In this document: positions 1 through 64,000 of the stretch, piece by piece
Layout of the letters: each line of letters starts with the position of its first letter
Numbering within the stretch: position 1 is the first letter of the stretch
From: Candidatus Omnitrophota bacterium
GTDB taxonomy: Bacteria > Omnitrophota > Gorgyraeia > Zapsychrales > JANLHA01
Length of the DNA: 64,000 nt
Direction of reading: 5' to 3'
NCBI GenBank assembly: GCA_022711395.1
Contig: JAKLFA010000001.1
Coordinates: 387,277-451,276, forward strand
Position numbers and translations under genes: made by a program
Notes under the pieces: model-generated
What the model was told of the DNA's origin: nothing
Database searches by the model: none
Seen by the model: the letters and a program-made list of their open reading frames with translations, nothing else

Positions 1-236
1 TGACGCTGCTGGGGTATGAATTTTCATCTTTGCTGAGCGGGGCGGCTTTGATCGAGATCATTTGCTCCTGGCCGGGTTTGGGGTCTTTGATGCTCACGGC
101 GGTCCGTTCCAAGGATGTGTATCTGGTGATGGCCAGTTTTATGATGGGAGGGGTTTTATTTTTGATCGGGAATCTGCTGGCTGATATTTTATTGGCGCGG
201 CTTGATCCGAGGATCCGTTATGAAAGATTATCATAA
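1..236 (+). CDS. Oligopeptide/dipeptide ABC transporter permease, C-terminal fragment (OppB/DppB-like). The gene starts upstream of the window.
   Basis: The ORF runs open from the window edge to the TAA at 234–236. The C-terminal sequence ...LFLIGNLLADILLARLDPRIRYE is typical of OppB/DppB permease ends. Confidence 0.6.
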   Translation, partial: TLLGYEFSSLLSGAALIEIICSWPGLGSLMLTAVRSKDVYLVMASFMMGGVLFLIGNLLADILLARLDPRIRYERLS

Positions 237-1305
237 AAGCGAATTTCAGATCGCGCTGGGGAGCTTTCTTCGCAACCGGGCGGCGGTGGTGTGCCTTTGG
301 GTATTGGGCCTGTTGTATGCGGGCGCGATCTTCGCGGATTTTTTGGCGCCGTATTCTTACCAGAATGAGGACCGTGATTATTCTTATTGTGAGCCGACGC
401 GCGTTCATGTTCGCGATGAGGAAGGGCGCTGGCAGCGGCCGTTTGTTTATGGGATGACGGTCTCTTTTGATCAATATCATAAGCGTGTTTATCAGGAAGA
501 CCGCGCGCGGAAATATCCTGTCGAATTTTTTGTTCAGGGTGATGAATATCGGCCCTTGGGCCTGTTATCGTCGAAACTTCGGCTGTTCGGGGTCGCGCCG
601 GAGGGACGGATCCATGTTCTGGGAGCGGATTCCCGAGGGAGAGACCTGTTCTCCCGGATCCTCTACGGAGGAAGGATCTCTTTGTCGATCGGCCTTCTGG
701 GGGTCGCCATCTCATTTTCGATCGGGCTTTTGGTGGGGGGCATCGCCGGATATTATGGCGGGCGCGTTGATAATATTTTAATGCGGGTCTGTGAGATGTT
801 CATGATGGTCCCGGGTTTTTATTTGCTTTTGGCCTTGCGGTCTGTGGTCCCGGCAAACTTTAATTCCATGCAGGTCTATATCTCGATCGTCGTGATCCTG
901 TCGTTCATCGGATGGGCGGGATTGGCCCGTATTATCCGGGGGATGTGCTTATCCTTGCGCGAGCGGGAATTCGTTCTGGCGGCAAAGTCCATGGGAGTTT
1001 CTGATCTTGGGATCATCGTGAAACATGTTTTGCCGCATACCATTTCGTATTCGATCATCGCGGTGATGCTTTCGATCCCCGGTTATATTCTGGCGGAGTC
1101 CGCTTTAAGTCTGATCGGCCTGGGGATCCAGGACCCGTATGCCAGTTGGGGAAATTTGCTCTCAGAGGCTATGGGGATCCTTCAGATCCAGTTCGCGCCG
1201 TGGATCCTGATCCCGGGGCTGTTTATCCTGGTGACGGTGATGTGTTTTAATGTGATCGGGGATTGTTTAAGGGACGTCCTGGACCCGAAAATCAAAAAAT
1301 TATGA
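220..1305 (+). CDS. Oligopeptide/dipeptide ABC transporter permease (OppC/DppC-like).
   Basis: ATG at 220 lies 6 nt downstream of a GAGGA Shine-Dalgarno (SD) sequence and overlaps the upstream stop by 17 nt. The protein is a multi-TM permease with the OppC-type N-terminal extension and an ABC-permease EAA-like loop. The ORF track gives a longer TTG-202 alternative. Confidence 0.75.
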   Translation: MKDYHKSEFQIALGSFLRNRAAVVCLWVLGLLYAGAIFADFLAPYSYQNEDRDYSYCEPTRVHVRDEEGRWQRPFVYGMTVSFDQYHKRVYQEDRARKYPVEFFVQGDEYRPLGLLSSKLRLFGVAPEGRIHVLGADSRGRDLFSRILYGGRISLSIGLLGVAISFSIGLLVGGIAGYYGGRVDNILMRVCEMFMMVPGFYLLLALRSVVPANFNSMQVYISIVVILSFIGWAGLARIIRGMCLSLREREFVLAAKSMGVSDLGIIVKHVLPHTISYSIIAVMLSIPGYILAESALSLIGLGIQDPYASWGNLLSEAMGILQIQFAPWILIPGLFILVTVMCFNVIGDCLRDVLDPKIKKL

Positions 1306-2072
1306 TCTATCAAGTTGAAAATTTGACAGTCCGTGTGAACGATAACGGCGGAAAGCCGTTGGTAAATAACGTGAGCTTTTCGATCGGTTCGGGAGAGATC
1401 GTGGCGCTTGTCGGCGCCTCCGGAAGCGGAAAGACCACGACGGCCCTTGCCGGGCTCGGGCTTCTGGCGGATGGACTAATTGTAGCGTCCGGCCGCGTCC
1501 TTTTTGAAGGGGATGACCTGCTTAAAATTCCGCCGGTCCAACTTCGACGTTTTCGGGGGCGGAGGATCGCGGTGGTCTTTCAGGAGCCGTTATACGCGTT
1601 TGATCCGCTTTTTACGATCGGAGCGCAGATTGATGAGGTTTTGGAGGTCCATTTTGGAGCGCATGCCGCTGAGCGCAAAGACAAGGCTCTGGCATTGCTC
1701 AAGCGCTGCGGAATTGAGGAGGCGGAACGGGTTTATCGAAGTTATCCGCATCAGTTGAGCGGCGGTTTGCGCCAAAGGGCGATGATCGCCCAGGCTTTGG
1801 CCGGGGAACCCAAACTGATCATCGCTGATGAGCCGACCAGCAGCATTGACGTGACGCTGCAGGCGAAGGTTCTGGAACTGTTTCAGCAGTTGCGAAAGGA
1901 ATTGAATTTGTCGATCCTTTTGATCACGCATGATCTGGGACTGGTCCGGCATTTGGCGGACCGTGTTGTTGTTCTGAGGCAGGGGGAGATCGTAGAGCAG
2001 GGCAGGGTCGGGCATGTTTTGACGGCTCCGCGGCATGTTTATACACAACAGTTAATGGCGGCCGGCGGGTAA
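1302..2072 (+). CDS. ABC transporter ATP-binding protein (OppD-like).
   Basis: ATG at 1302 overlaps the oppC stop (ATGA). It has a Walker A motif GASGSGKTT, the ABC signature LSGGLRQR and Walker B LIIADEPTS. Confidence 0.85.
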   Translation: MIYQVENLTVRVNDNGGKPLVNNVSFSIGSGEIVALVGASGSGKTTTALAGLGLLADGLIVASGRVLFEGDDLLKIPPVQLRRFRGRRIAVVFQEPLYAFDPLFTIGAQIDEVLEVHFGAHAAERKDKALALLKRCGIEEAERVYRSYPHQLSGGLRQRAMIAQALAGEPKLIIADEPTSSIDVTLQAKVLELFQQLRKELNLSILLITHDLGLVRHLADRVVVLRQGEIVEQGRVGHVLTAPRHVYTQQLMAAGG

Positions 2073-2077
2073 GATTT

Positions 2078-2938
2078 ATGTTGCTGAGAATCCAGAATTT
2101 GAAAAAGTATTTTTATAAGGGATCCGGTCTTTTTACGGCATCGCGGGTGCATGTCAAGGCCGTCGACGGGGTGTCTTTGGATGTTCACGCCGGTCAGCAT
2201 GTGGGCCTGGTGGGGGAATCCGGTTCAGGAAAGAGCACCCTGGCACGGCTGATTGTGCGTTTGTATGAACCCGAGGAGGGGACGGTGATCTGGGACGGGC
2301 GCGGGGGCTTTTGCAAGAAACGATCACACGATGCCCGGCGTGATGTTCAGATGGTGTTTCAGGACCCCTACAGCAGCCTGGATCCGCGGTTTACGGTGCG
2401 GCGGATACTGCTGGAGGCTCTTTCGCTTTGCGGTGAGAAGATCTCCCCAAAAGAGCAAACAGGGCGCATGCAATCGGTCCTGGCTTCCGTTGGCCTTGAG
2501 GAAGGGGCTTTGGGCCGATTCCCTCATGAATTCAGCGGAGGAGAGCGCCAGCGGGTCGCGATCGCGCGGGCGCTTCTTATGAAGCCTCGGCTTTTGATCC
2601 TTGATGAGGCGGTCTCTTCTCTGGATGTGCTGGTTCAGCAGCAGATCGTGGAACTTTTGCTGCAGCTGCAAAAAGATTATTCCCTGACATACTTATTTAT
2701 TACGCACAATCTGAAGATCGTCCGTAAACTTTGCAAAAGGATCGCCGTGATGTATCGGGGAAAGATCGTTGAGACGGCAGAGACCGACGAGCTTTTCAAA
2801 AACCCGCTACATCCTTACACGCAGAGGCTTCTGGCGGCGGCCATGGACTACCGTGTTCACGAAACGGCATGGATCGAAAATTTCACGGAAAAATTTCAAT
2901 TAATTGATAAAGGGAACAGCCATTTTGTGTTAGAGTAA
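2078..2938 (+). CDS. ABC transporter ATP-binding protein (OppF-like).
   Basis: Walker A GESGSGKST, signature FSGGERQRVAIARAL, Walker B LLILDEAVSSLD. It immediately follows the OppD-like gene. Confidence 0.85.
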   Translation: MLLRIQNLKKYFYKGSGLFTASRVHVKAVDGVSLDVHAGQHVGLVGESGSGKSTLARLIVRLYEPEEGTVIWDGRGGFCKKRSHDARRDVQMVFQDPYSSLDPRFTVRRILLEALSLCGEKISPKEQTGRMQSVLASVGLEEGALGRFPHEFSGGERQRVAIARALLMKPRLLILDEAVSSLDVLVQQQIVELLLQLQKDYSLTYLFITHNLKIVRKLCKRIAVMYRGKIVETAETDELFKNPLHPYTQRLLAAAMDYRVHETAWIENFTEKFQLIDKGNSHFVLE

Positions 2939-2958
2939 AATTGTCTTTATAGAAAGGG

Positions 2959-5289
2959 ATGTTGTTTATGAGTGATAATTTTTGGCGGAGGATAAGCTTA
3001 ATATTCGGGATCATTGCCTTAGGAGGGATCTTTTCGCTGGCGATCCTGATGGCGCATCTTGAGATCAAGGACCTCGATCTCTGGCTTCATATCGGAGTGG
3101 GCCGCTTCATCGTTGAGAACGGGTTTCAGGTCCCGCAGGTGGATTTTCTTTCTTCCACGGTTGCCGGCACGCCGTGGAACAATCATGAGTGGCTGTTCCA
3201 GGTCTTGGCGTATCTCATTTATCAGGACGCGGGGCCTGACGGGCTGATCACGATGCAGGTGGTCCTGATTACGGTTACACTTTTATTGCTGGCTTTTCTG
3301 GGATACAGCAGGGAGAGGCAGTTCTTATCGGTGTTCGGGCTGCTGTTCGTCGTTTTTGTTTACATCGGCAGGTTCACGATCCGGCCTGATCTTTTCAGCC
3401 TGTTCTTTTTTACGCTTTATATTTTTATCATGGCGATGTTTTTGGACCGCAAATGGACGATCCCCGCTGTTTTTCTCATCCAGGTGATTTGGACCAATAT
3501 GCATGGATTCTTTTTTTTCGGTCCGGTGATCATCCTTTTGTCGCTGGTCTCTGAATGGAGCAAACGCCATTTGAAATTGCCTTGGGAGTGGAATTCGATC
3601 TCCCGGCTTGAAGATGATGAATACGCTCATCTGAAGTGGATGCTTTTAGTCGCCATGCTGGCTTGTTTCATCAATCCTGGCGGGATCAAGGGGGCGTTGT
3701 ATCCGATTTTTATTATGTTCCAGATCTCTGGCGATTCGAAGATATTCTTCGATCATATCGTGGAGCTGCAGAGGCCGATCACGAAAGAGACCCTGTTCTC
3801 TTTGGGGGAGAACTCTCAGTACCGTTTGCTTTTGCTAATCTCGGCGGTGAGCTTTTTCTTTAACCGGAGAAAGATGGATATCGGGGTTTTTGTTTTTTGG
3901 CTGATCTTTCTGTTCTTTTCCCTGGTCGCGGCCCGCAACATGGTCTTTTTTTCTTTCGCTGCTTATTTGGCGTTCATGAACAACGCGATGACACTGTCGC
4001 TTAAAGACCTCGTGCCGCTCACGTTGGAGGACAAAAAATTCAGTTACATCGCGGGAGCGTTCGCCAAGGTCCTGATCCTCATCGCGGCTTTGCAGTTCGT
4101 GATCGAGCTGACCGGCAACGGATATTTTGATTTTGACAAATATGAACGCAAAAGCGAGTTCGGAGGGGTGTCGCAGCGTAATTTTCCCGACAAGGCCGTG
4201 GATTTTCTGGTTGATCACCGCGTCAAGGGAAACATTTTCAATGATTTTAACAGCGGCGCGTATTTAGTGGGAAGGGTGTTCCCGAACATCAAGGTGTTCA
4301 TAGACGGCCGGACGGAAGTCTACGGGCCGAAATTTTTCTCGTATTATAAAACAATTTGGATGGATCAGAATTTGGATGAGTTTGACAAGGCCGTCGAAAA
4401 ATATCATCTGACGATCGCCTTGATCAACACGGTCAGCGGTGAGGGTCCGCCTAAGCTTTTGAGGCACCTTTATGAGTCAAAGGATTGGGTGCCGGTCTAT
4501 CTGGGCCATGACGCGGTGATTTTTCTAAAGAACACCCCGGAAAACGCTCAGTTGATCGCTGAAACGGCCCTTAACCTCGAGCACTGGCAGATTGAGCCTC
4601 TTGACATTTACCGTTTGGGATCCCGCAAGGTCGTTCCTTATCAGCATATGCACCGGGCCTTTATTTTACGGTCGATGGGGCTCAATGAGGCGGCCAAGCA
4701 GGAACTTGAGGAAGCCCTGCATGCCTATCCGGCGTTTGATGAGGCGATGGGGCTCCTCGGGGACATTTACGCCGAGGGAGGGGATTTTGAAAACGCGTTT
4801 TATTATTTCCGTACGGCGTTGACGTTTGACGTTGGAAATTATGACCTTCGTTTGAAGATGGCAAAGGCCTATGACCGATTGCAAATGTATGATTATGCCA
4901 TCCAGCAATACCGCCGGATGATCGAAGATTCTCCTCAGAAGCCTAACGCTTATTTTGAATTTTCCCGCACGTTACTGCGCCAGGGCGATTTCAAGGAAGG
5001 CCTTGCTGTTCTTGAAAAGGCCAATGGCCTTCAGCCCGATAATGTCCGCGACCTGATCGTGCTCGGTGATCTTCTTGCGGAGAAGGGCAAATACCCGGAG
5101 GCTGTTGAAGTGTATCATCGGGGCGTGGGCAAAGCCAAGGACCAGGCTGAGCTGAACGTGAAGATGGGCGATGCGTTCGAGAAGATGGGAAATATGGAAA
5201 AAGCCCGGGAGTCCTGGTCTGCCGCTTTTGAAGCGGATCCTGAATATGAAGAGGCGAAGCAGCGTCTGGAGTCGTCGTCGGCAAAGTAG
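2959..5289 (+). CDS. Polytopic membrane protein with C-terminal TPR repeats, architecture like a GT-C-fold glycosyltransferase (TMTC/PMT/ArnT-like).
   Basis: About 480 aa containing more than 10 predicted TM helices. The last 300 aa are TPR-like repeats (…AYFEFSRTLLRQGDFKEGLAVLEKA…, …LGDLLAEKGKYPEAVEVYHRG…). The glycosyltransferase assignment is by architecture only. Confidence 0.5.
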   Translation: MLFMSDNFWRRISLIFGIIALGGIFSLAILMAHLEIKDLDLWLHIGVGRFIVENGFQVPQVDFLSSTVAGTPWNNHEWLFQVLAYLIYQDAGPDGLITMQVVLITVTLLLLAFLGYSRERQFLSVFGLLFVVFVYIGRFTIRPDLFSLFFFTLYIFIMAMFLDRKWTIPAVFLIQVIWTNMHGFFFFGPVIILLSLVSEWSKRHLKLPWEWNSISRLEDDEYAHLKWMLLVAMLACFINPGGIKGALYPIFIMFQISGDSKIFFDHIVELQRPITKETLFSLGENSQYRLLLLISAVSFFFNRRKMDIGVFVFWLIFLFFSLVAARNMVFFSFAAYLAFMNNAMTLSLKDLVPLTLEDKKFSYIAGAFAKVLILIAALQFVIELTGNGYFDFDKYERKSEFGGVSQRNFPDKAVDFLVDHRVKGNIFNDFNSGAYLVGRVFPNIKVFIDGRTEVYGPKFFSYYKTIWMDQNLDEFDKAVEKYHLTIALINTVSGEGPPKLLRHLYESKDWVPVYLGHDAVIFLKNTPENAQLIAETALNLEHWQIEPLDIYRLGSRKVVPYQHMHRAFILRSMGLNEAAKQELEEALHAYPAFDEAMGLLGDIYAEGGDFENAFYYFRTALTFDVGNYDLRLKMAKAYDRLQMYDYAIQQYRRMIEDSPQKPNAYFEFSRTLLRQGDFKEGLAVLEKANGLQPDNVRDLIVLGDLLAEKGKYPEAVEVYHRGVGKAKDQAELNVKMGDAFEKMGNMEKARESWSAAFEADPEYEEAKQRLESSSAK

Positions 5290-5302
5290 TTTTTGGAGAT
5301 GG

Positions 5303-5331
5303 TTGCGAAGTCTTGCCGGCTGGCATATAAT
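5303..5331 (+). promoter_or_regulatory. Candidate sigma70 promoter for glgC (TTGCGA-N17-TATAAT).
   Basis: -35-like TTGCGA at 5303–5308, 17-nt spacer, consensus TATAAT at 5326–5331. It lies about 40 nt upstream of the glgC ATG. Confidence 0.4.
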
Positions 5332-5370
5332 GATCCTTTATTATTTAGACATTAATCGAAAGGCAGTCTT

Positions 5371-6597
5371 ATGCGCAATGTTCTGACGTTTATTTTAGCG
5401 GGTGGAAAGGGGGAGAGGCTGAATCCTTTGACCCGTGACCGCGCAAAACCGGCGGTCCCATTCGGCGGGATATACCGGATCATTGATATTACCTTAAGCA
5501 ACTGTATCAATTCGGGCCTGCGGCGGATCTATGTCCTGACCCAATACAAGTCGTTTTCGTTGCAGAAACATCTCCTTTCAGGCTGGCTGGACATCGTTTC
5601 ATCGCAGCTGGGAGAATTCATTGACCTTATTCCGGCGCAACAGAGGGTAAGTGCCGACTGGTATTTGGGAACGGCGGACGCCATTTATCAAAATATGTAC
5701 GCGATCTCGGACACGAATCCCGAGCACATCCTCATTCTCGCGGGGGACCATGTTTATAAAATGAATTACCAGGATATGCTCGATCAGCATTTGACAAATA
5801 AAGCGGATGTGACGGTTTCCTGCATTCCCATGCCGGTTGAGACCTCTTCCGCGTTCGGGGTAGTGGAGGTGGATGATAACGGGTGTGTGTGCGGGTTTCA
5901 GGAAAAGCCCAAGCATCCCAGGACGATCCCGGGAGCGCCGGACCAGATCTTCGCTTCCATGGGGATTTATCTCTTCAATAAGGATTCCCTGTGCGAAGAG
6001 CTGGAAATAGACGCCAAGACGCCTTTGTCGCAGCATGATTTCGGGAGGAATATCATTCCGCAAATGCTCAAGCGTGACCGGCGGGTTTACGCGTATAATT
6101 TTTCTGATTCACAGGGCCGTCCGAAATATTGGCGGGATATCGGGACCCGGGACGCGTATTATCAGGCTAATATGGACCTCGTCAAATATGGGGGAGAGTT
6201 CAATATTTATGACAGAAGTTGGCCGTTGCGTACGAACCATATCCAATATCCGCCGTCCAAGACGGTCAGTTATATCAATCAGAACGGAAGCCGTATCGAC
6301 AGCGTGATCGTTGATTCGTTGATCTCCGGCGGTTGCGTTGTTGAGGGGGCGACCGTCAAAGGTTCTGTCCTGTCTCCCAGCGTCAAGGTCGAGTATGGAG
6401 CTCAGGTCCTCAATTCCGTGGTCATGAACAATGTGACGATCGGCCACGGCGCCAGGATCCAGAACGCGATCATCGATAAAGAGGTGAAGATCGCGCCCGG
6501 AGCGCAGATCGGCTACAACGCTGAGGAGGATCGGAAGCTGTTCGATGTGACAGCCTCCGGAATCGTGATCGTTGGAAAGCGGGAGTCTGTGGGCTGA
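5371..6597 (+). CDS. glgC: Glucose-1-phosphate adenylyltransferase.
   Basis: N-terminus LAGGKGERLNPLTRDRAKPAVPFGGIYRIIDITLSNCINSG and FQEKP match canonical GlgC motifs. A left-handed beta-helix C-terminus is present. Confidence 0.9.
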   Translation: MRNVLTFILAGGKGERLNPLTRDRAKPAVPFGGIYRIIDITLSNCINSGLRRIYVLTQYKSFSLQKHLLSGWLDIVSSQLGEFIDLIPAQQRVSADWYLGTADAIYQNMYAISDTNPEHILILAGDHVYKMNYQDMLDQHLTNKADVTVSCIPMPVETSSAFGVVEVDDNGCVCGFQEKPKHPRTIPGAPDQIFASMGIYLFNKDSLCEELEIDAKTPLSQHDFGRNIIPQMLKRDRRVYAYNFSDSQGRPKYWRDIGTRDAYYQANMDLVKYGGEFNIYDRSWPLRTNHIQYPPSKTVSYINQNGSRIDSVIVDSLISGGCVVEGATVKGSVLSPSVKVEYGAQVLNSVVMNNVTIGHGARIQNAIIDKEVKIAPGAQIGYNAEEDRKLFDVTASGIVIVGKRESVG

Positions 6598-6616
6598 TCG
6601 TGATCTGGTTTTAAAA

Positions 6617-6656
6617 ATAAAAAACCCTCGGGCCGTTTGACCCGAGGGTTTTTTGT
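6617..6656. terminator. Bidirectional rho-independent terminator.
   Basis: Perfect 8-bp GC-rich stem CCCTCGGG/CCCGAGGG with an 8-nt loop, flanked by AAAA on one side and TTTTTT on the other. It sits between the convergent glgC and etfA genes. Confidence 0.8.
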
Positions 6657-6666
6657 CGGCGAAAGA

Positions 6667-7863
6667 TCAACGCCTCAACGCCTCTTTGAATTTTCGTGTC
6701 AAAAGTGGAACGACCTCAAAGACATCCCCCACAATACCGAATGTCGCCACGCTAAAGATCGGGGCGCTGGCGTCTTTGTTGATCGCGATGATGATATCAG
6801 AAGACTGCATGCCGACCAGATGCTGGATCTGCCCGGAAATGCCGCAGGCGATATAGATCTTGGGGCAGACGGTCTTTCCGGTCTGTCCTACCTGATGAGA
6901 ATAGGGCATCCAGCCGCTGTCGACCGCCGCGCGTGAAGAGCCGACGGCTCCTCCCAGGACCTGGGCCAATTCCTCCAAAAGGGCGAAATTCTCCGGTCCG
7001 CGCATCCCGCGGCCACCTGAAACAATGATGTTGGCTTCCGCAATGTTGATCGTCGCGGTCACTTCCTCAACGATATCCAAAAGCTTGGTGCGTGAGGTAA
7101 GAAGGCTCGGAGCGATCTTTTCTTCGATGATCTCGCCTTTGCGGGACTTGTCAATTTCACTTTCCTTAAAAACTTTATGCCGCACCGTGGCCATCTGAGG
7201 GCGGTGGTTCTTGCTCAGGATCGTTGCCATGATATTTCCGCCGAAGGCAGGCCGGGTCTGAAGCAGGAAACCCTCTTTGGGATCCACATCGAGCCCTGTG
7301 CAGTCGGCAGTGAGCCCTGTGTGAAGTTTGACCGCGACCCGGGAAACGAGCGAACGGCCCATGAAGGTCGCCCCGCACAAAAACATGGCCGGTCGGTATT
7401 TGCGCACAAGCTGGACGAGCACTTTGGTGTAGGGCTCATCCAGGAAATGCTCGAGTTTGGGGCTGTCCACGACGATGACTTTATCGGCGCCGCGGTGGAT
7501 CAGCTGCTTGGCATGCTCGGTGATATTGTGGCCGATGAACACGGCGGTAACTTCGGTCTTGAGCTTGTCAGCCAGTTCCCGTGCTTTTCCAAGAAGTTCA
7601 AAAACAACGGGCTGAACAACTCCCCGTTTCTGCTCGGCAAAGACCCAGATCCCCTTGTAATCTTCAAGATGGGGGGTCTTATTGGTGCTGCGCTGGATCT
7701 CGATCCCCTTGAATTTGCAGGAATCGAGGCACGCGCCGCAGAGCGTGCATTTGTCGCGGTCGATGACCGCCTTTTTGTCCTTCATGGAAATGGCCGCGAA
7801 TGGGCAGACATTTAAACATAAGGTGCAACCGGTGCATTTATCTTCGAAAATTTTGATGCTCAT
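6667..7863 (-). CDS. etfA: Electron transfer flavoprotein alpha subunit with an N-terminal 2x[4Fe-4S] ferredoxin domain (FixB-like).
   Basis: N-terminus has [12 protein letters not shown] and [11 protein letters not shown] ferredoxin motifs. This is followed by an EtfA fold with the FAD-binding C-terminal region (…[15 protein letters not shown]…). Confidence 0.85.
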
Positions 7864-7864
7864 A

Positions 7865-8647
7865 TTAATTCAACCTATCCTTTAAAAGATGAACGATTTT
7901 TGTGGCCGCTTCTTCAGGGTCCCCGTCAAAGATCTCGCCTTTGGGGCGCGGAGGGGGCGTGAAGATCTTGGACACCCATGTCGGGGAGCCTCCTAATCCA
8001 AGCTGTCCTTCATCAGCATCGATGTCGATGGCTTTCCAGGATATGATCTCTGCCTTTTTGGCTTTCATTTTTCCTTTTAAAGAAGGAAGGCGCGGCTCGT
8101 TGATCTCTTTGACAACAGTGAGAAGGCAGGGGAGGGATGTCTGGATGATCTCAAATCCTTCCTCGGTCATACGTTCGGCGACCAGGGTTTTATCCTCGAT
8201 CTTTTCGATCTTTTTGACATAGGTGATCTGCGGGATGTCCAGCTGGGTGGCGATGCCGGGCCCGACTTGGGCGGTATCACCGTCAGAAGCCTGTTTTCCG
8301 CAGATAATGATGTCGAATTCCCCGGTCCGTTTGATCGCGTTGGCCAGCGTATAGCCGGTCGCCAACGTGTCTGATCCGGCAAAGGCGCGGTCGCTGACCA
8401 GGATGGCATCGTCGCAGCCCAGGGCGATCGCTTCCCGCAGGGCGTTCTCCGCCTGGGGCGGGCCCATGGTGATGACGGTTGTTTTTCCGCCGAAGCGTTC
8501 TTTAAGGCGCACGCCTTCTTCGATGGCGTACATATCAAAAGGATTGATAATAGACTGAACACCCTCTCGGATGAGGGTATTGGTTTCCGGGTCGATCTTG
8601 ACCTGGGTCGTATCAGGCACCTGTTTGATGCAGACAACTATGTTCAT
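7865..8647 (-). CDS. etfB: Electron transfer flavoprotein beta subunit.
   Basis: MNIVVCIKQVPDT… start and overall EtfB/FixA similarity. It is adjacent to etfA. Confidence 0.85.
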   Translation of the reverse strand: MNIVVCIKQVPDTTQVKIDPETNTLIREGVQSIINPFDMYAIEEGVRLKERFGGKTTVITMGPPQAENALREAIALGCDDAILVSDRAFAGSDTLATGYTLANAIKRTGEFDIIICGKQASDGDTAQVGPGIATQLDIPQITYVKKIEKIEDKTLVAERMTEEGFEIIQTSLPCLLTVVKEINEPRLPSLKGKMKAKKAEIISWKAIDIDADEGQLGLGGSPTWVSKIFTPPPRPKGEIFDGDPEEAATKIVHLLKDRLN

Positions 8648-9804
8648 TTCTTCTTGCTTTCTTTTATGAGATTGAGAGCGATAATGCTGCGCTGAATTTG
8701 ATTGGTTCCTTCGTAGATCTGGGTGATCTTGGCGTCACGCATGAATTTTTCGACCGGATATTCATTAATGTAACCGTAACCACCGAAGATCTGGACCGCG
8801 TCCGTCGTGACCTGCATGGCGACGTCGGAAGCGAACATTTTTGCCATGGAAGATTGCATGGTGACGTCTTTGACCCCCGCATCGATCTGACGTGCCGCGG
8901 AATAAACGAGCGCGCGGGCTGCCTCGATCTGGGTGGCCATGTCAGCCAGCATGAACTGCAGGCCCTGGAAACTGGCGATGCTTTTTCCGAACTGAACGCG
9001 TTCCGTGGCATACTTAAGGGCTGCGTCAAAGGCGCCCTGGGCGATCCCCACGGCCTGAGCCCCGATCCCCGGCCGGGACATGTCAAAAGTTCTCATCGCG
9101 ATGAGAAAGCCCTGTCCTTCGCGTCCGAGGAGATTTTCTTTAGGGATCCGGCAGTCGGTAAAGATCAACTCACGGGTGGAAGAGGCGCGGATGCCGAGCT
9201 TTTCTTCCTTTTTTCCGAAGGTGAACCCGGGGGTGTCTTTTTCAACGATAAAGACGCTGGCGCCACGTGTGCCTTTGGATTTGTCGGTCATGGCGACGAT
9301 CGTGTAGATTTCCGCTTCGCCGCCGTTGGTGATGAAATGTTTTGTCCCGTTTAAGACATAATAATCGCCTTCCTTTCGGGCGGTTGTCTGCATGGCGCTG
9401 ACATCAGAACCTGCGGCCGGTTCAGTGATGCCATAGGCGGCCAATTTTTTTCCGCTGGCGATATCGGGCAGGTATTTCTTTTTTTGATCTTCATTTCCGA
9501 AGAGCAGGATCGGATCGGTCCCCAAAGCGGTCCCGGCAAAGGACAAGGCGATCCCGGCGCATCCGCGGGACAGTTCTTCCGCGGTAATGCACAATTCTAA
9601 AATCCCGCCGCCCATACCGCCATACTCTTCAGGAATATAGACTCCGCAAAGGTCGGACTGCGCCAGGATCTTCACGATCTCCCAGGGGAATTTTTCTTCC
9701 CGGTCGTATTTCGCGGCCACTGGCTTGATCTTTTCTTCAGCGACCTCGCGGCAAAGGTCTCTCAGCATGATTTGTTCTTCGGTTAGTAAATAATCCATGC
9801 ACAC
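8644..9804 (-). CDS. Acyl-CoA dehydrogenase (short-chain/butyryl-CoA dehydrogenase-like).
   Basis: ACAD fold with …YGITEPAAGSD…, an FAD-binding region, and a C-terminal …IYEGTNQIQR… motif. It forms an operon with etfBA. Confidence 0.85.
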   Translation of the reverse strand: MCMDYLLTEEQIMLRDLCREVAEEKIKPVAAKYDREEKFPWEIVKILAQSDLCGVYIPEEYGGMGGGILELCITAEELSRGCAGIALSFAGTALGTDPILLFGNEDQKKKYLPDIASGKKLAAYGITEPAAGSDVSAMQTTARKEGDYYVLNGTKHFITNGGEAEIYTIVAMTDKSKGTRGASVFIVEKDTPGFTFGKKEEKLGIRASSTRELIFTDCRIPKENLLGREGQGFLIAMRTFDMSRPGIGAQAVGIAQGAFDAALKYATERVQFGKSIASFQGLQFMLADMATQIEAARALVYSAARQIDAGVKDVTMQSSMAKMFASDVAMQVTTDAVQIFGGYGYINEYPVEKFMRDAKITQIYEGTNQIQRSIIALNLIKESKKK

Positions 9805-9970
9805 CCTCCTAATGTATAAGTGTCTTTTATTAAGATTATTATTTAAAGCGGTTTAAAAACTTTTCCATATTACCACATCTTTAAGATGAAACGCAATATT
9901 TTTTTAGCTTAGTTTTTTGTAATTGAATGTCTTTTTTGGCGACAAAATTTAAAAATACCTTAAAATCGGA

Positions 9971-9976
9971 TATAAT
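9971..9976 (+). promoter_or_regulatory. Candidate -10 element (TATAAT) for fabV in an AT-rich divergent intergenic region.
   Basis: TATAAT at 9971–9976 sits in the AT-rich divergent region between the acyl-CoA dehydrogenase gene and fabV. The -35 is poor (TTTAAA). Confidence 0.25.
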
Positions 9977-10098
9977 CTATGATTCAGAGATCTTCAAAAC
10001 TTATTGCAGGGAACGGGCAGAACGTGCTGGAAAGATCTCTTTTAAAATTCAGGAACGTTTTGAACTTTGCGCCATTCAATCCAGGGGAGAGGTTCCGT

Positions 10099-11280
10099 AT
10101 GATCGTTCGACCTAAGGTTAGGGGTTTTATTTGCACAACAGCCCACTCAGCGGGGTGTGCTCAAAATATCAAGGATCAGATCGAATATGTCCGTCGGCAC
10201 GGGCCCATAAATGGGCCGAAACGGGTCTTGGTCATTGGTGCGTCCACAGGATATGGTCTGGCCTCAAGGATCGTTTCGGCTTTTGGCAGCGGAGCATCCA
10301 CAATAGGGGTTTTTTTCGAAAAGCCTGCGGAAGGCGAACGCACGGCCACGGCAGGGTGGTATAACTCCGCGGCGTTCGAAGTGGAGGCCCGCAAGGCAGG
10401 GTTGTATTCAAAGAGTTTCAATGGTGACGCGTTTTCAGATCAAATTAAGGCCCAAGTGGTTCAAGCAATCCGAAAAGATTTGGGGCAGGTTGACATGGTG
10501 ATTTATAGCTTGGCCGCGCCCCGCAGGGTTCACCCTAAAACAGGCGAACGTTTCAAGGGGGTCGTGAAGCCGCTGGGAAAAGCTTTTAAAAATCGAGCGC
10601 TTGACCTTGAAACTTTTGAAATTATTGATGTTACAACAGAACCGGGAACTGAAGAAGAGCGAAAACAAACAGTCGCGGTGATGGGTGGTGAAGATTGGGA
10701 AATGTGGATCGAAACTTTAAAAAAAGAGGGAGTTTTGGCAGACAAATCCCTAACATTGGCATATTCTTATTTAGGACCAGATATTACATTTCCCATTTAT
10801 CGCCAAGGGACATTGGGAGCGGCCAAAGACCATTTAGAAGCTACTGCGCATAAATTGGATGAAACCCTTCGCCCGAAAGGCGGACGGGCTTTTGTGTCTG
10901 TTCAAAAGGCTTTGGTGACCCAGGCGAGCGCGGCGATCCCTTTGATGGCATTGTATATGGTGATTCTGCTTAAGGTCATGCGGCAAAAGGGTGTGGATGA
11001 GCATTGTATCCAGCAGATCCACAGGTTATATCAGGACCGGCTTTTTTCAGGGCGTGAAATTCCCGTCGATGAAAAGGGGCGCATCAGGCTGGATGACCTT
11101 GAGCTGCGGAATGATGTTCAGGCTGAGGTCAAACAGTCCTGGGAAGCGATCACCACTGAAAATTTTAAGGACTATGCGGATATTTCAGCCTATCAAAATG
11201 ATTTTTTAAGGCTTTTTGGTTTTGAGGTGCCCGGCATTGATTACGAAAAAGACGTTGAGGTGGATGTTCCGATCCCGTAA
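10099..11280 (+). CDS. fabV: trans-2-enoyl-CoA/ACP reductase (NADH), FabV/TER family.
   Basis: ATG at 10099 preceded by GGGGAGA. The N-terminus MIVRPKVRGFICTTAHSAGCAQNIKDQIEYV matches the FabV/TER signature. The ORF-track start at 9979 is probably too long. Confidence 0.8.
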   Translation: MIVRPKVRGFICTTAHSAGCAQNIKDQIEYVRRHGPINGPKRVLVIGASTGYGLASRIVSAFGSGASTIGVFFEKPAEGERTATAGWYNSAAFEVEARKAGLYSKSFNGDAFSDQIKAQVVQAIRKDLGQVDMVIYSLAAPRRVHPKTGERFKGVVKPLGKAFKNRALDLETFEIIDVTTEPGTEEERKQTVAVMGGEDWEMWIETLKKEGVLADKSLTLAYSYLGPDITFPIYRQGTLGAAKDHLEATAHKLDETLRPKGGRAFVSVQKALVTQASAAIPLMALYMVILLKVMRQKGVDEHCIQQIHRLYQDRLFSGREIPVDEKGRIRLDDLELRNDVQAEVKQSWEAITTENFKDYADISAYQNDFLRLFGFEVPGIDYEKDVEVDVPIP

Positions 11281-11475
11281 AACCGCTTTATCTTGGGGTG
11301 TTTTTTTTCCTGTCTGCAGTATCTAGTAGAAAATAGTCTAAAATCTTATTGACACACCGTCTATTACTATCTAAATTAAAATTAATTCAAGGCGAAGATG
11401 CGGCAAAGCCGACGTTTTGCTTTCGTTAAGCTTTCAGCAGGCCAAATTAAAACATCTGTGTAAGGAGAAAACGCT

Positions 11476-11733
11476 ATGGGGCAGTTGCCTAAGGGTGTTG
11501 ATGTTGAGGCAGATATCCGCGCGCTGGTCGCCGAGATCCTGGAGGAAGAGCCTGAAAATATTCAGGCTAGCGCCAACTTTATCAAGGACCTGGGAATGGA
11601 TTCGATGATGGCGCTTGAGATCCTCGCCGGGATCGAAAAAAAATATCGCATCGCGATTCCGGAAGAGATGTTGCCGAAGTTCACGGACTTAAACACGACA
11701 GTCAGCTTGGTCAAAGATTTACTATCAAAATAA
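11476..11733 (+). CDS. Acyl carrier protein-like (phosphopantetheine attachment).
   Basis: 85 aa with DLGMDSMMALEI, an ACP-type DSL/DSM serine motif. The N-terminal extension is unusual for a canonical AcpP. Confidence 0.6.
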   Translation: MGQLPKGVDVEADIRALVAEILEEEPENIQASANFIKDLGMDSMMALEILAGIEKKYRIAIPEEMLPKFTDLNTTVSLVKDLLSK

Positions 11734-11758
11734 TCCTAACTGAAAAAGGGAGAAGACC

Positions 11759-14700
11759 GTGTATTTAAAACGGCTTGAGATTTTTGGGTTCAAATCCTTT
11801 GCGGATAAGACGGTGTTCAATTTTGGTTCCGGGATCACAGCGGTGATCGGTCCCAATGGCTGCGGAAAAAGCAATGTGTTCGACGCCATGCGCTGGGTGC
11901 TGGGTGAACAGAGCGTCAAGGAGCTTCGCGGGTCCTCGATGGAGGATGTGATCTTCAATGGGACCGACCAAAAGCCCGCGCTGGGTTTTGCTGAAGTGAG
12001 TTTGACCTTCTCCAATGAGTCACGGGTCCTTCCGTATGAATATAACGAGGTCACGGTGACCCGCCGTTTGTTCCGTTCCGGCGAGAGCGAATATCTGATC
12101 AATAAAACTCCCGTTCGGCTCAAGGATATCACCGAGATGTTCATGGGAACCGGCGTCGGGGCGGAGGCTTATTCCATGGTCCAGCAGGGAAAGGTGGACC
12201 TCATCGTCAGCGCCAGGCCGGAAGACCGCCGGGTTCTTCTGGATGAAGCCTCCGGCATCACGAAATACAAGACCCGTAAGCGCGAGGCCTTGAACCGCCT
12301 GCGCGACACGGAGAACAATCTTTTGCGCATCAACGATATCGTGACTGAAGTCAAGCGCCAGATCGCGTCATCCGAGCGTCAGGCTAAAAAAGCCCGTCGA
12401 TACAAAGAAGAGTTTGAAAAACTGAAAGTATTGGAGGTCAGGTTCGCTCAGCATGAGCTGTCCCAGCATCAGGGTGAGCGTTCCCGTCGTCAGGAGCATC
12501 TTGATCAGTTGAAGGAAAAAGAAGCTCAACTTCATGCGGAGCTGGAAGAGTTCAAAAATCTTATTGAGCACGAATCGGTGATCCTGGATGAATTGGAAGA
12601 AAAGATCAACGCCGTTTACGCCGACCAGATCAAGATCGACGGTCAGATCGATCTGAACAACAAACAGATCGGTTTTAATGAGGAGCGGCTGCAGGGGCTT
12701 TCTTCGACAGAGCGCCGCATCCAGGAAACCAAGCAGCAGCTTGAAGAACGATGCCGGCAGCAGCGCGAGAAGATCGACCATATCAATCAATTCCTGTCCG
12801 GTTTGGACCAGAGCCTTCAGGGAAACCTTCAGGCCCTGGAGGTCAAGCGCCAGGCCCTGGCGGCGATCAACCGTTCTGTGGAAGATGCCCAGCATGAGAT
12901 CCGTCAGAAAGAGGAGCAGATCCTTTTTATCACATCCGAGCAGGTCAAGGTCAAGAACAAGCTCACCGACAGCATGAAACAGGTGCAGGGCTGTCTGGCC
13001 CGCCAGCGCCGGCTGGAAGTCGAGCACAGCAAGGTCTCTTCCGAGAAGAACGAGATCGATCAGAAATTTTCCGGGATCTGTCAGAAGATCGAACAGGTGA
13101 TGGGCGCGATCGGCGGATTGGGAACGCAATTGCGCGAACGCCGCGCCGCGTTTGATGAGGTCTCATCCCAGATGACGTTTATAGACGGGATGATCGATGA
13201 TCTCGACAGAAAGAAACTGTTTTTGATCTCCCAAAAAGAATTTATCGAGAAGTTAAGCGCCCAATACCAGGACATTCCTGATCCCGTGGCGGAAGGGCGT
13301 TTGGTGACGGATCGCGTTCCATTGCAGCATCAGAGTGGGATCATCGGCAAGGTTAAGGAAGTTCGGCCTTTGGACGCCGGAAACATGGGATGGCTCTCCC
13401 AGCAGTTCGGCCAGGACGGCCGCCAACTGTATGAGATCATCTGCGAGACCAAGTTCATTGAACTGGATCCGGCGCAGGTTTCCGCCCGCATTGATGAACT
13501 GGCCCGACAGATCGCCGAAAGGTCTTCAGAGCGGGAAGGATTGAATTCCCGAAGCGGACAGATGAGAGCGGAGATCTCCGCTTTGGAATCCCAATTGCAG
13601 GAAAGGGAAAAAGAAAGCTCGGTCTATCAGGCCCAGAGGTCTGATATCGCTCAGGAAGTTGAGAAATTGAACCAGGAGCTTGAATTGCTTCGTATGGAGC
13701 TCGATGAGGTGGCAACGAGCCTGGAAGCTCATCACAGCGCCGAGAATGTTTTGACCAATCAGCTGCAGACGCTGAATCAGGATTTGGATCACGCTCAGCA
13801 TGTGATCCGCGAGCGGCAGGAATCGATTCGCGTTAAGGGGCAGGAGCGTGAAGCGACGACGGTCTCGATCGCCCAGTTGGAAGCGGAGATCAATTCCGTG
13901 GAGGATAAACGTTCCAGCTATCTCGAAAATCTCCGGACGTTCAGTGAAGCGTTTGAAAGCGCCCAAAGCGAGCTTTTGCGTCTGGACCATGAGAATGAGG
14001 ACCTTTTTAAAAGGCGTGAACAATACCGGCAGGAGATTGATCAGATCGTTCAAGCTATCGAACAGCTGAAAGTCCAGAGGCAGGAATATCAGACCGAACT
14101 TCATGAGCAGCAAATTCAAAAAGAAGAGGTGGCCAGACGGATCCAAAGCGTCAAAGGCAATATTTTGGGTTATGAAAAGGACCTGGATGCGGTCCGCGCC
14201 GCCATGCATGATGAACAGATGAAAGAACAGCAGATCGGTTTCCGTCAAAAAGAGGTCCGTGACCGTTTGTTCCAGACATACCGGATCGACCTGGATCATT
14301 TAGAAACCGCTGAAGGCCTGGACCTGAACATGGCCGTAGAGGGAATATCAGCCGAAGGGCCGTTCAATCCTGAGGAACTTAACGCGGTCGTTGAACGGTT
14401 ACGGCGCAGATGCGAATCGTTCGGATCCGTCAATCTCGTCGCGATCGAGGAGTTCGATGAACTGAAAGATCGTTTTGAATTTTTGACCCGGCAGCAGGCT
14501 GATCTGATCACCGCAAAGGAATCGCTCCACAAAACGATCCAGAAGATCAACCGTGAGACCCGCCAGATGTTCATGAACACGTTCACCAAGGTCAGCGAAG
14601 AGTTCCGGATCTATTTCCGCATGCTTTTCGGCGGAGGTGAGGCTCAGCTTCTTCTTCTGGACCCTGAAAATGTCCTGGAATCCGGGATCGATATTATCGC

Positions 14701-15061
14701 CCGGCCTCCCGGGAAGAAGCGCCAGAACATCAGCCTTCTCTCCGGAGGGGAAAAGACGCTCACTGCCATTGCCCTGATCTTCGGGGTCTTTAAGGTCAAC
14801 CCCAGTCCGTTCTGCGTTCTGGATGAGATCGACGCGGCGCTGGATGAGTCCAATGTCGGACGATACAGCTATCTTTTGAAGGATTTTGCCAAGATCGCGC
14901 AATTCATTATTATCACCCATAATAAAAAGACCATTGCCAGCGCGGACGTGATGTATGGGATTACGATGCAGCAGACCGGGGTTTCGAAGCTCGTGTCCGT
15001 CAAATTCAGTGATCAGAAGCAAGAACAATCTGAAGAGGCAGAGGTTCCAGCGGCTGTTTAA
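11759..15061 (+). CDS. smc: Chromosome segregation protein SMC.
   Basis: GTG start with an AAAAAGGGAGAAG Shine-Dalgarno (SD) sequence. Walker A GPNGCGKSN at the N-terminus, long coiled coils, a hinge, and C-terminal signature LSGGEKTLTAIALIF with Walker B CVLDEIDAALD. Confidence 0.95.
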   Translation: MYLKRLEIFGFKSFADKTVFNFGSGITAVIGPNGCGKSNVFDAMRWVLGEQSVKELRGSSMEDVIFNGTDQKPALGFAEVSLTFSNESRVLPYEYNEVTVTRRLFRSGESEYLINKTPVRLKDITEMFMGTGVGAEAYSMVQQGKVDLIVSARPEDRRVLLDEASGITKYKTRKREALNRLRDTENNLLRINDIVTEVKRQIASSERQAKKARRYKEEFEKLKVLEVRFAQHELSQHQGERSRRQEHLDQLKEKEAQLHAELEEFKNLIEHESVILDELEEKINAVYADQIKIDGQIDLNNKQIGFNEERLQGLSSTERRIQETKQQLEERCRQQREKIDHINQFLSGLDQSLQGNLQALEVKRQALAAINRSVEDAQHEIRQKEEQILFITSEQVKVKNKLTDSMKQVQGCLARQRRLEVEHSKVSSEKNEIDQKFSGICQKIEQVMGAIGGLGTQLRERRAAFDEVSSQMTFIDGMIDDLDRKKLFLISQKEFIEKLSAQYQDIPDPVAEGRLVTDRVPLQHQSGIIGKVKEVRPLDAGNMGWLSQQFGQDGRQLYEIICETKFIELDPAQVSARIDELARQIAERSSEREGLNSRSGQMRAEISALESQLQEREKESSVYQAQRSDIAQEVEKLNQELELLRMELDEVATSLEAHHSAENVLTNQLQTLNQDLDHAQHVIRERQESIRVKGQEREATTVSIAQLEAEINSVEDKRSSYLENLRTFSEAFESAQSELLRLDHENEDLFKRREQYRQEIDQIVQAIEQLKVQRQEYQTELHEQQIQKEEVARRIQSVKGNILGYEKDLDAVRAAMHDEQMKEQQIGFRQKEVRDRLFQTYRIDLDHLETAEGLDLNMAVEGISAEGPFNPEELNAVVERLRRRCESFGSVNLVAIEEFDELKDRFEFLTRQQADLITAKESLHKTIQKINRETRQMFMNTFTKVSEEFRIYFRMLFGGGEAQLLLLDPENVLESGIDIIARPPGKKRQNISLLSGGEKTLTAIALIFGVFKVNPSPFCVLDEIDAALDESNVGRYSYLLKDFAKIAQFIIITHNKKTIASADVMYGITMQQTGVSKLVSVKFSDQKQEQSEEAEVPAAV

Positions 15062-15135
15062 GGTTTGCATTTATTATATAGATACGTTATACTTTTATTA
15101 CCATTTCAAGCTAAATTGCTTCATCAAGGGGCGCC

Positions 15136-17712
15136 ATGAATCGCAAAGCACAGCAAATCGTTGAATATCTCCTGTTGATCGCCAGTGTTATGGTGGTTTT
15201 TTTGGCTGTTTCCGGTCCCAATGGAATGATCCGCTGGAGGGTGGAAGATTCGATCAACCGGACCATTAACCTCATCAAAAAAGGGGATCCCCTTCCTTCA
15301 ACGGCCTATTATTGGGTTAAAGTTAACTGCGATTGTACTGGTCAGAGGGATTGTGTGTATCCTGGGGCGGCTGAGGTCTTTGTGAGCTGCACGTATCGGT
15401 GCATTCAGAATGGAACGGGCGCCAAAGTTGATGATTTTTTCTGTATCGATCTTTTGGGCTATAAACCGAACGCTCTTGGAAGTTGCGGGAATGGGCCATG
15501 CTGCGGTAACGCTAGAGTGGACGCGGCTTATGGTGAGCAATGCGACTCGAGCGCGGGATTTACACAGACGTGTAGCACCAGGCATACTCTCACAGACCCG
15601 GCTCGGAACACATGGTCGGGCAGCGTTCAATGCAACCAGTGCCGGATCATTGACACTTGCGTGGAAGTGGAAAACCCCGCGATCGCTCCTGTCTGCGGTG
15701 ATAACCGTCTGCAGTCGGCTGAGCGGTGCGATATGGTTAACGGCCGGCCGGTCTTTAATCCGGCATACGTGACCAATACGTCATGCATCGGCCGGAATAC
15801 GCCTGTCGCGCCGATCGTCGCTTTTACAGGAGGGTCTTTGGGTTGCAGCAACACCTGCCAAGTTGACGTTAGTAAATGTTACAGGTGCCCCACTTCATGG
15901 ACAGATGTTGGCTGCGGTACCAATGACACAGCATCGCTTCCTAATCCTACAGAGGAGGCACATTGTTTTAAAAACGGGACAAAATATCAGGAGCACACCT
16001 GCCGGTGGGGGACGAATCCCAGTAAGACATTCACGGAAGGGCGCTGTACGGCCGGCCCGGATTGCGGGAACCAGTGTAAGAACCGGGATCCATATTCCAC
16101 GATCTGCCCGCTGACGGTCCCATCAAGTTATACGATCGGTGATCATTGGAACTATGTGGATGCGCCGGCGAATTGCGGCATGAACACTATCTGCCAGGCA
16201 TCCTGTGACGGTGAATTGGTGGCGGTTGATGGCGGAACAGATTGTGATTGTGCGGTCGCGAATACGGTGTATAATGCCGGCACCAAAAAATGTGATTGTC
16301 CTTCCGGTTTTATTCATACCACAGACCGGGACGCGGCGTGTGATGTTTATGGCCCATGGAAAAAACCTGAAGTGGATATTTATACGGCATGGTCATCAGC
16401 GCTTTCTACTGCCAGCTGTTCCAGTTCAGCCATCCCAACGGATACATGTGATTCAAATCAGGTGGATGCATACAATTGTCCGGCTGATACAGCAAAGACC
16501 TGCGCGGATTCAACCTGCGTCTCTCTATATCATTCAAGCGTTTCCTATTACACCAGGACTGTGACCTGCGTGAACCCGCCGCCTACAACCACATATTCAA
16601 AGCGGACGTTAGCTTGCACACGGCCACGGGCTAGTTATATGGTAAATTATTTTAGTTGCGTGGATCCAGCGCCAGAGGCAACATACGCATATGATAATGT
16701 GACTTGCGCGGCTGGTGTTAAAAGCTCTACGGGTGCGGGTTCAAATGTTGTTTCGGGAACATGTGCCGCGAACGTGACAGATACATGTGACGGAGTGAAA
16801 ACAGCGGCGTATACATGCGGCGCTACCGAAACAAAAACATGCGTGGATGTTACAAGCTGTAGTGATGGTTTTGGCCCGGACAATGATACGATCACATCCA
16901 CGGAGGGGCCTTTTGATGTGGTAGGCGGCACGTATACATGTGCGAGTGCGCTGACAGATACCTGCAATGGAAATAAAATGGCGGCTTATGCGTGCGTTTC
17001 TGGTTTTAGAGGGACTTGCACGGATGTTGTCTGCACTGACACAGCTTCCGGGGCGGATACGATCACGGTGAATCCGTCCAATCCTATTACGGTTACGGGA
17101 ACATGCGCTGATAACGCTGAGGCGGATACCACGCCTTCCCCGAACAAATCAGCACAGTATACGTGTCAATTATTAGATGAGGGAACGTATACGGATATTT
17201 ATTCTTGTACGACTACTCCCGCTCCTGAAGGGGAGGGAGATACTTATGTTAACGCTACAGCGCCTGTTGTCTTGACTGGAACCTGTGGGACATGTGTTAA
17301 CGAAGGCTGTTTAAGGAGGCATCCGGAAACTGATGTTTGTCTTGAATACGGTAAATGCGTTGATGAGCCAGTAGGCTGCACACAGGGAACGTGCGGTGAA
17401 ACTCCTTTAACGGATACGTGCAATTCCGATAAGGCCGGCGCCTATACATGCGGTTCGGCAGAGGTAAGGACCTGCACGGATGTGGTTTGTGCGGCGGCGG
17501 CGAATGTGAATTACGCGAAGTATTCCACGCGAAGCATCACATGCAAGGCGCTCGGGGCTGATACATGCAACAATGTTCGTTCAGCTGAATATGATTGCCC
17601 CAATACGGTCCGAAAAACGTGCGTGGATGTTTTAAGCAATCCTCCGACCTTTGAAGGGTATCGCGATGTGACCTGCAGGACCTATAACGGAACATCCTGC
17701 GTTGCGCCATAA
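15136..17712 (+). CDS. Large secreted/surface Cys- and Thr-rich repeat protein with an Flp/Tad-pilin-like N-terminal processing motif.
   Basis: N-terminus MNRKAQQIVEYLLLIASVMVVFLAV matches the Flp 'G/XXXXEY + hydrophobic' class III signal, with Ala at -1. About 100 Cys. At least five ~28-aa modules T-D-T-C-[DN]-x-x-[KQR]-x-[AD]-[AE]-Y-x-C-x5-6-T-C-x-D-[VS]. No recognisable catalytic domain. Confidence 0.6.
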   Translation: MNRKAQQIVEYLLLIASVMVVFLAVSGPNGMIRWRVEDSINRTINLIKKGDPLPSTAYYWVKVNCDCTGQRDCVYPGAAEVFVSCTYRCIQNGTGAKVDDFFCIDLLGYKPNALGSCGNGPCCGNARVDAAYGEQCDSSAGFTQTCSTRHTLTDPARNTWSGSVQCNQCRIIDTCVEVENPAIAPVCGDNRLQSAERCDMVNGRPVFNPAYVTNTSCIGRNTPVAPIVAFTGGSLGCSNTCQVDVSKCYRCPTSWTDVGCGTNDTASLPNPTEEAHCFKNGTKYQEHTCRWGTNPSKTFTEGRCTAGPDCGNQCKNRDPYSTICPLTVPSSYTIGDHWNYVDAPANCGMNTICQASCDGELVAVDGGTDCDCAVANTVYNAGTKKCDCPSGFIHTTDRDAACDVYGPWKKPEVDIYTAWSSALSTASCSSSAIPTDTCDSNQVDAYNCPADTAKTCADSTCVSLYHSSVSYYTRTVTCVNPPPTTTYSKRTLACTRPRASYMVNYFSCVDPAPEATYAYDNVTCAAGVKSSTGAGSNVVSGTCAANVTDTCDGVKTAAYTCGATETKTCVDVTSCSDGFGPDNDTITSTEGPFDVVGGTYTCASALTDTCNGNKMAAYACVSGFRGTCTDVVCTDTASGADTITVNPSNPITVTGTCADNAEADTTPSPNKSAQYTCQLLDEGTYTDIYSCTTTPAPEGEGDTYVNATAPVVLTGTCGTCVNEGCLRRHPETDVCLEYGKCVDEPVGCTQGTCGETPLTDTCNSDKAGAYTCGSAEVRTCTDVVCAAAANVNYAKYSTRSITCKALGADTCNNVRSAEYDCPNTVRKTCVDVLSNPPTFEGYRDVTCRTYNGTSCVAP

Positions 17713-17765
17713 TATATCAGGCGCAAGCGTTTTAAAAAATTTTTAAGACGGTAGAAGGAGACCCA

Positions 17766-18029
17766 ATGGATAAAAAGAGATCAAAGACATTTCCGAAGAT
17801 CCAAAAAGATCTTAAATGCTTCCTGGAAAGTGAAGAAGGAAAGATCGTTGAAAAGGACGCCGTGAAGCTCGGCACTGCGATTGTGGCGGCGGGCGTCTTT
17901 TTGGGCAGCTTAGTGGCTCCTGTGGATGATGCCCATAGCGTGACCACGGGCCATTGTCAGCATGCCTCGCACGGAAGCCACGGAAGCCACGGAAGCCACG
18001 GAAGTCATTCGACCGGGGGCTGGTGTTAG
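17766..18029 (+). CDS. HxsA-like precursor peptide with C-terminal His-Xaa-Ser repeats.
   Basis: 87 aa. Charged N-terminal leader, hydrophobic segment LGTAIVAAGVFLGSLVAPV, then CQHASHGSHGSHGSHGSHSTGGWC. Preceded by a GAAGGAGA Shine-Dalgarno (SD) sequence and followed by four radical SAM genes in the same island. Confidence 0.7.
   Translation: MDKKRSKTFPKIQKDLKCFLESEEGKIVEKDAVKLGTAIVAAGVFLGSLVAPVDDAHSVTTGHCQHASHGSHGSHGSHGSHSTGGWC
17966..18005 (+). repeat. Perfect 9-bp tandem repeat (CACGGAAGC)x4 encoding the His-Gly-Ser repeats.
   Basis: Direct reading: cacggaagc cacggaagc cacggaagc cacggaagc cacggaagtcat. Confidence 0.9.
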
Positions 18030-18148
18030 GTTCTGGCGTATGTCCGCCGGGCCTTCAAATGTTTTATCTTCCAGAGCGACATCTTAGTCTAAGAAAAGAA
18101 TCCATGATCAACCCAATCAAGTCTGTAATGAAATATTCTAAAGATCGG

Positions 18149-18188
18149 AATATGACCGTGGTGCAGTCTACGGTCATATTTTAATTTT
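18149..18188 (+). terminator. Intrinsic terminator/attenuator hairpin between the precursor peptide and the downstream rSAM genes.
   Basis: 10-bp perfect stem ATATGACCGT/ACGGTCATAT with a 10-nt loop, followed by TTTTAATTTT. It sits 12 nt upstream of the rSAM start codon. Confidence 0.6.
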
Positions 18189-18199
18189 AAGGAGCGATC

Positions 18200-19627
18200 A
18201 TGCAGGGCCTGGCATCATCTGAGCAAGAGATGAGATTGAGAAGATTGTTCGCGGATCTTTTGATCAAAAAAGGATACGAAAAAGAGGTCTATCTGCTTGA
18301 CCTGAGCGCCTTTTTTAAGAGCCATGGAGTTTACACCTTATCCGAAGTGCAGGACCTTTGGAGAGGGCATTTGTCCAAAGCGGAAGTCTGCCGGCATTAT
18401 TTTTCTCTTTATGTGCACATCCCGTTCTGCCGGAAGCGATGTTCATTTTGCCGGCATTATGAATGGACCTGCAGCAGTGAGAACCAGCTGCGGCTTTATC
18501 TTGATTCGCTGGTCTTTGAGATCCGGGCGTTCAAAGAGATATTTTCTGGTGTTATGTTCAAAAGCCTTTATGTCGGCGGCGGGACGGCGAACATTTTAAG
18601 CCCGGAGCAGATCGATCGTCTTTTGTCAGAGATCGACCTAAATTTTAGATTTGATGATCACGCGGAGAAGACATTTGAATGCAATCCCAATGAGTCCTCC
18701 ATGGAAAAACTATCTGTTTTCGCGGGCCATGGGATCAACCGTGTTTCGTTCGGGGTGCAGAGCTATTCTCAGGATGTTCTGGGATGCACTCATCGCGCTC
18801 ATCAGAGTGAGGAGATGGTCGCCTCAGCCATCAGGGATGCGCAGAGATTCCCGGCTTTTCATAAGATCAATGCGGATCTGTTGATCGGGCTGCATAATGA
18901 CAGCCCGAAAACGGTGTGTGACAGTTTTCTTAAACTTGCGCAACTTGGCACAGGATCGATCTCGCTTTATGCTCTTAAGCCGCCGCTGCATTATATTAAA
19001 AAATATTATCGAGGACGGCAGGACCTCTATGATGAGGCCCTATCGGAAAAATTAAGGGACTTTGAACGCCTGGTCGCGCCGATCACAGAAGAATTTGATT
19101 ATGTTTTTACGCCCCTAAAGGAAATTAGGGCGAACTTTGACGCATGGATGTTCACCCTGCGAAAGAATTATCATACCGGGCGCATCTATAAATATGTGAC
19201 CGCGGAATTCCCGATCGATTGCCTGGGCCTTGGAACAGGCGCGGTCTCGACGATCACGGATCACGCTTTTTACAAGAACCAGAGCTTTACGCCGTCCGCG
19301 CAGGGCGGGACCTTTGAGCAAAACGGCAGATACCGAGGCTGTTTGAAATATGGGCCTAAAGAGCAAAGAGTGTTGTTCATTCTGGGGGAGATCGCCACAT
19401 GGAACCGTATTTCGAAAACCCAATACCGGGGGATGTTCGGATCAGATATTACGGCTGACTTTACGGTTGAACTCGAGCGGCTTTCAGCATTGGGCGTTGT
19501 GAGCCTGACTGACGCGTTCGTTATTTTTGAGAGGAAGAAGCCGGAGGAGAGGTTCTTTTACGCGCTGTTTTTTTTGGACCATAAGATGATCTTTGATGCA
19601 ATGGAAAAACTAAAAACAAAAGTCTGA
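18200..19627 (+). CDS. HemN-like (class C) radical SAM enzyme.
   Basis: YVHIPFCRKRCSFCRHY (HemN-type CxxxCxxC) and LYVGGGT. It immediately follows the Hxs-type precursor peptide. Confidence 0.75.
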   Translation: MQGLASSEQEMRLRRLFADLLIKKGYEKEVYLLDLSAFFKSHGVYTLSEVQDLWRGHLSKAEVCRHYFSLYVHIPFCRKRCSFCRHYEWTCSSENQLRLYLDSLVFEIRAFKEIFSGVMFKSLYVGGGTANILSPEQIDRLLSEIDLNFRFDDHAEKTFECNPNESSMEKLSVFAGHGINRVSFGVQSYSQDVLGCTHRAHQSEEMVASAIRDAQRFPAFHKINADLLIGLHNDSPKTVCDSFLKLAQLGTGSISLYALKPPLHYIKKYYRGRQDLYDEALSEKLRDFERLVAPITEEFDYVFTPLKEIRANFDAWMFTLRKNYHTGRIYKYVTAEFPIDCLGLGTGAVSTITDHAFYKNQSFTPSAQGGTFEQNGRYRGCLKYGPKEQRVLFILGEIATWNRISKTQYRGMFGSDITADFTVELERLSALGVVSLTDAFVIFERKKPEERFFYALFFLDHKMIFDAMEKLKTKV

Positions 19628-19648
19628 TTTCATAAGCGGACGTTCAAG

Positions 19649-21481
19649 ATGCCAGTCGCAAAATCCAAAAATAATTCTGCGGGCGCGGTCCGAAAAAAGG
19701 ACGCCCCCTATGTCATTTCAGCAGCCTATCATTGTAATAACGCGTGCCTGTTCTGTTATAACAAGGGCGGGCAGAATATCCGTCCTCAATTGAGCTTTGA
19801 TGAGATGCTCCGGCAGATCGAACAAGCCGCCGGGGCAGGGTATAAAAAGGTCGCTTTTTTCGGGGGGGAATGCACGGTCGAGCCGTATTTTTTTGATCTG
19901 CTCAAGGTCGCCAAAAAATTCGGTTTAAAGGCCCGGCTGGAAACCAACGGCCAGATGTTCGCAGAGACGGACTTTTTGAGGCGATTGAAAGAATTCGACC
20001 TGGATTCATGCCAGTTTTCTTTTCATACTTATGAGGAATCGGTGCATGATGAGTTGACGCGCAATCCGGGCGGATTCCGCAAGACCGTCAAGGGCATCCT
20101 GAATTTTAAAAAAGCCTTTCCCCATGTCAGGCTGGACAGTTACACCGTGATCACCCGCCGGAACGTGCGTCAATTGTATAAGACGGCCTGTTATCTTCAC
20201 AAATTCTTTGGCGTGCAGGAGGCGTTCTTTTCGTTTTTGATCTCTCCGGCGGAGAGGGAAAATTTTAAGCGCCTCGCCGTTTCGTTCAATGACGCCCGTC
20301 CCTGTTTGCAAAGGGCGCTGGACTATCTTTCTGGCCATAACCTTCCGTTCCGGATCGATAAATGCCCGAAATGCGTATTTCCCCAGTATCACGAGCTTCA
20401 TCATTATGAAAAAGGGGTCTTTGATCCGGATGATTACTGCAAGCATGCGGTCTGTGAAAGCTGTCCGCTTTCTGCGGATTGCCCGGGATTCAGTAAACAA
20501 TACGTGGCTGTTTTCGGATTTGATGGCCTGCGGCTGGGAGGATTTCAGCAGGATGAGCTGAAATATTTTTTTGCCGGGCTGAATATGGGAGCGTTAAAGA
20601 GCGTGAAACGATCGCTGACCTTTGATGAGTTCAACAATCCAGTGCTGAACTTTGAGAGGGAAGAGGGGGGCTGGGAGCAGATCTGCAAAGATGTCAATAT
20701 CCCATTGTGCGCGATTAAAAGCACAGGAAAGCTGATCGACATCTGGAATGATTTTCAATTTACGCCGGAGTTTGTTGAAAAAGCGCTTCGTCAAAACAGA
20801 ACAGTGTCCTGTGAAGATTTATCCAGGGCTGTGTGTCAGCAGTTGAGGAAAGATTTTAAGGCGAAGGTCAGTGAGGAAAATGTCCTTTTGACCGCCGGTT
20901 CCCGTCCGGCGTTGTATGCCGCGTTCCTTGCGCACATAAGGCCGGGCGACCTGGCCGTTCTTAAAGAGGGCATGTGGGACGGCTATCGCTATGGTCTTGA
21001 TCAGACCGGGGGCCGGGTCGTTGAGGTTTCTTCTTACGATGAACTGGAGAATGTCGGTTCGGATGAGCTGCGGCTGGTGATCGTCAACAACCCTCAGCTG
21101 CCTTCCGTGCGCCAGCGGTTGTCTGAAAAGGAAATCAGGAAGCTCATCTCTTTTTGCAATCAGCGGGGAACGTTTTTGCTCGTCGATGAGATCGGTAACC
21201 GCCTTTCTCCTGACCCGTTTTCGGTCCTTTCGCATTGTGATATGTCTAAAGACCGCGTGATCGTGACCCAGTCATTTTCTAAAAATTATTTTATTCCTCA
21301 ATATAAGGCCGGTTATGCGGTGGCGCATCCTGAGATCATTTCAAAGATCAAACGGATCATTGATTTCAGCGGATATCCGATCGCGCCCCGGTCCGTTCAG
21401 GCAGCGCATGCGGTTCTCTGTTCACCTCAGCAGTGGCAGAAAGAAAAGGCCGCCATGATCTATAAAAAAGGGACGTGGTAA
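19649..21481 (+). CDS. Radical SAM domain fused to a C-terminal PLP-dependent class I/II (HisC-like) aminotransferase-fold domain.
   Basis: N-terminal CNNACLFC (CxxxCxxC) with GGE. The C-terminal ~250 aa align to the aminotransferase fold, including SFSKNYFIPQYKAGYAVA. Compare hisC in this window: [18 protein letters not shown], the pyridoxal-Lys motif. Confidence 0.6.
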   Translation: MPVAKSKNNSAGAVRKKDAPYVISAAYHCNNACLFCYNKGGQNIRPQLSFDEMLRQIEQAAGAGYKKVAFFGGECTVEPYFFDLLKVAKKFGLKARLETNGQMFAETDFLRRLKEFDLDSCQFSFHTYEESVHDELTRNPGGFRKTVKGILNFKKAFPHVRLDSYTVITRRNVRQLYKTACYLHKFFGVQEAFFSFLISPAERENFKRLAVSFNDARPCLQRALDYLSGHNLPFRIDKCPKCVFPQYHELHHYEKGVFDPDDYCKHAVCESCPLSADCPGFSKQYVAVFGFDGLRLGGFQQDELKYFFAGLNMGALKSVKRSLTFDEFNNPVLNFEREEGGWEQICKDVNIPLCAIKSTGKLIDIWNDFQFTPEFVEKALRQNRTVSCEDLSRAVCQQLRKDFKAKVSEENVLLTAGSRPALYAAFLAHIRPGDLAVLKEGMWDGYRYGLDQTGGRVVEVSSYDELENVGSDELRLVIVNNPQLPSVRQRLSEKEIRKLISFCNQRGTFLLVDEIGNRLSPDPFSVLSHCDMSKDRVIVTQSFSKNYFIPQYKAGYAVAHPEIISKIKRIIDFSGYPIAPRSVQAAHAVLCSPQQWQKEKAAMIYKKGTW

Positions 21482-21498
21482 AGAGGGCTTTTATGTCT

Positions 21499-23097
21499 TT
21501 AAGGCAGGATCTTGTAGAATGTGTAACGGGCCTTGCCTTGATCGTATGAACGGTATTCTTCCATCCTGTAACTGCTTTTCATGATCCCGCACAATTCCCC
21601 TTCAGCGGCCGACATTTGGCAGATCAGATCATCGAAAAAGAGAACGCAGTCCGTTGAACGCAAGATGTTTCCTCGCTCCGCATGGTTTTCCAGGAAAAAG
21701 CTGAGATCGACCACGTTGAGTTCAGTGGTGGACCGCAGGATCGTTGGGTGGTTGGCAATGATCAGGCAGCCGGAAGGGATGTCTTTTTCCGCCAGCTCCG
21801 GGACGCGGGTCTCCAGCCGGTGTCCGTCACCGCCGAACATCTTTGACACCGGGTCAACGTAAGGGAGGCAGGAGCTTATTAAAAGGCCCACGATGAGAAT
21901 GCGCATGGCCGTTTGCGCGGAAGGCCGTTTGATTTTTTGCGTAAAAAAGACCAAGCCCTCAGAGAGCGCCGATGCGGCAAAAATGCCCAGGACAGGGTAA
22001 AAACTGAGAACGATCCGCCCCTTTCCCAGCAGGGCGTCTTCGCCGCCCAGGGTCTTTATCCAAGAGGAGAAATAGGCGGCCCACCAAAAGACGAGCCACA
22101 GGCACAGGAATGAAAATATTTTTCGGTCCTTGATGAGGAGCAGGATAGCCCCGATAAGCGAAAGAAAAGAGAAAAGAAGCGGCTGCATGGATCCGTTAAA
22201 AATGGAGATGCCGTAATGCCGTGTGTTGTAAAACAAATTTTGGAGGCTCCAGTTGGCTCCGCGGATGCCGGTATATTCTGCGACCTCGCTGAAGTTCAGG
22301 GAGGAATAATAATGAAGGACTTGCGCGAGATTGGGCAGGCTTAAGGCAATAAACAGCAGCCAGGCGAAGACGTATGATACAGGAGGCGTTACGTTGTTTT
22401 TTTCTCCCAGGATCCAGTTTCCCGCCGGGAACAAAAGAAAAAGGATATAATTTTCCGGCCTGAATTGTGCCGCAAGGCATATCGCAGACAGGGAGAGCCA
22501 AAAAAAGGCGCGGGTCTTTTTTTGAAAATAAAGAGAACATGCCGTTACGGCCAGGCAGACCATGAAGAGTGAAACGACATTGGTTTCGGCTGTGGCCGAC
22601 CAGCGGATATGGATCGGCTGAAGGCCTATCAGCAGAGCGGCAAAGATGGCTGTTGTTTTTTTATTCGTGATGGCAAAGGTCAGAAAAAACACTGCAGCGG
22701 CTGAAAGAGCCCCGATAACGATCATCCCGTAAAGCGCGACCCAGTTGTTGGTTCCGAACACGAAAAAAAATGAGCTTAAGAGAAAAGGCCAGCCGATCGA
22801 TTTGGGATAATCCCCCGAGTGGCCTGTTTGCAGGATGTGTTTGGCTGCCTCCATATACCATGGTTCATCCAAATACATCACATGCTGGATCGGCGGGACC
22901 AAAAGGCGCAAGGCGAGAGAAAAGAGAACAATGACGGCAAGCCATCCATAAGCAGCGCCGCCGGCCTTTGACGCGAACTCCGAGAGATTTTTACGGTTCT
23001 GAGCGAGCAGAAATAAAAAGATGATCCATGAGAACAGGGCGCATGCCGGGATGGCGGCGGAAAGAGTTTCGGCTATGGAGCGTAAGAACATTGTCAT
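21499..23097 (-). CDS. Polytopic membrane protein, GT-C-fold glycosyltransferase-like (ArnT/PMT family-like).
   Basis: At least 12 TM helices and a first-loop acidic motif …HVMYLDEPWYMEAAKHI… resembling the GT-C DE/DD motif. Function is inferred from architecture. Confidence 0.45.
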   Translation of the reverse strand: MTMFLRSIAETLSAAIPACALFSWIIFLFLLAQNRKNLSEFASKAGGAAYGWLAVIVLFSLALRLLVPPIQHVMYLDEPWYMEAAKHILQTGHSGDYPKSIGWPFLLSSFFFVFGTNNWVALYGMIVIGALSAAAVFFLTFAITNKKTTAIFAALLIGLQPIHIRWSATAETNVVSLFMVCLAVTACSLYFQKKTRAFFWLSLSAICLAAQFRPENYILFLLFPAGNWILGEKNNVTPPVSYVFAWLLFIALSLPNLAQVLHYYSSLNFSEVAEYTGIRGANWSLQNLFYNTRHYGISIFNGSMQPLLFSFLSLIGAILLLIKDRKIFSFLCLWLVFWWAAYFSSWIKTLGGEDALLGKGRIVLSFYPVLGIFAASALSEGLVFFTQKIKRPSAQTAMRILIVGLLISSCLPYVDPVSKMFGGDGHRLETRVPELAEKDIPSGCLIIANHPTILRSTTELNVVDLSFFLENHAERGNILRSTDCVLFFDDLICQMSAAEGELCGIMKSSYRMEEYRSYDQGKARYTFYKILP

Positions 23098-23121
23098 TTG
23101 AAGATCCTTCGTCCTATTATT

Positions 23122-24060
23122 TTAACGGAAGTAGATCCCTAATGAATCGCCTTCCCAGGTCAGGTAAGAAACGGCTCCGCCGCATTGCTTTAAATATTGC
23201 TTAGAGCTGTCCCACCACGTCAAAAGATGCTCGTCTTTAAAATTAAAGACTGGAAGTTCAGGGGCTGGCAGCGCCGTTTCCAAACGGGCCCAGATCTTGG
23301 TTGAAGAGACCGAGGCCTCCGGTGTGATGCGGTGCAGATATCCGATGTGGCGCAAAGGCATTTGTTTGACCCAGAGTAAAAATGGGGTGAGGAACGCAGA
23401 TCCGTCCCTTGAGCATTGATGGATGATCTCGTCATAGAACGCATCATGAAACGGGGCGGATGAATACGGGTAGATCTTTAAAGAACAATTGCCGCTCGGT
23501 CCGAAGTCTATTCCGATGGCGTCCAGCGTTATTCCTGAAATAAGCGTCTTTAACGCGGCCCGATTGATCCGCAGATCTTCAGCGATCGAAAGGAGAGAGT
23601 CGTCCGCTTTATGACAGGTGTTGATCAGGCTGATGTATGTTTTTAGCAAAAGGCGGCCGTCCTTATTAAGAGTGAAGCCAAACTGCATCGGCCAGTTGGT
23701 TTTTGAAATGGATTTGAAGGCTCCTTCAAGGATATGGACCTGTTGTTGCGTTAATGTTGGTTCCTGCTTTGAAAGAATATGCAGGGCGCGGTAGATCTCA
23801 AAAAAACGCTCTTTGCAGAGGGCCTGTTGGAATTCAAAAGGTCGGTCCGCGTCAAAGAAGCGCAAGTGGAGGAGCCGAAGGTCATCCGTTTTTGAGCTCA
23901 GCGAGAATTCAAAGATGCCCGATTGGGAAGAAAGCGCAGTGCCGGGTTTTTCCAGCAGCTTAAACAGGGAGCTGAAATCCAGCGGCGGGATGTTCCAGTG
24001 TTTTGTCAGGTCTGTGATGAAACGTTTTGCTTGGGAGCTGTCCATGGCTGATAAGGTCAA
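23122..24060 (-). CDS. Hypothetical protein (312 aa) in the rSAM island.
   Basis: Long ORF with coding-like composition, translationally coupled to the upstream rSAM (4-nt overlap). I recognise no family. Confidence 0.45.
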   Translation of the reverse strand: MTLSAMDSSQAKRFITDLTKHWNIPPLDFSSLFKLLEKPGTALSSQSGIFEFSLSSKTDDLRLLHLRFFDADRPFEFQQALCKERFFEIYRALHILSKQEPTLTQQQVHILEGAFKSISKTNWPMQFGFTLNKDGRLLLKTYISLINTCHKADDSLLSIAEDLRINRAALKTLISGITLDAIGIDFGPSGNCSLKIYPYSSAPFHDAFYDEIIHQCSRDGSAFLTPFLLWVKQMPLRHIGYLHRITPEASVSSTKIWARLETALPAPELPVFNFKDEHLLTWWDSSKQYLKQCGGAVSYLTWEGDSLGIYFR

Positions 24061-25208
24061 TATTGATAAAGTTGGATGAACCGCGGATCATATTTTAACG
24101 CGGACTTGATCTTTAAGAAAGTTCGGACATAGATTTTGGAGATACAGCAGAAAGCCGTGTAAAGACGCCGGCTTTGGACGGCGCGTTCGGTCTCGAATGT
24201 CTTTGTGTAGAGGAGATGTCCGATCGGGCAGAAACAATATTTATAGATGGAGCACTCTGAGCACTCGAGCCCGGATTCGGCGGTGAATTCATCGCGCAAT
24301 TTTTTCAGTAAACGCAGGCGTTTATCGTCATCGATCCCTTCGCAGGCGTTTCCGATGGCGTAGTCTTTTCGCATGGCGGGGTCAAGAGAGAAGACTTTGT
24401 CGCAGACATAGAATTGCTGATCGTTCCCGAAAGAGAGCTTTCCGCAGCGTTCCATTTTATCGACCTCGATCCCGTTGACGAGCGTGTCAAGAAATGCGTT
24501 CTTAAAGACCGGGGCGTTACGTTGAAACAGCTCGATATAATAGCGTTCAAAATCTTCAAAGGATCTTTCCATGGACCGCAGGTCGTTCGTGTTCCAGTGG
24601 GCGTATTGGTCAGGATAGAATTCGATCGAATAAAAATCCTTGGCGCTTAAAAAGCGGATATTGTCCAGAAGACGGCTCACGTTTTGTGGGGTGAACACCA
24701 TCGCGGCGGAAAGTCTGAAGGTGGTGCCGAGGCGCTCCATGTTCCGCATGATCGCATCAAAGCTGGACCGGTCAGGGTTGTTGCGGAATGGGCGGTTCTC
24801 ATCATGGGTCAGTTTGTCGCCATCGATGCTGATCTTGATGATGGTGTCTTCTTTGGCGATCGAGCGGAGGATGTCCTTATCCAGGAGGGTGCCGTTGCTG
24901 ATGATCGCCACATCTAAGCGGGTCTTGTTTTCCTGGGCTTTTTTTCGGGCGTAGTCGCAGAGCGCTCTTAAAAGTCCGATCTCAAGGGTCGGCTCGCTGC
25001 CGTTAAAACTTAAGGTCTTGTGTTTTCCGGGATAGCTGAAGAGCAGGTCGATCGATCGTTTCAAGGATTCTTCATCATCCGGAGAATGCTTGAAATCCGT
25101 CTTTTTTAGGAAGCAGTATTTACAGTCGAGGTTGCATTGGCCGGTGAAAAAGAAATTCAGCGTGGACGGCGAGTCGTGGGGGATTATGGGGTTATTCGGA
25201 TCTCTCAT
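24057..25208 (-). CDS. Radical SAM/SPASM-domain protein (anaerobic sulfatase-maturase-like); HxsB/HxsC candidate.
   Basis: Start revised to ATG 25208 (MRDPNNPII…). The ORF-track N-terminal 74 aa are low-complexity and would overlap the upstream gene by 238 nt. CNLDCKYC lies near the N-terminus. The C-terminus has Cys clusters (CEGIDDDKRL…CSECSIYKYCFCPIGH…). Confidence 0.7.
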   Translation of the reverse strand: MRDPNNPIIPHDSPSTLNFFFTGQCNLDCKYCFLKKTDFKHSPDDEESLKRSIDLLFSYPGKHKTLSFNGSEPTLEIGLLRALCDYARKKAQENKTRLDVAIISNGTLLDKDILRSIAKEDTIIKISIDGDKLTHDENRPFRNNPDRSSFDAIMRNMERLGTTFRLSAAMVFTPQNVSRLLDNIRFLSAKDFYSIEFYPDQYAHWNTNDLRSMERSFEDFERYYIELFQRNAPVFKNAFLDTLVNGIEVDKMERCGKLSFGNDQQFYVCDKVFSLDPAMRKDYAIGNACEGIDDDKRLRLLKKLRDEFTAESGLECSECSIYKYCFCPIGHLLYTKTFETERAVQSRRLYTAFCCISKIYVRTFLKIKSALKYDPRFIQLYQY

Positions 25209-26691
25209 AGAGATGAGCGGCCATCCGCCGGAACCAGTCGTCGAAGACGGCCCGTATTTTTTTGTTCTTGAGCTTTTTGAACAGATGATCAAAGATCGCC
25301 ATTTTGATCTTGCAGCTGTCTGTCGCCGGGATCTGGGGGAAGAGATTGCCGTATTCCACGAAATTGACCAGCGGGCAGACGCCGCAGTATGGTTTGTAAG
25401 CACAGTCTGAGCAGCTGGCCTGGTTATCAAGGCAAGATGAGATGCATAGCGTCTTCGTGACTTCGTTGTCGATCAGGTCGCTAAACCGGCTGGTATTGAC
25501 ATGTCCGATCTGAAAATTCCCGTAACCCATACGGCTGGACATCCGCCCTTCATCGCAGGAATAGATCGCGCCGTCGTAGTTGAAGGCCATTTGGCCGATG
25601 CTGGCGCCGCAAGGATTGCGCATATCATAAAAACAGGGGTCATCGTTCTTGAGGATCTTGGACAAAGCAAAAAAAGCGTTACGTTCCAGTATGAACGTGC
25701 CCTTCGAATTCAACTCCAGGATATAATCCAGCGCGCGCTTGTAAAAGGTGATGAACTTTTCGGATTTATAGCTGATGAGTTTGTGTGTTTTGCGCTCCAG
25801 GCCGAACGGATTGAGCGGGCGCAGGAAAATGTTATTGAATCCCAGGGAAATATATTCATCAATGATCTCTTTGGCGTAGGGAAGCGAGAATTTTGTGATG
25901 GTCGTGATGGCGTTGAGCTGGTCAATGAATTGAGAAGGGGAACCTTTACGCTTTTGCCGGATGGCCGCATTGATCTTTTTGATCTGCTTGACAACGATGG
26001 CATGGCTTTTACCGGAACCGAGAAATGGCCGGTTTTTGTCGTGCACTTCAGCTGGTCCATCCAGCGAGGTGACGATGCTCACGTTATGATCGAGCAGGAA
26101 CTTGAGCTTTTCATCATCCATCAGGATGAGGTTGGAGATCACCGTGAGCTTAAGCCGTTTTTTATGGATCTCGGCCATGTTTTGAGAATATCCGACCATA
26201 TATTGCAGGACCGGCCAATTCAATAACGGCTCTCCTCCCTGGAATTCGATATGGACATTTTGTGAAGGCCCTTGAAAAATAAGGTCCAGCGCCTTTTTGG
26301 CGGTCGCCTCATCCATGTCATAACCATGCGTGTCGCAGGTTTCCGGAGTGGATTGGCAGTAAAGGCAGCGTTGGTTGCAACGCAAGGTCAGGATGATCAG
26401 GAAAAGCGAGGGGCCCCGGTAAGCGGAGTTGTGAAGGCGGAGGTACTTTGAGGCCTGCTCAGCCAGTTTGTTTCGGTCGGTCCGGTCGATGTCAATGAAC
26501 TGTTTGTCCCGTAGCTCTTGATAGAGCGGTTCATCTTTTGTAATGGAATTTTCAAGCAAACGCTTGAAATCCACCTGGTCCAGGCAGGCCCAATCGCCGC
26601 AGTCATTGGTAACGATGTAATCGTTGTTGACCCTGCGGAAACGGATATTGCCCAGGTGAGAACAGGTGGCTGCTTTTTTAGGGTTGCGCAT
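25192..26691 (-). CDS. Radical SAM/SPASM-domain protein with a ~110-aa N-terminal extension; HxsB/HxsC candidate.
   Basis: Start revised to ATG 26691 (MRNPKK…); the upstream ORF-track residues are low-complexity. CNQRCLYC lies ~110 aa in from the start. The C-terminus has SPASM-like Cys clusters (…CISSCLDNQASCSDCAYKPYCGVCP…). Confidence 0.65.
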   Translation of the reverse strand: MRNPKKAATCSHLGNIRFRRVNNDYIVTNDCGDWACLDQVDFKRLLENSITKDEPLYQELRDKQFIDIDRTDRNKLAEQASKYLRLHNSAYRGPSLFLIILTLRCNQRCLYCQSTPETCDTHGYDMDEATAKKALDLIFQGPSQNVHIEFQGGEPLLNWPVLQYMVGYSQNMAEIHKKRLKLTVISNLILMDDEKLKFLLDHNVSIVTSLDGPAEVHDKNRPFLGSGKSHAIVVKQIKKINAAIRQKRKGSPSQFIDQLNAITTITKFSLPYAKEIIDEYISLGFNNIFLRPLNPFGLERKTHKLISYKSEKFITFYKRALDYILELNSKGTFILERNAFFALSKILKNDDPCFYDMRNPCGASIGQMAFNYDGAIYSCDEGRMSSRMGYGNFQIGHVNTSRFSDLIDNEVTKTLCISSCLDNQASCSDCAYKPYCGVCPLVNFVEYGNLFPQIPATDSCKIKMAIFDHLFKKLKNKKIRAVFDDWFRRMAAHLYERSE

Positions 26692-26896
26692 GGGCGATCT
26701 CGAGATAGAGGACATAGTTTTTGAACTCACTGATAAAGATTTCTGCGTCGTCCAATTGTCCGTCGTCATCAACGGAGACATGGAAATACTGCCCCTTTGA
26801 GCGGATCTCAAACTTGCCGAAATCCTTGAATTGTTCAAAGGCGGCTTCAATGTGCGCTTGTGAGTATAAATTTTTATGAAAAGGGATTGTCAGCAT
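26678..26896 (-). CDS. Small hypothetical protein (72 aa) immediately upstream of the SPASM rSAM pair; possible accessory protein or second substrate.
   Basis: Tight spacing: 2 nt after the upstream gene and a 14-nt overlap with the downstream rSAM. I have no family assignment. Confidence 0.4.
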   Translation of the reverse strand: MLTIPFHKNLYSQAHIEAAFEQFKDFGKFEIRSKGQYFHVSVDDDGQLDDAEIFISEFKNYVLYLEIAHAQP

Positions 26897-26897
26897 T

Positions 26898-27401
26898 TTA
26901 CTGCAAAGGTCTTTTTATGTTCAACGGATCTTCTTCGTAGGTTCCCGCAGAAAAATCTTCCTGCTCCAGTTCTTTCTTGAGAGCTTCGATCTCCTGTTCG
27001 ATCTTTTTGATGTCATCCTCATCACTGTTGGCGCGTGAAGGTTCTTGCGGCCCTTTGGATGAGGAGGGAAGGGCGGCGTTAATGGCCCCTCCAACGATAT
27101 ATTCAATGATCGTTTTATTTTTTTGGGCGATCTCTTTGCGGACGGATGCATTGAGAAGTTCATTCAAGAATTCATTGCGGAGCGCTTCGAGCTGCTTTTT
27201 GGTTGATCGTGTCTTTGTTTTCAACAAGACGGTGAACTCATCTTTTTTCGGGGCGTCGATATAAACATAGACTTTGTCTACGATGATGTAGCAAGCCTTT
27301 AAAAGGACCTCTTTGGGATAGATTTTAGGATGAACGGAGAAGACAATCTCTGAATCCTTCGTGTTAATCCGTGTTTTGCTGGATTTTTCGAAATTATTCA
27401 T
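26898..27401 (-). CDS. Hypothetical protein (167 aa) with an acidic coiled-coil C-terminus; HxsD-like candidate.
   Basis: First gene of the minus-strand rSAM operon. Contains …FLNELLNASVRKE…, loosely reminiscent of the LLNDYxLRE motif I recall for HxsD. This similarity is weak. Confidence 0.4.
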   Translation of the reverse strand: MNNFEKSSKTRINTKDSEIVFSVHPKIYPKEVLLKACYIIVDKVYVYIDAPKKDEFTVLLKTKTRSTKKQLEALRNEFLNELLNASVRKEIAQKNKTIIEYIVGGAINAALPSSSKGPQEPSRANSDEDDIKKIEQEIEALKKELEQEDFSAGTYEEDPLNIKRPLQ

Positions 27402-27538
27402 TTTTCGCTCGTATATTGTGGGATTGATAGAGAACTAAAAGAATCTAGGTAAAGTATAACAGGAATGACTGTTTTCGCAAATATTTTATTCCGTTTCTTG
27501 CGCCGGGCAGCGTCTAGCCCCGGCCTCGTTGCTGCCTT

Positions 27539-28303
27539 TTAAGGACCGGCATGGATGTTGGGAAGGATGCGCAGGAGTTCTTCTTTGGGCATGTCATATT
27601 TCAAGAGGGCGTCACTTCGTAATCCGGCCAGAGCAGTGTAGTAGGCGTCATAACCGAGACTGAACGCGGTGTAGGCCAAGAGGCTGGAATAGTCATAATA
27701 TGTGAAATAGATCAGGATCTTTTTGTTCTTATCGAATTTCCGCAAGGCTTTTTCCATTTCCTGGGGGTTCATATAAAATTTTTTTGCTGAAGGGGAATCG
27801 TCATTCAAAAGGCGGATAGGATAAAAATCGTCGATCCCCAGGACCTGGAACGATCCGTAGGTTTGCGGGTCGATCGTGTTCAGGTCAACGTAACGCTGCG
27901 CCTTGAATTCCTGATAGGGTAGGGAAACGCCCGGGGAGGCGATCAGCTCGCCGCAGTAATCGACATCGCAGGATGCTTCATGGCAGCATTTGTAGGATAG
28001 ATACGTTTTGAAACGGATATCATAATATTTCAAACTGATGAAAGCTGCCAGGAAGAGCGTGAAGATCGCAGCCCAGAAACGGAGGCGCTGCTGGGAGGCT
28101 TTGTTTTTTATGAGCTTCAGGAAGGAGATGGTCCCGGCGCAGAAGACGACCAGGATATAGATCAGTCCCATGCCCATGGCTGACGCGATCACCTGGATGG
28201 TATGAGGGGAAATAAAGGCAAAAGCGTCCGTTGAAAGACAGAGAATGATACAGAAGGACAAAAGGGTTTTAAAGGATCTTGATCTCGACATGTTTGGCGT
28301 CAC
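27539..28303 (-). CDS. Membrane protein with 3 N-terminal TM helices and a Cys-containing C-terminal domain.
   Basis: Hydrophobic N-terminus followed by …CCHEASCDVDYC…. Family unknown. Confidence 0.4.
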   Translation of the reverse strand: MTPNMSRSRSFKTLLSFCIILCLSTDAFAFISPHTIQVIASAMGMGLIYILVVFCAGTISFLKLIKNKASQQRLRFWAAIFTLFLAAFISLKYYDIRFKTYLSYKCCHEASCDVDYCGELIASPGVSLPYQEFKAQRYVDLNTIDPQTYGSFQVLGIDDFYPIRLLNDDSPSAKKFYMNPQEMEKALRKFDKNKKILIYFTYYDYSSLLAYTAFSLGYDAYYTALAGLRSDALLKYDMPKEELLRILPNIHAGP

Positions 28304-28592
28304 CTGTTATGGCCAGTTTTCCACGCGGGGGGACCGGCCCCAGCGTTTGGTTCAAACGTATGATCGTTTTGCCGTATTCCAGCGCGATCAACGCCAGATG
28401 CGCCAGGGGAGAGCCCTGTTCGGTAATGATCAGTTTGACCTTGTGCAAGATGATCGAAAAATCCGGGTCCAATGAGCGGACGATCACGCAGGGGCTGCCG
28501 GCGAATTCTGAAATATTTCCCATTGTCTGATAGTCGATCATGTCCTCAGCGGTGAAATGACCGGTGATCGTTATTCCTTTTAATGTCATCAT
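28269..28592 (-). CDS. Stand-alone PEP-utilizing-enzyme mobile (phosphohistidine swivel) domain protein.
   Basis: …ITEQGSPLAHLALIALEYGKTII… matches the PEP-utilizer swivel-domain consensus around the catalytic His. Only ~107 aa, with no flanking ATP-grasp or PEP-binding domains. Confidence 0.55.
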   Translation of the reverse strand: MMTLKGITITGHFTAEDMIDYQTMGNISEFAGSPCVIVRSLDPDFSIILHKVKLIITEQGSPLAHLALIALEYGKTIIRLNQTLGPVPPRGKLAITGDAKHVEIKIL

Positions 28593-29310
28593 AGCTCATC
28601 TCAAATATATTTTGAATGTTTTTTTCTGCGGCTAGCTCAAGAAAAGAAAAACGCAGGTCGCGGATGACCAGGAGCGAAAGATATTTCAGCTCTTCCCGCA
28701 ATGACGAATAGGCCGCGAACAGGTTCTTGCTTTTAGAGTCGATAAAATCATAAAGAGAGGTCGCTTTCTGCGTTTTGAAGTCACTGAGGAACCTGGCGAT
28801 CTCAAGGAGCTCCTGCTCCGGGTATTCGCTGAAACGTCTGGCGGAAAGTTCATAGGCGTTGAAGGCGTAATGGCCGAAGCTTTCATTGAATGATTGACGG
28901 GTGATCTCCCCGTGGAACAGGCGCTTGAACGCAAGAAGTCTCTCATCCTCTTTCGTGATGATGGGGTTGGTTTTATGTTTTTCGGCAAAGAAGGCGTATA
29001 TCAAGAACGTGTTGTTGAGCGCGATAAAATCGAACAGGACGGTCAGCCGCTCCCAGGCGCGGTCGATCCTTTGGATGGTGTCCCTTTCAGCGGGGAGAGC
29101 GCGGTCATATCCGCGGGTGAAGGCGTGGATCCTCAGATACTCCTCCTGATACCGGAGCCGCAGCTTGACCTGGTTAAAGAAACCCCGGGGCGGGAAGAGG
29201 GAATCGTATTTCTGCTTTTGGGATATGGCCAGCTCCACAACGCTCCGGGAAAGAGGGCTGGGATCTTTAATAAAATCTTCGAAGATGTTGTTTTGCTCGT
29301 ATTGTCCCAT
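28546..29310 (-). CDS. Hypothetical protein. The start is uncertain (ATG 29310, or 29472 per the ORF track).
   Basis: Helical, charged protein. The ATG at 29310 avoids a 90-nt overlap with the upstream gene. Its 3' end overlaps the swivel-domain ORF by 47 nt in another frame. Confidence 0.35.
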   Translation of the reverse strand: MGQYEQNNIFEDFIKDPSPLSRSVVELAISQKQKYDSLFPPRGFFNQVKLRLRYQEEYLRIHAFTRGYDRALPAERDTIQRIDRAWERLTVLFDFIALNNTFLIYAFFAEKHKTNPIITKEDERLLAFKRLFHGEITRQSFNESFGHYAFNAYELSARRFSEYPEQELLEIARFLSDFKTQKATSLYDFIDSKSKNLFAAYSSLREELKYLSLLVIRDLRFSFLELAAEKNIQNIFEMSYDDIKRNNDHRSFHR

Positions 29311-29381
29311 GCGTATTAGAAGAAGGCTTTTTATCCCGTATTTTATGCCGGCCGTGGAGGGCTTGATCTTTTTTTTGGTCT

Positions 29382-30329
29382 TTAAGGAGAAGGGGTGATA
29401 TTGGTTCTCGGTGGAGCGTTGCCCTTCTGCTGTTTGACGAACTCCCTTGCCTGATAGACCAGTTCCCGGCATTTGTTGAAGTCGACCTCATGAAAATCCC
29501 TGATCTTGTAACAGTAGGACACGGGGTCATCCGGGCCATTGGGGTCAAGGGTCCCAACGACAGCCAAGGGGATCGCGTATGCCTTATAGCACTGATTTTC
29601 AGTGTAATGGCGGATGATCTTTTTTTCAACACTGCTTGGATCGACCAAAGTTTCGCACTGGAGGCGCAGCATGTCATCCCGGATGCTGATCTTGCTGCAC
29701 TCATTGATATCTTTTGTTTTGAACGCCCGGTAAAGCGTGAAGCCTTCCACGCAGTATTTTCGCCCGTCAGACCCTTCTTCAAAATTGTCCAGGCAGGCAT
29801 TGATCCCGGCCGGTGTCGTGACGGCCAGGCAGATCGAATAGGAAACCCGTTTATCTTCCTCGGTGCTGTCATCGAAGATTTGGTTTTTCAGGAACGAATC
29901 GCAGAGAGAAGGGTCCTTGTAAAAGATCACGTGGGCCATGCGGACGCTTTTTGACCTTAAGTTCAGTTTTTGGGCGTCCTCAAGGAATTTTTGGAGGTCT
30001 TTTTCCGTCTTAAGGTGGAACATGATCGATTGCAGACAAAGACGCTTAATATCATCACTCCATGTTTTGTTGTCACAGGTGCCGGTCTTGGCTTGATGGA
30101 GGATCACTTGATATTCCTGGTCCTGGTAGGAGTTGCCGAATTTGGGCAGTTGGCCGCGCGTGGCCAAAGATGTGCACTCATCAATATAGCTTTGGGATTT
30201 TTTCTGAACGTCAGAGAACTTCTGCCCTTTGAAATTATCCAGGGTCATGTCCAGGACGGTCTGAGCATGGATCGTTTGGGAAACAAGGGTAAGAAGCGCG
30301 CTGATCAAAAAGATTCGGAGGGTCTTCAT
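29382..30329 (-). CDS. Secreted Cys-containing protein (signal peptide MKTLRIFLISALLTLVSQTIHAQ), function unknown.
   Basis: Clear Sec signal peptide and about 12 Cys. It is divergent from the tandem rSAM operon. Confidence 0.5.
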   Translation of the reverse strand: MKTLRIFLISALLTLVSQTIHAQTVLDMTLDNFKGQKFSDVQKKSQSYIDECTSLATRGQLPKFGNSYQDQEYQVILHQAKTGTCDNKTWSDDIKRLCLQSIMFHLKTEKDLQKFLEDAQKLNLRSKSVRMAHVIFYKDPSLCDSFLKNQIFDDSTEEDKRVSYSICLAVTTPAGINACLDNFEEGSDGRKYCVEGFTLYRAFKTKDINECSKISIRDDMLRLQCETLVDPSSVEKKIIRHYTENQCYKAYAIPLAVVGTLDPNGPDDPVSYCYKIRDFHEVDFNKCRELVYQAREFVKQQKGNAPPRTNITPSP

Positions 30330-30576
30330 TCTTTTTCCGATCGGTTAAGTGGTAGTAGACATGACAGTATCACATCCAATGCATAGGTATTATATGTGTG
30401 TCAAAATTTGAGGTCAAGACTTAAAGTGACAGATCCTGATCCAAAGTATCTGGGGCATGCTTTAGATCAAGAAAAACCATTGCAAGTCCATTCTAAAGGC
30501 ATTATATTTACTATAAGTCTGAATAATGAAAAAGGCCCTCTTTAAGTCGAGAAAAGAGTTTTTTCCCTAAAAGCCG

Positions 30577-31473
30577 ATGAAAAAAGCGGATATCAAAACC
30601 GGGTTTTTATGCAATTCCAACTGCCGTTTCTGCGTTCAGGGTGACCTCAAAAAGGCCCTTGGCAATAAATCGGCTGCTGAGCTTAAAGAGATCATCAAGG
30701 AGGCCAGCCGCGACTGCGGGATCCTGGTCTTTACCGGAGGGGAAGTGTGCGTGCGGGAGGATATTCTTGAGCTTGTCGCGTATGCCCGGCAATTCCCTTT
30801 TCACACAATACAGATCCAATCCAACGGCCGTGTGTTTATGGACGAGCGTTTTTGCGCGGACGTGATCTCCGCCGGGGCCAATGAGTTCGCCCTGGCGCTT
30901 CACGGCCATACGCCGGAACTTCATGATTATCTGACCCAAAGCGCCGGCTTTAAACAGACGATCCGCGGCATTCGGAATTTAAAAAAACTCGGCCAGCGTG
31001 TTCTTGTGAACACGGTGGTGACCAAACCAAATTACCGCCACCTGCCGGATATTACAAAATTGCTGATCAGCCTGGATGTTGACCAGATGCAGCTGGCCTT
31101 TGTGCACGCGCTGGGTTCGGCCGCATTGAATTTTGAAAGCATGGTCCCGCGACTGACGCTGGTGATGCCCTATGTCATCCGAAGTATCGTGATCGCCCGT
31201 CATTTTGACAGGCAGATCGTCACGGAGGCTATTCCGTATTGTTTTCTTAAAGGTTATGAAGGGCATGTTTCCGAGCAGGTCATGCCTATCATGAAGATCT
31301 TTGAACATGATCATGTTGTGGCCAACTTCACGGAATCCAGGTTGACCGAGGGCAAGCTGAAAGGCCCGGATTGTCCGCAATGCGCTTATTACGAGGCATG
31401 TGAAGGATCGTGGAAAGAATATCCCCAAGCCTTCGGATGGGATGAATTCGTGCCGGTGAGCAGGGAACGATGA
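30577..31473 (+). CDS. Radical SAM protein (small, ~300 aa), first of three tandem paralogs.
   Basis: CNSNCRFC at residues 12–19, GGE motif (FTGGEV), C-terminal CPQCAYYEACEG. Confidence 0.75.
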   Translation: MKKADIKTGFLCNSNCRFCVQGDLKKALGNKSAAELKEIIKEASRDCGILVFTGGEVCVREDILELVAYARQFPFHTIQIQSNGRVFMDERFCADVISAGANEFALALHGHTPELHDYLTQSAGFKQTIRGIRNLKKLGQRVLVNTVVTKPNYRHLPDITKLLISLDVDQMQLAFVHALGSAALNFESMVPRLTLVMPYVIRSIVIARHFDRQIVTEAIPYCFLKGYEGHVSEQVMPIMKIFEHDHVVANFTESRLTEGKLKGPDCPQCAYYEACEGSWKEYPQAFGWDEFVPVSRER

Positions 31474-32606
31474 GCGCAAATAAGGTCCAAATTAAAAATA
31501 AGGCGGCTGAGGAGAAACGTCATTGGGTGCGTTTGACGAATACCTGCAACCAGCGGTGCGTGTTCTGCCACGATCGTCGGAATCAGCAGGGAGGGGTCGT
31601 GCCGTTTGAGGAGATTGTCCGCGATCTTCAAAAAGGGCGCAGGCGGGGTTGCCGGCGGGTGGTGCTGTCAGGAGGTGAACCGACGCTGCATCCTGAATTG
31701 GCCAGGGTCATTTCCGAGGCCAGGCGCCTGGGGTATTCACATGTGCAGATGGTGAGCAATGGGCGGATGCTCTTTTATAAGGATTTTGTAAAGGCCTTGA
31801 AGACGGCTGGTTTGGATGAAGTGACCCTTTCATTGCATAGTCATTTGGAGGGGCCGTTCGAGCAGATCACGCGAGCAAAGGGCAGTTTCCGTCAGGCGAT
31901 GAAGGGGCTGCTTGCCGTTCTTGAGAACGATTTTATTGTGAGCGTGGATATTGTCATTAATAAGCTGAATTACAAGAGCCTCGCACGGACCATGAAATTC
32001 TTTATCGGGTTAGGGGTCTATGAGTTCGATCTTTTGCATTTGATCCCGTTCGGGGATGCCTGGCAGAACAGGAGGGACGTTTATTACCCTATCCAAAAAG
32101 CGAAAAAATATCTGGATGAGGCTTTCGAACTTTCCAGGAAAGAACAGGTCTATCTTTGGACCAACCGTCTGCCGGCGATGTACCTCGAGGGTTATGAAGA
32201 CTTGATCCAGAGTCCGCGTAAACTTTTTGATGAAGTGGCGGGGATGGAGCAGGAACTTAAGAACGTTTTGGAGACGGGGCGCCCGATGATCTGTTCGGGA
32301 GAACGATGCGGATATTGTTTTATGGAGGCCTTTTGTCAGGATCTGATGCGATTACGAAAGGATAAGTTTCTTTCTGCCAGACAGCCGCCGCCATGTTTAA
32401 AAAAGAAACAGCAGTTGAAGCCGGCCGTTTACCGCTTTCGAAAGGGCATGAGCCTTTACCGGTTCCTGGATTTTTTTATTGAACATCGGTATTATGTGAA
32501 AAGCCTGCGGTGCGGGCAGTGTCGCTTCAACCGTCAGTGCGACGGAGCGCACATCGAGGAAATACGGACAAAGGGTTTTAAGGCCCTGGTCCCGTTTAAA
32601 AAATAA
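31470..32606 (+). CDS. Radical SAM protein with a SPASM/twitch-like C-terminus, second tandem paralog.
   Basis: CNQRCVFC; LSGGEPTL; C-terminal CSGERCGYCFMEAFC and CGQCRFNRQCDG. Its start overlaps the previous stop (ATGA). Confidence 0.75.
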   Translation: MSANKVQIKNKAAEEKRHWVRLTNTCNQRCVFCHDRRNQQGGVVPFEEIVRDLQKGRRRGCRRVVLSGGEPTLHPELARVISEARRLGYSHVQMVSNGRMLFYKDFVKALKTAGLDEVTLSLHSHLEGPFEQITRAKGSFRQAMKGLLAVLENDFIVSVDIVINKLNYKSLARTMKFFIGLGVYEFDLLHLIPFGDAWQNRRDVYYPIQKAKKYLDEAFELSRKEQVYLWTNRLPAMYLEGYEDLIQSPRKLFDEVAGMEQELKNVLETGRPMICSGERCGYCFMEAFCQDLMRLRKDKFLSARQPPPCLKKKQQLKPAVYRFRKGMSLYRFLDFFIEHRYYVKSLRCGQCRFNRQCDGAHIEEIRTKGFKALVPFKK

Positions 32607-32611
32607 GAGCA

Positions 32612-33547
32612 ATGGCGAGCCTAGGCTATATACAAGTCACCCGCGAGTGCAATCAGAATTGTATGATCTGTTCTAATCCTCCGACGGGTTATTATTTGCC
32701 GCTTGACCAGGCCAAGAAGGAAGCGGACTGGCTGGTCGAAAAGCGGTGCGCAGGTGTTATTTTAAGCGGCGGGGAGCCTACGTTGTATCCGCAACTTCCG
32801 GAATTGATCCGATATTGCAAAGCCCGGGGGCTGTTTCCACGGATCATCACCAACGGGCAGAAGACCTGTGATGAACAGTATCTTCGCCTTTTAAAAGAAT
32901 CCGGTCTGCAGCATTTGCATCTGTCGATCTATTCTTGCCGGCCCGCGGTTCAGGCGAAGCTCACCGGCAACGCGCAGGCCTTTGCCAACATTGAAAAAAG
33001 CCTTATGAATATCGTGCGGCTTGGCGGAATGACCGTGGATGTCAATATCGTGATCAATAAATATAATGCCGGTCATTTGTTGGAGACGGTTTCGTGGATG
33101 ATTGAACATTATGGTTTTGTTCAACATTGTGTTTTCAACAATCTGGATCCGTGCATGAACCGCGTGGCGGAGCATCCGGATGTGGTCCCGCGGCTCAATG
33201 ATTTTGAGCTGGAGCTTCACCGGGCGTTGCAGTTCTTGGCTGCTCATGGAAAAACATTCCGTGTTGAGCGTGTCCCGCTGTGCTATTTGACGGATTTCGA
33301 GCACATTTCCACGGAAACGCGCAAGATCGTCCTGAATGAACAGAGAGCGATCTATTTTTTGGATGACCGGGGAGAGGTGGAGCAGGAAGATTGGTATTAT
33401 AAAAAAGGGGCTGCTTGTAGGCCCTGCAGGCTGAATAAGATCTGCGCCGGGCTGTATGCCCTGGGAAAAGGATATGATGAAGGGGAGTTGTATCCGGTTT
33501 TTATTGATCCTGCCGGGATCATTGAGAAGATCAAAGGAATTCCATGA
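32612..33547 (+). CDS. Radical SAM protein, third tandem paralog.
   Basis: CNQNCMIC; LSGGEPTL; C-terminal CRPCRLNKICAG. Confidence 0.75.
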   Translation: MASLGYIQVTRECNQNCMICSNPPTGYYLPLDQAKKEADWLVEKRCAGVILSGGEPTLYPQLPELIRYCKARGLFPRIITNGQKTCDEQYLRLLKESGLQHLHLSIYSCRPAVQAKLTGNAQAFANIEKSLMNIVRLGGMTVDVNIVINKYNAGHLLETVSWMIEHYGFVQHCVFNNLDPCMNRVAEHPDVVPRLNDFELELHRALQFLAAHGKTFRVERVPLCYLTDFEHISTETRKIVLNEQRAIYFLDDRGEVEQEDWYYKKGAACRPCRLNKICAGLYALGKGYDEGELYPVFIDPAGIIEKIKGIP

Positions 33548-34521
33548 TATTCAATAACCTTTTGCTTGCTATGCTTTTTGGGTTCAGTTTGTATATTGCA
33601 GATCAGGATATGCGGACAAAACGCATCTCGAACCGGGTGATCGCAAGGGCGCTTTTGGCGGGGGTGTTGGTGTATGGAGCGGGCCTTATAGCTGGCGCGA
33701 TGAGCGTGACGTATGTTCTTCAAGCAGGGCTGAACACGCTTACGGCTTTTGCCGCTGGATTCCTGATCTGGAAACTGAACTTATGGCCTGCCGGGGACGC
33801 GAAATTTTTCATGGCCTGTTCCTTTTTGATCCCTTTACAGTATTATTCAAAGCAGTTTTTCTATTTTCCGGCGTTTAGTTTTTTGATGAACATGTTCTTG
33901 ATCTATTTGGTTTTTATGGGGTATAAATTTGCGATCTGGGCAGGTCAAAACATCGTTGCATTTTTCAAAAGCCGGGTGTTTTTAAGAAAGGGTTTTTTGC
34001 GATTTCTGAAGATGAGATGCAAACGATCCCTGGCCGTTCTCGGAACTGCGGGATTTTGGAAGAAACTGGCTTACCGGGTCATGTTCAAGGCTGTTTTTCA
34101 GGTGTCGCTGATCGCCGTGGCGTTCGTGTTTTTTACAAAGCGGAGTTTTCAGTTCCAGGCGTTCTCAGTGTTTTTTTTGTTCTTTCTGGGAGTGCGGATG
34201 GTATTCAGTGCTTTTGTTAAGACCTCAGGACGCCGGATGATCAAGGCGGAAACCCTTCAACCCGGCATGAATCTCTCGATAGATACGATCAAGCGGGTGA
34301 AATGCGATCGTGAATTCTTCAAGGGGATCGGGGCCTTGAGGGCTGATGGGCTTACTGTTCAGCAGGCAGAGGCCCTTAAAGAATATTTGTTGCGGAAAAA
34401 TTTTCTTGATATCTATATTTATGACACGATCGCGTTCTCACCATTCATCGCCTTGGGGGCTGCGGCAACGGTCCTGGCGAACGGCTCTGTGCTGGATTTG
34501 GGCCCGCAGATCATGATGTAA
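33544..34521 (+). CDS. A24-family prepilin peptidase-like membrane aspartyl protease (TadV/CpaA type) with a C-terminal extension.
   Basis: DQDMRTKRISNRV (CpaA-like D…R.I[PS]N motif) and WPAGDAKFF (GxGD second catalytic Asp), both embedded in TM helices. It overlaps the last rSAM stop (ATGA). Confidence 0.55.
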   Translation: MIFNNLLLAMLFGFSLYIADQDMRTKRISNRVIARALLAGVLVYGAGLIAGAMSVTYVLQAGLNTLTAFAAGFLIWKLNLWPAGDAKFFMACSFLIPLQYYSKQFFYFPAFSFLMNMFLIYLVFMGYKFAIWAGQNIVAFFKSRVFLRKGFLRFLKMRCKRSLAVLGTAGFWKKLAYRVMFKAVFQVSLIAVAFVFFTKRSFQFQAFSVFFLFFLGVRMVFSAFVKTSGRRMIKAETLQPGMNLSIDTIKRVKCDREFFKGIGALRADGLTVQQAEALKEYLLRKNFLDIYIYDTIAFSPFIALGAAATVLANGSVLDLGPQIMM

Positions 34522-34536
34522 GGTTCTTATTCCGAA

Positions 34537-35718
34537 TCAATGAAAAGGTTTTTGGGGGTCAATGCTTGCGGCTGAACATGTCTTGTTTTTGCCGGAGGAT
34601 TTAGCCTGATACATGGCTTGGTCAGCCAGGCGGATCAGGGCGTCCTTGGAAGAGACATCCGTTGGGTAGGATGCCAGTCCGATACAGACCGTGAATCGCA
34701 TGTATCCGACCCCGGAGGGGGAGGGGAAGTTATGTTCAGCGATTTTTGTGCGCAGGTGTTCAGCAATCTCAAAGGAATTCTGTCCATTGCTGTTTTTCAG
34801 GATCATGGCGAATTCTTCACCGCCGTAACGGCAAACATAGTCTCCGGGTCGCAGGGACTCGGTCAGGAGACGTGAAATATCTTTGAGGATCTGGTCCCCG
34901 TGCTGATGGCCGCACGTGTCATTGAGCTTTTTGAAATCATCGATATCGATCATCGCCAACGTAAAAGGTTCGCCGCTTCTTTTGCTCGCTTCGATCTCAT
35001 TGACCAGGTTCTTTTGAAAATAACCGTGGTTCCAGAGGCCAGTCAAAGAGTCGGTCTGGCTTTGGGCGACGACCATCTCATAAAGGCGTGAGTTCTCGAT
35101 CGCGAGCCCTGCCTGATTGGCCAGCATGCGGAAAAAACGGATATCGGCATCCGAGATGGGTTTCTTTGTGAAAATGTTATCAGCGACGATGAGCCCGTTG
35201 ATCTGGTCCTGCGCTTTGAGCGGCATGATCAGGAGCTCATGGCTTTGGAACTTTTTTAAAAACGGGTCATCTTTGAATTTTTCCACCTCTTCCGGAGGTA
35301 AATGCCAGGCGTGCCCTCTGTGATAAGCCTGGCACAACAGGCAGTCGGGCATATCCTTAACGGAGAACGTCATGTCTTTTAAGGAAAGGTAAAGATTGGA
35401 TTCATGATAGGTCTGCTCGAGGCGTTCTTCATGGATCAGGTCTTCCATTCGCTGCTCGGATTGGTCAATGTATTTCCAGATCTTGTTGGCCTCTTCTCCG
35501 GATTCCGGGCCGATGGCCATTTCGCATTTGAGGGTTTGGTTCTTTGGGTTGAAGAGGAAAAGGATAGCGCGGTTATACTCAAGCCCAAAATGCGAAGTGA
35601 CGCCTGTCAGAATAATATAGAGAACATGCTTCAGTTCGAGCGTTGTGCGCATCGCGCAGCTGATCTCATAAAGGATCCGTAAATTGCGTTCTGTTGGGTC
35701 TGTTTGTGAAGGCACCAT
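34537..35718 (-). CDS. GGDEF diguanylate cyclase with an N-terminal GAF-like sensor region.
   Basis: …RYGGEEFAMIL… active-site motif within a GGDEF domain (…SLTGLWNHGYF…DIDDFKKLND…). Confidence 0.85.
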   Translation of the reverse strand: MVPSQTDPTERNLRILYEISCAMRTTLELKHVLYIILTGVTSHFGLEYNRAILFLFNPKNQTLKCEMAIGPESGEEANKIWKYIDQSEQRMEDLIHEERLEQTYHESNLYLSLKDMTFSVKDMPDCLLCQAYHRGHAWHLPPEEVEKFKDDPFLKKFQSHELLIMPLKAQDQINGLIVADNIFTKKPISDADIRFFRMLANQAGLAIENSRLYEMVVAQSQTDSLTGLWNHGYFQKNLVNEIEASKRSGEPFTLAMIDIDDFKKLNDTCGHQHGDQILKDISRLLTESLRPGDYVCRYGGEEFAMILKNSNGQNSFEIAEHLRTKIAEHNFPSPSGVGYMRFTVCIGLASYPTDVSSKDALIRLADQAMYQAKSSGKNKTCSAASIDPQKPFH

Positions 35719-35882
35719 AAGTCCACATCCGTGTTGCGTTCAACTGATTTTGTGAAAGATAACACTTTCTACAATCTTTGTCAAGAAGCATATTTTTGGG
35801 CCTCATGAGCGCCCTAATTTGTAACTATTTTATTTACAAATATTTGTGTTAATTTAGAAATGGCTTGGTTGAAACCGCTTTC

Positions 35883-35911
35883 TTGACACTCTCGGGGGGC
35901 TGTGTTATACT
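35883..35911 (+). promoter_or_regulatory. Consensus sigma70 promoter (TTGACA-N17-TATACT) for the cvpA-dnaG-rpoD operon.
   Basis: TTGACA at 35883–35888, 17-nt spacer, TATACT at 35906–35911. It lies about 55 nt upstream of cvpA. Confidence 0.55.
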
Positions 35912-35966
35912 TGCACAAGCTTAAGTACTGGTTTTTCAATATGTTCGGCGATTTTGGGGGAAAAGA

Positions 35967-36542
35967 TTGAGCTGGATGGACTTAGTGATATTCTGTGTGT
36001 TTGCCTGGTGTATCGCAGCTGGCGTAAAGCAGGGACTTTTCTCAGAAATATTTCGACTCCTCGGATGTTTTTTTACAACGGTCTTTGCGCTGCACTTCTT
36101 CCCGATGTGCGCGCAATTTTTTCGAAAGTTCATTCCGATCGCACCGCGTTATCTAGAGTTTTTTTCATATGCCTTTTTAGGGATATTTATTATCATGAGC
36201 TTTAAAGTCATGCGTGATGCGATGGACCTTTTTCGAAAGGTGCCGGAAGAGGGGGCGGAGATCTCTTCACGAAGCCGCATGTGGGGCGCGATGCTAGGCA
36301 GTGTGCGGGCGGTTCTGGTGTCAGGATTGATCTTTACGGCGGTTGTGATCTTGGATCATACTCCGACGCTGCGGGCCAGTCAGGCGTCTTTTAGCGGAAA
36401 AATATTGTTCCATGTATCGCCAACTATTTATAAAGGGATTCACAATAACGTGATCGAGAAGCTGTTCCCGAACGAGCAGATCAATTCGAAATTATTCCGA
36501 AGGTTTGAGGACGTCAAATATCTTCATAAAAAAATGCCATAA
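35967..36542 (+). CDS. cvpA: CvpA-family membrane protein.
   Basis: The TTG start gives MSWMDLVIFCVFAW…, which aligns with the E. coli CvpA N-terminus MVWIDYAIIAVIAF…. About 4 TM helices. Confidence 0.6.
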   Translation: MSWMDLVIFCVFAWCIAAGVKQGLFSEIFRLLGCFFTTVFALHFFPMCAQFFRKFIPIAPRYLEFFSYAFLGIFIIMSFKVMRDAMDLFRKVPEEGAEISSRSRMWGAMLGSVRAVLVSGLIFTAVVILDHTPTLRASQASFSGKILFHVSPTIYKGIHNNVIEKLFPNEQINSKLFRRFEDVKYLHKKMP

Positions 36543-36586
36543 GAAGGTCTTGGTGATGATGGCTGGATGGCAGTGGGGAACTTGGA

Positions 36587-38383
36587 ATGGGATTCATTCC
36601 CGAAGAGGTTATACAGCAGGTTTTAGACCGATGCGATATTGTTGAAGTGGTTTCGTCCTATGTTCCATTAAAGAAGGCGGGGCGGAATTTTAAGGCGTTG
36701 TCTCCTTTTCGGCATGAAAAAACACCATCGTTCATTGTCAGTCCGGATAAACAGATATTCCATTGTTTCAGCAGCGGGATGGGTGGAAATGTCATTAGTT
36801 TCATTATGCATATGGAACGGTTGACTTTTCCGGAAGCTGTGAGGCTTTTGGCTGATCGCTGCGGGGTTGCGATCCCGCAAGCTGTTTCGGGGATTTCCAA
36901 AAAAGATGATCGTGACGATGTGTTACGTCAGATTAATGAATGGGCCGTTGAATTTTATCACCGTAATTTGTTGATGTCGCGAGAAAAGAACGCGGTTTTT
37001 GCCCGGGAATACTTGAAAAAACGTGGAATTAGCCTGGAAAACGCACGAAAATTTCAGTTAGGGCTGGCTTTAGAAGATTGGGATGCTCTGGCTCGATTTT
37101 TGCTGGAAAAAAAGGCAAAGGCCGAATTATTGGAAAAGGCCGGGTTGGTCATTGCACGCCAGGGAAAAGAAGGGCATTATGACCGTTTTCGGAACCGGAT
37201 TATGTTTCCGATTTTTGATGTTCGAGGCAGATGTGTGGCGTTTGGCGGTCGGGCTTTAGACAGCGGTCAGGATGCGAAATATATTAATTCACCCGAAACT
37301 CCAGTTTACAGTAAAGGGGCCCATCTTTACGGGTTACAGTTGTCAAAACAGGCGATCGCTCAAAAGGATCAGGTGATCGTTGTTGAAGGGTATATGGATT
37401 TTGCGATACCGTTCTCGGCAGGAGTGGATAATATTGTCGCGTCGTTGGGAACGGCGCTAACACAGCAACAGATACGGTTGATCCGTCGTTATACACACAA
37501 TATTGTTATGCTTTATGATGCGGATCCGGCAGGACAGGCTGCCATGATCCGCAGTCTTGATCTGCTCATTGAAGAAGGAATGCACGCGAGAGTCGCCGGC
37601 CTTGAACAAGGCGAGGATCCGGATTCGTTTGTGAGAAAATTCGGGGTGGAGGCGTTCCTAAAACGGGTGTCAGAGGCTAAAGAGGCCGATGATTTCAAGA
37701 TGGATTTTTTGTTTGAAAAGATCGATCCGTCAACTTCTGAAGGACGTTCTAAGATCGCCTCTGAAATGCTTTTGACGATCAACCGGTTTCAGGATGAGAA
37801 CCTGAAAGTGGAAGCGATCCGCAAATTGGCGGGCCGGTTGTCGGTTATTCAAAGCTCAATGATGACTCAGCAGGCTTTGATCACGGAGCTCTCAAGGATC
37901 GCTCGTCAGCCGGACAGGCAGGCAGGTCGTGTTAAGGCTGAAGAGCCGGCCGACGACCAATTTAAGGATGTCCCTGCAGCGGAACGGGACCTTTTACGGC
38001 TGATGCTTGTTGACGCTGATTTTATTGGACCGGTCCAATCAGAGGTGACCCTGGATGGTTTTCAGCATGGGGGCGTCAAGGAAGTGGCCCGGTGTATTTT
38101 TGAACTGTTCTCTCAGCATGGAAGTTTTGAACTGACGCTTTTGATCTCCCGGCTTGAGAGGCAGGAAATGATCAATTTTGTTTCCGGGCTGGTGTCGTCA
38201 GGCTCTTCGGTCGTTGGTAACAAGAAAAAGATGTACCGTGATTGTGTTGATAAGATGAAGAATGATAACATGCGTCTGGTTCGAAAAAGCCTTCTCGCCG
38301 CGATGGAAGATGCCAAGGCAAGAGGCGATGAGCAGCAGCTGGCCAAGTTGGCACAAGAATTTAACCGATTATTAAAGAGGTGA
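36587..38383 (+). CDS. dnaG: DNA primase.
   Basis: CHP-type Zn finger …[34 protein letters not shown]… and a TOPRIM domain (…VVEGYMDF…). Confidence 0.95.
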
Positions 38384-38388
38384 GATAC

Positions 38389-39978
38389 ATGGACACAAAG
38401 GATTTGCAGTCCGATTTGGAAAAACTCGTTTCAATGGGGAAGAAAAAAGGTTTTCTGACCTATGATGAAGTGAACGAGACTTTGTCCGAAAAGATCGAGT
38501 CATCAGAGGATATCGATCAGGTTTTCGATATTCTAGATGGAAAGAACATCAAGGTCATTGAGTCTGAGGACCTGGAAGCTGTTGAAGTGGATGAGGAGTT
38601 CTTGGAGGAGGAGTCCCGCGAACAGCAAGTCCGTCGTGTCCGGGCCGAGCAGACGAAGGATGACATCTATTCTGACAAATTTATTCCATTGGATGATCCG
38701 GTCAAGATGTATTTGAAACAAATGGGGTCGATCCCATTGTTGACCAGGGATGAAGAGATCGCTTTGGCCAAGCGTATTGAGGAGACCGAATACAAACTCG
38801 CCGAGGCGCTTTACTGCACCGCCTATGCACGCAAGCGGGCCATTGAAGTGATCAAGAAAGTTCTTTCGGAAGAGATCAATGTGGAAGATGTGATCAAGGA
38901 TGAGCTGGAACGCCGGCCGAAACTCATAAAAGATCTCAAGCGTATTTTAGCCCAGGTGCGGCAGACCCGGGTTGGCTCTGAGAAGTCGGCGAAGCTGTTA
39001 GCGGAGTTTAAACTGACCGCTTCTTTTAACGAGCAGGTGATCGATGAGATCGTCATGAAGAAAAGACGCCTTGAAAAGTTGGACCGGTTGCTTAAAAATA
39101 AATCCAAGAAAAAAGAGAATGAAGAACTTTATAAAGAGCGCGCGCTGTTGAGCAAGGATCTTGTTCAGCCGGCAAAGGTGATCAAAGAGCAGCTTAATGA
39201 TATTCGTATGCGCCGTTCCAATTTCAATAAGGCAAAAAAGTTGTTGGTCGAAGCGAACCTCCGTCTAGTTGTCAGCATCGCTAAAAAATATATTAACCGC
39301 GGACTTTCGTTCCTTGATCTGATCCAAGAGGGCAATATGGGTTTGATCCGTGCGGTTGAAAAATTCGAATATCAGCGAGGGTATAAATTTTCGACTTACG
39401 CCACTTGGTGGATCCGTCAGGCGATCACGCGTTCCATCGCCGATCAGGCCAGGACGATCCGTATTCCGGTTCATATGACCGAGACGATCAACAAGATCAT
39501 CCGGGTGTCACGTCTCTTTGTTCAGGAGTTCGGCCGTGAGCCCACGCCTCAGGAGATCGCCAAGCAGATGCGCATTCCTGTGATCAAGGTCAAGGAGATC
39601 ATGAAGATCTCTCAGGTCCCGATTTCTTTGCAGACACCGATCGGGGATGAGGGGGACACGAACTTCGGTGATTTCATTGAGGATAAAAAGGCGGTTTCGC
39701 CAGCCAACGCGACTTTGCATTCGATGCTCAAAGAAGAGATCCATTCTGTGCTTGAGACCTTAGATGAGCGCGAGCGCAAGATCCTGGAGCTGCGATTCGG
39801 TATCCATGATGGGACCAGCCGCACGCTTGAAGAGGTGGGTTCTGAATTCAATGTGACCAGAGAGCGTGTCCGTCAGATCGAATCGAAAGCCCTGAGGAAA
39901 CTCCGCCATCCGACACGTTCACGCCGGATCCAACAGTTTTTGGATGTGTCACTGAAGGATGCGGAAGTGATCTTTTAA
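38389..39978 (+). CDS. rpoD: RNA polymerase sigma-70 factor RpoD.
   Basis: ATG at 38389 lies 8 nt after AAAGAGG. It has regions 1.2 to 4 (…[32 protein letters not shown]…, …[20 protein letters not shown]…). Confidence 0.95.
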
Positions 39979-39995
39979 CGATGAAATGTCCTTTT

Positions 39996-40028
39996 AAGGC
40001 CTCGGGAAACCGGGGCCTTTTTTGTTTT
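39996..40028 (+). terminator. Rho-independent terminator after rpoD.
   Basis: Stem AAGGCCTCGGG/CCGGGGCCTT (10 bp including one G·U pair), AAA loop, then TTTTTTGTTTT. Confidence 0.7.
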
Positions 40029-40096
40029 AAAGCTGTTTTTTAGTTTTTTAAATCATGATATACTTACAATGATTTCAGCTTTTCAGGAGGGACACC

Positions 40097-40933
40097 ATGC
40101 GGCGCTGGATTTTGATTATCGGATTTTTGATCGGTTTCATGTGTACGGGATCGGTCTTTTCGGCAGACGATCAGGCGATCGACCCTCAGGTCATTGAACT
40201 TTCCAACAGGATCATGCAGGACATTTTTTCGGAGGTCAAGACCTCCCAGCCCAAGTTCAAGGAGCTGGCCCAATTCAGCGATCAGAATTTATTTAAGAAC
40301 GCCCAGGGAATCTATGCGATCAAGTATGAGTATAAGCCGGTCGCTCAAAGTGGCGATGCTTCTCAGCAAGACCTTCCCTATGAGCTGGCGGTTACTATCG
40401 ACGGCATGGAGCAGTGGACATTTGAGCCCCGCAAGGGGATGTTCAATTATGGATTTCCTTTGCTGAAACTGAAGATCTCGGGTTATCAAAAAAAGCATCC
40501 GATCCGTACCCAGTTCGATATCGATCCTCTCGTCAAGAAATACGGCCAGATCCTGGCGGACGAACAGCAAAAGCTCATGCCGCTTAAGATCATCATTGAG
40601 CCGACAAAGTCTTCGTTCACCACGGATGAGGACGTGATCGTGGAAGTCGTCCTGCGCAATGTTTCTAAACGCCACATGTATGTCCGGCCGTTGAACAAGG
40701 ACACATTGTATTTTTTGATCGATGATCAGTACTGGGGAACCAAACCAACTGAGGCGGCCCCGGATGAAGTGCAGAAGATCCTTTATTCTGGAGAAGAAGA
40801 ACGGATGAGCTATCGGATCGGGGTTTTTCAGCAACCACAGACTATTCACATGATGTGTTTTTATCGGATGGCCATTCATGGGGTCAATCCATTTGGTGTT
40901 CAGGAAATCTCGATCGTTGAGGCGAAGAAGTAG
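40097..40933 (+). CDS. Secreted hypothetical protein.
   Basis: Signal peptide MRRWILIIGFLIGFMCTGSVFSA. I recognise no family. Confidence 0.45.
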   Translation: MRRWILIIGFLIGFMCTGSVFSADDQAIDPQVIELSNRIMQDIFSEVKTSQPKFKELAQFSDQNLFKNAQGIYAIKYEYKPVAQSGDASQQDLPYELAVTIDGMEQWTFEPRKGMFNYGFPLLKLKISGYQKKHPIRTQFDIDPLVKKYGQILADEQQKLMPLKIIIEPTKSSFTTDEDVIVEVVLRNVSKRHMYVRPLNKDTLYFLIDDQYWGTKPTEAAPDEVQKILYSGEEERMSYRIGVFQQPQTIHMMCFYRMAIHGVNPFGVQEISIVEAKK

Positions 40934-41174
40934 CGGAGAGTTTAAGATTGCAGATGGTTTGCGATAGGTCGCGCTTGTCTGGGGGGACGCGCTTTTAAAG
41001 CCTTTCCGAGTGCAGTAATGCGTTAATATATAAGGGGTTATCAAAGTTGGCTTTTCCTACCGATTTTAACAAAGAAGTTCTGGAAAACCTCTTTACAGGT
41101 TTCTAAAATTCAATTATAATTAGGTTCACTTTTTGATTTATATTAGTATTAATTATATAAATATTTGGATTTTC

Positions 41175-41248
<74 letters not shown>

Positions 41249-41281
41249 GATTTGTAGAGAGTTCTTTTAGATTTTGCTTTC

Positions 41282-41358
41282 GGGCGCATAGCTCAGCTGG
41301 TTAGAGCGCTGCCCTCACATGGCAGAGGTCGAAGGTTCGAGTCCTTCTGTGCCCACCA
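41282..41358 (+). tRNA. tRNA-Val (CAC) with encoded CCA.
   Basis: Acceptor GGGCGCA/UGUGCCC, anticodon loop CUCACAU, T-loop GGUUCGAGUCC, 3' ACCA. Confidence 0.85.
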
Positions 41359-41389
41359 TCTTTTAACGATTGAACTGAAAGAAGGCATT

Positions 41390-42121
41390 GTGGCTGGATC
41401 CAATGTAGTGGAGACGCTCCGAAAATTAGTCGGGTTGCAGAAGTTTGATAATGAGATTTTCATGCTCAATCGAGAATTGGAGGAAAAGCCGGTCGCATTA
41501 GAGACCTTAAAGCAGGAGTTTGAACTTAAAAAAAGCAAGCTCAAGGATTTGGAAGCACGCTTTAAGAGTGTTCAGGTTGAGCGTAACACTCTGGAAGGGG
41601 ATTTGGCCGCCAAGGAAGAAAATATTAGAAAAGCCGAATCTCAATTGGCCCAGCTCAAGACAAACAAAGAATATCATGCCAAGATCACAGAGATCGAGGG
41701 TCTGAAGGCTGAAAAGTCTATGATTGAAGAAAAGATCCTCATGTCATACGATAAAGCCGATGAAGTGAGGGTCCAGGTTGAATCTGAGAAAAAAGTTGTC
41801 GCCGAGCAGGAGCAAGATTTTCAGTCAAAAAAGAAAGTCTTGGATGATGAGATCAAGGGCATACAGGGCCGAGTGGGCCTTTTGAAGGCTGAGCGGGAAA
41901 AGCTTCTTCCGGACCTGGATAAGGCCCTCTTGGCAAGGTATGAACGCATTTTGCATAATCGTGAGGGGCTGGCTGTTGTGCCGGTCAAGAATCAGGTCTG
42001 TGGCGGCTGTTTCATGAACATTCCAGCGCAGGTCATCAATGAGATCAAGAAACACGAGGAAATGATCAGTTGTGAGATTTGCGCCCGTATTCTTTATCTT
42101 GAGGAAGAACTGGGGTTGTGA
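41390..42121 (+). CDS. Coiled-coil Zn-ribbon protein (COG1579/DUF164 family).
   Basis: Long coiled coil ending …VCGGCFMNIPAQV…EEMISCEICARILY (C4 zinc ribbon). It sits in the conserved position upstream of rnhA. Confidence 0.75.
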   Translation: MAGSNVVETLRKLVGLQKFDNEIFMLNRELEEKPVALETLKQEFELKKSKLKDLEARFKSVQVERNTLEGDLAAKEENIRKAESQLAQLKTNKEYHAKITEIEGLKAEKSMIEEKILMSYDKADEVRVQVESEKKVVAEQEQDFQSKKKVLDDEIKGIQGRVGLLKAEREKLLPDLDKALLARYERILHNREGLAVVPVKNQVCGGCFMNIPAQVINEIKKHEEMISCEICARILYLEEELGL

Positions 42122-42576
42122 AAAGTTTAGAGATCTATACTGATGGGGCGTGCAGCGGAAATCCCGGTCCTTCTGGGATCGGATATATCATCCGTCAGAA
42201 TGGAAAAGTGGTCGGTGAATTTTCCCATTTTATCGGGCAGGCGACCAATAATATCGCTGAATATACGGCGCTTATTTATGCGCTGCAGGAAGCCTTGATC
42301 TTGAAGGCTTCGGATGTTGAGATCCGTGCCGATAGCGAGCTTTTGTGCCGGCAGGTATTGGGTGAATATCAGGTCAGGCACGAGAATATCAAACCGCTCT
42401 TTGATCAGATCCAGCATTTGGTAAAAGGTTTTCGTTCGTTTAGGATCAAGCATGTTCCGCGGACGGAGAATCGAGATGCCGATAGGCTGGCAAGAGAAGG
42501 ACTCAAACAAGGGCAGGCGAAGGTGTTTGCCTCGGCACAACAGGCCGGGGAGGAAAGTCCGAGCTCCGAAGGATAA
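42118..42576 (+). CDS. rnhA: Ribonuclease HI.
   Basis: GTG start overlapping the upstream stop. MKSLEIYTDGACSGNPGPSGIGYII…NNIAEYTALIYAL…ADSELL…KHVPRTENRDADRLAR contains the DEDD catalytic residues. Confidence 0.9.
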   Translation: MKSLEIYTDGACSGNPGPSGIGYIIRQNGKVVGEFSHFIGQATNNIAEYTALIYALQEALILKASDVEIRADSELLCRQVLGEYQVRHENIKPLFDQIQHLVKGFRSFRIKHVPRTENRDADRLAREGLKQGQAKVFASAQQAGEESPSSEG

Positions 42577-42913
42577 TGCACCCTGCTAATCCAGGGCCTG
42601 TGCACCACGTGGGGTGTACGGCGGGCCTTTTACAAGGTTTGCCGTGGACCCGGCATGGTTCACGGAGGATCAGAGCAACAGTGACGATGTCCCTGCAAAG
42701 GGAAGTGAAACGGGCAATCTCTGCATGGAGCAATGCCAAATAGGAGGACACATCCGGAAACGGAGACGAAGCGATCCGCTTCGTGTATGATCCTCGGGTA
42801 GGCAGCAAGAGTTCATGGGGCAACCCGTGAAGTGAGTTGAATAAACACCGCCTCGTTAGCGCATAAGCTTTTTTCTGCGAGGTCACAGAACTCGGCTTAC
42901 CGTTTGCCCTTGT
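42508..42913 (+). ncRNA. rnpB: RNase P RNA, bacterial type A.
   Basis: 5' conserved region GAGGAAAGUCCGAGCUCC. GCAAUGCCAAAUAGGAGG (cf. E. coli GCAAGGCCAAAUAGGGG). CGGGUAGGCAGCAAGAG. 3' ACAGAACUCGGCUUA. The P4 strands covary (5' AAGUCCGAG with 3' CUCGGCUU). P1 helix ends CAAGGGCA/UGCCCUUG. Confidence 0.85.
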
Positions 42914-42971
42914 TCTTATTTTAGATGAAATTGAAAATGAAATAGGTTGTTTTAAATGAGGAGGGTTTAAC

Positions 42972-43724
42972 ATGTCAGGACATTCAAAATGGGCAACCAT
43001 CAAGCATAAAAAGGCTGCTGCCGATGCCAAGCGCGGTGCGTTGTTTACAAAGTTGACAAAAGAGATCACGGCGGCCGCGAAGGCCGGTGGCGGGGACACG
43101 GAATCGAATATCCGTTTGCGTACGGCGATCCTGCGCGCGAAGGCCTATAATATGCCCAGTTCCAATATCGATAATGCTGTTAAAAAGGGAACAGGGGAGC
43201 TTCCCGGTGTCATTTATGAAGAGGTTGTTTTTGATGCGTATGCTCCGGGCGGAGTGGCTCTGTTAATCGAAGGGCTGACCGATAATAAAAATCGCACGAC
43301 AGCGGAGATCCGCAATATCCTTAACAAAAAGAATGGCAGTATGGCCGGTGCCGGTTCAACATCATGGATGTTCACGGCGAAAGGCGTCATTACGGTCAAG
43401 AAGGATAACGCTTCTGAAGACCAGCTTATGGAAGTCGCGCTTGAAGCCGGGGCTGAAGACATCGGAACAGAAGGTGATCTTTTTGAGGTCACTTGTGAGC
43501 CAGCAGCTTTCAATCAGGTCAAAGTTGCTTTGGAAGCAAAAAATATTGTAACGGAATCCGCTGAATTGACAAAGATCCCGAGTTCGACCGTGCGAGTTGT
43601 TGGAAACGATGCCAAGCAGGTGCTGGCATTGATGGAAGTCCTGGAAGAGCATGAGGACGTTCAGGCGGTTCATGCCAATTTTGATATCCCCGATGAAGAA
43701 ATGGAGCAGATCTCTGCTGAGTAA
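42972..43724 (+). CDS. yebC: YebC/PmpR-family transcriptional regulator.
   Basis: MSGHSKWATIKHKKAAADAKRG…, a canonical YebC N-terminus. Confidence 0.9.
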   Translation: MSGHSKWATIKHKKAAADAKRGALFTKLTKEITAAAKAGGGDTESNIRLRTAILRAKAYNMPSSNIDNAVKKGTGELPGVIYEEVVFDAYAPGGVALLIEGLTDNKNRTTAEIRNILNKKNGSMAGAGSTSWMFTAKGVITVKKDNASEDQLMEVALEAGAEDIGTEGDLFEVTCEPAAFNQVKVALEAKNIVTESAELTKIPSSTVRVVGNDAKQVLALMEVLEEHEDVQAVHANFDIPDEEMEQISAE

Positions 43725-43728
43725 AACG

Positions 43729-44211
43729 GTGATCTTGGGAGTTGATCCAGGGCTCAAGGCAACCGGATATGGCGTGATCGAGGTTGTTTGGCAGCCGGAT
43801 CGCCGTATCCGCCTTCTGGAGGCTGGGACCATTAACCCGAAGTCGCGAGATTCCATGCCGCTGCGTATTGATTCTGTCTATAAGAACTTAAAGGATATCA
43901 TCCATCAGCATGCTCCTCATTTGATGGTCCTTGAGAAACTGTTCGCGCATTATAAACATCCAACAACCGCTTTTATTATGGGGCATGTCCGCGGGGCGAT
44001 CTGTTTGCTCTGCGCTCATTGCCAGATCGAACTGGCCGAATACAGCGTCAAGCGGATACGCAAAGCGCTGGTCGGCAACGGAAGTGCCACCAAGCAACAG
44101 ACGCAGTTGGCTGTTGCCAAGGTCCTGAGCGTTGATCCTTCAAAATTGACACTGGACGCCAGCGATGCTTTGGCATTGGCCTTGGGCCATGCTTATATGC
44201 AACGATTGTAG
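43729..44211 (+). CDS. ruvC: Holliday junction resolvase RuvC.
   Basis: GTG start giving MILGVDPGLKATGYGVIE… with the catalytic Asp. The ORF-track ATG at 43651 would overlap yebC by 74 nt. Confidence 0.85.
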   Translation: MILGVDPGLKATGYGVIEVVWQPDRRIRLLEAGTINPKSRDSMPLRIDSVYKNLKDIIHQHAPHLMVLEKLFAHYKHPTTAFIMGHVRGAICLLCAHCQIELAEYSVKRIRKALVGNGSATKQQTQLAVAKVLSVDPSKLTLDASDALALALGHAYMQRL

Positions 44212-44224
44212 GAATGAAAAGGAT

Positions 44225-44875
44225 ATGATCTCAAAGATCAGGGGAAAATTTATTGAACGGCGCGATCAAGCGGTGATCCTTGAGGTGGGGGGGATCTTTT
44301 ATGAGATCCTGGTCTCGGATTCCGTGATGGGAAGGATCGAAGACCGCATGGGCCCCGATGCTTGTTTGGAGCTGATCACGTATTACTATATCCAGATCGG
44401 GCCGGCAAAAGGGAACCCTGTCTTGGTCGGATTTTTAAATGAGATCGAGAAAGATTTCTTTCTTGATTTTATCAAGGTCTCTGGTATTGGCCCGCGGGCT
44501 GCGATTAAAGCTCTCAATCAGCCGATCTCCACGATCGCCGAGGCGATCGTCAAGGGCGAAGAAAAATTCTTGACGGCTTTACCGGGGATCGGTAAGCAAA
44601 AGGCCAAGGAGATCGTGGCCAAGCTTCAAAATAAGGTGGGCAAATACGGGTTGATCCAGGATGAGGGGCCAGGAAGTTCTTTTCAGGCGGCGAGCAAGAT
44701 TGGAAAAGTCGAAGCTTGGCAGGAAGAAGCGTTGGAAGTTCTGCTGCAGTTGCAGTATAAAAAAGCGGAGGCCCAGCAGATGATCGAAAAGGCGCTTGAA
44801 CGCAATGCCTCGGTCTCTTCTGCCGAACAGTTGCTTAATGAAATTTATAAACAAAGGATCGCAGCTCATGGATGA
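44225..44875 (+). CDS. ruvA: Holliday junction branch-migration protein RuvA.
   Basis: ATG at 44225 after AAAGGA gives MISKIRGKFIERRDQAVILEVGGIFYEI…. HhH motifs (…GIGPRAAIKAL…, …LPGIGKQKAKEIV…). Confidence 0.85.
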   Translation: MISKIRGKFIERRDQAVILEVGGIFYEILVSDSVMGRIEDRMGPDACLELITYYYIQIGPAKGNPVLVGFLNEIEKDFFLDFIKVSGIGPRAAIKALNQPISTIAEAIVKGEEKFLTALPGIGKQKAKEIVAKLQNKVGKYGLIQDEGPGSSFQAASKIGKVEAWQEEALEVLLQLQYKKAEAQQMIEKALERNASVSSAEQLLNEIYKQRIAAHG

Positions 44876-45800
44876 AGAATCTCTTCGTTATATGAAAGGC
44901 GCCGTTGAAGCGCTGTTATTTATCAGCGAGAAGCCGGTGGCCCTTGAGCAGTTCAAGGAGGCCCTGGAGACCGTGGAGATCCAGGATATCCGTTTCATAT
45001 TAAAGGAGCTTCAGCAGGATTATGAAGAACGTCAGACGGGCATCACGCTGGTGGAGATCGCTGGCGGGTTTCAGATGTTGAGCAATCCGCAGTATGCGGA
45101 ATATATCCGTAATTTTTTTAAGACGAGGGTTAAGGAGAAATTGTCCCGTCCGGCCCTGGAGGTCCTTGCGATCGCGGCGTATCGCCAGCCGGTCTCGCGC
45201 GGGGATATTGAGATGATCCGCGGGGTTAATTCGGATGGGACCGTGGCCCATCTGCTGGATAAGAATTTGATCAAGATCGTCGGGCGGAAAGATGTTCCGG
45301 GCAGACCTTATTTGTATGGGACTACGAAACTTTTTTTGGAATATTTTGGCCTTAAATCATTGAAAGACCTGCCCAAGCTTGAGGACTTTGTGGATTCTGT
45401 TGGGGCGATGGAAGACGAGCGCGGCGCCGGGAATCTTTTTTCCAGCAATAAACCGGTAACGGTCGAGGACGCGGTCCAGGATGTCGGGGAGGACCATGTG
45501 GAGCGGTCGTTTGCCACGCAGGACCCGGGGGGGGAATCTGTCCCGGAGGACGAGGTCCTCTCGTCCAGTGAGCCAGCACCTGAGGAATTCTCGGATGCGA
45601 TGGCCCGGCGTGATATCGCTCAGCAGGAACATGTCCTGGATGGTCCTGCGGAAGAAGCGGGAGATCTGAAAAAAGCCATGGATGCGATTAGCCGCGGTGA
45701 ACATGAGATCGAGCAGGATGCTCAGCGCCCTGAAGGGTATGAGCAGAGTTTTTACGAAGAGATGCAGCAAGAACAGGCGCCGGAACCCTCAAAAGATTAA
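44868..45800 (+). CDS. scpB: Segregation and condensation protein B.
   Basis: MDEESLRYMKGAVEALLFISEKPVALEQF… followed by winged-helix repeats (…AAYRQPVSRGDIEMIRGVN…) and a long acidic C-terminal tail. It overlaps the ruvA stop by 8 nt. Confidence 0.8.
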   Translation: MDEESLRYMKGAVEALLFISEKPVALEQFKEALETVEIQDIRFILKELQQDYEERQTGITLVEIAGGFQMLSNPQYAEYIRNFFKTRVKEKLSRPALEVLAIAAYRQPVSRGDIEMIRGVNSDGTVAHLLDKNLIKIVGRKDVPGRPYLYGTTKLFLEYFGLKSLKDLPKLEDFVDSVGAMEDERGAGNLFSSNKPVTVEDAVQDVGEDHVERSFATQDPGGESVPEDEVLSSSEPAPEEFSDAMARRDIAQQEHVLDGPAEEAGDLKKAMDAISRGEHEIEQDAQRPEGYEQSFYEEMQQEQAPEPSKD

Positions 45801-45814
45801 AAGGTGAGGTGAGT

Positions 45815-46870
45815 ATGTCATTAAAAGAATACCGAGCAAAAATCGATCAGTTGGACGAACGTATCGTCAAGACCCTTAACGAGCGAGCGAAACTGAGCCA
45901 GAAGATCGGAGAGCTGAAGAATAAAGAAAAACGAAGCATTTATTCGGCTGAACGGGAACAGCAGGTCCTTAAAAGGGTCAAAGATATGAACGCCGGCCCT
46001 ATGACCGGGGAGGCGCTGGACGCGATCTACAGAGAGATCATGTCCGCCTCGCTGTCATTGGAGAAGGCGTTGCGTATCGCGTATATGGGGCCGAAAGCCT
46101 CGTTCTCACACCAGGCGGCCTTGAAGAAATTCGGTTCTCAAGTGGAATACGTGGATTGCCTGAACATCTCAGAGGTCTTTAAGCGTGTCTCGGATGGTGA
46201 CTGTGACCACGGTGTTGTGCCGATCGAAAACTCTATTGAAGGGGCGGTCACACATACTTTTGACCTTTTGGTGGACAGCGACCTAAAGATCTGTTCTCAG
46301 CTTTTGCTTGAGATCTCGCATAATTTGCTGTCGAAAACCACATTAAGCAAGATCAAGAACGTGTATTCCAATCCGCATGTGTTCGGACAGTGCCGATATT
46401 GGCTGCAGAACAATTTGCCCCAAGCGAATTTGATCGATGTGGTTTCAACGACCCATGCGTCACAGATCGCGACAAAGGAAAAGAATTCCGCGGCGATCGC
46501 CTCGATCTTGGCGGCGAAGGAATACAATTTGAAAGTTGTCCAGCAGGGGATCGAGGATTCGCATCATAATATCACCCGGTTTTTAGTGATCGCCAATTCT
46601 GACGTTCCGCAAACCGGAAATGACAGGACATCGATCGTGTTCTCTATCAGGGACCGGGTGGGCGCGCTTCATGACATGCTCACGCCGTTTCATGAGAACA
46701 AGATCAACCTGACAAAGATCGAATCCCGTCCATCCAAGAAAAAGGCGTGGGATTATTATTTCTTTGTTGATTTTTACGGGCACCGGGAAGACGCTCAGGT
46801 CAAAAAAGCTCTTCAGAAACTCGACGGAATGTGCAAATATTTAAAGGTTCTGGGATCCTACCCAGTTTAA
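45815..46870 (+). CDS. pheA: Bifunctional chorismate mutase/prephenate dehydratase.
   Basis: N-terminal chorismate-mutase helix (…LREYRAKIDQLDERIVKTLNERAKLS…), then a prephenate dehydratase domain (…RIAYMGPKASFSHQAA…) and a C-terminal ACT domain. Confidence 0.9.
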   Translation: MSLKEYRAKIDQLDERIVKTLNERAKLSQKIGELKNKEKRSIYSAEREQQVLKRVKDMNAGPMTGEALDAIYREIMSASLSLEKALRIAYMGPKASFSHQAALKKFGSQVEYVDCLNISEVFKRVSDGDCDHGVVPIENSIEGAVTHTFDLLVDSDLKICSQLLLEISHNLLSKTTLSKIKNVYSNPHVFGQCRYWLQNNLPQANLIDVVSTTHASQIATKEKNSAAIASILAAKEYNLKVVQQGIEDSHHNITRFLVIANSDVPQTGNDRTSIVFSIRDRVGALHDMLTPFHENKINLTKIESRPSKKKAWDYYFFVDFYGHREDAQVKKALQKLDGMCKYLKVLGSYPV

Positions 46871-46874
46871 GACT

Positions 46875-47969
46875 ATGAAAAAACAAGCTGTTCAAAGACT
46901 TTTATCGCTGGCTCCTTACCAGCCTGGAAGGCCGATCGATGAAGTGAAACGCGAATTGGGCCTTCGCAGCGTGATCAAACTGGCCTCCAATGAAAGCCCG
47001 TTCGGGCCTTCTCCCAGGGTTCTAAAGGCGATCGAAAAGGCGGCCCTTGATGTCAATCGGTATCCGGACGGAGGATGTTTCTATCTTCGTCAGGAAGTGA
47101 GCAAACAGTTGTCCGTGAAAGCAGGCCAGCTGGTTTTCGGCAATGGTTCCGATGAGCTGATCATCCTGGCGCTGCGTTCTTTTGTGAACCCCGGCGATGA
47201 GATCCTGGTCTCTGACCCGTCATTTATGGTCTATAGCATCGGAGGGAAGGCCGTGGGCGCCAAGGTCCGAGTTGTTCCCATGAAAGATTTCCATCATGAT
47301 CTTAAGGCTTTGGCGGCAGCAGTGACTGAAAACACGAAGATCATTTTTCTGGATAATCCCGGCAATCCGGCAGGTACTTATATCACGGATCAAGCCCTGC
47401 GGGATTTTTTGACAAAGATCCCATCGAGGGTCGTCGTATTTTTGGATGAGGCCTATTATGAATATGCCTGCTTGCAAAAAGATTATCCGTGCTCCTTGTC
47501 CTGGATCTCGCAGTATCCCAACGTGATCGTGGCCCGGACATTTTCAAAGATCTACGCCCTTGCGGGCCTGCGTGTCGGCTACGCGATCGCCAGCGAGGAG
47601 GTCGCTGATATCCTCAACCGCGTCCGGGAACCGTTCAATGTCAATTCCCTGGCGCAGGCTGCGGCGGTGGCTGCCTTAAAAGATCAGGCGTATTACCGAA
47701 AGCGTGCGAAAGATTTCAAGGAACAGAGGCAGTGGCTCGCGGATGAATGCGTGAAATTAGGCGTGCGGATCATCCCCGGTGTCACGAATTTTGTCCTGAT
47801 CGATCTGCAGGGGGCAGCATCTCCTGTTGCCCAGGAGTTGCTGAAGAAGGGCGTGATCGTCCGGGATATGACGGCCTGGGGCTTGAAGAATTTTATCCGT
47901 GTTACCATTGGGACAGACGCTGAAAACCAGCGTTTCGTGAAAACGTTCAAAACCGTTTTAAAGAAATAA
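46875..47969 (+). CDS. hisC: Histidinol-phosphate/aromatic aminotransferase.
   Basis: Class II aminotransferase with [17 protein letters not shown] (pyridoxal-Lys motif) and …FGNGSDELI…. Confidence 0.85.
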
Positions 47970-47979
47970 AGGTGAATAT

Positions 47980-48996
47980 ATGATCGTCATTTTAAAACCA
48001 GGAGTCACTGAGGAGCAGATCCAGCATATTGTGACCAAGGCTGAATCATTGGGCCTTAAGGCTCATATTTCACGGGGGGTGCAGCGCAGCATTATCGGAT
48101 TTATCGGTCCGGAAGATGTTTTGCGCGTCACTCCATTGGAAGTCTTTCCGGGGGTTGAAAGTGTTATGGAAGTCCTCTCGCCGTACCGATTTGTTTCGAG
48201 GGAATTTCAAGCTGAGGATTCGGTCATTCAGATCAAGGACGGAGTCGCGATCGGGGGGAAGGCGCTTGCGGTCATGGCCGGCCCCTGTTCGATCGAGAGC
48301 TATGAGTCATTGCTTGAAGTGGCCAAAGAGATCAAGAAGGCGGGGGCCCGGATCTTGCGGGGAGGGGCGTTTAAGCCCAGGACATCGCCTTATGAATTTC
48401 AAGGCCTTGGAGAAGAGGGATTGAGGATCATGAAGAAAGTGGCCGAAGAGACTGGCCTTGCGACGGTGACAGAGCTTATGGACGTGCGCCATGTCGAGCT
48501 TCTGGACCGTTACGTGGATATGTTCCAGATCGGGGCCAGGAACATGCAGAATTTCACCCTTTTGCGTGAGGTGGGAAAGACCAAAAAGCCGGTCCTTTTA
48601 AAAAGGGGGATGAGCGCCACGATGAAGGAATGGCTCATGTCGGCGGAATATATTTTTTCTGAAGGAAATCCTAACGTTGTTTTTTGTGAACGCGGGATCC
48701 GGACCTTTGAGACCGAGACACGGAACACATTTGATATCAACGCAATTCCTGTGATCAAATCCAAGACCCACCTTCCGATCATTGCTGATCCCAGCCATGG
48801 GACGGGACGCTGGGGCCTGGTTGGAAGCATTGCCAGGGCCGCGGTCGCCGCAGGGGCTGACGGGTTGATGATCGAGGTCCATGCCAATCCGGAAGAGGCG
48901 CGTTCAGATGGGGCCCAGTCGCTGCTGCCGAAGAATTTTTCGCAGCTTATGAAAGACCTTCGCGCGGTCGCAGAGGCTGTCGGCAGGACGCTTTAG
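47980..48996 (+). CDS. aroF: 3-deoxy-7-phosphoheptulonate (DAHP) synthase, type I-beta, with an N-terminal regulatory domain.
   Basis: …[13 protein letters not shown]…[23 protein letters not shown]…ELMD…ADPSHGTGR…. AroA(I-beta)/KDO8PS-family motifs. Confidence 0.85.
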
Positions 48997-49031
48997 ACTC
49001 GGGCTAAACATTTTAAACGCAGGCGCAAACG

Positions 49032-49910
49032 TTGGAGGGGATTTTTATGATGGGGTTAGTCGGCAATTCATTGTTATTCCGGAAGGTCGCGATCATCGGT
49101 GTGGGACTGGTCGGGGGGTCTCTTGGCAAGGCCTTGAAGAAGCAGGGTTTGGCGAAGGAAATCGTTGGCTCTTCCCGGCGGAAGGAAGCCCTGGCCCACG
49201 CGGTCAAGGATATGGCGATCGACCATGGGACCCACGATGTTAAGAAAGCGGTCATTAACGCTGATCTGGTGGTCTTAGCGACGCCGGTTAGCGTTGTTCC
49301 GGCCATGCTGTCTGCCATAGCGCCGAATTTAAAAAAGAGCTGTATCATCACGGATGTGGGGAGCACAAAGGTCTCGATTGTCGCCGCGGCTCATCAGGCG
49401 CTGCAAAATCCTTCGATGTTCGTGGGGTCGCATCCTCTGGCCGGTTCAGAAAAGAAAGGCGTAGAATTCTCAACTGAGACTTTGTTTCAGGATTCGACAT
49501 GCATCATGACGCCCTTGGATGAAACGAACCGTTCAGCCGTGGATCGTGTCAAAAAGATGTGGACCGCTGTCGGATCCCAGGTCAAGATCCTCACTCCAGA
49601 AGAACATGATAAAGCGCTTGCCTATGTGAGCCATTTACCGCATGTGCTGGCGTATGCATTAATGGGAGTCATCAATCCTGAAATTTTGCAGTATGGGGCC
49701 GGCGGGTTGAGGGATACGGCACGCATTGCCTCGTCGACTCCGCAGGTATGGGCTGATATTTGTTCTGCCAACGCCAAGAATATTATCGGTGCCATTGATG
49801 ACCTTGCCGGGGTTCTGTCCACGATTCGTAAGGCGATCAGTGAAACGGATGAAAAGACCCTGCTGGAATGTTTTAGGGTTGGAAAAGAGCGCAGGGACCA
49901 GTTGAAATAA
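49032..49910 (+). CDS. tyrA: Prephenate/arogenate dehydrogenase.
   Basis: Rossmann motif IIGVGLVGGSLGKAL and …GSHPLAGSEK… (TyrA catalytic His region). The start could be 49047. Confidence 0.85.
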   Translation: MEGIFMMGLVGNSLLFRKVAIIGVGLVGGSLGKALKKQGLAKEIVGSSRRKEALAHAVKDMAIDHGTHDVKKAVINADLVVLATPVSVVPAMLSAIAPNLKKSCIITDVGSTKVSIVAAAHQALQNPSMFVGSHPLAGSEKKGVEFSTETLFQDSTCIMTPLDETNRSAVDRVKKMWTAVGSQVKILTPEEHDKALAYVSHLPHVLAYALMGVINPEILQYGAGGLRDTARIASSTPQVWADICSANAKNIIGAIDDLAGVLSTIRKAISETDEKTLLECFRVGKERRDQLK

Positions 49911-49919
49911 AGGAACGCT

Positions 49920-50594
49920 ATGGGAGCTTCTGTTGTCGCGATTGATGGCCCTGCCGGGGCAGGCAAGAGCACAGTGGCCAAACGGCTGGCTGTGCGTTTA
50001 AATTTTTCGTATTTGGATACCGGGGCGATGTACCGTTCGGTCACGCTGAAAGCGATGCGGCAGGGAGTTCCTTTGGATAATGAGGACGCGTTGGCGCATA
50101 TGGCCAAAAACACGCGGCTTGATCTTCGGGGCAATCCGCAGAGCGGGTTAAAGGTTTTTCTGGATGGAGAGGATGTTTCAGACGAGATCCGAACCCCTGA
50201 GGTGACCAATCAGACGTTTTATATCGCCCGCGCCCCGAAAGTGCGAGCTGTTATGGTCGAGTTGCAGCGTGCGATCGGGTCCGGGACGGATGTGGTGATC
50301 GAAGGCAGGGATATCGGAACGGTTGTTTTTCCTGAGGCCCGTTTTAAGTTCTATCTGGACGCCAGTGTGGAGGAACGAGCCGAGAGGCGTTTTAAGGAGT
50401 TCCGGGAAAAAGGAAAAGAGATCGCGTTGGCGCAGGTCATCGAAGATGTCCGTAAACGGGATGAAACAGATTTCAACCGTTCGGTCGGTCCTCTTCGAAA
50501 GGCGGAAGACGCGGTCGTGATCGATTCAACACGAATGTCCATTGACGAGGTCGTTGAAGCGATGGCCCGTCATGTTGAGAAGCAAAAAAACTAA
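49920..50594 (+). CDS. cmk: Cytidylate kinase.
   Basis: VVAIDGPAGAGKSTVAKRLAVRLNFSYLDTGAMYR, a canonical Cmk N-terminus. Confidence 0.95.
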   Translation: MGASVVAIDGPAGAGKSTVAKRLAVRLNFSYLDTGAMYRSVTLKAMRQGVPLDNEDALAHMAKNTRLDLRGNPQSGLKVFLDGEDVSDEIRTPEVTNQTFYIARAPKVRAVMVELQRAIGSGTDVVIEGRDIGTVVFPEARFKFYLDASVEERAERRFKEFREKGKEIALAQVIEDVRKRDETDFNRSVGPLRKAEDAVVIDSTRMSIDEVVEAMARHVEKQKN

Positions 50595-50633
50595 CCTTTT
50601 GGCGCGAGCGTCAAACAATGGATGTAAGGTGTT

Positions 50634-52424
50634 ATGGACAAATCGCATATTCGAAATTTTTCAATTATCGCCCACATCGACCATGGCAAGTCCACGCTTG
50701 CTGATCGCCTTTTGCTGCATACCGGCGCTATTGATGAGCGCAAATTTCACAATCAACTGTTAGATGATATGGACTTGGAACGTGAACGCGGGATCACGAT
50801 CAAAGCCTCAGCGGTCCGTATCGAATACCACGCCAAAAATGGCGAGGACTATATTTTCAACCTGATCGACACCCCCGGGCATGTGGACTTCTCCTATGAG
50901 GTTGAAAAGTCGCTGCGCGCCTGTGAAGGGGCTCTTCTGGTTGTTGATGCGTCCCAGGGCGTGGAATCCCAGACGGTCGCCAATTATTATCTTGCATTGG
51001 ACAATCAGCTTAAGATCGTTCCGGTCATTAACAAGATCGATATCGTCAATATTGATCTGGACCATGTCAAATTGGAACTGATGGAGATCTTTAACGTTGA
51101 CGAAGGCAAGATCGCTCTCGTTTCGGCCAAAGAGGGGATGGGGATCCCGGAACTTTTTGAATATATTGTCAGGGAAGTTCCCCCTCCGACGGGATCTGAT
51201 GACGGGCCTCTGAAGGCGCTGATCTTCGACATGGAATACGATATTTATAAAGGCGTGATCATTTATGTCCGTTTGATGGAGGGCGAGATCAAGCCGGGCA
51301 TGCGCATCCGCATGATGAATATGGGACAGGAGTTCGGCGTTGAAGAAGTGGGGGTCTTTGTCCCGCAGGCCCAGCAGATGAAAAAGTTGACCGCGGGTGA
51401 AGTCGGCTATATTACGTGCAACGTCCATGAACCGCGCCTGGTGCGTGTGGGGGATACGATCACGGCTAAAGATAGGCCGACGGATCAGGCCTTGCCGGGA
51501 TACCGCCAGTTGAATCCGCTGGTCTTTTGCGGGGTGTATCCGGTCAGCCCAAAGGATTTCATGGCCCTGCGTGAGGGGATAGAAAAATTGCGTTTGAACG
51601 ATCCGAGTTTTGTCTACGAACCGGAAACGTCGCAGTCGTTCGGCAACGGTTTTCGCTGTGGATTTTTGGGCCTTCTGCATATGGAGATCGTTCAGGAACG
51701 GCTGCAACGCGAATATGACCTGAATTTGATCCTGACCACTCCGAACGTCAAGTACCGTTTGGTGAAAAAGAACGGCGAGTTTCTTGATATAGAGAATCCT
51801 TGTGATCTGCCGGACGCAGGAATGATCGAACGCGTGGAAGAACCCCTCTTGGAGGTCTCGATCATGTGCCCCGTCGAGCACATGGATAAAGTGATGGAAC
51901 TTTCCAAGACAAAACGCGGAGTGTACCAGCGCAGCGAGTATGTTTCGGACCGGATGCGGATCATTTTTGATATTCCGCTGTCTGAGGTTATTGTGGATTA
52001 TAACGACATGATCAAATCGGTGACCCGCGGGTACGGTTCGATCGATTATAAGTTTAAAGGGTTCCAGCCGGCCAATGTGACGCGCCTCGAGATCATGATC
52101 AACGGGAAGCCCTGCGACGCGTTCTCGTTTTTGGTCAGCAAAGACCGTGCCTATGAGAAGGGACTGGCTTTGGTCACAAAGCTCAAAGACATGATCCCGC
52201 AGCAGTTATATGAAGTGCGCGTTCAGGCCGCGGCCGACGGGCGTATTATTTCCAGCGCGAAGATCAAAGCGACCGGAAAGAACGTGACGGCGAAGTGTTA
52301 CGGGGGCGACATCACCCGTAAGCGGAAGTTATGGGAAAAACAGAAAGAAGGTAAAAAACGCCTGAAGCAGGTCGGGAATGTGGAGATCCCTCAAGAGGCG
52401 TTTTTGGCTGCGTTAAAGATTTAA
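50634..52424 (+). CDS. lepA: Elongation factor 4.
   Basis: IRNFSIIAHIDHGKSTLADRLL…DTPGHVDFSYEV…NKID. A LepA-specific C-terminal domain is present. Confidence 0.95.
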   Translation: MDKSHIRNFSIIAHIDHGKSTLADRLLLHTGAIDERKFHNQLLDDMDLERERGITIKASAVRIEYHAKNGEDYIFNLIDTPGHVDFSYEVEKSLRACEGALLVVDASQGVESQTVANYYLALDNQLKIVPVINKIDIVNIDLDHVKLELMEIFNVDEGKIALVSAKEGMGIPELFEYIVREVPPPTGSDDGPLKALIFDMEYDIYKGVIIYVRLMEGEIKPGMRIRMMNMGQEFGVEEVGVFVPQAQQMKKLTAGEVGYITCNVHEPRLVRVGDTITAKDRPTDQALPGYRQLNPLVFCGVYPVSPKDFMALREGIEKLRLNDPSFVYEPETSQSFGNGFRCGFLGLLHMEIVQERLQREYDLNLILTTPNVKYRLVKKNGEFLDIENPCDLPDAGMIERVEEPLLEVSIMCPVEHMDKVMELSKTKRGVYQRSEYVSDRMRIIFDIPLSEVIVDYNDMIKSVTRGYGSIDYKFKGFQPANVTRLEIMINGKPCDAFSFLVSKDRAYEKGLALVTKLKDMIPQQLYEVRVQAAADGRIISSAKIKATGKNVTAKCYGGDITRKRKLWEKQKEGKKRLKQVGNVEIPQEAFLAALKI

Positions 52425-52447
52425 TTTGAATTGAGAAAGGAACAACC

Positions 52448-53017
52448 ATGGCCGCTAAATCAGCAGCGCGGGAGTGGACGGAGTCGATCATCATCGCTTT
52501 TATTCTGGCGATGTTCATCAGGACATTTTTTATTCAAGCATTCAGGATCCCCAGCGGCTCTATGCTTCCGACGCTTCAGATCGAGGACCGGCTGATGGTC
52601 AACAAGCTCTTGGTTGGTCCAAAGTTCCCATTTACGCGTTACCGCCTGCCGGGCTACGGCAAGTTGAAGCGGGGAGACGTGATCGTTTTTGTTTATCCTG
52701 AAAACCCCAAGAAAGATTTCATCAAGAGGCTGATCGCTTTTGGCGGGGAGACCATTGAGATCAAGTTCGGCGATGTTTATATTAATGGGGAATTGATAAC
52801 GGATCCGAGGATACGGAACATTTATTATTACAATTATGGCCCGAACGCTTTGCCCGGCGAATCGATTAAAGTGCCGGAGGGGTCTCTTTTTGTGCTGGGG
52901 GATAACAGCGCGTCCAGTCACGACAGCCGTTACTGGGGATTTGTTCCGGAAGACAACGTGATCGGAAAAGCAGAGCTTATTTATTGGCCGGTGAACCGGA
53001 TGAGGTTCATTCAATAG
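52448..53017 (+). CDS. lepB: Signal peptidase I.
   Basis: …RIPSGSMLPTL… (catalytic Ser box), …KRLIAFGGETIEIK… (Lys box), …VLGDNSASSHDSRYWGFV…. Confidence 0.95.
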   Translation: MAAKSAAREWTESIIIAFILAMFIRTFFIQAFRIPSGSMLPTLQIEDRLMVNKLLVGPKFPFTRYRLPGYGKLKRGDVIVFVYPENPKKDFIKRLIAFGGETIEIKFGDVYINGELITDPRIRNIYYYNYGPNALPGESIKVPEGSLFVLGDNSASSHDSRYWGFVPEDNVIGKAELIYWPVNRMRFIQ

Positions 53018-53036
53018 TCGAGCGAAGGACAAGACC

Positions 53037-53657
53037 ATGGTCGCATTTTTATTGGGTGCAGCGTTGAGCTATTTTATCGGGTCCATCCCCACGGCGTATG
53101 TTTACGGGAAATGGACCCGGGGCATCGACATTCGGGGCCATGGTTCGGGCAATATCGGCGCGACCAACACGTTCCGTGTTCTGGGAAAAGGGCCGGGGAT
53201 CTTTGTTTTGATCTGCGATATTTTAAAAGGGATCGTGGCGGTCGTTGGGGTGGCAATGATCTTGAACATTTCCGGGGCTTTTGCGCGGGCAGGACTTGGC
53301 CTGGCGGCTGTGGCAGGGCATAATTGGACGATCTTTCTGAATTTCAAAGGCGGGAAGGGAATCGCCACAAGCCTCGGCGTCTTGATCGGGCTTGCCATAT
53401 CCTTTCCGGCTTTATGGCCGGCGTTAGGGTTAACGTTATTTTTATGGGGCGTGGTGTTTTTTATGAGCGGTTATGTTTCGCTGGCATCCATGGTCGCTGC
53501 TGTGGGGCTTCCTGTTTTTGTTCTGGCCTTTCATTTGTCGTCCGAACTGATGGTCCTGAGCGCGATCCTCTGTATTCTTGTCATCATCAGGCATAAATCC
53601 AACATTACTCGCCTTTTGTGCGGAACGGAAAACAGGGTCCGGTTCGGGAAGAAGTAA
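53037..53657 (+). CDS. plsY: Glycerol-3-phosphate acyltransferase PlsY.
   Basis: …GSIPTAYVYGKW…DIRGHGSGNIGATNTFRVLGK…. Membrane protein. Confidence 0.9.
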   Translation: MVAFLLGAALSYFIGSIPTAYVYGKWTRGIDIRGHGSGNIGATNTFRVLGKGPGIFVLICDILKGIVAVVGVAMILNISGAFARAGLGLAAVAGHNWTIFLNFKGGKGIATSLGVLIGLAISFPALWPALGLTLFLWGVVFFMSGYVSLASMVAAVGLPVFVLAFHLSSELMVLSAILCILVIIRHKSNITRLLCGTENRVRFGKK

Positions 53658-53696
53658 TTTTTGAGCACGCCAAAGGTTTTTTGCATTCGTCTTTTT

Positions 53697-53779
53697 TGCA
53701 ACTTGTTTTTTTACAACATGTTGTGCCAATTCAAAAAAACAACACTTGTTTGTTTATCATCATAAATAAATGTTATAAT
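53697..53779 (+). promoter_or_regulatory. Candidate regulatory region upstream of the glycoside hydrolase gene: three CAAC-N2–4-TGTT motifs, one a perfect 10-bp palindrome CAACATGTTG, plus an extended -10 TGTTATAAT.
   Basis: TGCAACTTGTT (53697–53708), ACAACATGTTGT (53713–53724) and AACAACACTTGTTTGTT (53739–53755). TGnTATAAT at 53771–53779, about 28 nt upstream of the ATG. Confidence 0.35.
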
Positions 53780-53807
53780 TATTTATAAATTTTTTTCAGG
53801 GGGCCAC

Positions 53808-56435
53808 ATGAAGTCGGTTTTTTTAGCCATTCTTTTTTTCTGCCTGATCCTGGCAATTCCTGCCTTTGCGGAACCATGGGTTACCGTTGAGCCTTCTCAA
53901 GAGACCGGCGCTCTGGAGATCCAAGTCGACTTCGATGGAAATGGTGTCTATGATCCGTATTTTATCCGTGGGGTCGGTTACAGCCCAGTCCCGATCGGCC
54001 GCAGCGGATATCAGTGGGGGACGACCAACATTTTCAATGATGAACGGATTTTGAGGCGTGATTTCCAGCTGTTAAAGGACATGCATGCCAACACCATAAG
54101 GATCTGGAAGGCAGATAACACGAATAACGCCCAGAATGAATTCCCGAACTTTATCACGGCCAGGACCCTGGACTTGGCTGAGGAATATGGCTTGAAGGTG
54201 GTTCCTGGATTTTGGCTCGAGTTCAACGGCTACTGGCAGTGCGGGCTCAATGGGAGGGAATTTGTTTGGGATGGGTCATTTTTTGACCTGACCAACAAAA
54301 ATATTTGGCCTCACATCAGGACAAACATCCTGGCACGCTGGGAGCTTTTCCTGCGGGAGTTCAAGGACCATCCCGCGATCCTTTTTTGGGTCATCGGAAA
54401 CGAGAATAATTATCATTTGGGTAAAGACGCGATCTTGGCAGAGAGATTTTATTCTTTGGTCAATGAGATGGCTCAGATGGCGCATGCGATCGACCCTAAT
54501 CATCTGGTCGCATTCGTTAACGGAGATATCTTTGTCCCGGTCGATATCGTTGACCAGGAAACGGGTCAAACGGTTGAGGTCAATTATTTTTCCCATTTAA
54601 TGAATGATGTTGCTTCGAATGTGGATATTCTGGGGCTTAATGTTTATAGAGGGGAAACCTTCGGCAGTTTGTTCCAGGACATTCGCGCAATGGGCATTGA
54701 TAAACCGGTGTGGATCTCTGAATACGGGATCGATGCTTGGTATGGGGACCGCTATGATGATGAAGGCGGATATGAAGATCAGCAAACCCAGGCTGTCTGG
54801 GCTGGACAGCTTTGGGATGAGATCGTGGAGGCGCGCGCTCTTGGAGCTGTTGGAGGGACCGTGATGTCCTATGTGGATGAGTGGTGGAAGCCGTATGCTT
54901 GGCTTTGTGAGAATGCCGGATGGAGGCAGTGGTGGCAACCGTATTGGCTTTTGATGAGCGGCAGCAATTGCGGGGTCTTTAATAACACACATGACCTGTA
55001 TGGTTACGGACCGACCGATGATAATTGCGACGGGACTATTGATGAACAGAATGACTGGTTCCCGCCAACGCAGGATCATTTTTTTAATGAAGAGTGGTGG
55101 GGCCTGATGGGCGCCCGGCGGAACCTGTCCACTGGAGAGCCGGATGTGATGACTCCCCGATACGCTTATACGCTGCTTCAGCAAAAATTTGAAGAGCTTG
55201 TGGCCGGCAATCATTTTCCTGTTTTTGATGAGATCGAAGATCGCGTGATCGCTGTTGAGCGGCCGTTGGTCCTGGAATTGAGGGCGCAAGATCCCGACGG
55301 GGATGACGTTTTGATCTCGGCCCGGTTGGCAAACGGTGAAGCGCTTTCCACTATTGGCGCGCAGATCTCGGACCGGGGAAACGGGACAGCGGAGTTTTCC
55401 TGGACGCCTGCCCCGGGTCTTTTGGGCCAGGTTGTGGGGATTGTTTTTTCTGCGACGGATACGCACGGCGGGTTAACCGAGATGCCGGTGATCTTTTCTG
55501 TGACCCTTGTTCCTCCGAACGTGACCGCGGTCAGTCCCGGCACGGCGGTCTACGGGGACCTGATCGCTCTTCAGGGGGGCGGGTTCGGTTCTTATCAGGC
55601 GGATGCCAAATATAACCCCGCGGCGGATTTCAACCATGATAAAGTTGTGGATTCTCTGGATCTTTCGATCCTTTCTGCGTCGTATGGAAAAAGGTCGGGG
55701 CAGGCGGGATTCAACCGGAGCGCGGACCTGAATTTTGACGATAAAGTCGATTCGGCGGATTTCTTTATGTTCGCCGATAGTTATGCTCGTCGGGGAAAAG
55801 ATGATTTTGTTGTGCTTCGTCCGGGGGTTTTCGCCCGCGTGATCAGCTGGCGGGAAAACGAGATCCGGTTTGAGGTCCCTCATGGGGCGGACTCCGGAGA
55901 AATTATTGTTCGAACAGAGGCGGGGGAAAGCCTTCCCGGAATGACGTTGCAGCTTTTGACGCAGCAGCCGGCCATGACGATCACTTCCATCTCGCCTTCA
56001 GCGGGGGGATCCAGGACGATCGTAAGTCTGTCTGGAGAGTTTTTGATGGAAGGGAGTGTCAACGTTATTTATCAGTCAGGTTATGATTTTGACCTGGATG
56101 GCGATGTCGATACATATGACTTTCAGAGTTTTTTGACCCATTATAATACAAGGCAGTCCGCGGGGAATGGATATATTGCCAAGGCGGATTATGATGGGGA
56201 TGCGGATATCGATGTGCAGGATTTCTTTTTGTTCGCTGCGGGCTACGGCTCTAAAAGAGGGGATCGTTATGTCTCCTTTGGGTCTCTTTTTCCGCGGGTC
56301 GTCAGCTGGAGCGCCACGTCTGTTGTTTTTGAGATCCCTCATGACGCCAAGGCGGCCATAGGGTCCGGGCAGGTTTCAGTGACAGCAAAATCCGGACAAA
56401 AACAATCAAATTCTGTCAATTTTTACCTTAATTAA
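53808..56435 (+). CDS. Secreted clan GH-A (TIM-barrel) glycoside hydrolase with Ig-like domains and two dockerin-like Ca-binding modules.
   Basis: Signal peptide. …VIGNENNY… (acid/base NE) and …WISEYGIDAW… (nucleophile E). Dockerin-type paired repeats DFNHDKVVDSLDLSILSASYG / DLNFDDKVDSADFFMFADSY and DFDLDGDVDTYDFQSFLTHY / DYDGDADIDVQDFFLFAAGY. Confidence 0.7.
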   Translation: MKSVFLAILFFCLILAIPAFAEPWVTVEPSQETGALEIQVDFDGNGVYDPYFIRGVGYSPVPIGRSGYQWGTTNIFNDERILRRDFQLLKDMHANTIRIWKADNTNNAQNEFPNFITARTLDLAEEYGLKVVPGFWLEFNGYWQCGLNGREFVWDGSFFDLTNKNIWPHIRTNILARWELFLREFKDHPAILFWVIGNENNYHLGKDAILAERFYSLVNEMAQMAHAIDPNHLVAFVNGDIFVPVDIVDQETGQTVEVNYFSHLMNDVASNVDILGLNVYRGETFGSLFQDIRAMGIDKPVWISEYGIDAWYGDRYDDEGGYEDQQTQAVWAGQLWDEIVEARALGAVGGTVMSYVDEWWKPYAWLCENAGWRQWWQPYWLLMSGSNCGVFNNTHDLYGYGPTDDNCDGTIDEQNDWFPPTQDHFFNEEWWGLMGARRNLSTGEPDVMTPRYAYTLLQQKFEELVAGNHFPVFDEIEDRVIAVERPLVLELRAQDPDGDDVLISARLANGEALSTIGAQISDRGNGTAEFSWTPAPGLLGQVVGIVFSATDTHGGLTEMPVIFSVTLVPPNVTAVSPGTAVYGDLIALQGGGFGSYQADAKYNPAADFNHDKVVDSLDLSILSASYGKRSGQAGFNRSADLNFDDKVDSADFFMFADSYARRGKDDFVVLRPGVFARVISWRENEIRFEVPHGADSGEIIVRTEAGESLPGMTLQLLTQQPAMTITSISPSAGGSRTIVSLSGEFLMEGSVNVIYQSGYDFDLDGDVDTYDFQSFLTHYNTRQSAGNGYIAKADYDGDADIDVQDFFLFAAGYGSKRGDRYVSFGSLFPRVVSWSATSVVFEIPHDAKAAIGSGQVSVTAKSGQKQSNSVNFYLN

Positions 56436-56689
56436 CCCCTTTTTCTTTTTTTCAGGATGATTTTTAATTTTCGCCTTCCAGTCCGTCCGTTTTCAATGAC
56501 ATGGCATAAATAAAAAATTTGTTTTTGGTTTAGAAAACCGCGCGGACCAGATTTTTTATTTTTTCCCGACGACAAATTTGATTTCTGGTGTTTTTGGAAA
56601 ACGCTTTCCTGAAAACGCCTTATCCGTCTTGTTCCCCCGATCGCAGGTGTTATACTTTGACTAACATTGAAAGGGACAGGGGGATAGGG

Positions 56690-57049
56690 ATGAAGCATGT
56701 CATTTTCAGAAACCGGACTTCGCAAGAACATCATCGAAAAATGGTCTCAATTGATGAGTTCTCTCAAGATAAAGATGCAAAGACCCATGTGCGTAAGAGC
56801 TTTCTTTATCAGGTTAGCGTTGTGGAAGACGGGAGTTTGGAGGAGCGGGCTCCGGAGATCCATATCCAGAAACGGATCGACACGAAACGGCAGTTTGAGG
56901 AATTCTGTTTTCGCACGAATGGAAGTTTTTGCATGAGCAATGGGGACCAGGTGGTTCGGGTTGAGTTCAGCCATGCACTGAAAATCCAGATGCATTGGAA
57001 ACATAAAGTTTTTCTCCCCCAAAAAGTCAGTTACTCTGACTTAGGCTAA
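56690..57049 (+). CDS. Hypothetical protein (119 aa).
   Basis: ATG at 56690 after AGGGGGATAGGG. An upstream TGTTATACT extended -10 lies at 56648–56656. I recognise no family. Confidence 0.4.
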   Translation: MKHVIFRNRTSQEHHRKMVSIDEFSQDKDAKTHVRKSFLYQVSVVEDGSLEERAPEIHIQKRIDTKRQFEEFCFRTNGSFCMSNGDQVVRVEFSHALKIQMHWKHKVFLPQKVSYSDLG

Positions 57050-57073
57050 GTGAGTGACATCACCAGCCACACC

Positions 57074-57111
57074 TGACGGAAGCGGTTCGCCGCTTCCGTC
57101 AGTTTTTTTTG
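57074..57111 (+). terminator. Rho-independent terminator with a UUCG tetraloop.
   Basis: 13-bp perfect stem CTGACGGAAGCGG/CCGCTTCCGTCAG, TTCG loop, then TTTTTTTT. Confidence 0.85.
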
Positions 57112-57264
57112 TGATCCATCCTTCGAAGGCCATTTCAAAATAATTCTAAAAGATGCTATACGAACTTGGTCTTTATGTTAGAATAAATCCTCGTAGAGTT
57201 CCGAAAAAATTGTCTTTTAAATCCATAACAAATCCATAAAAATTTGAAACACAAGGAGGGGTCG

Positions 57265-57762
57265 GTGGGGAGAAAACTTTTATTTTTGGCGGCGTGTCTG
57301 GTTGTGTTAAGCGGCTGTGCCACAGCGTCACGTTCTCAGAACCAGACGATGACAAGCCAGCTTCAGTTTCGGGTTGGAGATCTGGAGCGTCAGATCGAAG
57401 GTCGTGATCAGCAGATCAAACAGCTGGAATATGATGTCAAGGACCTGAGCTATGAAGTCGGCCGTCTTCAAGAGGAACTTAAACGCGCCCGAGGGGGATC
57501 GTCATCTCGCAGCACGTCTGGTTCTTCTGGTGCCGTTGCCCTTCCTGGTAAGGATGAGCCGATCATCCGTATCGATGTGGATCCTAAAGACGTTCAGACA
57601 GCATTGAAGAATGCGGGATATTATAGTGGAGCGATCGATGGAAAAGTCGGGTCAGGAACAAAAAGCGCCATTGTTCAGTTTCAGAAAGATAACAACCTTA
57701 AGGCGGATGGCCTTATGGGGAATCAGACCTGGAATGAATTAAAGGCGTTCTTGAACCGATAG
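57265..57762 (+). CDS. Lipoprotein with a C-terminal peptidoglycan-binding (PG_binding_1) domain.
   Basis: GTG start 5 nt after a perfect AAGGAGGG Shine-Dalgarno (SD) sequence. Lipobox LVVLSGC. C-terminal …ALKNAGYYSGAIDGKVGSGTKSAIVQFQKDNNLKADGLMGNQTW…. Confidence 0.7.
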   Translation: MGRKLLFLAACLVVLSGCATASRSQNQTMTSQLQFRVGDLERQIEGRDQQIKQLEYDVKDLSYEVGRLQEELKRARGGSSSRSTSGSSGAVALPGKDEPIIRIDVDPKDVQTALKNAGYYSGAIDGKVGSGTKSAIVQFQKDNNLKADGLMGNQTWNELKAFLNR

Positions 57763-57772
57763 AGCGGAGACG

Positions 57773-58375
57773 TTATCCAGCGATCAAAACGCCTTGAGGC
57801 GGGACGCGCGCTTTTTTCTGCCAGGGATGAGATTCGTTAGGGAGCTGTTTACAGATCGTATATTCGGTTTGAGTTGTCAAAGCAAGGGCGAGTTCTTTTA
57901 AAGATCTCGCCCCTGTTTTTTGAAGGCGGTTATTGTTGAATACGACAAACGATCCATCCATTTCGAACACGCAGACCGCGTGTGAGCTTTCGCGGTTGGA
58001 GAGGATCAGGATGTGGGGATCATAGCCTAAAAGAACGGCCACGCGTGAGGCGAGAAAGGCGAAATCCTCGCAATCTCCACTTTGTTTTTTGAGCGTCTCG
58101 ATCGGCGATGCCCAGGTGTCTTTCACGGGATCTTTGATGTAGGATGTATTTTCCGAAAGCCATTTCGCGAAATCCGAGATATCAGTGATGCCTCGGCTGC
58201 GCAGAAAAGACAGGAGCTCTTTATCAACGATGTCCGGGCCGGAGGAGAGGACGCCGTTTTTTTGGACTGTTCGAGTTTCTGCCTGGCGTGAAAGTAGCGG
58301 CAGTTCAGCGTGAACAGGGCCCAGCGGAAGGCTCGTAAGGAAGATGGTCGCGAGTAATACAGGTGTGAATTTCAT
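57773..58375 (-). CDS. Secreted transglutaminase-like cysteine protease superfamily protein.
   Basis: Start revised to ATG 58375 (MKFTPVLLATIFLTSLPLGPVHA signal peptide, GGAGAAG Shine-Dalgarno (SD) sequence). Core …QSGDCEDFAFLASRVAVLLGYDPHILIL…HAVCVF… has the Cys-His core of the TGase-like fold. Confidence 0.6.
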   Translation of the reverse strand: MKFTPVLLATIFLTSLPLGPVHAELPLLSRQAETRTVQKNGVLSSGPDIVDKELLSFLRSRGITDISDFAKWLSENTSYIKDPVKDTWASPIETLKKQSGDCEDFAFLASRVAVLLGYDPHILILSNRESSHAVCVFEMDGSFVVFNNNRLQKTGARSLKELALALTTQTEYTICKQLPNESHPWQKKARVPPQGVLIAG

Positions 58376-58463
58376 GAACTTCTCCAACTTGGCGTAAATA
58401 TGATAAGGGAGTTCAAATTCAAAGGGAAGAATTTTATAAAAATTTTTAGCACTGGGGCAAACA

Positions 58464-59111
58464 ATGAAAAACATGGATATTTTAGACCGTAAACCGGGCG
58501 GGCCGGATAACGCAGGGGTAACGGAACTCCGAAAGAAGATCGTTGAGCATTGCAAGAGCTTTAAGACCTCTTGGGTAAATCTCGGACAGGCGCTTTATCC
58601 GGCATGGAAAGATAAGTTGTATTACGGCTGGGGTTTTGAGAAGTTTGAACATTACGCTCGGGAAGAACTGGGGCTTAAGAAAGAAACAGCGCTGAAGCTT
58701 TTGAAGGTTTATTTTTTTACGGAGCAGACAGAGCCGTCTTATTTAAAGGAAGAATTCGTCCAGGAGAATGAGGCAGCGCATGTCCCCGGTTGCGATGAGA
58801 TCAATGTTTTGAGGTTGGCCCGTTCCAAAAAGGAATTGACCAAGGATGATTATCAGCAATTAAAAAAAGCTGTTTTTAAGGACGGAAAGGATGCGTCGCT
58901 TCTGCGCAAAGACCTGACGGCGCTCATGCGCGAACGTAAAGAGGTCGACCCGGATGAAGAGCGTCAGGAACGAAATGATGCTGCTATTCGTAAGCTTGCT
59001 TCAGCGATCAAAATTTTCAGTCGGGATATGGAAACCCTAAAAATGGCTCCTGCGGACCTTTTGGAGGAGGCAAGAAAGCTTTTGGATCGGTTGGAAAAAG
59101 AAGTTGAGTAG
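58464..59111 (+). CDS. Hypothetical protein (215 aa), charged and helical.
   Basis: Long ORF with coding-like composition. I recognise no family. Confidence 0.4.
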   Translation: MKNMDILDRKPGGPDNAGVTELRKKIVEHCKSFKTSWVNLGQALYPAWKDKLYYGWGFEKFEHYAREELGLKKETALKLLKVYFFTEQTEPSYLKEEFVQENEAAHVPGCDEINVLRLARSKKELTKDDYQQLKKAVFKDGKDASLLRKDLTALMRERKEVDPDEERQERNDAAIRKLASAIKIFSRDMETLKMAPADLLEEARKLLDRLEKEVE

Positions 59112-59140
59112 GGCTTTTTCATAAGGATGAGAGAAAAAGA

Positions 59141-59169
59141 TTGACATCCACACGCATGGGTGGTATATT
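59141..59169 (+). promoter_or_regulatory. Consensus sigma70 promoter (TTGACA-N17-TATATT) for lexA, with an imperfect inverted repeat in the spacer.
   Basis: TTGACA at 59141–59146, TATATT at 59164–59169. The spacer CCACACGCATGGGTGG reads CCAC-N8-GTGG. The ATG lies only ~9 nt after the -10. Confidence 0.55.
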
Positions 59170-59178
59170 AAAAACACT

Positions 59179-59778
59179 ATGGAAAATAACAAACTTACCG
59201 AAAAACAGCGTGATGTCCTGAAATATATTTACCGCAGGGTCAAAGAGGTCAACCTGCCGCCGACGATCCGTGAGATCGCGGAAGAATTCGGGTTTTCTTC
59301 TACGGGAACGGTCCGTGATTATTTGCGGGCCTTGGTCAAAAAGGGTTATATCAAGATCGAAGAGGGCAAATCCCGGGCGATTGAGCTTATGAAATCGAGT
59401 CTGTTTTCCCTTCCGATCCTCGGTAAAGTCCAGGCTGGCCTTCCCACGCTGGCCGTTGAGGAGATCGAAGGGTATCTTGATCTGGACAGTTTGGTCTTTT
59501 CTGATAATGACACCTTTGCCCTGCGCGTCAAGGGGGACAGCATGATCAATGCCGGGATCCTTCCGGATGACTTGGTCTTAGTCCGCCGTCAAACGATCGC
59601 GCAGACCGGCGAAATCGTGGTCGCCCTGGTAGGCACTGAAGAAGCGACCGTGAAATATCTCCGCAAACGCCCCAACGGTTATGTCCTGGATCCCGCCAAT
59701 CCGCGCTATGAGCCTATTCCGGTCAATGAAGATGTCGCCATTGTTGGGAAAGTCATCAGCGTGGTCCGAAGATTTTAA
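59179..59778 (+). CDS. lexA: LexA repressor.
   Basis: N-terminal wHTH (…LPPTIREIAEEFGFSSTGTVRDYLRAL…), an A-G cleavage region, and an S24 peptidase domain with VKGDSMINAGI and the catalytic Lys region. Confidence 0.95.
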   Translation: MENNKLTEKQRDVLKYIYRRVKEVNLPPTIREIAEEFGFSSTGTVRDYLRALVKKGYIKIEEGKSRAIELMKSSLFSLPILGKVQAGLPTLAVEEIEGYLDLDSLVFSDNDTFALRVKGDSMINAGILPDDLVLVRRQTIAQTGEIVVALVGTEEATVKYLRKRPNGYVLDPANPRYEPIPVNEDVAIVGKVISVVRRF

Positions 59779-59820
59779 GAAAGTATTTTTAAATGTGTTT
59801 CTTTCTTCACGGCAACCCCG

Positions 59821-61830
59821 GTGGGTGTTATAATGCAGCCCATGCCAACTCTAATTGACTATAAAAAAGAACTTAATCAGGCCCAGTATGAAGCGGTCGC
59901 TTCGATCGAGGGCCCTCATCTGGTTATCGCGGGCGCCGGCAGCGGGAAGACCCGGGTCCTGGTCTATCGCACCGCCTATCTTGTTGAGCAGGGGGTGGAT
60001 CCCCGCAGCATCCTTCTTTTGACGTTCACGCGCCGGGCCGCTTCACAAATGCTGGAACGGGCTTCGCATATTCTGGATGAACGTTGCCAGAACGTCTCCG
60101 GGGGGACGTTTCATTCGTTCGCAAATTTGACCCTTCGCCGTTTCGCGGACCGGATCGGATTGTCACGCGGTTTTTCTATTCTTGATGAGCAGGACGCTGA
60201 AAGCCTGGTTGGTATTTTGCGCAAGAAACGCGGTTTTGACAAATTGGACAAGAGGTTCCCGAAAAAAGCAACGCTTTATTCCGTGATCTCCAAAAGTATC
60301 AATAAATGCATGGATGTGGAAGAGGTCTTTTATGATGAATATCCTCAGCTTTGCCAGTGGGCTGAGCAGGCCGCTGTTCTGAAAAATGATTACGCCTTGG
60401 CTAAGCGGGACATGGGTGTTCTGGATTATGATGACCTGCTTATTTTTTTGAGGGATCTTTTGCAGCAGCATCAGGATATCCGCAGGTCGTTGAGCCGGCA
60501 ATACCGCTATATCATGGTCGATGAATACCAGGACACCAACCATATTCAGGCGCAGATCATCCGTTTGTTGACGGATGACCACGCCAATATTATGGTCGTC
60601 GGAGATGATTCTCAGAGCATTTACGCTTTTCGGGGGGCGCAGTTTCGGAACATCATTGATTTTCCCAACGCCTTCCCGGGCGCGAAGGTGGTCATGCTTG
60701 AGGAGAATTACCGCTCCTCCCAGCCGATCCTTGATCTGACCAACGAGGTCATTCAGTCGTCCCGTGAGAAATTTGACAAGGTGCTTTTTAGCCGCAGGCC
60801 GGGAAAGCAGCGCCCGAAATATGTCGACGTTTATCATGAAAATTCTCAGTCAAAATATATTACCAGACGGATCGCAGAACTCAGACAGGAGGGTGTTCCT
60901 TTGGGAGAGATCGCGGTGCTGTTCCGTTCGGGATGGCATTCCAATGATCTGGAGATCGAACTTTCCAGTTGGAGGATCCCGTTCGTGAAATACGGAGGGC
61001 AAAAATTCACTGAGGCTTCGCATGTGAAAGATGTGCTGGCGTATTTGAATATCATCCATAACCGGACACATGAGCTGGCCTGGCTGCGGGTCCTGATGAT
61101 GGTCAGGGGGATCGGTCCCAAATCCGCCGCGAACCTTACTCAACGCGTGGTCAGCTCCGCGCAGCTTCCTATGGATGCGCCTTCTGTCGTGAAGAACGCT
61201 GACCTAAGACGGCTGTTCGAGTCCCTGGCTAAGATCGATGCGGCCGCTCAAAAGCCGGCTGAGATCCTGGACGCGGTCTTGAATATGTATCATCCTTTTT
61301 TCATGGACCAATATGATGATTATGACAAACGGATCAATGACCTGGAATCTTTGCAGAGGATCATTCAGCGTTATTCGAGCCTGGAGGCTTTCTTATCCGA
61401 CCTGACCCTGGAACCGATGGAAAAAAGCGTTCTGGAGGCACAGCGGACGCAGAAGAAAGGAGATGTTTTAACGCTTTCGACGATCCATTCCGCCAAAGGG
61501 CTTGAGTGGCACACGGTTTTTCTCATTCATGTGTGTGAAGGATTTTTGCCGTCTTACAAAGCGCTGAACAGCCATGACGCGATCGAGGAAGAGCGCCGTT
61601 TGTTTTATGTGGCGACCACCCGGGCTAAAGAGAACTTGTATTTGTTACGGCCTCAGCGCAACTCATCAGTCCAGATGAACGCGGATGTTTTTTCTTCGCC
61701 TTATACGCGGGTCTCCAGGTTCATCGGAGAAGGCCGCATCCTCACGGATTATGTTGATATCGAGCAGACCTCTTTTGCGCCGGCAGCTACACGAGCATGG
61801 ACGGATGATTATTTTGATGCGACCTTTTGA
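59821..61830 (+). CDS. UvrD/PcrA/Rep-family ATP-dependent DNA helicase.
   Basis: …VIAGAGSGKTRVLVYR… (Walker A), …VDEYQDTN… (DEAD-like motif), …TIHSAKGLEWHTVFL…YVATTRAKENL…. Confidence 0.9.
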   Translation: MGVIMQPMPTLIDYKKELNQAQYEAVASIEGPHLVIAGAGSGKTRVLVYRTAYLVEQGVDPRSILLLTFTRRAASQMLERASHILDERCQNVSGGTFHSFANLTLRRFADRIGLSRGFSILDEQDAESLVGILRKKRGFDKLDKRFPKKATLYSVISKSINKCMDVEEVFYDEYPQLCQWAEQAAVLKNDYALAKRDMGVLDYDDLLIFLRDLLQQHQDIRRSLSRQYRYIMVDEYQDTNHIQAQIIRLLTDDHANIMVVGDDSQSIYAFRGAQFRNIIDFPNAFPGAKVVMLEENYRSSQPILDLTNEVIQSSREKFDKVLFSRRPGKQRPKYVDVYHENSQSKYITRRIAELRQEGVPLGEIAVLFRSGWHSNDLEIELSSWRIPFVKYGGQKFTEASHVKDVLAYLNIIHNRTHELAWLRVLMMVRGIGPKSAANLTQRVVSSAQLPMDAPSVVKNADLRRLFESLAKIDAAAQKPAEILDAVLNMYHPFFMDQYDDYDKRINDLESLQRIIQRYSSLEAFLSDLTLEPMEKSVLEAQRTQKKGDVLTLSTIHSAKGLEWHTVFLIHVCEGFLPSYKALNSHDAIEEERRLFYVATTRAKENLYLLRPQRNSSVQMNADVFSSPYTRVSRFIGEGRILTDYVDIEQTSFAPAATRAWTDDYFDATF

Positions 61831-61904
61831 TATTTTTATCTTGGAATAATATGGAAATGATGTATAGTTATTTTTTAAATGGTAACACGATTTAAGGGGA
61901 TGTT

Positions 61905-62684
61905 ATGGATATCAAGAAACCTTTAGTGATCCTGGATCTGGAAACAACCGGGACGTGGATCGAGAAGGACCGGATCATTGAGATCGCCATGGTCCGTTGC
62001 CTTCCGGATGGAAACCGCGCTGAATATGAACAGCGGGTCAACCCGGGGATGCCGATCCCTTTGGAGGCATCGGAGATCACAGGTATAACCGATCAGGATG
62101 TCAAGGACTCGCCCCGTTTTAAGGACATCGCTCAACAGGTCATGGCTTTTCTGGACGGCGCGGACATCGCCGGATTTAATGTCGAACGGTTCGATCTGCC
62201 TTTGCTGGCGAGGGAGTTTGCGGACGTGGGGCTTACTTTTAACTGGCAGGAACGAACGGTCTACGACGCGCAGAAGGTCTATCATCTCAATGAAAAACGG
62301 GATCTGACGGCGGCGTATTCTTTTTATTGCCATAAGGACCTGGAGGGTGCGCATTCGGCGCTGGCTGACACGCGCGCGACATTGGAGGTCTTGCAGGCGC
62401 AGGTCGTTAAATATGGGAAAGGACGCAACGATATCGAGGCCTTGGGGTCGTTCGATTATAAAACGCACGGTGATTATTATGACGCCGGTCGCAGGTTTCG
62501 CTGGTGGAACGGTGAGCTGTATATGATGTTCGGCAAATACGCCGGCAAAATGACCATAAAGGAAGTCGTTAAAAATGATCCTCGTTATCTTGAATGGATC
62601 CTTTCCGCGAACTTCAGCGAGGATATCAAGGACCTGGTTTCCGCCGCGTTGGAGGGGAAGTTCCCGGTTTATCCGCGCTCGTGA
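61905..62684 (+). CDS. DnaQ-like 3'-5' exonuclease (DEDDh) domain protein.
   Basis: LVILDLETTG (Exo I), …FNVERFDLPLL… (Exo II), …HSALADTRATLEVL (Exo III with His). Confidence 0.75.
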   Translation: MDIKKPLVILDLETTGTWIEKDRIIEIAMVRCLPDGNRAEYEQRVNPGMPIPLEASEITGITDQDVKDSPRFKDIAQQVMAFLDGADIAGFNVERFDLPLLAREFADVGLTFNWQERTVYDAQKVYHLNEKRDLTAAYSFYCHKDLEGAHSALADTRATLEVLQAQVVKYGKGRNDIEALGSFDYKTHGDYYDAGRRFRWWNGELYMMFGKYAGKMTIKEVVKNDPRYLEWILSANFSEDIKDLVSAALEGKFPVYPRS

Positions 62685-62769
62685 TGTGGAGTTGTCGCGG
62701 ACATAATTTTTCTTGAGTCAAGGGGCATTGCCCATTAAAATATTAAAAATTGATTGAACAGGGGGAGAT

Positions 62770-63378
62770 ATGAAAAATCAATGGCCATTCTGGTTGTTTC
62801 TGATCGTGATCGTGCTGGTAATCGTCTTTTCTTTGAATTATCAAAAAAAGTCCGAACCGGTCCATTTGGGGGAAATTTTTGAAGAAGGGACCACTCAAAA
62901 GATCGACTATGTTTATAAGCCTGAGGAAAACGTTGTTCAGACCGCAATCGGTGAGGAAGGTGTTCCTTTGGCCCCGGCGGTGAAGACTGCTGTTGAGCCT
63001 GTTGGTGCGCCGACAACCGCTTCTGTTCCTGCGCAGCCGGCGGTGAAGCCGGTTGTCCCGACAGCCCAGGTAACGTCAGCACCAGCCGTGTCGCCTGCCC
63101 CTGTTGCAACTTCCACGCAGCCTGCGCCAAGCGCGGCAGGAGATAAGTACGTGATACAGGTTTTGGCATCAAAAGACAAATCTTCCTCAGAAAAAGCTTT
63201 GGAACGTGTTCGTAAGAACGGTTTTGAATCAGCCTATCTCCAGACGGTTGACCTGGGCGAAAAAGGCACATGGTACCGGATCTATGTCGGAGGATTCAAG
63301 ACAAAAACTGAAGCGGACGCGTCTTTGGCCAAAGTCAAGAGTTCCTACAGCGATGCGTTTGTCCGATCTTTAAAATAA
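62770..63378 (+). CDS. SPOR-domain protein (single N-terminal TM, Pro/Ala/Val-rich linker, C-terminal SPOR).
   Basis: TM helix WPFWLFLIVIVLVIVF, low-complexity PAVKPVVPTAQ… linker, C-terminal …YVIQVLASKDKSSSEKALERVRKNGFESAYLQTVDLGEKGTWYRIYVGGFKTKTEADASLAKV…. Confidence 0.75.
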   Translation: MKNQWPFWLFLIVIVLVIVFSLNYQKKSEPVHLGEIFEEGTTQKIDYVYKPEENVVQTAIGEEGVPLAPAVKTAVEPVGAPTTASVPAQPAVKPVVPTAQVTSAPAVSPAPVATSTQPAPSAAGDKYVIQVLASKDKSSSEKALERVRKNGFESAYLQTVDLGEKGTWYRIYVGGFKTKTEADASLAKVKSSYSDAFVRSLK

Positions 63379-63396
63379 GAACACTGGAGAACACCG

Positions 63397-64000
63397 ATGC
63401 TGACCCGCAAACATTTTGTTTTTGGTATGTGCCTGACAGTTATCGCTTTTTCCTTTTTGGGCTGCAGCACGACACCGAAGGTTAAACGGGTCGATGTCGC
63501 CGACGTGATCGATATCAGCGGGCGCTGGAATGACACAGACGCGCGGGTGGCGGCTGAAAAAGTCATTGCTGATGCGGCTCAAAGCATGTGGAATCAGCAG
63601 TTCAGGGACAGTAACGGACGCAAACCCGTCGTGATAGTAGGCGATATTTTGAACCGCAGTCATGAGCAGATCGACACGCTTGTTGTCGTGAAGGCGTTCG
63701 AGCATGCCCTTTTGAATTCTGGCCAGATGAAGTTCGTGGCTTCACGCGATGAGCGCGCCGGCATACGCGAAGAGCGAAGGGATCAGAACACCGAAGGGCT
63801 GACGCGGCCGGATACGATCAAACCGATAGGACAGGAGACCGGCGCTGATTTCATGTTGATCGGGACTATCAATTCCGTGGTGGATGAGTACGGGCCGCGG
63901 TCGGTCGTTCTTTATCAGGTGAATATGGAAATCGTGGATATTACCACCAATGAGAAAGTTTGGTTTGGCCAGGCGAATATCAAGAAAACGGTCACAAAAA
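63397..64000 (+). CDS. Lipoprotein, LpoB-like (penicillin-binding-protein activator family). 3' end truncated by the window edge.
   Basis: ATG at 63397 after GGAGA. Lipobox FSFLGCS. …GDILNRSHEQIDT…GQETGADFMLIGTINSVVDEY…VLYQVNMEIVDI… resembles the LpoB/COG3417 core. Confidence 0.5.
   Translation, partial: MLTRKHFVFGMCLTVIAFSFLGCSTTPKVKRVDVADVIDISGRWNDTDARVAAEKVIADAAQSMWNQQFRDSNGRKPVVIVGDILNRSHEQIDTLVVVKAFEHALLNSGQMKFVASRDERAGIREERRDQNTEGLTRPDTIKPIGQETGADFMLIGTINSVVDEYGPRSVVLYQVNMEIVDITTNEKVWFGQANIKKTVTK

What the first reader, a model, noticed from the sequence alone, without database searches (positions are those of the whole stretch)
18200..21481. HemN-like rSAM plus an rSAM fused to a HisC-like PLP aminotransferase domain next to the HxS peptide
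HemN-like (class C) rSAMs in RiPP clusters typically do C-methylation or cyclopropanation. The next gene fuses a CxxxCxxC rSAM core to a class I/II aminotransferase-fold domain. Its SFSKNYFIPQYKAGYAVA mirrors the hisC pyridoxal-Lys motif ([18 protein letters not shown]) found in this same window. I do not know of a described rSAM–HisC-like fusion. Sitting beside a His-rich substrate suggests paired radical/PLP chemistry (transamination, decarboxylation or beta-elimination) on His or Ser side chains or on a small-molecule cosubstrate.
Basis: partly seen in the sequence, partly recalled or inferred. Interest (0 to 1): 0.8.

Follow-up and report, generated by a model that had tools for sequence, protein, structure and literature searches.

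The report
Radical-SAM enzyme fused to PLP domain
A rare, conserved two-part enzyme in a few Omnitrophota genomes joins a radical-SAM peptide-modifying domain to a shortened vitamin-B6 (PLP) aminotransferase-type domain beside a His-x-Ser repeat peptide; the architecture is undescribed and its chemistry is still unknown.

Summary

The Schiff-base Lys (K545, SFSKNYF), Asp513 and the CxxxCxxC motif are invariant in all homologues.

The PLP domain is not a normal aminotransferase:
- It stops 65 residues after the Lys, against a median of 150 in 81 stand-alone aminotransferases. It therefore lacks the small domain and its universally conserved Arg.
- The NPTG Asn is Leu and the DExY Tyr is Gly.
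- It is not specifically HisC-like.

The fusion is real: five independent contigs, a conserved linker, and dN/dS of 0.07-0.17. It is also very rare, with four clusters among 1.84 billion representatives, Omnitrophota where the source is named.

It is an accessory gene. Six related HxS clusters share the same core genes but have no PF00155 gene.

No paper describing such a fusion was found. Paired radical/PLP chemistry on the peptide is plausible but untested. A non-catalytic scaffold role is not excluded.

The parts
17766..18029 (+). 87-aa His-x-Ser repeat precursor (HxsA3-like). It has a conserved leader FLESEEGKIVEK, a hydrophobic segment, and the core C-x-H-x-S-(HGS)4-HSTGGWC.
   Evidence: ORF. 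NCBIfam HxsA3 50.5 bits (cut-off 65) and HxsA4 35 bits. Orthologues in L001 and L002. 132 family members.
18200..19627 (+). 475-aa HemN-like rSAM protein (CRKRCSFC; GGGT motif). It is not an equivalog of HemN, HemW or ChuW.
   Evidence: Orthologues at 87%, 71% and 39% identity in L001, L002 and L003. More distant HemN-like genes (26-33% identity) in the non-fusion loci L006-L008.
19649..21481 (+). 610-aa fusion protein: HxsC-like rSAM, a linker, and a truncated class I aminotransferase-fold domain.
19706..20482 (+). rSAM half (residues 20-278). It holds CxxxCxxC (C29/C33/C36, nt 19733-19756), a GGE motif (G72-E74), and four invariant C-terminal Cys (C242, C269, C272, C278), probably ligands of an auxiliary Fe-S cluster.
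   Evidence: TIGR03977 HxsC 90.9 bits, covering profile positions 27-289 of 292, below the 267.9 cut-off. Cys conservation. pLDDT 80-92 for the barrel.
20495..20680 (+). Conserved linker or N-terminal arm (residues 283-344), 43-82% identical among homologues.
   Evidence: dN/dS 0.13.
20681..21478 (+). PLP-fold domain (residues 345-610). K545 lies at nt 21281-21283. D513, S542, S544, W443 and G417 are conserved. L484 replaces the NPTG Asn and G516 replaces the DExY Tyr. The protein ends 65 residues after the Lys.
21499..23097 (-). 532-aa PMT_2-type (GT-C) membrane protein, convergent with the fusion. It was found only in fusion-carrying loci.
   Evidence: tblastn (L001 87%, L002 49% partial, L003 49%; absent from L006-L008).
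23122..24060 (-). 312-aa protein with no family match.
24057..25430 (-). PapB-like rSAM/SPASM peptide maturase. The longest-ORF start probably overcalls: 383 aa is called in L001.
   Evidence: NF047865 154.6 bits, below the 340 cut-off. Orthologues in L006-L008.
25192..26850 (-). HxsB rSAM/SPASM maturase.
   Evidence: TIGR03978 494.3 bits, above the 370 cut-off.
26678..26896 (-). HxsD-like small protein.
   Evidence: NF038315 63.4 bits, above the 41 cut-off.
26898..27401 (-). HxsD.
   Evidence: TIGR03976 56.7 bits, above the 50 cut-off.
30577..33547 (+). Three stand-alone HxsC-like rSAM paralogues (298, 378 and 311 aa). They belong to the core shared with non-fusion clusters.
   Evidence: Orthologues at 50-73% identity across L003 and L005-L008; the third paralogue has an orthologue only in L003, L005 and L007.
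33544..34521 (+). Peptidase_A24 (prepilin-type) peptidase at the end of the cluster.
   Evidence: Also in L003, L005 and L007.
15136..17712 (+). 858-aa Cys/Thr-rich protein with a Flp/Tad-like N-terminus (QQIVEYLLLIA), directly upstream of the precursor. It was seen only in fusion-carrying loci.
   Evidence: No family hit. tblastn matches in L001 and L002 only.

Best explanation
What is shown. The 610-aa protein is a genuine bifunctional-type maturase of an Omnitrophota-specific, enlarged His-Xaa-Ser (HxS) peptide system. It consists of:
- an HxsC-family rSAM domain with an intact CxxxCxxC motif, a GGE motif and a four-Cys auxiliary motif;
- a conserved linker of about 60 residues;
- the large (PLP-binding) domain of a class I aminotransferase fold.

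The PLP domain keeps the Schiff-base Lys, the pyridine-N Asp and the residues at the phosphate-contact positions. It has lost the C-terminal small domain with its conserved Arg, which by textbook knowledge clamps the substrate alpha-carboxylate. It has also lost the Asn and Tyr that, by textbook knowledge of AspAT, hydrogen-bond PLP O3'.

What is inferred. The open, carboxylate-clamp-free active site suits a peptide-bound substrate rather than a free amino acid. My most likely mechanism has two steps:
1. The rSAM half abstracts a hydrogen atom from a residue of the HxsA3-like peptide. The candidate is a Ser of the HGS repeats, treated as anSME treats Ser. This produces a carbonyl or unsaturated intermediate.
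2. The PLP/PMP half processes that intermediate on the same polypeptide. The candidate reaction is transamination of the aldehyde or ketone to an amine, for example Ser to formylglycine to 2,3-diaminopropionate. This parallels the ketone-to-amine step in daptide biosynthesis.

The HemN-like neighbour is a separate tailoring rSAM enzyme, probably a class C-type methyl or methylene transferase. Both genes decorate the product of the core HxsB / PapB-like / HxsD machinery.
For: Architecture:
- Both Pfam domains match with strong E-values.
- HxsC is the best NCBIfam match for the N-terminal half, across nearly the whole profile.

The fusion is real:
- It is one continuous ORF of 609-611 aa in five independent contigs at 38-86% identity, all ending at the same position.
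- dN/dS between the window and L001 is 0.07 (rSAM), 0.13 (linker) and 0.17 (PLP domain).
- The PLP domain is as conserved as the rSAM domain: 38.6% against 36.1% identity to the most distant member.

The active-site pocket is constrained:
- K545, D513, S542, S544, W443, G417 and L484 are invariant. That is 7 of 10 canonical PLP-site positions, against a 24% background (hypergeometric P = 0.002).

The substrate is not a free amino acid:
- The Arg present in 81/81 stand-alone aminotransferases lies beyond the fusion's C-terminus.
- The fusions have 65 residues after the Lys, against a median of 150.

The peptide context is consistent:
- The HxS precursor, the HemN-like gene and the fusion are adjacent and co-directional in the window, L001 and L002.
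- HxsB and HxsD pass their curated cut-offs.

Precedents:
- HxsB, HxsC and HxsD mature HxsA, with a site-specific modification in an S-H-x-S-S motif (PMC13128918).
- A PLP aminotransferase acts on a peptide C-terminal ketone in daptides (PMC10028931).
Against: - No biochemical data exist for any member.
- The residues that normally hydrogen-bond PLP O3' are replaced: Asn to Leu, and Tyr to Gly (Val in P0009).
- The Arg266-equivalent phosphate ligand is K, R, or W in P0009. PLP binding itself is therefore unproven.
- The family has only about six sequences, so conservation statistics are weak.
- Six related clusters make similar ...(HxS)n..GGWC precursors without any PF00155 gene. The core peptide gives no hint of a fusion-specific target residue.
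- The fusion co-occurs with an 858-aa Cys-rich protein and a PMT_2 protein, either of which could point to a different substrate.
- Inter-domain geometry is not reliable (pTM 0.60; residues 248-294 have pLDDT about 30).
Confidence: 0.45

Rival explanations
1. The aminotransferase-fold domain is not a catalyst. It would instead be a dimerisation, scaffold or ligand-sensing module that organises the HxsC-like rSAM domain. Fold type I domains are obligate dimers, and MocR/GabR regulators keep the Lys and bind PLP without turnover (both from my own knowledge).
For: - The small domain is lost, and so are Asn, Tyr and the universal Arg.
- The R266 equivalent varies, with W in P0009.
- dN/dS is about twice as high in the PLP domain (0.17) as in the rSAM core (0.07).
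- HxsC-like rSAM domains are very often joined 2-4 times in one polypeptide in metagenomes. This suggests selection for oligomeric arrangement, which a dimeric domain could also supply.
- Canonical HxsC works with a partner protein, HxsD (PMC13128918).
Against: - The Schiff-base Lys, Asp, Ser-x-Ser and the stacking Trp are invariant down to 38% identity.
- PLP-site positions are conserved more than background (P = 0.002).
- The replaced positions (L484, G516) are themselves fixed. That looks like a remodelled pocket rather than a decayed one.
Confidence: 0.3
2. The PLP domain acts on a small molecule rather than on the peptide. Candidates are SAM, methionine or another amine or keto acid. The product would be attached to the peptide or removed from it. 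Precedents are ACC-synthase-type enzymes of the same fold, or rSAM plus PLP enzyme pairs that act on SAM.
For: - The closest named families are small-molecule enzymes: GntC, methionine aminotransferase YbdL and CobD.
- A separately encoded rSAM methylase and PLP ACC-forming enzyme act on SAM in norcoronamic acid biosynthesis (PMC7277169, abstract listed).
Against: - The Arg conserved in 81/81 relatives, taken to bind the alpha-carboxylate, is absent, together with the lid domain.
- All matches to named families are far below their cut-offs.
- No transporter or small-molecule pathway genes accompany the fusion.
Confidence: 0.12
3. The fusion's substrate is not the HxS peptide. It would instead be the adjacent 858-aa Cys/Thr-rich protein with a pilin-like N-terminus, with the PMT_2 membrane protein as part of the same accessory module.
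For: - The 858-aa protein and PMT_2 were found only in fusion-carrying loci: the window, L001 and L002 for the former; those plus L003 for the latter. Neither is in L006-L008.
- No PMT_2 gene is called in L006-L011.
- The core sequence of the precursor does not differ between fusion and non-fusion clusters.
Against: - The rSAM half is most similar to HxsC, a peptide maturase of HxS proteins.
- The gene lies in the same transcriptional direction directly after the precursor and the HemN-like gene.
- In L005 and L003 the fusion sits among the HxsC-like paralogues.
- Only three loci inform the co-occurrence.
Confidence: 0.12
4. The fusion is an assembly or frameshift artefact that joins two neighbouring genes.
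For: None found. All members come from metagenome assemblies.
Against: - The same continuous 609-611-aa ORF occurs in five independent assemblies from different projects at 38-86% identity.
- The linker is conserved and the C-terminus is identical in position.
- Purifying selection acts across the junction.
Confidence: 0.01

Closest known systems
HxsC of the His-Xaa-Ser (HXS) system (TIGR03977). The system is HxsD-HxsB-HxsC-HxsA and is an antiphage defence in Pseudomonadota (Li et al., Nat Commun 2026, PMC13128918).
   Same: - HxsC is the best family match for the N-terminal 290 residues, across the whole profile.
- The gene sits in a cluster with bona fide HxsB and HxsD and an HxS-repeat precursor.
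   Different: - The score (90.9 bits) is far below the equivalog cut-off (267.9).
- Four equally distant HxsC-like paralogues occur in the cluster.
- The protein is fused to a PLP-fold domain.
- The precursor is an 87-aa HxsA3-type peptide. It matches no family other than HxsA-type models and is much shorter than the canonical HxsA, whose residues 48-214 were mapped by MS and which carries a peptidoglycan-binding domain.
- The host is Omnitrophota, whereas 99.7% of described systems are in Pseudomonadota.
- The locus sits among housekeeping genes.
Class I (subgroup I-gamma-like) aminotransferases and related enzymes of the PF00155 fold: YbdL 1u08, TM1255 AspAT 1o4s, DapC-like 2dou, BacF 6l1l, GntC 8fft.
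   Same: - The Schiff-base Lys, Asp, Ser-x-Ser-Lys and aromatic stacking residue are present.
   Different: - About 85 C-terminal residues are missing, namely the small domain with the Arg present in 81/81 relatives.
- The NPTG Asn is Leu and the DExY Tyr is Gly.
- Identity to any stand-alone aminotransferase is at most 28%, taking hits that cover at least two thirds of the domain.
- The domain is covalently attached to an rSAM domain.
HisC, histidinol-phosphate aminotransferase (TIGR01141).
   Same: Same Pfam family. The Lys motifs align: SFSKNYF...YKAGYAVA against TFSKIYA...LRVGYAIA.
   Different: - 55.4 bits against a cut-off of 276.6.
- 22% identity to the window's own HisC.
- Several other subfamilies score higher.
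Daptide biosynthesis: oxidative decarboxylase plus PLP aminotransferase plus methyltransferase (PMC10028931).
   Same: It is a precedent for a PLP aminotransferase acting on a carbonyl generated on a ribosomal peptide, a substrate without an alpha-carboxylate.
   Different: - The daptide enzyme is a class III aminotransferase (PF00202) encoded separately.
- The carbonyl is made by an NAD(P)-dependent dehydrogenase, not an rSAM enzyme.
- The target is the peptide C-terminus.
PLP-dependent rSAM aminomutases (the lysine 2,3-aminomutase group; the SFLD 'PLP-dependent' subgroup, PMC9477430).
   Same: They are the only well-known enzymes that combine rSAM and PLP chemistry in one polypeptide (plus own knowledge).
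   Different: - In aminomutases PLP binds within the rSAM barrel protein itself and no fold type I domain is present (own knowledge).
- Their substrates are free amino acids.
HemN / class C rSAM methyltransferases (HemN 1olt; NocN 9p2u), for the 475-aa neighbour.
   Same: - rSAM core with CxxxCxFC and GGGT motifs.
- The best PDB matches are HemN (113 bits) and NocN (77 bits).
   Different: - It falls below every NCBIfam cut-off: hemN 141/325, HemW 131/205, ChuW 123/400.
- No HemN_C Pfam domain was detected.
- It is embedded in a peptide-maturation cluster.

Membership tests
Radical SAM superfamily (both genes) | PF04055 match above the gathering score, plus a CxxxCxxC cluster motif | tested here: met
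   PF04055 scores 41.9 bits (475-aa protein) and 73.1 bits (610-aa protein) against a cut-off of 29.5. The motifs are CRKRCSFC and CNNACLFC. The motif is invariant in the five full-length fusion homologues.
HxsC (TIGR03977 equivalog) | Score above the curated cut-off of 267.9 bits | tested here: not met
   90.9 bits. HxsC is the best hit and covers profile positions 27-289 of 292. The protein is HxsC-like, not an equivalog.
His-Xaa-Ser system (Haft and Basu; HXS of PMC13128918) | Co-located HxsB, HxsD and an HxS-repeat HxsA | tested here: met
   HxsB 494 bits (cut-off 370). HxsD 56.7 bits (cut-off 50). HxsD-like 63.4 bits (cut-off 41). The precursor carries H-x-S six times, but its HxsA3 score of 50.5 is below the 65 cut-off.
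His-Xaa-Ser system (canonical four-gene form) | [quoted passage not shown] | tested here: not met
   The genes lie on two strands. There are four HxsC-like genes, plus PapB-like and HemN-like rSAM genes. The 87-aa precursor has no such domain (compare).
Aminotransferase class I/II (PF00155), fold type I PLP enzymes | Pfam gathering score, and the fold of the large domain | tested here: met
   [not shown]
Aminotransferase class I/II | Schiff-base Lys and pyridine-N Asp | tested here: met
   K545 and D513 align with columns that are K in 81/81 and D in 81/81 aminotransferases. Both are invariant in 6/6 fusion-family sequences.
Aminotransferase class I/II | PLP O3' ligands: the Asn of NPTG and the Tyr of DExY | tested here: not met
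   L484 stands where 71/81 have Asn. G516 stands where 76/81 have Tyr (V in P0009).
Aminotransferase class I/II | C-terminal small domain with the alpha-carboxylate-binding Arg | tested here: not met
   The Arg column (81/81) lies beyond the C-terminus of all fusions. They have 65 residues after the Lys, against a median of 150 and a minimum of 134.
Aminotransferase class I/II | PLP actually bound, and transaminase activity | not testable with these tools
   This needs UV-visible spectra, borohydride trapping and activity assays.
HisC (TIGR01141) | Score above 276.55 bits | tested here: not met
   55.4 bits.
HemN / HemW / ChuW equivalogs (475-aa gene) | Scores above 325, 205 and 400 bits respectively | tested here: not met
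   140.9, 131 and 123.2 bits. The gene is HemN-like only.
Class C rSAM methyltransferase (475-aa gene) | Binding of two SAM molecules and methyl or methylene transfer | not testable with these tools
   The only evidence is sequence similarity to NocN, 77 bits.

The most novel reading that the evidence does not exclude
The fusion would be the first single-polypeptide rSAM/PLP peptide maturase. The HxsC-like half would oxidise a Ser (or another residue) of the HxS repeats to a peptidyl carbonyl. The lid-less aminotransferase-fold half, in its PMP form, would convert that carbonyl to an amine, for example Ser to 2,3-diaminopropionate. This would install a new class of cationic or metal-binding residue in a ribosomal peptide. 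It would also define a peptide-directed branch of class I aminotransferases.
Probability: 0.2. Interest if true: 0.8.

Novelty: new variant of a known kind. Interest (0 to 1): 0.6.

Why it matters
The His-Xaa-Ser system was only recently given a function, as an antiphage gatekeeper, and the chemistry of its rSAM enzymes is still unsolved (a +8 Da change of unknown structure, PMC13128918). This locus belongs to a much larger, rSAM-rich version of that system in Omnitrophota and Elusimicrobia, with at least 130 precursor homologues. The version has not been described in the papers I could search.

One rare branch of it has welded a PLP-fold domain onto an HxsC-like enzyme. If the domain is catalytic, this is a new way of combining radical and carbanion/imine chemistry on a ribosomal peptide. 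It also shows how a fold type I enzyme can be pared down, by losing its lid and carboxylate clamp, to accept a macromolecular substrate.

The fusion also offers a practical handle. A Lys-to-Ala variant should give a clean intermediate, which could reveal what HxsC-type enzymes do.

Tried and rejected
- First AF2 run. A four-sequence alignment gave an unusable PLP domain: mean pLDDT 58, with many segments below 50. I collected 84 aminotransferase homologues and repeated the run.
- AFDB50 fold search. The aim was to look for the same two-domain architecture in UniProt. The library was unavailable.
- GTDB species-representative scan. It found only one locus, identical to L003, so it added no new members.
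- PADLOC. It gave only generic viperin-type rSAM hits, and the HXS system is not represented.
- Literature. Searches for an rSAM-aminotransferase fusion, for peptide aminotransferases, and for Omnitrophota rSAM clusters found nothing on this architecture.
- A doubtful alignment column. MAFFT placed the aminotransferases' conserved N-terminal Tyr (80/81) against Y285 of the fusion. That column is separated from the next aligned block by about 110 gap columns and lies in a region of pLDDT about 30. I treat it as unreliable and do not claim the Tyr70-type residue is present.
- The missing small domain. I asked whether it is encoded by a downstream gene. The next gene is a convergent PMT_2 gene in the window, L001 and L002, and an rSAM gene in L003 and L005. 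It is not.
- The upstream partial gene in L005. I asked whether it is HemN-like. It is not. It weakly resembles the 312-aa unknown protein.
- Inter-domain geometry. I could not measure the distance from the Fe-S cluster to K545, because model coordinates are not exposed and pTM is only 0.60.

Full report
**1. Observation**

The window has two adjacent, co-directional ORFs exactly at the stated coordinates: 18200-19627 (475 aa) and 19649-21481 (610 aa). They are 21 nt apart.

The 475-aa protein:
- It matches PF04055.
- It resembles HemN, STM4012, HemW, HemZ and ChuW at 123-141 bits, all well below their curated cut-offs.
- Its only solved relatives by sequence are HemN (1olt, 113 bits) and the class C methyltransferase NocN (77 bits).

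The 610-aa protein:
- It carries PF04055 at residues 27-178 (E 3.8e-20) and PF00155 at residues 391-598 (E 6.6e-18).
- The Lys motif aligns with that of the window's own hisC gene (46875-47969), at 22% identity over 186 residues.

Directly upstream, 17766-18029 encodes an 87-aa peptide ending HCQHASHGSHGSHGSHGSHSTGGWC. Its best family match is HxsA3, at 50.5 bits against a cut-off of 65.

**2. What the rSAM half is**

The best NCBIfam match for residues 21-282 is TIGR03977, HxsC, the second rSAM maturase of the His-Xaa-Ser system. The match covers profile positions 27-289 of 292 but scores only 90.9 bits against a cut-off of 267.9.

The surrounding genes confirm the system:
- On the opposite strand lie HxsD (26898-27401, above cut-off), an HxsD-like protein (26678-26896, above cut-off), and HxsB (25192-26850, 494 bits against 370).
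- Next to them are a PapB-like rSAM/SPASM enzyme (24057-25430), a 312-aa protein of unknown family, and a PMT_2 membrane protein (21499-23097).
- Further on are three more stand-alone HxsC-like rSAM genes (30577-33547) and a prepilin-type peptidase (33544-34521).

The cluster therefore spans about 15.1-34.5 kb and encodes seven rSAM proteins.

Besides the CxxxCxxC motif, four C-terminal Cys (C242, C269, C272, C278) are invariant in the five full-length homologues, and the GGE segment (G72-G73-E74) is invariant in the four closest full-length sequences.

**3. What the PLP half is**

phmmer against the PDB aligns residues about 390-590 with class I aminotransferases (TM1255 AspAT, YbdL, MJ0684), with Lys on Lys.

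The first AF2 run used four sequences and modelled this half poorly. With an 88-sequence alignment, residues 370-610 reach pLDDT about 90. That model matches class I aminotransferases in two searches:
- Foldseek: E about 1e-15, about 260 columns, rmsd about 2.8 A.

The domain is nevertheless not an ordinary aminotransferase. I compared it with 81 stand-alone relatives:

| Feature | 81 stand-alone aminotransferases | Fusion family |
|---|---|---|
| Schiff-base Lys | K in 81/81 | K545, kept |
| Pyridine-N Asp | D in 81/81 | D513, kept |
| NPTG Asn | N in 71/81 | Leu484 |
| DExY Tyr | Y in 76/81 | Gly516 |
| Arg266 equivalent | R in 76/81 | K or R; W in the most distant member |
| Residues after the Lys | median 150, minimum 134 | 65 |
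| C-terminal Arg (taken, by position and textbook knowledge, to be the alpha-carboxylate clamp) | R in 81/81 | absent; the protein ends before it |

Other points:
- No downstream gene supplies the missing small domain.
- The domain is not specifically HisC-like. GntC (85 bits), methionine aminotransferase (78) and CobD (73) outscore hisC (55), and all are far below their cut-offs.
- The nearest stand-alone aminotransferases are only about 28% identical.

**4. Is the fusion real, and how common is it?**

- A word-indexed search of 5.8 billion proteins found three full-length homologues at 86, 61 and 55% identity, plus one partial identical sequence annotated as Candidatus Omnitrophota.
- A profile search of 1.84 billion representatives, followed by a local HMM check, found only four clusters carrying the PLP domain. 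One of them is a further full-length member at 38% identity (P0009).
- The GTDB species scan found one locus, an Omnitrophota MAG.
- All members are 609-611 aa and end at the same position.
- The linker is conserved at 43-82% identity, and the PLP half is as conserved as the rSAM half.
- dN/dS between the window and L001 is 0.07 (rSAM), 0.13 (linker) and 0.17 (PLP half). The HemN-like gene gives 0.19.
- Seven of ten canonical PLP-site positions are invariant, against a 24% background (P = 0.002).

The fusion is therefore a genuine protein under selection. It is very rare. Where the source is named it comes from Omnitrophota: three of the five contigs (the window's near-identical partial sequence, L001 and L003); L002 and L005 carry no taxon label.

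**5. Comparative context**

The precursor family is much larger: 132 hits, mostly from Omnitrophota and Elusimicrobia MAGs. They share the leader FLxSEEGKIVEK, and most end in the core C...(HxS)n...GGWC.

Six such loci without the fusion (L006-L011) have the same kinds of genes. tblastn confirmed the shared core for L006-L008; for L009-L011 only gene calls and Pfam content are available:
- HxsD, HxsD-like, HxsB, the PapB-like enzyme and the precursor;
- a HemN-like rSAM and the HxsC-like stand-alone paralogues (the first two in L006-L008; the third only in L007);
- the peptidase (called in L007 only).

They have no PF00155 gene. Instead they carry other extras, such as YcaO, a B12-rSAM enzyme and a diphthamide-synthase-like protein.

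tblastn shows the following:
- The rSAM half of the fusion has orthologues only in fusion loci, with 25-27% identical paralogues elsewhere.
- The three stand-alone HxsC-like genes have orthologues at 50-73% identity across L003 and L005-L008, though the third lacks one in L006 and L008.
- The PMT_2 protein and the 858-aa Cys-rich protein upstream of the precursor occur only in fusion loci.

The fusion is therefore an optional accessory, possibly part of a small module with those two genes.

**6. Mechanism**

Shown:
- an intact rSAM site;
- a selected PLP-fold domain that retains Lys and Asp;
- absence of the lid and carboxylate clamp;
- adjacency to an HxS precursor within a bona fide HxsB/HxsD cluster.

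Known from the literature:
- HxsB, HxsC and HxsD mature HxsA, with a +8 Da change in an SHRSS motif, and HxsC binds HxsD (PMC13128918).
- A PLP aminotransferase can act on a carbonyl generated on a ribosomal peptide (daptides, PMC10028931).

Inferred:
- The lid-less site accepts a peptide-bound group.
- The rSAM half generates a carbonyl or unsaturated intermediate, most simply Ser to formylglycine as anSME does (own knowledge).
- The PLP/PMP half transaminates it, or otherwise resolves it.

I give this about 0.45. The specific Ser-to-Dap version gets about 0.2.

The main rival (about 0.3) is that the domain is a non-catalytic dimerisation, scaffold or sensor module. Three observations support that rival:
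- the lost O3' ligands;
- the variable Arg266 position;
- the striking tendency of HxsC-like domains to occur as 2-4 tandem copies in one polypeptide.

Lesser rivals are a small-molecule substrate and a different protein substrate, the 858-aa protein. An assembly artefact is effectively excluded.

**7. The HemN-like gene**

It is conserved next to the fusion in the window, L001 and L002 (87% and 71% identity) and occurs in L003 (39%, two copies). More distant HemN-like genes (26-33% identity) occur in the non-fusion loci L006-L008. It therefore belongs to the broader cluster type rather than to the fusion.

It fails every equivalog threshold and shows no HemN_C domain. A class C-type methyl or methylene transfer is the reasonable guess but is untested.

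**8. Novelty and verdict**

The searchable literature describes no rSAM-aminotransferase-fold fusion. The known 'PLP-dependent' rSAM enzymes are the aminomutase group (that they lack a fold type I domain is own knowledge).

I could not query domain-architecture databases or AFDB. Unrelated fusions of the same two Pfam families elsewhere cannot be excluded.

I classify this as a new variant of a known kind: an HxS-system rSAM maturase with an added, remodelled PLP domain.

Interest is 0.6. The architecture is real, rare, under selection and chemically suggestive, and it sits in an undescribed, large rSAM-rich branch of the HxS system. Its function remains inferential, however, and the family is tiny.

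Noticed in passing
window 15136-17712 (+) and 33544-34521 (+): An 858-aa Cys/Thr-rich protein has no family match. Its N-terminus, MNRKAQQIVEYLLLIASVMVVF, looks like a Flp/Tad-type (XXXXEY) prepilin signal. A Peptidase_A24 prepilin peptidase gene closes the cluster. The large protein was found only in fusion-carrying loci (L001 73% identity; L002 about 50%, in pieces).
   Followed up: partly
window 30577-31473, 31470-32606, 32612-33547 (+): Three stand-alone HxsC-like rSAM paralogues, all below the HxsC and HxsC4 cut-offs, have orthologues at 50-73% identity across L003 and L005-L008; the third lacks one in L006 and L008. The cluster type carries HxsC-like genes as a conserved set rather than a single HxsC.
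   Followed up: partly
proteins P0010-P0155: In metagenomes the HxsC-like rSAM domain is very often repeated 2-4 times within single proteins of 550-1400 aa. These would be tandem multi-rSAM 'assembly line' polypeptides.
   Followed up: no
window 21499-23097 (-); L001 8913-10511; L003 868-2484: A PMT_2 (GT-C, protein O-mannosyltransferase-like) membrane protein occurs in every fusion locus that is long enough, and in none of six non-fusion loci. It may glycosylate the Ser-rich peptide or the 858-aa protein.
   Followed up: partly
window 17766-18029; proteins P0242-P0361: The precursor belongs to a family of more than 130 small proteins from Omnitrophota and Elusimicrobia. They share a very conserved leader (F-L-x-S-E-E-G-K-I-V-E-K) and a hydrophobic helix, and most have a core in which two Cys flank the HxS repeats (C...(HxS)n...GGWC). 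NCBI names a few of them HxsA4.
   Followed up: partly
L006, L007, L010: Related clusters without the fusion carry other tailoring genes in its place: a YcaO, a B12-binding rSAM, a diphthamide-synthase-like ATP pyrophosphatase, and a MiaB-like (UPF0004) rSAM. The accessory set is highly variable.
   Followed up: no
window 11759-15061, 34537-39978; L007 3697-6444; L011 115-2825: The cluster lies among housekeeping genes: SMC upstream and GGDEF, DnaG and RpoD downstream. In relatives it follows ftsA-ftsZ. This is unlike the mobile defence-island context described for the proteobacterial HXS system.
   Followed up: no
window 24057-25430 and 25192-26850 (-): The longest-ORF calls of the PapB-like and HxsB genes overlap by about 240 nt. 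Gene calls in L001 (383 and 499 aa) suggest later true starts.
   Followed up: no
window 23122-24060 (-), 28546-30329 (-): Proteins of 312, 308 and 315 aa match no Pfam or NCBIfam family. The 312-aa and 315-aa proteins have weak (21-26% identity) counterparts in non-fusion clusters (L007, L008) and, for the 312-aa protein, in L005; the 308-aa protein was matched only in L001.
   Followed up: no
proteins P0158-P0168: The closest stand-alone relatives of the PLP domain are chorismate-mutase-aminotransferase fusion proteins of Nitrosopumilus, at about 77 bits and 26-28% identity.
   Followed up: no

What the first reader, a model, noticed from the sequence alone, without database searches (positions are those of the whole stretch)
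24057..27401. Convergent operon of two SPASM rSAMs, one with a ~110-aa N-terminal extension, plus small partner proteins (HxsB/HxsC/HxsD candidates)
The two adjacent SPASM-type rSAMs fit the HxsB/HxsC pairing. After start-codon correction they overlap by 17 nt. The larger one has its CxxxCxxC about 110 residues in, like AlbA-type maturases, whose N-terminus is a RiPP recognition element (RRE). Two small proteins (72 and 167 aa) and a 312-aa unknown protein are co-operonic. The 167-aa protein contains LLNASVRKE, loosely like the LLNDYxLRE motif I recall for HxsD. This operon is convergent with the precursor operon, which I would not expect for a reported Hxs locus.
Basis: partly seen in the sequence, partly recalled or inferred. 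Interest (0 to 1): 0.75.

Follow-up and report, generated by a model that had tools for sequence, protein, structure and literature searches.

The report
Variant His-Xaa-Ser peptide maturase operon
This operon from an uncultured Omnitrophota bacterium is the enzyme half of a non-standard His-Xaa-Ser (HXS) peptide-maturation system, in which the usual HxsC enzyme is replaced by an unnamed radical-SAM family that tracks with a Trp-Cys end on the target peptide.

Summary
Five tightly packed minus-strand genes sit at 23122-27401. Their overlaps of 17 nt and 14 nt, the CxxxCxxC motif at residue 105 and the LLNASVRKE motif are all present.

By curated models the 499-aa protein is HxsB, the 167-aa protein is HxsD and the 72-aa protein is "HxsD-like". 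The 383-aa enzyme ("rSAM2") is not HxsC. It belongs to a discrete, unnamed SPASM family of about 60 known members in Omnitrophota, Patescibacteria and Elusimicrobia.

In relatives the usual order is HxsD, HxsD-like, HxsB, rSAM2, precursor, all on one strand. Only this lineage has moved the precursor (17766-18029) to a convergent operon.

rSAM2 co-occurs with precursors ending in G[GS]WC: 18 of 19 loci with it, against 0 of 13 precursors in 12 loci without it. This holds across several HxsB lineages, so I predict a Cys-dependent crosslink at the C-terminus.

There is no sulfatase or anSME signal. Verdict: a new variant of a known kind. The chemistry and the biological role remain unproven.

The parts
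26898..27401 (-). hxsD, 167 aa. The HxsD domain covers residues 26-108 and is followed by a charged, helix-prone tail.
   Evidence: NCBIfam TIGR03976 scores 56.7 bits against a cut-off of 50. A precomputed PF27806 HxsD hit is recorded for the same protein. Homologs lie upstream of hxsB in nearly all related loci.
26678..26896 (-). hxsD-like small protein, 72 aa
   Evidence: NCBIfam NF038315 scores 63.4 bits against a cut-off of 41. My HMM finds a homolog upstream of hxsB (between hxsD and hxsB wherever hxsD is also on the contig) in 37 related locus records, some of them near-identical. BLASTP finds no similarity to HxsD itself.
25192..26691 (-). hxsB, 499 aa: an N-terminal RRE-like domain (about residues 17-86), a radical-SAM core (C105/C109/C112) and a SPASM domain
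   Evidence: TIGR03978 scores 494.8 bits against a cut-off of 370. AlphaFold2 gives pLDDT 89 with three strands then three helices at residues 17-86. The best Foldseek PDB match is CteB 5wgg, E 4.8e-22, 488 aligned columns.
24057..25208 (-). rSAM2, 383 aa: a SPASM radical-SAM enzyme of an unnamed family with no N-terminal recognition domain. It sits where HxsC sits in canonical loci.
   Evidence: Best NCBIfam match is PapB at 155.4 bits, below the cut-off of 340, and HxsC is not among the best 25 families. About 62 full-length homologs at 30-55% identity are followed by a drop from 184 to 79 bits. Ten Cys are conserved. It is syntenic with hxsB and a G[GS]WC-ended precursor in 18 loci.
23122..24045 (-). 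307-aa protein predicted to have an ABBA (prenyltransferase-barrel) fold. An alternative TTG start at 24060 gives 312 aa.
21499..23097 (-). 532-aa membrane protein resembling a PMT_2 / Agl23-type glycosyltransferase. It is the last gene on this strand, and whether it belongs to the system is uncertain.
   Evidence: Pfam PMT_2 scores 30.7 bits against a cut-off of 26.1. It starts 24 nt downstream of the 307-aa gene. No homolog was found in related loci of other lineages.
17766..18029 (+). 87-aa precursor: a conserved leader (PKIQKDLKCFLESEEGK), a hydrophobic stretch, six consecutive His-Xaa-Ser repeats (HASHGSHGSHGSHGSHST) and a C-terminal GGWC
   Evidence: NCBIfam HxsA3 scores 50.5 bits (cut-off 65) and HxsA4 scores 35.3 bits (cut-off 55). 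It is the only HxS-repeat ORF in the window. Homologous precursors lie directly after rSAM2 in other loci.
18200..19627 (+). HemN-like radical-SAM enzyme, 475 aa, in the precursor operon
   Evidence: It matches hemN-type models at 123-141 bits, all below their cut-offs. Homologs recur in related loci.
19649..21481 (+). HxsC-like radical-SAM domain fused to a class I/II aminotransferase, 610 aa
   Evidence: TIGR03977 HxsC scores 90.9 bits against a cut-off of 267.9. Pfam finds Radical_SAM plus Aminotran_1_2.
30577..34521 (+). Three HxsC-like radical-SAM genes (298, 378 and 311 aa) followed by a Peptidase_A24 homolog (325 aa). This module recurs next to the Hxs core.
   Evidence: HxsC4 and HxsC models score 87-151 bits, below their cut-offs. 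Peptidase_A24 scores 33.5 bits against a cut-off of 26.5. The rSAMs are 50-61% identical to those in Patescibacteria loci, in the same order.
29382..30329 (-). 315-aa protein whose N-terminus reads like a signal peptide. It is weakly related to the roughly 300-aa proteins that follow the precursor in other loci.
   Evidence: phmmer links it to L009_304 (E 7e-6) and L092_291 (E 3e-5). tblastn finds a hit in L016.
27453..27480 (-). Promoter-like site upstream of hxsD (TTGCGA, 16 nt, TATACT, with an extended TG)
   Evidence: This is a consensus scan only and is weak evidence.

Best explanation
The minus-strand operon encodes the maturase core of a non-canonical His-Xaa-Ser (HXS)-type system. This subtype is found in Omnitrophota, Patescibacteria (CPR) and Elusimicrobia.

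Shown by tool results:
- The components are HxsD, an HxsD-like small protein, HxsB, a second SPASM radical-SAM enzyme of an unnamed family (rSAM2) and an ABBA-fold protein.
- rSAM2 occupies the position that HxsC holds in canonical hxsD-hxsB-hxsC-hxsA loci.
- The window's only HxS-repeat ORF is the 87-aa peptide at 17766-18029. In this lineage alone it has been moved to a convergent operon.

Inferred mechanism:
1. HxsB binds the conserved leader (P-x-I-K-K-x-L-K-x-F-L-x-S-E-E-G-K) through its N-terminal RRE-like domain and modifies the HxS-repeat core.
2. rSAM2 has no recognition domain of its own. It is recruited through HxsB, or through HxsD or HxsD-like, by analogy with the HxsC-HxsD complex in E. 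coli.
3. rSAM2 installs a Cys-dependent crosslink at the C-terminal Trp-Cys. A thioether is the most likely product, as made by its nearest characterised relatives CteB, PapB and QhpD.
4. The ABBA-fold protein either prenylates the peptide or acts as a peptide- or prenyl-binding partner of the rSAMs.
5. The long-leader, hydrophobic-stretch, Ala-rich layout suggests that the modified HxS peptide is then exported or anchored in the membrane.

The biological role is not established. Defence at the cell envelope, by analogy with HXS, is possible.
For: - Family assignments pass curated cut-offs for HxsB, HxsD and HxsD-like.
- rSAM2 forms a discrete family with a sharp score drop after about 62 members.
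- The order HxsD, HxsD-like, HxsB, rSAM2, precursor is conserved across phyla.
- The precursor family shares its leader, hydrophobic stretch and HxS repeats.
- rSAM2 presence tracks with a G[GS]WC terminus: 18 of 19 loci with it, against 0 of 13 precursors from 12 informative loci without it. Fisher p = 4e-8.
- The association recurs in at least four separate HxsB lineages. Locus L118 is nested among rSAM2-positive loci but lacks both rSAM2 and the terminal Cys; its precursor ends IGGW.
- The HxsB model has RRE-like three-strand, three-helix topology, and its whole length aligns to CteB.
- The closest solved structure to both rSAMs is the thioether-forming CteB.
- Family members are fused to HemN-like, SPASM-type and HxsC-like rSAM domains.
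- An HxsC-HxsD complex and rSAM-dependent maturation are reported for the canonical system (PMC13128918).
Against: - Nothing here is experimental.
- The window's precursor scores below every curated HxsA model and lies in a different, convergent operon.
- The RRE assignment rests on a predicted structure. No PqqD-type sequence match appears even at E = 10.
- The co-variation sample is small and not corrected for phylogeny, and the tree is a rough neighbour-joining tree without support values.
- There are exceptions. L098 has rSAM2 but its precursor ends FSCY. L031 has GGWC but only 25-28% identical SPASM rSAMs nearby. L131 has GGWCNPRC with a 25% relative.
- The ABBA-fold protein is present in only some rSAM2 loci, its model comes from a 6-sequence alignment, and PatF shows that this fold can be catalytically inactive.
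- HxsD-like shows no pairwise similarity to HxsD.
Confidence: 0.75

Rival explanations
1. This is a canonical HxsB/HxsC pair. The two adjacent rSAMs are the standard HXS maturases and the system works like the E. coli HXS antiphage system.
For: - HxsB and HxsD pass their models.
- rSAM2 sits where hxsC sits in canonical loci.
Against: - rSAM2 is not HxsC. TIGR03977 is not among its 25 best families, so it scores below 37.7 bits against a cut-off of 267.9.
- It shares 21% identity over 193 aa with a canonical HxsC, E 2e-4. The window's HxsC-like rS298 gives E 6e-14 against the same protein.
- The precursor is 87 aa, has no Pfam domain and so no detected peptidoglycan-binding domain, and fails TIGR03979 (22.6 bits against 121.65).
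- The gene order differs, and extra components are present.
Confidence: 0.05
2. rSAM2 and the ABBA-fold protein form an independent ranthipeptide- or SCIFF-like RiPP module with its own, unrecognised precursor, and merely lie next to hxsDB.
For: - The best family match is PapB and the best structure match is CteB.
- rSAM2 has no recognition domain and could use a different partner.
Against: - The window has no other small Cys-rich or HxS ORF.
- The 17-nt overlap with hxsB implies translational coupling.
- rSAM2 is flanked by hxsB and the HxS precursor in 18 loci from several phyla.
- Its presence tracks a feature of that precursor.
Confidence: 0.07
3. The two rSAMs are anaerobic sulfatase-maturing enzymes, or similar protein-activating enzymes, acting on a folded protein.
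For: Both proteins are related to anSME at the fold level. Foldseek E values for the HxsB model against anSME chains are about 1e-17 to 1e-18, and the anSME models hit at 78-95 bits.
Against: - The anSME scores are far below the cut-off of 349.
- HxsB passes its own equivalog model.
- The 64-kb window has no sulfatase signature.
Confidence: 0.02
4. The operon is as described, but the ABBA-fold protein is a non-catalytic scaffold or peptide-binding partner for radical-SAM enzymes, not a prenyltransferase.
For: - The domain is fused to three different rSAM types.
- It has no sequence-level membership in any prenyltransferase family.
Against: - The invariant Lys, Arg and Tyr residues lie on strands at i, i+2 spacing, so they should face the barrel lumen. 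This resembles the diphosphate-binding pattern of active ABBA enzymes (the comparison is from memory).
- One distant family member has a sub-threshold Trp_DMAT hit.
Confidence: 0.35

Closest known systems
HXS (His-Xaa-Ser) system hxsD-hxsB-hxsC-hxsA. It is defined by TIGRFAMs TIGR03976-TIGR03979 and was shown to be an antiphage system in E. coli (PMC13128918).
   Same: - It has HxsB and HxsD orthologs that pass the curated models.
- It has a His-Xaa-Ser repeat substrate.
- The operon is led by hxsD, with a second rSAM directly after hxsB.
- The substrate has an N-terminal region that looks processed or exported.
   Different: - The second rSAM belongs to a different, SPASM-type family, not HxsC.
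- There is an extra HxsD-like protein and an ABBA-fold protein.
- The substrate is an 87-aa peptide with a RiPP-like leader, a hydrophobic stretch and a GGWC end. Canonical HxsA is about 190-214 aa and carries a peptidoglycan-binding domain.
- The precursor lies on the opposite strand.
- Three to four HxsC-like rSAMs, a HemN-like rSAM and an A24 peptidase are associated with it.
- The hosts are Omnitrophota and CPR bacteria, whereas the paper places 99.7% of HXS systems in Pseudomonadota.
- The flanking genes that could be identified (SMC, a diguanylate cyclase, DnaG primase) are not defence genes.
NCBIfam HxsA3 (NF038309), HxsA4 (NF038313), HxsD_rel (NF038315) and HxsC4 (NF038332) variant models
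   Same: - The 72-aa protein passes HxsD_rel.
- The precursor aligns end to end with the HxsA3 profile.
- A related precursor (L009) passes HxsA4 at 74.7 bits against a cut-off of 55.
   Different: - The window's precursor is below both cut-offs (50.5 against 65, and 35.3 against 55).
- Its HxsC-like rSAMs are far below the HxsC4 cut-off (150.9 against 500).
- No curated model covers rSAM2 or the ABBA-fold protein.
- I found no paper describing these variants.
RRE-containing SPASM RiPP maturases such as CteB (SCIFF, 5wgg), SuiB, TigE and AlbA
   Same: - HxsB has the same three-part architecture: an N-terminal three-strand, three-helix domain, the rSAM core and a SPASM domain with 7 auxiliary Cys.
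- CteB is the best PDB match by sequence and by fold.
   Different: - Identity to CteB is only about 18%.
- The N-terminal domain has no sequence match to PqqD or other RRE models.
- The substrate is His/Ser-rich rather than Cys-rich.
- The reaction is unknown.
PapB-type ranthipeptide maturases and QhpD
   Same: - rSAM2's best family match is PapB, covering profile positions 3-313 of 330.
- It is a short SPASM enzyme without an N-terminal domain.
- It is associated with a Cys in its presumed substrate.
   Different: - Its score of 155 bits is far below the cut-off of 340.
- The cluster motif is CX2CX5CXC.
- The substrate has one or two Cys, not a Cys-rich repeat.
ABBA (prenyltransferase-barrel) aromatic and RiPP prenyltransferases: MpnD, CymD, DMATS, PatF/PagF, the histidine prenyltransferase FunA and the arginine prenyltransferase DciF
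   Same: - Its size of about 300 aa resembles the cyanobactin enzymes.
   Different: - Identity is 7-15% and it belongs to no Pfam family.
- It occurs in a radical-SAM operon and is sometimes fused to rSAM domains.
- Its activity is untested.

Membership tests
HXS system (TIGR03976-TIGR03979; PMC13128918) | HxsB radical-SAM maturase (TIGR03978 equivalog) | tested here: met
   494.8 bits against a cut-off of 370, with profile positions 4-465 covered.
HXS system (TIGR03976-TIGR03979; PMC13128918) | HxsD small protein (TIGR03976) | tested here: met
   56.7 bits against a cut-off of 50. A precomputed PF27806 HxsD hit is recorded.
HXS system (TIGR03976-TIGR03979; PMC13128918) | HxsC radical-SAM maturase adjacent to HxsB (TIGR03977) | tested here: not met
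   The adjacent rSAM2 does not list HxsC among its 25 best families, so it scores below 37.7 bits against a cut-off of 267.9. BLASTP against a canonical HxsC gives 21% over 193 aa, E 2e-4. The HxsC-like rSAMs elsewhere in the window score 87-100 bits, also below the cut-off.
HXS system (TIGR03976-TIGR03979; PMC13128918) | HxsA effector with His-Xaa-Ser repeats and a peptidoglycan-binding domain (TIGR03979) | tested here: not met
   Repeats are present (HASHGSHGSHGSHGSHST). However, TIGR03979 scores 22.6 bits against 121.65, HxsA3 scores 50.5 against 65 and HxsA4 scores 35.3 against 55. The protein is 87 aa and has no Pfam domain.
HXS system (TIGR03976-TIGR03979; PMC13128918) | Gene order hxsD-hxsB-hxsC-hxsA on one strand | tested here: not met
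   The order here is D, D-like, B, rSAM2, ABBA-fold protein on the minus strand, with the precursor on the plus strand about 6 kb away. The canonical order was confirmed in an Aeromonas plasmid and in the paper.
HXS system (TIGR03976-TIGR03979; PMC13128918) | Blocks phage DNA entry; +8 Da modification of an HxS repeat | not testable with these tools
   This needs phage challenge assays and mass spectrometry. The 2023 PADLOC library returned no HXS-specific match, only generic viperin-type radical-SAM hits.
RRE-dependent SPASM RiPP maturases (CteB/AlbA type) | CxxxCxxC radical-SAM motif plus a 7-Cys SPASM domain | tested here: met
   HxsB has C105/C109/C112 plus C361, C379, C427, C430, C436, C439 and C460. 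rSAM2 has C25/C29/C32 plus C255, C269, C316, C319, C325, C327 and C354. These Cys are conserved in family alignments.
RRE-dependent SPASM RiPP maturases (CteB/AlbA type) | N-terminal RiPP recognition element (PqqD-like three strands plus three helices) | tested here: inconclusive
   The HxsB model has strands at 17-21, 24-28 and 34-38 and helices at 39-46, 55-62 and 73-86, with pLDDT 82-94. Its full length aligns to CteB over 488 columns. No PqqD sequence hit appears at E = 10. Leader binding is untested. rSAM2 has no such domain.
PapB ranthipeptide maturases (NF047865) | Score above the curated cut-off | tested here: not met
   rSAM2 scores 155.4 bits against a cut-off of 340.
Anaerobic sulfatase-maturing enzymes (TIGR03942) | Score above the cut-off and a sulfatase substrate nearby | tested here: not met
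   The scores are 78.2 and 95.3 bits against a cut-off of 349.45. The six-frame translation of the window has no sulfatase signature.
ABBA aromatic/RiPP prenyltransferases | Prenyltransferase-barrel fold (five helix-helix-strand-strand repeats) | tested here: met
   [not shown]
ABBA aromatic/RiPP prenyltransferases | Sequence membership in a prenyltransferase family, and prenyl transfer activity | tested here: not met
   There is no Pfam, NCBIfam or PDB sequence hit. A distant relative, P0213, reaches only 20 bits against a cut-off of 25 for Trp_DMAT. Activity cannot be tested here.

The most novel reading that the evidence does not exclude
Ultra-small bacteria (Omnitrophota and CPR) carry an HXS-derived pathway of 5 to 8 radical-SAM enzymes that turns a short, leader-bearing His-Ser repeat peptide into a heavily modified envelope or secreted product. 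On this reading:
- rSAM2 is a new SPASM enzyme class that crosslinks the C-terminal Trp-Cys.
- The ABBA-barrel protein is a new kind of radical-SAM partner, either a peptide prenyltransferase or a substrate-presenting domain, as its fusions to three rSAM types suggest.
- The product is a membrane-anchored counterpart of the periplasmic HxsA effector that blocks phage DNA entry.
Probability: 0.3. Interest if true: 0.8.

Novelty: new variant of a known kind. Interest (0 to 1): 0.6.

Why it matters
- The chemistry of HXS maturation is unsolved. The E. coli study reports a +8 Da change and could not reconstitute the reaction, partly because HxsA is insoluble.
- This variant offers a short (about 80-aa) peptide substrate with a clear leader. 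It also has a clean genetic contrast between loci with and without rSAM2 and the terminal Cys, including one natural loss pair.
- It shows that HxsB and HxsD systems are widespread outside Pseudomonadota and are modular. The HxsC position can be taken by an unrelated SPASM enzyme.
- The ABBA-fold domain, both in the operon and fused to three rSAM types, points to a partnership that has not been studied.
- A gene cluster this large, kept in very small genomes, suggests an important envelope function. That function may be phage defence.

Tried and rejected
- AnSME/sulfatase reading: rejected. Model scores are far below the cut-offs and no sulfatase signature is present.
- HxsC identity for the 383-aa enzyme: rejected.
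- PADLOC defence models: only generic viperin-type rSAM core hits, and no HXS-specific match in the 2023 library.
- Sequence-level RRE detection: Pfam at E = 10 on HxsB residues 1-97 found nothing.
- Sequence search of the 307-aa protein against the PDB: only chance antibody matches.
- HxsD against HxsD-like by BLASTP: no alignment.
- Prepilin-type cleavage idea: I considered a Lys-x-Gly site just before the hydrophobic stretch, cut by the A24 peptidase. The Gly is replaced by Thr in the Moraniibacteriota precursors, so I keep this only as a weak idea. An Ala-x-Ala-like site after the hydrophobic stretch is equally plausible.
- PMT_2-like glycosyltransferase as part of the system: no homolog in related loci of other lineages, so this is left uncertain.
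- Literature searches for HxsA3, HxsA4 or an Hxs system in CPR bacteria found nothing specific.
- Promoter and terminator scans gave only weak consensus matches.

Full report
**Observation.** The minus strand between 23122 and 27401 carries five tightly packed genes.
- They encode proteins of 167, 72, 499, 383 and 307 aa (312 aa from an upstream TTG).
- Public gene calls on the same metagenomic contig give the same products.
- The 499-aa stop and the 383-aa ATG overlap by 17 nt. The 72-aa stop and the 499-aa ATG overlap by 14 nt. The first two genes are 1 nt apart.
- The 499-aa protein has CxxxCxxC at C105/C109/C112, and the 383-aa protein has it at C25/C29/C32.
- Each has seven further conserved Cys in a SPASM-like arrangement.
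- LLNASVRKE starts at residue 82 of the 167-aa protein.

The description is therefore correct.

**Source.** The sequence comes from a Candidatus Omnitrophota metagenome-assembled genome. Identical proteins occur on a 547-kb JGI contig and in several other samples.

**Family assignment** (all unless stated).

| Product | Best curated model | Bits | Cut-off | Result |
|---|---|---|---|---|
| 499 aa | HxsB, TIGR03978 | 494.8 | 370 | passes |
| 167 aa | HxsD, TIGR03976 | 56.7 | 50 | passes |
| 72 aa | HxsD-like, NF038315 | 63.4 | 41 | passes |
| 383 aa (rSAM2) | PapB, NF047865 | 155 | 340 | fails |

- The HxsB profile covers the N-terminal extension, so the extension is a family trait rather than a peculiarity of this protein.
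- HxsC (TIGR03977) is not among the 25 best families for rSAM2, so it scores below 37.7 bits against a cut-off of 267.9.
- I fetched a canonical hxsD-hxsB-hxsC-hxsA locus from an Aeromonas plasmid. Its HxsC aligns to rSAM2 only over the generic rSAM core: 21% identity over 193 aa, E 2e-4.
- The same canonical HxsC aligns better to an HxsC-like rSAM elsewhere in the window, E 6e-14.
- anSME models score 78-95 bits against a cut-off of 349, and the window has no sulfatase signature.

**Wider context in the window.**
- The only HxS-repeat ORF is the 87-aa peptide at 17766-18029. It aligns end to end with the HxsA3 profile but scores below the cut-off, 50.5 bits against 65.
- It heads a plus-strand operon with a HemN-like rSAM and an HxsC-like rSAM fused to an aminotransferase.
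- That operon ends 17 nt from the end of the minus-strand gene set.
- Further on, at 30577-34521, lie three more HxsC-like rSAMs and a Peptidase_A24 homolog.

**Comparative evidence.**
- rSAM2 has about 62 full-length homologs at 30-55% identity. Scores then drop sharply from 184 to 79 bits.
- Genome and metagenome scans and contig look-ups show these homologs in Omnitrophota, Moraniibacteriota, Parcubacteria, Saccharibacteria and Elusimicrobia.
- In nearly all of these loci the order is HxsD, HxsD-like, HxsB, rSAM2, precursor on one strand. In three loci the precursor lies between HxsB and rSAM2, and in one short contig (L098) the two are convergent, as here.
- The three-rSAM-plus-A24 module recurs nearby at 50-61% identity. 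HemN-like rSAMs and homologs of the 307-aa protein recur in some loci.
- Among loci long enough to show the whole arrangement, only the window's lineage has the precursor in a convergent operon.
- Canonical HXS loci are 99.6% D-B-C-A and 99.7% from Pseudomonadota, according to the 2026 paper.

**Precursors.** All share three features:
- a leader, P-x-I-K-K-x-L-K-x-F-L-x-S-E-E-G-K;
- a hydrophobic stretch, often followed by an Ala-rich site;
- His-Xaa-Ser repeats.

**A new correlation between rSAM2 and the precursor C-terminus.**
- In loci with rSAM2 (at least 29% identity over at least 300 aa), 18 of 19 complete precursors end in G[GS]WC. The exception, L098, ends FSCY.
- In 12 informative loci without rSAM2, none of 13 precursors ends in Trp-Cys. 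They end in GQW, GSW, GSY, SNY and similar.
- Fisher's exact test gives p = 4e-8. This is not corrected for shared ancestry.
- A rough neighbour-joining tree of HxsB places the rSAM2/GGWC loci in at least four groups.
- In that tree L118 is nested among rSAM2-positive loci but lacks both rSAM2 and the terminal Cys; its precursor ends IGGW.
- L031, L130 and L131 are ambiguous.
- The nearest characterised relatives of rSAM2 (CteB, PapB, QhpD) make Cys-derived thioethers. I therefore infer that rSAM2 acts on the C-terminal Cys.

**Structures.**
- The HxsB model has pLDDT 89 and pTM 0.90. It has strands at 17-21, 24-28 and 34-38, then helices at 39-46, 55-62 and 73-86, ahead of the rSAM core. This is the topology of a RiPP recognition element.
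- Its best PDB match is CteB, E 4.8e-22, with 488 aligned columns. The next matches are anSME, TigE, ChlB and SuiB.
- No PqqD sequence hit supports this assignment, so the RRE is a fold-level inference.
- The 307-aa protein has no sequence match anywhere.
- Its model (pLDDT 77, built from 6 sequences) has five helix-helix-strand-strand repeats.
- Its invariant Lys, Arg and Tyr residues sit on the strands at i, i+2 spacing.
- The family is rare: 78 representatives among 1.84 billion proteins.
- Four members are fusions of this domain to HemN-like, SPASM-type or HxsC-like rSAM domains. One distant member has a sub-threshold Trp_DMAT hit.
- The domain is therefore functionally tied to rSAMs. Whether it acts as a prenyltransferase or as a binding partner is open.

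**Mechanism.**
- Shown: the identity of the parts, the conserved gene order, the co-variation and the predicted folds.
- Inferred:
  1. HxsB captures the leader through its N-terminal domain.
  2. HxsD and HxsD-like serve the RRE-less enzymes, by analogy with the E. coli HxsC-HxsD complex.
  3. rSAM2 makes a Cys-dependent crosslink at Trp-Cys.
  4. The ABBA-fold protein tailors or presents the peptide.
  5. The product is exported or anchored in the membrane.
- The biological role is unknown. The flanking genes that could be identified are housekeeping or signalling genes rather than defence genes: SMC, a diguanylate cyclase and DnaG primase.

**Novelty.**
- HXS is a known system, and NCBI already names HxsB in CPR genomes.
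- Curated variant models exist for HxsA3, HxsA4, HxsD_rel and HxsC4.
- I found no paper on this variant, and no curated model for rSAM2 or the ABBA-fold protein.
- I class it as a new variant of a known kind.

Noticed in passing
window 19649-21481 (+): A 610-aa fusion of an HxsC-like radical-SAM domain (TIGR03977, 90.9 bits, below the cut-off) with a class I/II aminotransferase domain, directly downstream of the precursor and the HemN-like rSAM. Related loci show only weak partial hits, so the fusion looks rare.
   Followed up: partly
window 30577-34521 (+): Three consecutive HxsC-like radical-SAM genes (298, 378 and 311 aa) plus a Peptidase_A24 (prepilin peptidase family) homolog. The rSAMs are 50-61% identical and in the same order in Patescibacteria loci, which is unusually conserved between phyla.
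   Followed up: partly
proteins P0225, P0250, P0253, P0260 (relatives of window 23122-24045): The ABBA-like domain is fused N-terminally to three different radical-SAM types: HemN-like, SPASM-type and HxsC-like. These are the same three types found around this locus.
   Followed up: partly
L096 3649-5166, L105 1886-3268, L123 1494-3026: Some relatives carry the same leader and HxS repeats fused to a roughly 330-aa C-terminal domain that begins CPF..W.G..F..NNILP. These are large HxsA-like proteins rather than short peptides.
   Followed up: no
L093 1-9455: In one genome, hxsD, hxsD-like and hxsB lie directly after a type IV pilus operon (PilO, T2SSE, T2SSF, three N_methyl pilins and an A24 peptidase). 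Together with the A24 homolog in the window, this hints at a link to pilin-type processing.
   Followed up: no
window 29382-30329 (-): A 315-aa protein whose N-terminus reads like a signal peptide. It is weakly related to the roughly 300-aa proteins that follow the precursor in L007, L009, L091 and L092, so it may belong to the system.
   Followed up: partly
window 28269-28592 (-) and 27539-28303 (-): A small protein with a PEP-utilizers mobile domain (28.8 bits against a cut-off of 23.1) and a 254-aa protein with hydrophobic N-terminal stretches lie just upstream of hxsD on the same strand. Their relation to the system is unknown.
   Followed up: no
window 21499-23097 (-): A PMT_2 / Agl23-like membrane glycosyltransferase is the last gene of the minus-strand set. 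I saw it only in this Omnitrophota lineage. An enzyme of this kind could in principle glycosylate the Ser-rich exported peptide.
   Followed up: no
window 15136-17712 (+): An 858-aa protein with no Pfam or NCBIfam match lies directly upstream of the precursor gene.
   Followed up: no
L026 13577-14537; L104 2749-8248: Some loci encode two precursors with very long HxS arrays (130-255 aa). Their C-termini differ within a locus, for example GGWC and a Cys-rich CPCCAGVGAEI end in L026.
   Followed up: no

Follow-up and report, generated by a model that had tools for sequence, protein, structure and literature searches.

A FlaK-fold A24 protease encoded with HxsC-like radical SAM proteins in an enlarged His-Xaa-Ser island of an Omnitrophota bacterium, a candidate leader peptidase

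The window analysed here, a 64,000-nucleotide stretch from a Candidatus Omnitrophota bacterium, holds at 30577–34521 a co-directional unit of three radical SAM (rSAM) genes and one family A24 protease gene, with open reading frames exactly as the original prediction had them. On the plus strand follow one another rSAM-1 (30577..31473), a small HxsC4-like protein of 298 aa with CNSNCRFC at residues 12–19; rSAM-2 (31470..32606), HxsC-like, 378 aa, with CNQRCVFC at 26–33; rSAM-3 (32612..33547), HxsC-like, 311 aa, with CNQNCMIC at 13–20; and a FlaK-fold, GxGD-type membrane aspartyl protease (33544..34521, 325 aa), which NCBI annotates as a prepilin peptidase. The start/stop overlaps ascribed to the unit were found, as ATGA, at rSAM-1/rSAM-2 and rSAM-3/protease, and a 5-nt gap lies at rSAM-2/rSAM-3.

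The three rSAM proteins are ancient paralogs with 23–26% mutual identity, and all match Pfam PF04055 (72.7, 91.2 and 75.6 bits for rSAM-1, rSAM-2 and rSAM-3). HxsC or HxsC4 is among the top NCBIfam matches of each and the single best for rSAM-1 (HxsC4 NF038332, 150.9 bits, cut-off 500; next HxsC TIGR03977, 100.5 bits, cut-off 268) and rSAM-3 (HxsC, 86.9 bits, cut-off 268); rSAM-2 scores highest with archaeal MoaA (TIGR02668, 100.3 bits, cut-off 325), with HxsC at 96.4 and HxsC4 at 93.9 bits, both below cut-off. The C-terminal Cys clusters expected in rSAM-2 and rSAM-3 are present, and rSAM-1 has one too: the spacing C-x2-C-x5-C recurs at C266/269/275 in rSAM-1, at C280/283/289 and C348/351/357 in rSAM-2, and at C269/272/278 in rSAM-3. 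None of the three proteins matches the Pfam SPASM model. Among related loci (L numbers), orthologs of rSAM-1 are 73% identical in L002, 59–62% in L004/L006 and 43–48% in the Elusimicrobiota loci L015/L016; for rSAM-2 the values are 63–70% (L001/L002), 50% (L006) and 44–45% (L015/L016/L019), and for rSAM-3 they are 68–72% (L001/L002), 59% (L006) and approximately 50% (L016/L019).

The protein encoded at 33544–34521 scores 33.5 bits against Pfam PF01478 (Peptidase_A24; gathering score 26.5). In a family alignment of 39 homologs (21–51% identity), both originally proposed Asp motifs proved real, with D22 (DQDMRTKRISN) and D85 (WPAGDAKFF) invariant; the Lys that follows D85 and a PF-x-P-[FW] helix are likewise invariant or almost invariant. 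The Pfam match and the retention of both catalytic Asp mark the protein as a genuine A24 enzyme at the sequence level, and it is probably catalytically active; its second motif reads P-A-G-D, compared with the canonical G-x-G-D. In the structural model, about 200 extra residues form four helices, which on our reading mostly span the membrane, and a soluble domain, an alpha/beta unit at approximately residues 230–293 that precedes the last helix (PFSPFIALGA). A helix at approximately residues 148–167 in the model is, as we read its sequence, basic and amphipathic-looking.

A TadV/CpaA-like label, given to this protein earlier, is too specific: in structure it matches only archaeal FlaK strongly, the 200 or so extra residues set it apart, and it lies outside any tad locus, profile searches having detected no tad or pil assembly genes in the window. 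The closest known proteases are the archaeal preflagellin/prepilin peptidases FlaK, PibD and EppA (family A24B; FlaK structure 3S0X), which share with it a pair of Asp where helices 1 and 4 end on the cytoplasmic side, the absence of an N-terminal methyltransferase domain and a soluble domain inserted ahead of the last helix; the archaeal A24 C-terminal domain PF06819 is matched by 7 of the 39 family members. Identity to FlaK is only 13%, and no PDB chain is matched at the sequence level. Unlike the FlaK group, the window protease has P-A-G-D for G-x-G-D and four more helices, its gene belongs to clusters for rSAM-based peptide maturation instead of accompanying archaellum or pilus genes, and the substrate proposed for it is a short repeat peptide in place of a filament subunit. 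TadV and CpaA, the Flp prepilin peptidases, likewise have an A24 core without a methyltransferase domain, but they belong to tad loci, and the window protease is about twice their size.

No precursor gene adjoins the four genes, as had been noted; across the window the leader motif of the relevant family occurs only in the open reading frame at 17766..18029 (plus strand). This frame encodes an 87-aa HxsA3/A4-like precursor peptide (HxsA3 NF038309, 50.5 bits, cut-off 65; HxsA4, 35.3 bits; NCBIfam) behind a ribosome-binding site (GGAG) 6 nt upstream. An HxS peptide had been placed 13–16 kb upstream; it does lie upstream, at 12.5 kb from rSAM-1 and 15.5 kb from the protease gene. The gene is unannotated, since the exact sequence was not found in public protein sets, although 152 homologs exist, mostly in Omnitrophota and Elusimicrobia. 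The peptide consists, in order, of the leader MDKKRSKTFPKIQKDLKCFLESEEG, the segment KIVEKDAVKLG, hydrophobic residues 36–52, AHS, and a core of six consecutive H-x-S units (H-A-S, then five H-G-S) ending in -T-G-G-W-C.

Throughout the precursor family, the conserved leader K-K-x-[IL]-K-x-F-L-x-S-E-E-G-K, near-invariant in its F-L-x-S-E-E-G-K part, precedes a short hydrophobic segment; among 118 sequences the motif residues number F 117, L 117, S 101, E 117, E 117, G 109 (A 9) and K 93, and in 112 of the 118 a second G/A abuts the 14–17-residue hydrophobic stretch. By sequence, this leader resembles the end of an Flp prepilin leader: the candidate context F-L-x-S-E-E-G/ is like the F-L-x-D-E-x-G/ that ends the Flp leaders cut by TadV/CpaA, and the F-L-x-x-E-x-G spacing equals the start of the Pfam Flp_Fap model, counted from the F of FLKDESG/ATAIEY in Flp sequences. 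HxsA-family peptides differ from Flp in that the hydrophobic tract does not directly follow the Gly and no xxxIEY comes after it, and they have no Pfam Flp_Fap match. The precursor also fails the strict definition of a class III signal peptide: the hydrophobic tract begins only after eleven hydrophilic residues beyond the invariant Gly, it has 14–17 residues compared with about 21, and Glu5 is missing. In most of the family an A-x-A-like site follows the short Sec-type hydrophobic region, and one and the same leader is joined to different cores, namely HxS repeats or, in P0113, P0126 and L097, Cys-rich tails.

Between the precursor gene and the four-gene unit, several further genes have counterparts in related clusters. 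On the plus strand are a HemN-like radical SAM protein (18200..19627, 475 aa; NCBIfam hemN 140.9 bits, below cut-off), with two 39%-identical copies after the protease gene in L002, and an HxsC-like rSAM domain fused to a class I/II PLP aminotransferase (19649..21481, 610 aa; HxsC 90.9 bits plus aminotransferase families in NCBIfam), whose 55%-identical L002 ortholog lies between rSAM-1 paralogs and rSAM-2. The minus strand carries a PMT_2 (GT-C type) polytopic membrane glycosyltransferase-like protein (21499..23097; PF13231, 30.7 bits), also present in L010 and L076 and heading the L002 operon as a 49%-identical ortholog; a conserved 312-aa protein of unknown function (23122..24060) without a family match, with homologs within the clusters of L006, L007, L028, L033, L039, L040, L065 and L074; and a PapB-like radical SAM/SPASM peptide maturase (24057..25430; NCBIfam PapB NF047865, 154.6 bits, below cut-off), which probably starts inside the listed frame and whose 42–44%-identical ortholog directly follows HxsB in L004–L007. 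Also on the minus strand lie the His-Xaa-Ser radical SAM/SPASM maturase HxsB (25192..26850; TIGR03978, 494.3 bits, cut-off 370), HxsD (26898..27401; TIGR03976, 56.7 bits, cut-off 50; so named by NCBI) and, from translating the gap between them, a 72-aa protein (26678..26896) that is possibly HxsD-like and shares short motifs, noted by eye and unscored, with 74–75-aa genes at the same position in L004/L006. Three accessory genes (27539..29472, minus strand) encode a 308-aa protein of unknown function, a 107-aa PEP-utiliser mobile-domain protein (PF00391, 28.8 bits) and a 254-aa membrane protein; all have BLAST matches in L093, where the candidate frames keep the same order and multiple rSAM-1-like genes and an A24-like gene are also present. 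Last comes a secreted Cys-rich protein (29382..30329, minus strand, 315 aa) with a Sec-type signal peptide and no family match, a 24%-identical homolog of which directly follows the HxsA gene in L006/L007.

The arrangement is not due to chance: the gene order rSAM-2–rSAM-3–protease repeats in distant genomes. In L002, orthologs of the PMT_2-like protein, rSAM-1, the rSAM-aminotransferase fusion, rSAM-2, rSAM-3, the protease and the HemN-like protein form one co-directional operon; in L006/L007, one operon comprises HxsD, a 74-aa gene, HxsB, the PapB-like gene, HxsA and, further on, rSAM-1, YcaO, rSAM-2, rSAM-3 and the protease. Hxs-type genes stand beside the protease in 11 of 12 genome loci (Omnitrophota, Elusimicrobiota, Iainarchaeia), and HxsC-like, HxsB or HxsD neighbours were found in 36 of the 38 metagenome loci that span 8 kb or more. 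The gene directly upstream is an HxsC-like rSAM or HxsB in 30 of 47 metagenome loci, most commonly an rSAM-3 ortholog (15/47). Had homologous loci shown the rSAM genes without a peptidase neighbour, the association would have been in doubt, but the peptidase stays beside them across phyla. A leader-plus-HxS precursor lies within 10 kb of the protease gene in 18 related loci, on the same strand in 16, with an overlap between the pair in L022 and a spacing of 71 nt in L012. By our tally by eye, about 17 loci extend some 10 kb to either side, and the precursor is seen in only 6 of them, although clusters can outrun the examined flank, as the 15.5 kb in the window illustrates. Many rSAM-1-like genes and an A24 gene, with no HxsB, HxsD or HxsA within reach, occur in L085, L091, L094 and L098, and type IV pilus genes (N_methyl pilins, PilM, PilO, secretin) come after the protease gene in L022.

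Because related loci hold precursor, HxsB, HxsD, rSAMs and protease in single operons, the region from 17.7 to 34.5 kb is best read, on gene content, as one enlarged His-Xaa-Ser (Hxs) island with the four genes as its distal arm. The arrangement had been called unlike any characterised system; with its three HxsC/HxsC4-like rSAMs, it is instead an enlarged variant of HxsABCD. Canonical HXS (HxsD-HxsB-HxsC-HxsA) is an antiphage system of Pseudomonadota (Haft's TIGR03976–03979; Li et al., Nat Commun 2026, PMC13128918), in which more than 99.8% of systems have the four genes only, and HxsA undergoes an N-terminal cleavage that depends on HxsB/C/D, with no protease named (PMC13128918). The island has in common with it HxsB and HxsD, here true family members, a precursor that bears His-x-Ser repeats in tandem and an export signal at its N-terminus, and small HxsC-type rSAMs with a C-terminal Cys cluster. 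In contrast to the canonical system, it has seven rSAM genes, not two; the three rSAMs fall well short of the HxsC cut-off; the precursor has 87 aa, a conserved F-L-x-S-E-E-G-K leader and no peptidoglycan-binding domain (no Pfam match, and too short for one); and the genes spread over 17 kb on both strands, adding a FlaK-fold protease, a PMT_2 membrane protein, a PLP aminotransferase fusion and a secreted Cys-rich protein. The canonical precursor is rSAM-modified, N-terminally cleaved and then active outside the cytoplasm, and by analogy the island may have an antiphage role. Kept with Hxs systems in three phyla, the protease is a good candidate for the enzyme that trims the leader of HxS peptides.

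We slightly favour, at little better than even odds, the reading that within one enlarged Hxs island the A24 protease takes the leader off the HxS peptide once the rSAMs have modified it. The original proposal of a leader protease for an rSAM-modified substrate is borne out in its A24 assignment with both Asp and in the conserved rSAM link, and the cleavage itself is a proposed further step. The HxS peptide, one of its suggested substrates, is now the best candidate because precursor, rSAMs and protease share one operon in related loci. The 87-aa precursor would be made in the cytoplasm, its leader bound by HxsD/HxsB, and its His-x-Ser repeats modified by the seven rSAMs (HxsB, the PapB-like and HemN-like proteins, the HxsC-like/aminotransferase fusion and the three HxsC-like paralogs). 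The hydrophobic segment would then enter the membrane while the leader stays inside the cell, where the protease, its two Asp lying at the points at which helices 1 and 4 reach the cytoplasm, could cut after the near-invariant Gly (G25/K26) or, alternatively, at G36/T37, where the hydrophobic segment begins; prepilin peptidases likewise work from the cytoplasmic side and cleave behind a Gly of this kind (PMC4471445). Export of the modified core would follow, with release probably by signal peptidase I at the A-x-A-like AHS/V. Similarly, in RiPP systems with dedicated leader peptidases, such as those with PCAT transporters, whose C39 domain cuts after a double-glycine leader, a conserved leader ends in Gly and a membrane-associated protease is encoded in the maturation cluster; there the protease is a cytoplasmic cysteine protease, whereas the island has an intramembrane aspartyl protease and no ABC transporter, and export would go via the Sec-type hydrophobic segment. 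The points counted against this leader-protease reading are the P-A-G-D motif, the L022 pilus genes, the precursor-less loci, the class III signal peptide misfit and the missing Flp_Fap match of HxsA, and also that signal peptidase I alone could mature the peptide, given the A-x-A-like site after its hydrophobic segment.

We consider it improbable that, after signal peptidase I frees the HxS core, the protease cuts the leader-plus-signal fragment left in the membrane, either for clearance or for release of the leader into the cytoplasm. Signal peptide peptidase and family A24 belong to one clan of GxGD aspartyl proteases, which speaks for such a role, as do the A-x-A-like site of most family members and the unusually long, highly conserved n-region that would stay in the membrane; on the other side, the Flp-like F-L-x-x-E-x-G context suggests a prepilin-type site, and A24 enzymes are known to cut before, not inside, the hydrophobic helix, at the cytoplasmic face of the membrane (PMC4471445).

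Equally unlikely, in our estimate, is that the protease serves as the cell's ordinary prepilin/Flp peptidase, either adjoining the rSAM genes without shared function or acting on a Cys-rich 858-aa protein (15136..17712, plus strand) as its real or second substrate. The N-terminus of that protein, read from the sequence as MNRKA/QQIVEYLLLIA, is Flp-like and fits G/XXXXEY save for Ala at −1, and a similar one (pairwise BLASTP E 7e-4) occurs in L004/L005, on a 316-aa Cys-rich protein whose gene is divergent from HxsD; the NCBI label and the L022 pilus genes point the same way. Yet the window lacks tad/pil assembly genes, the protease gene overlaps the rSAM-3 stop codon and keeps its Hxs-type neighbours in three phyla, and the 1.1 Mb of related loci contain no more than 3 distinct ORFs with a G/XXXXEY-type motif. 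The 858-aa protein itself has no Pfam Flp match and, save for the L004/L005 similarity, no BLAST match in related loci at E ≤ 1e-6 or 1e-8; once suggested as a plausible substrate, it has a comparable protein flanking the cluster in only one other lineage and is possibly a second substrate outside the system core. Least likely, and distinctly so, is a non-proteolytic role as a membrane scaffold, anchor or export component tethering the cytoplasmic rSAMs and precursor: the modelled 200 or so residues past the A24 core include the basic helix and a soluble domain that could bind partners, and P-A-G-D departs from G-x-G-D, but the (near-)invariance of both Asp, the following Lys and the PF-x-P-[FW] helix across the 39 homologs is the pattern expected of a working active site.

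The window encodes three small radical SAM (rSAM) enzymes in a row on the forward strand, followed by a membrane protease: rSAM1 (30577–31473, 298 aa, CNSNCRFC), rSAM2 (31470–32606, 378 aa, CNQRCVFC), rSAM3 (32612–33547, 311 aa, CNQNCMIC), and a Peptidase_A24 protein (33544–34521, 325 aa). The ORF listing and Pfam (Radical_SAM matches of 73–91 bits) agree with the original prediction on these four genes and their cysteine motifs, and two of its details can be refined. The start/stop overlaps that it described take the form of ATGA at the rSAM1/rSAM2 and rSAM3/protease junctions, but rSAM2 and rSAM3 are separated by a 5-nt gap. C-terminal Cys clusters are indeed found in rSAM2 and rSAM3 but are not limited to them: C-x2-C-x5-C, with Cys upstream, stands at the end of all three enzymes, rSAM1 included, and rSAM2 carries two such clusters. 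None of the three matches Pfam SPASM (PF13186) at E ≤ 0.01. The NCBI annotation of the source metagenome-assembled genome (MAG; Candidatus Omnitrophota) lists each rSAM as "radical SAM protein" and the protease as "prepilin peptidase". Promoter-like sites (6 found, 4.7 expected) and terminator-like sites (6 found, 5.9 expected) occur at chance level across 30200–34700. The absence of a convincing precursor gene adjoining the four genes was also borne out, as the sole ORF in the interval 30330–30576 (49 aa, 30396–30545) lacks the leader motif described below; no precursor is expected there, because in L002, a related locus from another Omnitrophota MAG, the ortholog of rSAM1 sits 8 nt after the preceding gene.

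The three rSAMs are old paralogs with 23–26% mutual identity, and separate orthologs of every one of them occur in other phyla. HxsC4 (NF038332) and HxsC (TIGR03977), from the His-Xaa-Ser (HxS) peptide systems, are among the top NCBIfam matches of all three and supply the single best match of rSAM1 and of rSAM3, while archaeal MoaA marginally outscores them for rSAM2 (100.3 bits). The scores lie far below the cut-offs, both for HxsC4 (151, 94, and 60 bits for rSAM1 to rSAM3 vs. 500) and for HxsC (86.9–100.5 bits vs. 267.9), and the enzymes are HxsC-like paralogs rather than HxsC equivalogs.

The protease matches PF01478 over residues 10–119 with 33.5 bits (gathering score, 26.5). The catalytic Asp pair of the original prediction (D22 and D85) is invariant in an alignment of 39 protease sequences of 21–51% identity, as are K87, W76, W81, P97, F298, and G305; the second Asp motif reads W-P-A-G-D-A-K, with Pro in place of the first Gly of G-x-G-D. 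Within this family, 35 of 39 members match PF01478 and 7 of 39 the archaeal A24 C-terminal domain PF06819. The protein has a FlaK-type polytopic membrane fold, and its relation to FlaK is visible at the fold level only, a search of PDB sequences with the family profile having returned chance matches alone (E ~0.6, ankyrin proteins). Helix 1 is followed by a basic loop (DMRTKRISNR), which by the positive-inside rule would place both Asp residues at the cytoplasmic face. Assignment to the bifunctional PilD type was rejected, as the Cys-rich N-terminal domain PF06750, which is linked to N-methyltransferase activity, is absent and PF01478 is the sole domain in the 325 aa. The earlier description as TadV/CpaA-like did not hold: the scan of window ORFs of at least 150 aa (all but several at ~40–63 kb) detected no tad or pil gene, and among the best 80 metagenome loci, HxsB, HxsD, or HxsC-like genes are the neighbors in 36 of the 38 that span at least 8 kb. 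The protease is a FlaK-like A24 enzyme that bears a large C-terminal elaboration, and it differs from a typical TadV/CpaA peptidase. A word-indexed search gave only four homologs. In a full profile search, the number of cluster representatives was 73 at E ≤ 1e-30, 773 at E ≤ 1e-10, and 1454 at E ≤ 1e-3, with many full-length proteins (310–400 aa). No NCBIfam model matches the protease, and PADLOC reported generic rSAM likeness to pVip only, with nothing for the protease, HxsD, or HxsA.

The four genes form the distal arm of one island (17.7–34.5 kb), whose components are spread over 17 kb and both strands among many extra genes. On the reverse strand lie HxsB, an rSAM/SPASM maturase (25192–26850; TIGR03978, 494.3 bits vs. 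a cut-off of 370), HxsD (26898–27401; TIGR03976, 56.7 bits vs. a cut-off of 50), a 72-aa gene between them (26678–26896), and a PapB-like rSAM/SPASM maturase (24057–25430), together with a trio, between HxsD and a secreted 315-aa protein, comprising an unknown protein of 308 aa, a 107-aa PEP-utiliser mobile-domain protein, and a 254-aa membrane protein (27539–29472). A HemN-like rSAM (18200–19627) and a PLP aminotransferase fusion that carries the fourth HxsC-like rSAM domain (19649–21481) complete the rSAM complement. A PMT_2 (GT-C) membrane glycosyltransferase-like protein (21499–23097, reverse strand; 49% identity to its L002 counterpart) is kept in the cluster, so that extracytoplasmic glycosylation of an exported Ser-rich peptide is possible.

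These pieces are taken as one island because related loci join them. In L001, from a close relative, rSAM2, rSAM3, and the protease are followed, as in the window, by GGDEF, CvpA-like (Colicin_V family), DnaG, and RpoD genes. L002 is a single co-directional operon that begins with the PapB-like, PMT, and unknown genes and rSAM1 (73% identity), continues with two more HxsC4-like paralogs (223–225 bits), the rSAM-aminotransferase (55%), rSAM2 (63%), and rSAM3 (68%), and ends with the protease (44%) and two HemN-like genes. The single operon of L006/L007 runs from HxsD through a 74-aa gene, HxsB, the PapB-like gene, HxsA, a gene homologous to that of the secreted 315-aa protein in the window, further rSAMs, rSAM1, YcaO, rSAM2, and rSAM3 to the protease. 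L093, a distant cluster with about seven rSAM1-like (HxsC4-like) BLAST matches and the protease, has BLAST matches at 4937–7017 (+) to the window's trio, with candidate ORFs in the same order. A scan of one genome per species yielded 12 loci, from Omnitrophota, Elusimicrobiota, and Candidatus Iainarchaeum, and in 11 of the 12 the protease gene has HxsB, HxsD, or HxsC-like neighbors. In 30 of 47 metagenome loci, the protease is directly preceded by HxsB or an HxsC-like rSAM (rSAM3-like in 15). L020 has the order HxsD, 67-aa gene, HxsB, unknown, HxsA4 (NCBI name), rSAM, rSAM, and an A24-like gene whose product scores 239 bits against the protease family profile. The predicted pairing of rSAM enzymes with a peptidase thus stands, the peptidase recurring in homologous loci and its Asp pair being retained. 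An apparent rSAM-protease fusion in L013 (2121–4193, 690 aa) was not used as evidence, as two N bases lie exactly at the junction and it may be an assembly artefact.

At the proximal end of the island, an HxsA3/4-like precursor gene (17766–18029, +) with a clear ribosome-binding site encodes the 87-aa peptide MDKKRSKTFPKIQKDLKCFLESEEGKIVEKDAVKLGTAIVAAGVFLGSLVAPVDDAHSVTTGHCQHASHGSHGSHGSHGSHSTGGWC, which carries six H-x-S units in one unbroken run. Its NCBIfam matches all fall under their cut-offs (HxsA3, 50.5 bits vs. 65; HxsA4, 35.3 vs. 55; HxsA, 22.6 vs. 121.7), and since no public protein set contains its exact sequence, the source genome seems to lack an annotation for the gene. The precursor has 152 homologs; those with a recorded organism belong to Omnitrophota and Elusimicrobia, and NCBI has named some of the homologs HxsA4. 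When 118 of them were aligned on their common motif, a leader consensus K-K-x-[IL]-K-x-F-L-x-S-E-E-G-K-I emerged, in which F, L, and both E residues are each present in 117 sequences, S in 101, G in 109 (A in 9), and the following K in 93; the part of the leader that precedes the invariant Gly is 22 aa long in the median. After this Gly come about 10–11 hydrophilic residues ending in K-[LI]-[GA] (G/A in 112 of 118), then a hydrophobic stretch of 14–17 residues and an A-x-A-like site; the H-x-S repeats come next, and the peptides close with a short GGWC, GQW, or GSW tail. The F-L-x-S-E-E-G-K leader also occurs occasionally on Cys-rich cores with few or no H-x-S repeats (precursor homologs P0113 and P0126, and L097 1630–2016), examples being DCDCSSCDCDC... 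and HSSC repeats, which suggests one modular leader family serving several core types.

A gene for this leader plus H-x-S repeats lies within 10 kb of the protease gene in 18 related loci, on the same strand in 16; the two genes are 71 nt apart in L012 and overlap in L022. At the level of comparative genomics, the inferred link between protease and precursor is strong. Of the two nearest plausible substrates originally named, the HxS peptide is favored by this proximity, while the other, an 858-aa Cys-rich protein with a Flp-like N-terminus (15136–17712, +), has no homolog in the other clusters, and a search with its first 140 residues returned nothing.

F-L-x-S-E-E-G, which is nearly invariant in the HxsA3/4 leader, is spaced like the end of the leader of Flp, the pilin of tad loci (F-L-K-D-E-S-G, followed by ATAIEY). 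Three sequences that we take to be Flp pilins all match Pfam Flp_Fap, whose model begins at that Phe in two of the three. Neither the HxsA peptides nor the N-terminus of the 858-aa protein matches Flp_Fap, even at E ≤ 10, so the resemblance of the HxsA leader to Flp is one of motif only. A class III signal peptide consists of a hydrophilic leader of 6–26 aa ending in Gly and directly followed by ~21 hydrophobic residues, usually with Glu5 (PMC4471445). The HxsA precursor has 11 hydrophilic residues after the Gly, a tract of 14–17 residues, and no Glu5; membership in the pilin class was accordingly rejected and the likeness kept as a working analogy.

We tentatively propose, at slightly below even odds, that the FlaK-fold A24 protease is the dedicated leader peptidase of an rSAM-modified, exported HxS peptide. 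It would then be the first A24 enzyme with a RiPP-type substrate, would define a widespread multi-rSAM relative of the HXS system (Omnitrophota, Elusimicrobiota, and DPANN archaea), and would point to a kind of enzyme missing from the canonical HXS model. In the course of events that we consider the most likely, the rSAM enzymes would modify the repeat region in the cytoplasm, the hydrophobic segment would insert into the membrane, the protease would take off the leader after G25 or, less likely, after G36, which directly abuts the hydrophobic stretch, and the core would be exported and freed at the A-x-A-like site; this proposal draws on the Flp-like spacing in the leader. In 2026, the canonical HXS antiphage system was shown to prevent phage DNA from entering, through an effector that requires N-terminal cleavage; its HxsA undergoes such a cleavage in dependence on HxsB, HxsC, and HxsD and bears a +8 Da modification on the last repeat, with no protease named (PMC13128918). 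[quoted passage not shown] The Hxs system, its curated NCBIfam variants (HxsA3, HxsA4, and HxsC4), and the characterized canonical form were already known; our literature searches found no papers on HxsA3, HxsA4, or HxsC4, nor any in which a prepilin-type peptidase is connected to peptide maturation by rSAM enzymes or to a precursor peptide. As the variant encodes the protease beside the maturases, which enzyme cleaves HxsA, where, and when become approachable by co-expression. If the proposal is true, prepilin-type peptidases act on small modified peptides as well as on filament subunits. The analysis also draws attention to the seven-rSAM clusters of uncultured phyla as a large family that lacks annotation, its genes bearing no more than the names "radical SAM protein" and "prepilin peptidase" in public records.

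An unlikely alternative is that the protease is an ordinary peptidase of pilins and that its substrate may be the 858-aa protein, whose N-terminus (MNRKA, followed by QQIVEYLLLIA) is Flp-like. A comparable 316-aa Cys-rich protein is encoded divergently from HxsD in L004/L005, and in L022 (10001–20255) the HxsA-like gene that overlaps the A24-like start is followed by three N_methyl pilin-like genes, PilM, PilO, and a secretin. However, related loci totaling 1.1 Mb contain just three distinct ORFs with the Flp-like N-terminal motif, and no pilus assembly genes were found in the window. It is comparably improbable that the protease has a signal-peptide-peptidase-like role after cleavage by signal peptidase I, and that it is a non-catalytic scaffold is less probable still, given that the active-site residues are invariant. 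The leader-peptidase reading remains the one that we prefer.

Large Cys-rich secreted proteins with Flp-like N-termini flank the Hxs cluster in two Omnitrophota lineages; RKAQxxxEYxLI and then C-[ND]-C-T-G are common to the 858-aa protein and to L004 5387–6337 (−), the N-termini aligning pairwise at E 7e-4. Such a protein could be a partner specific to these lineages or a second substrate of the protease. In L085, L091, L094, and L098 (also L037, L041, L053, and L080), the protease is accompanied by 3–7 rSAM1-like (HxsC4-like) BLAST matches, with no HxsB, HxsD, or HxsA within reach, so that these loci are either parts of a system whose genes are split up in the genome, as they are in the window, or a distinct cluster type. 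A conserved soluble protein of 65–66 aa (…YRSQEHYEVLG…) is encoded two genes upstream of the A24-like gene at L093 7960–8157 and L041 8801–9001, clusters that have no HxS precursor within 10 kb. Across window positions 1–64000, all 2-kb bins show positive GC skew and cumulative skew climbs steadily, so the whole window appears to lie on one replichore. An 875-aa protein encoded at 53808–56435 (+) has a dockerin type I domain and a TIG domain in addition to a TIM-barrel region of glycoside hydrolase family 2.
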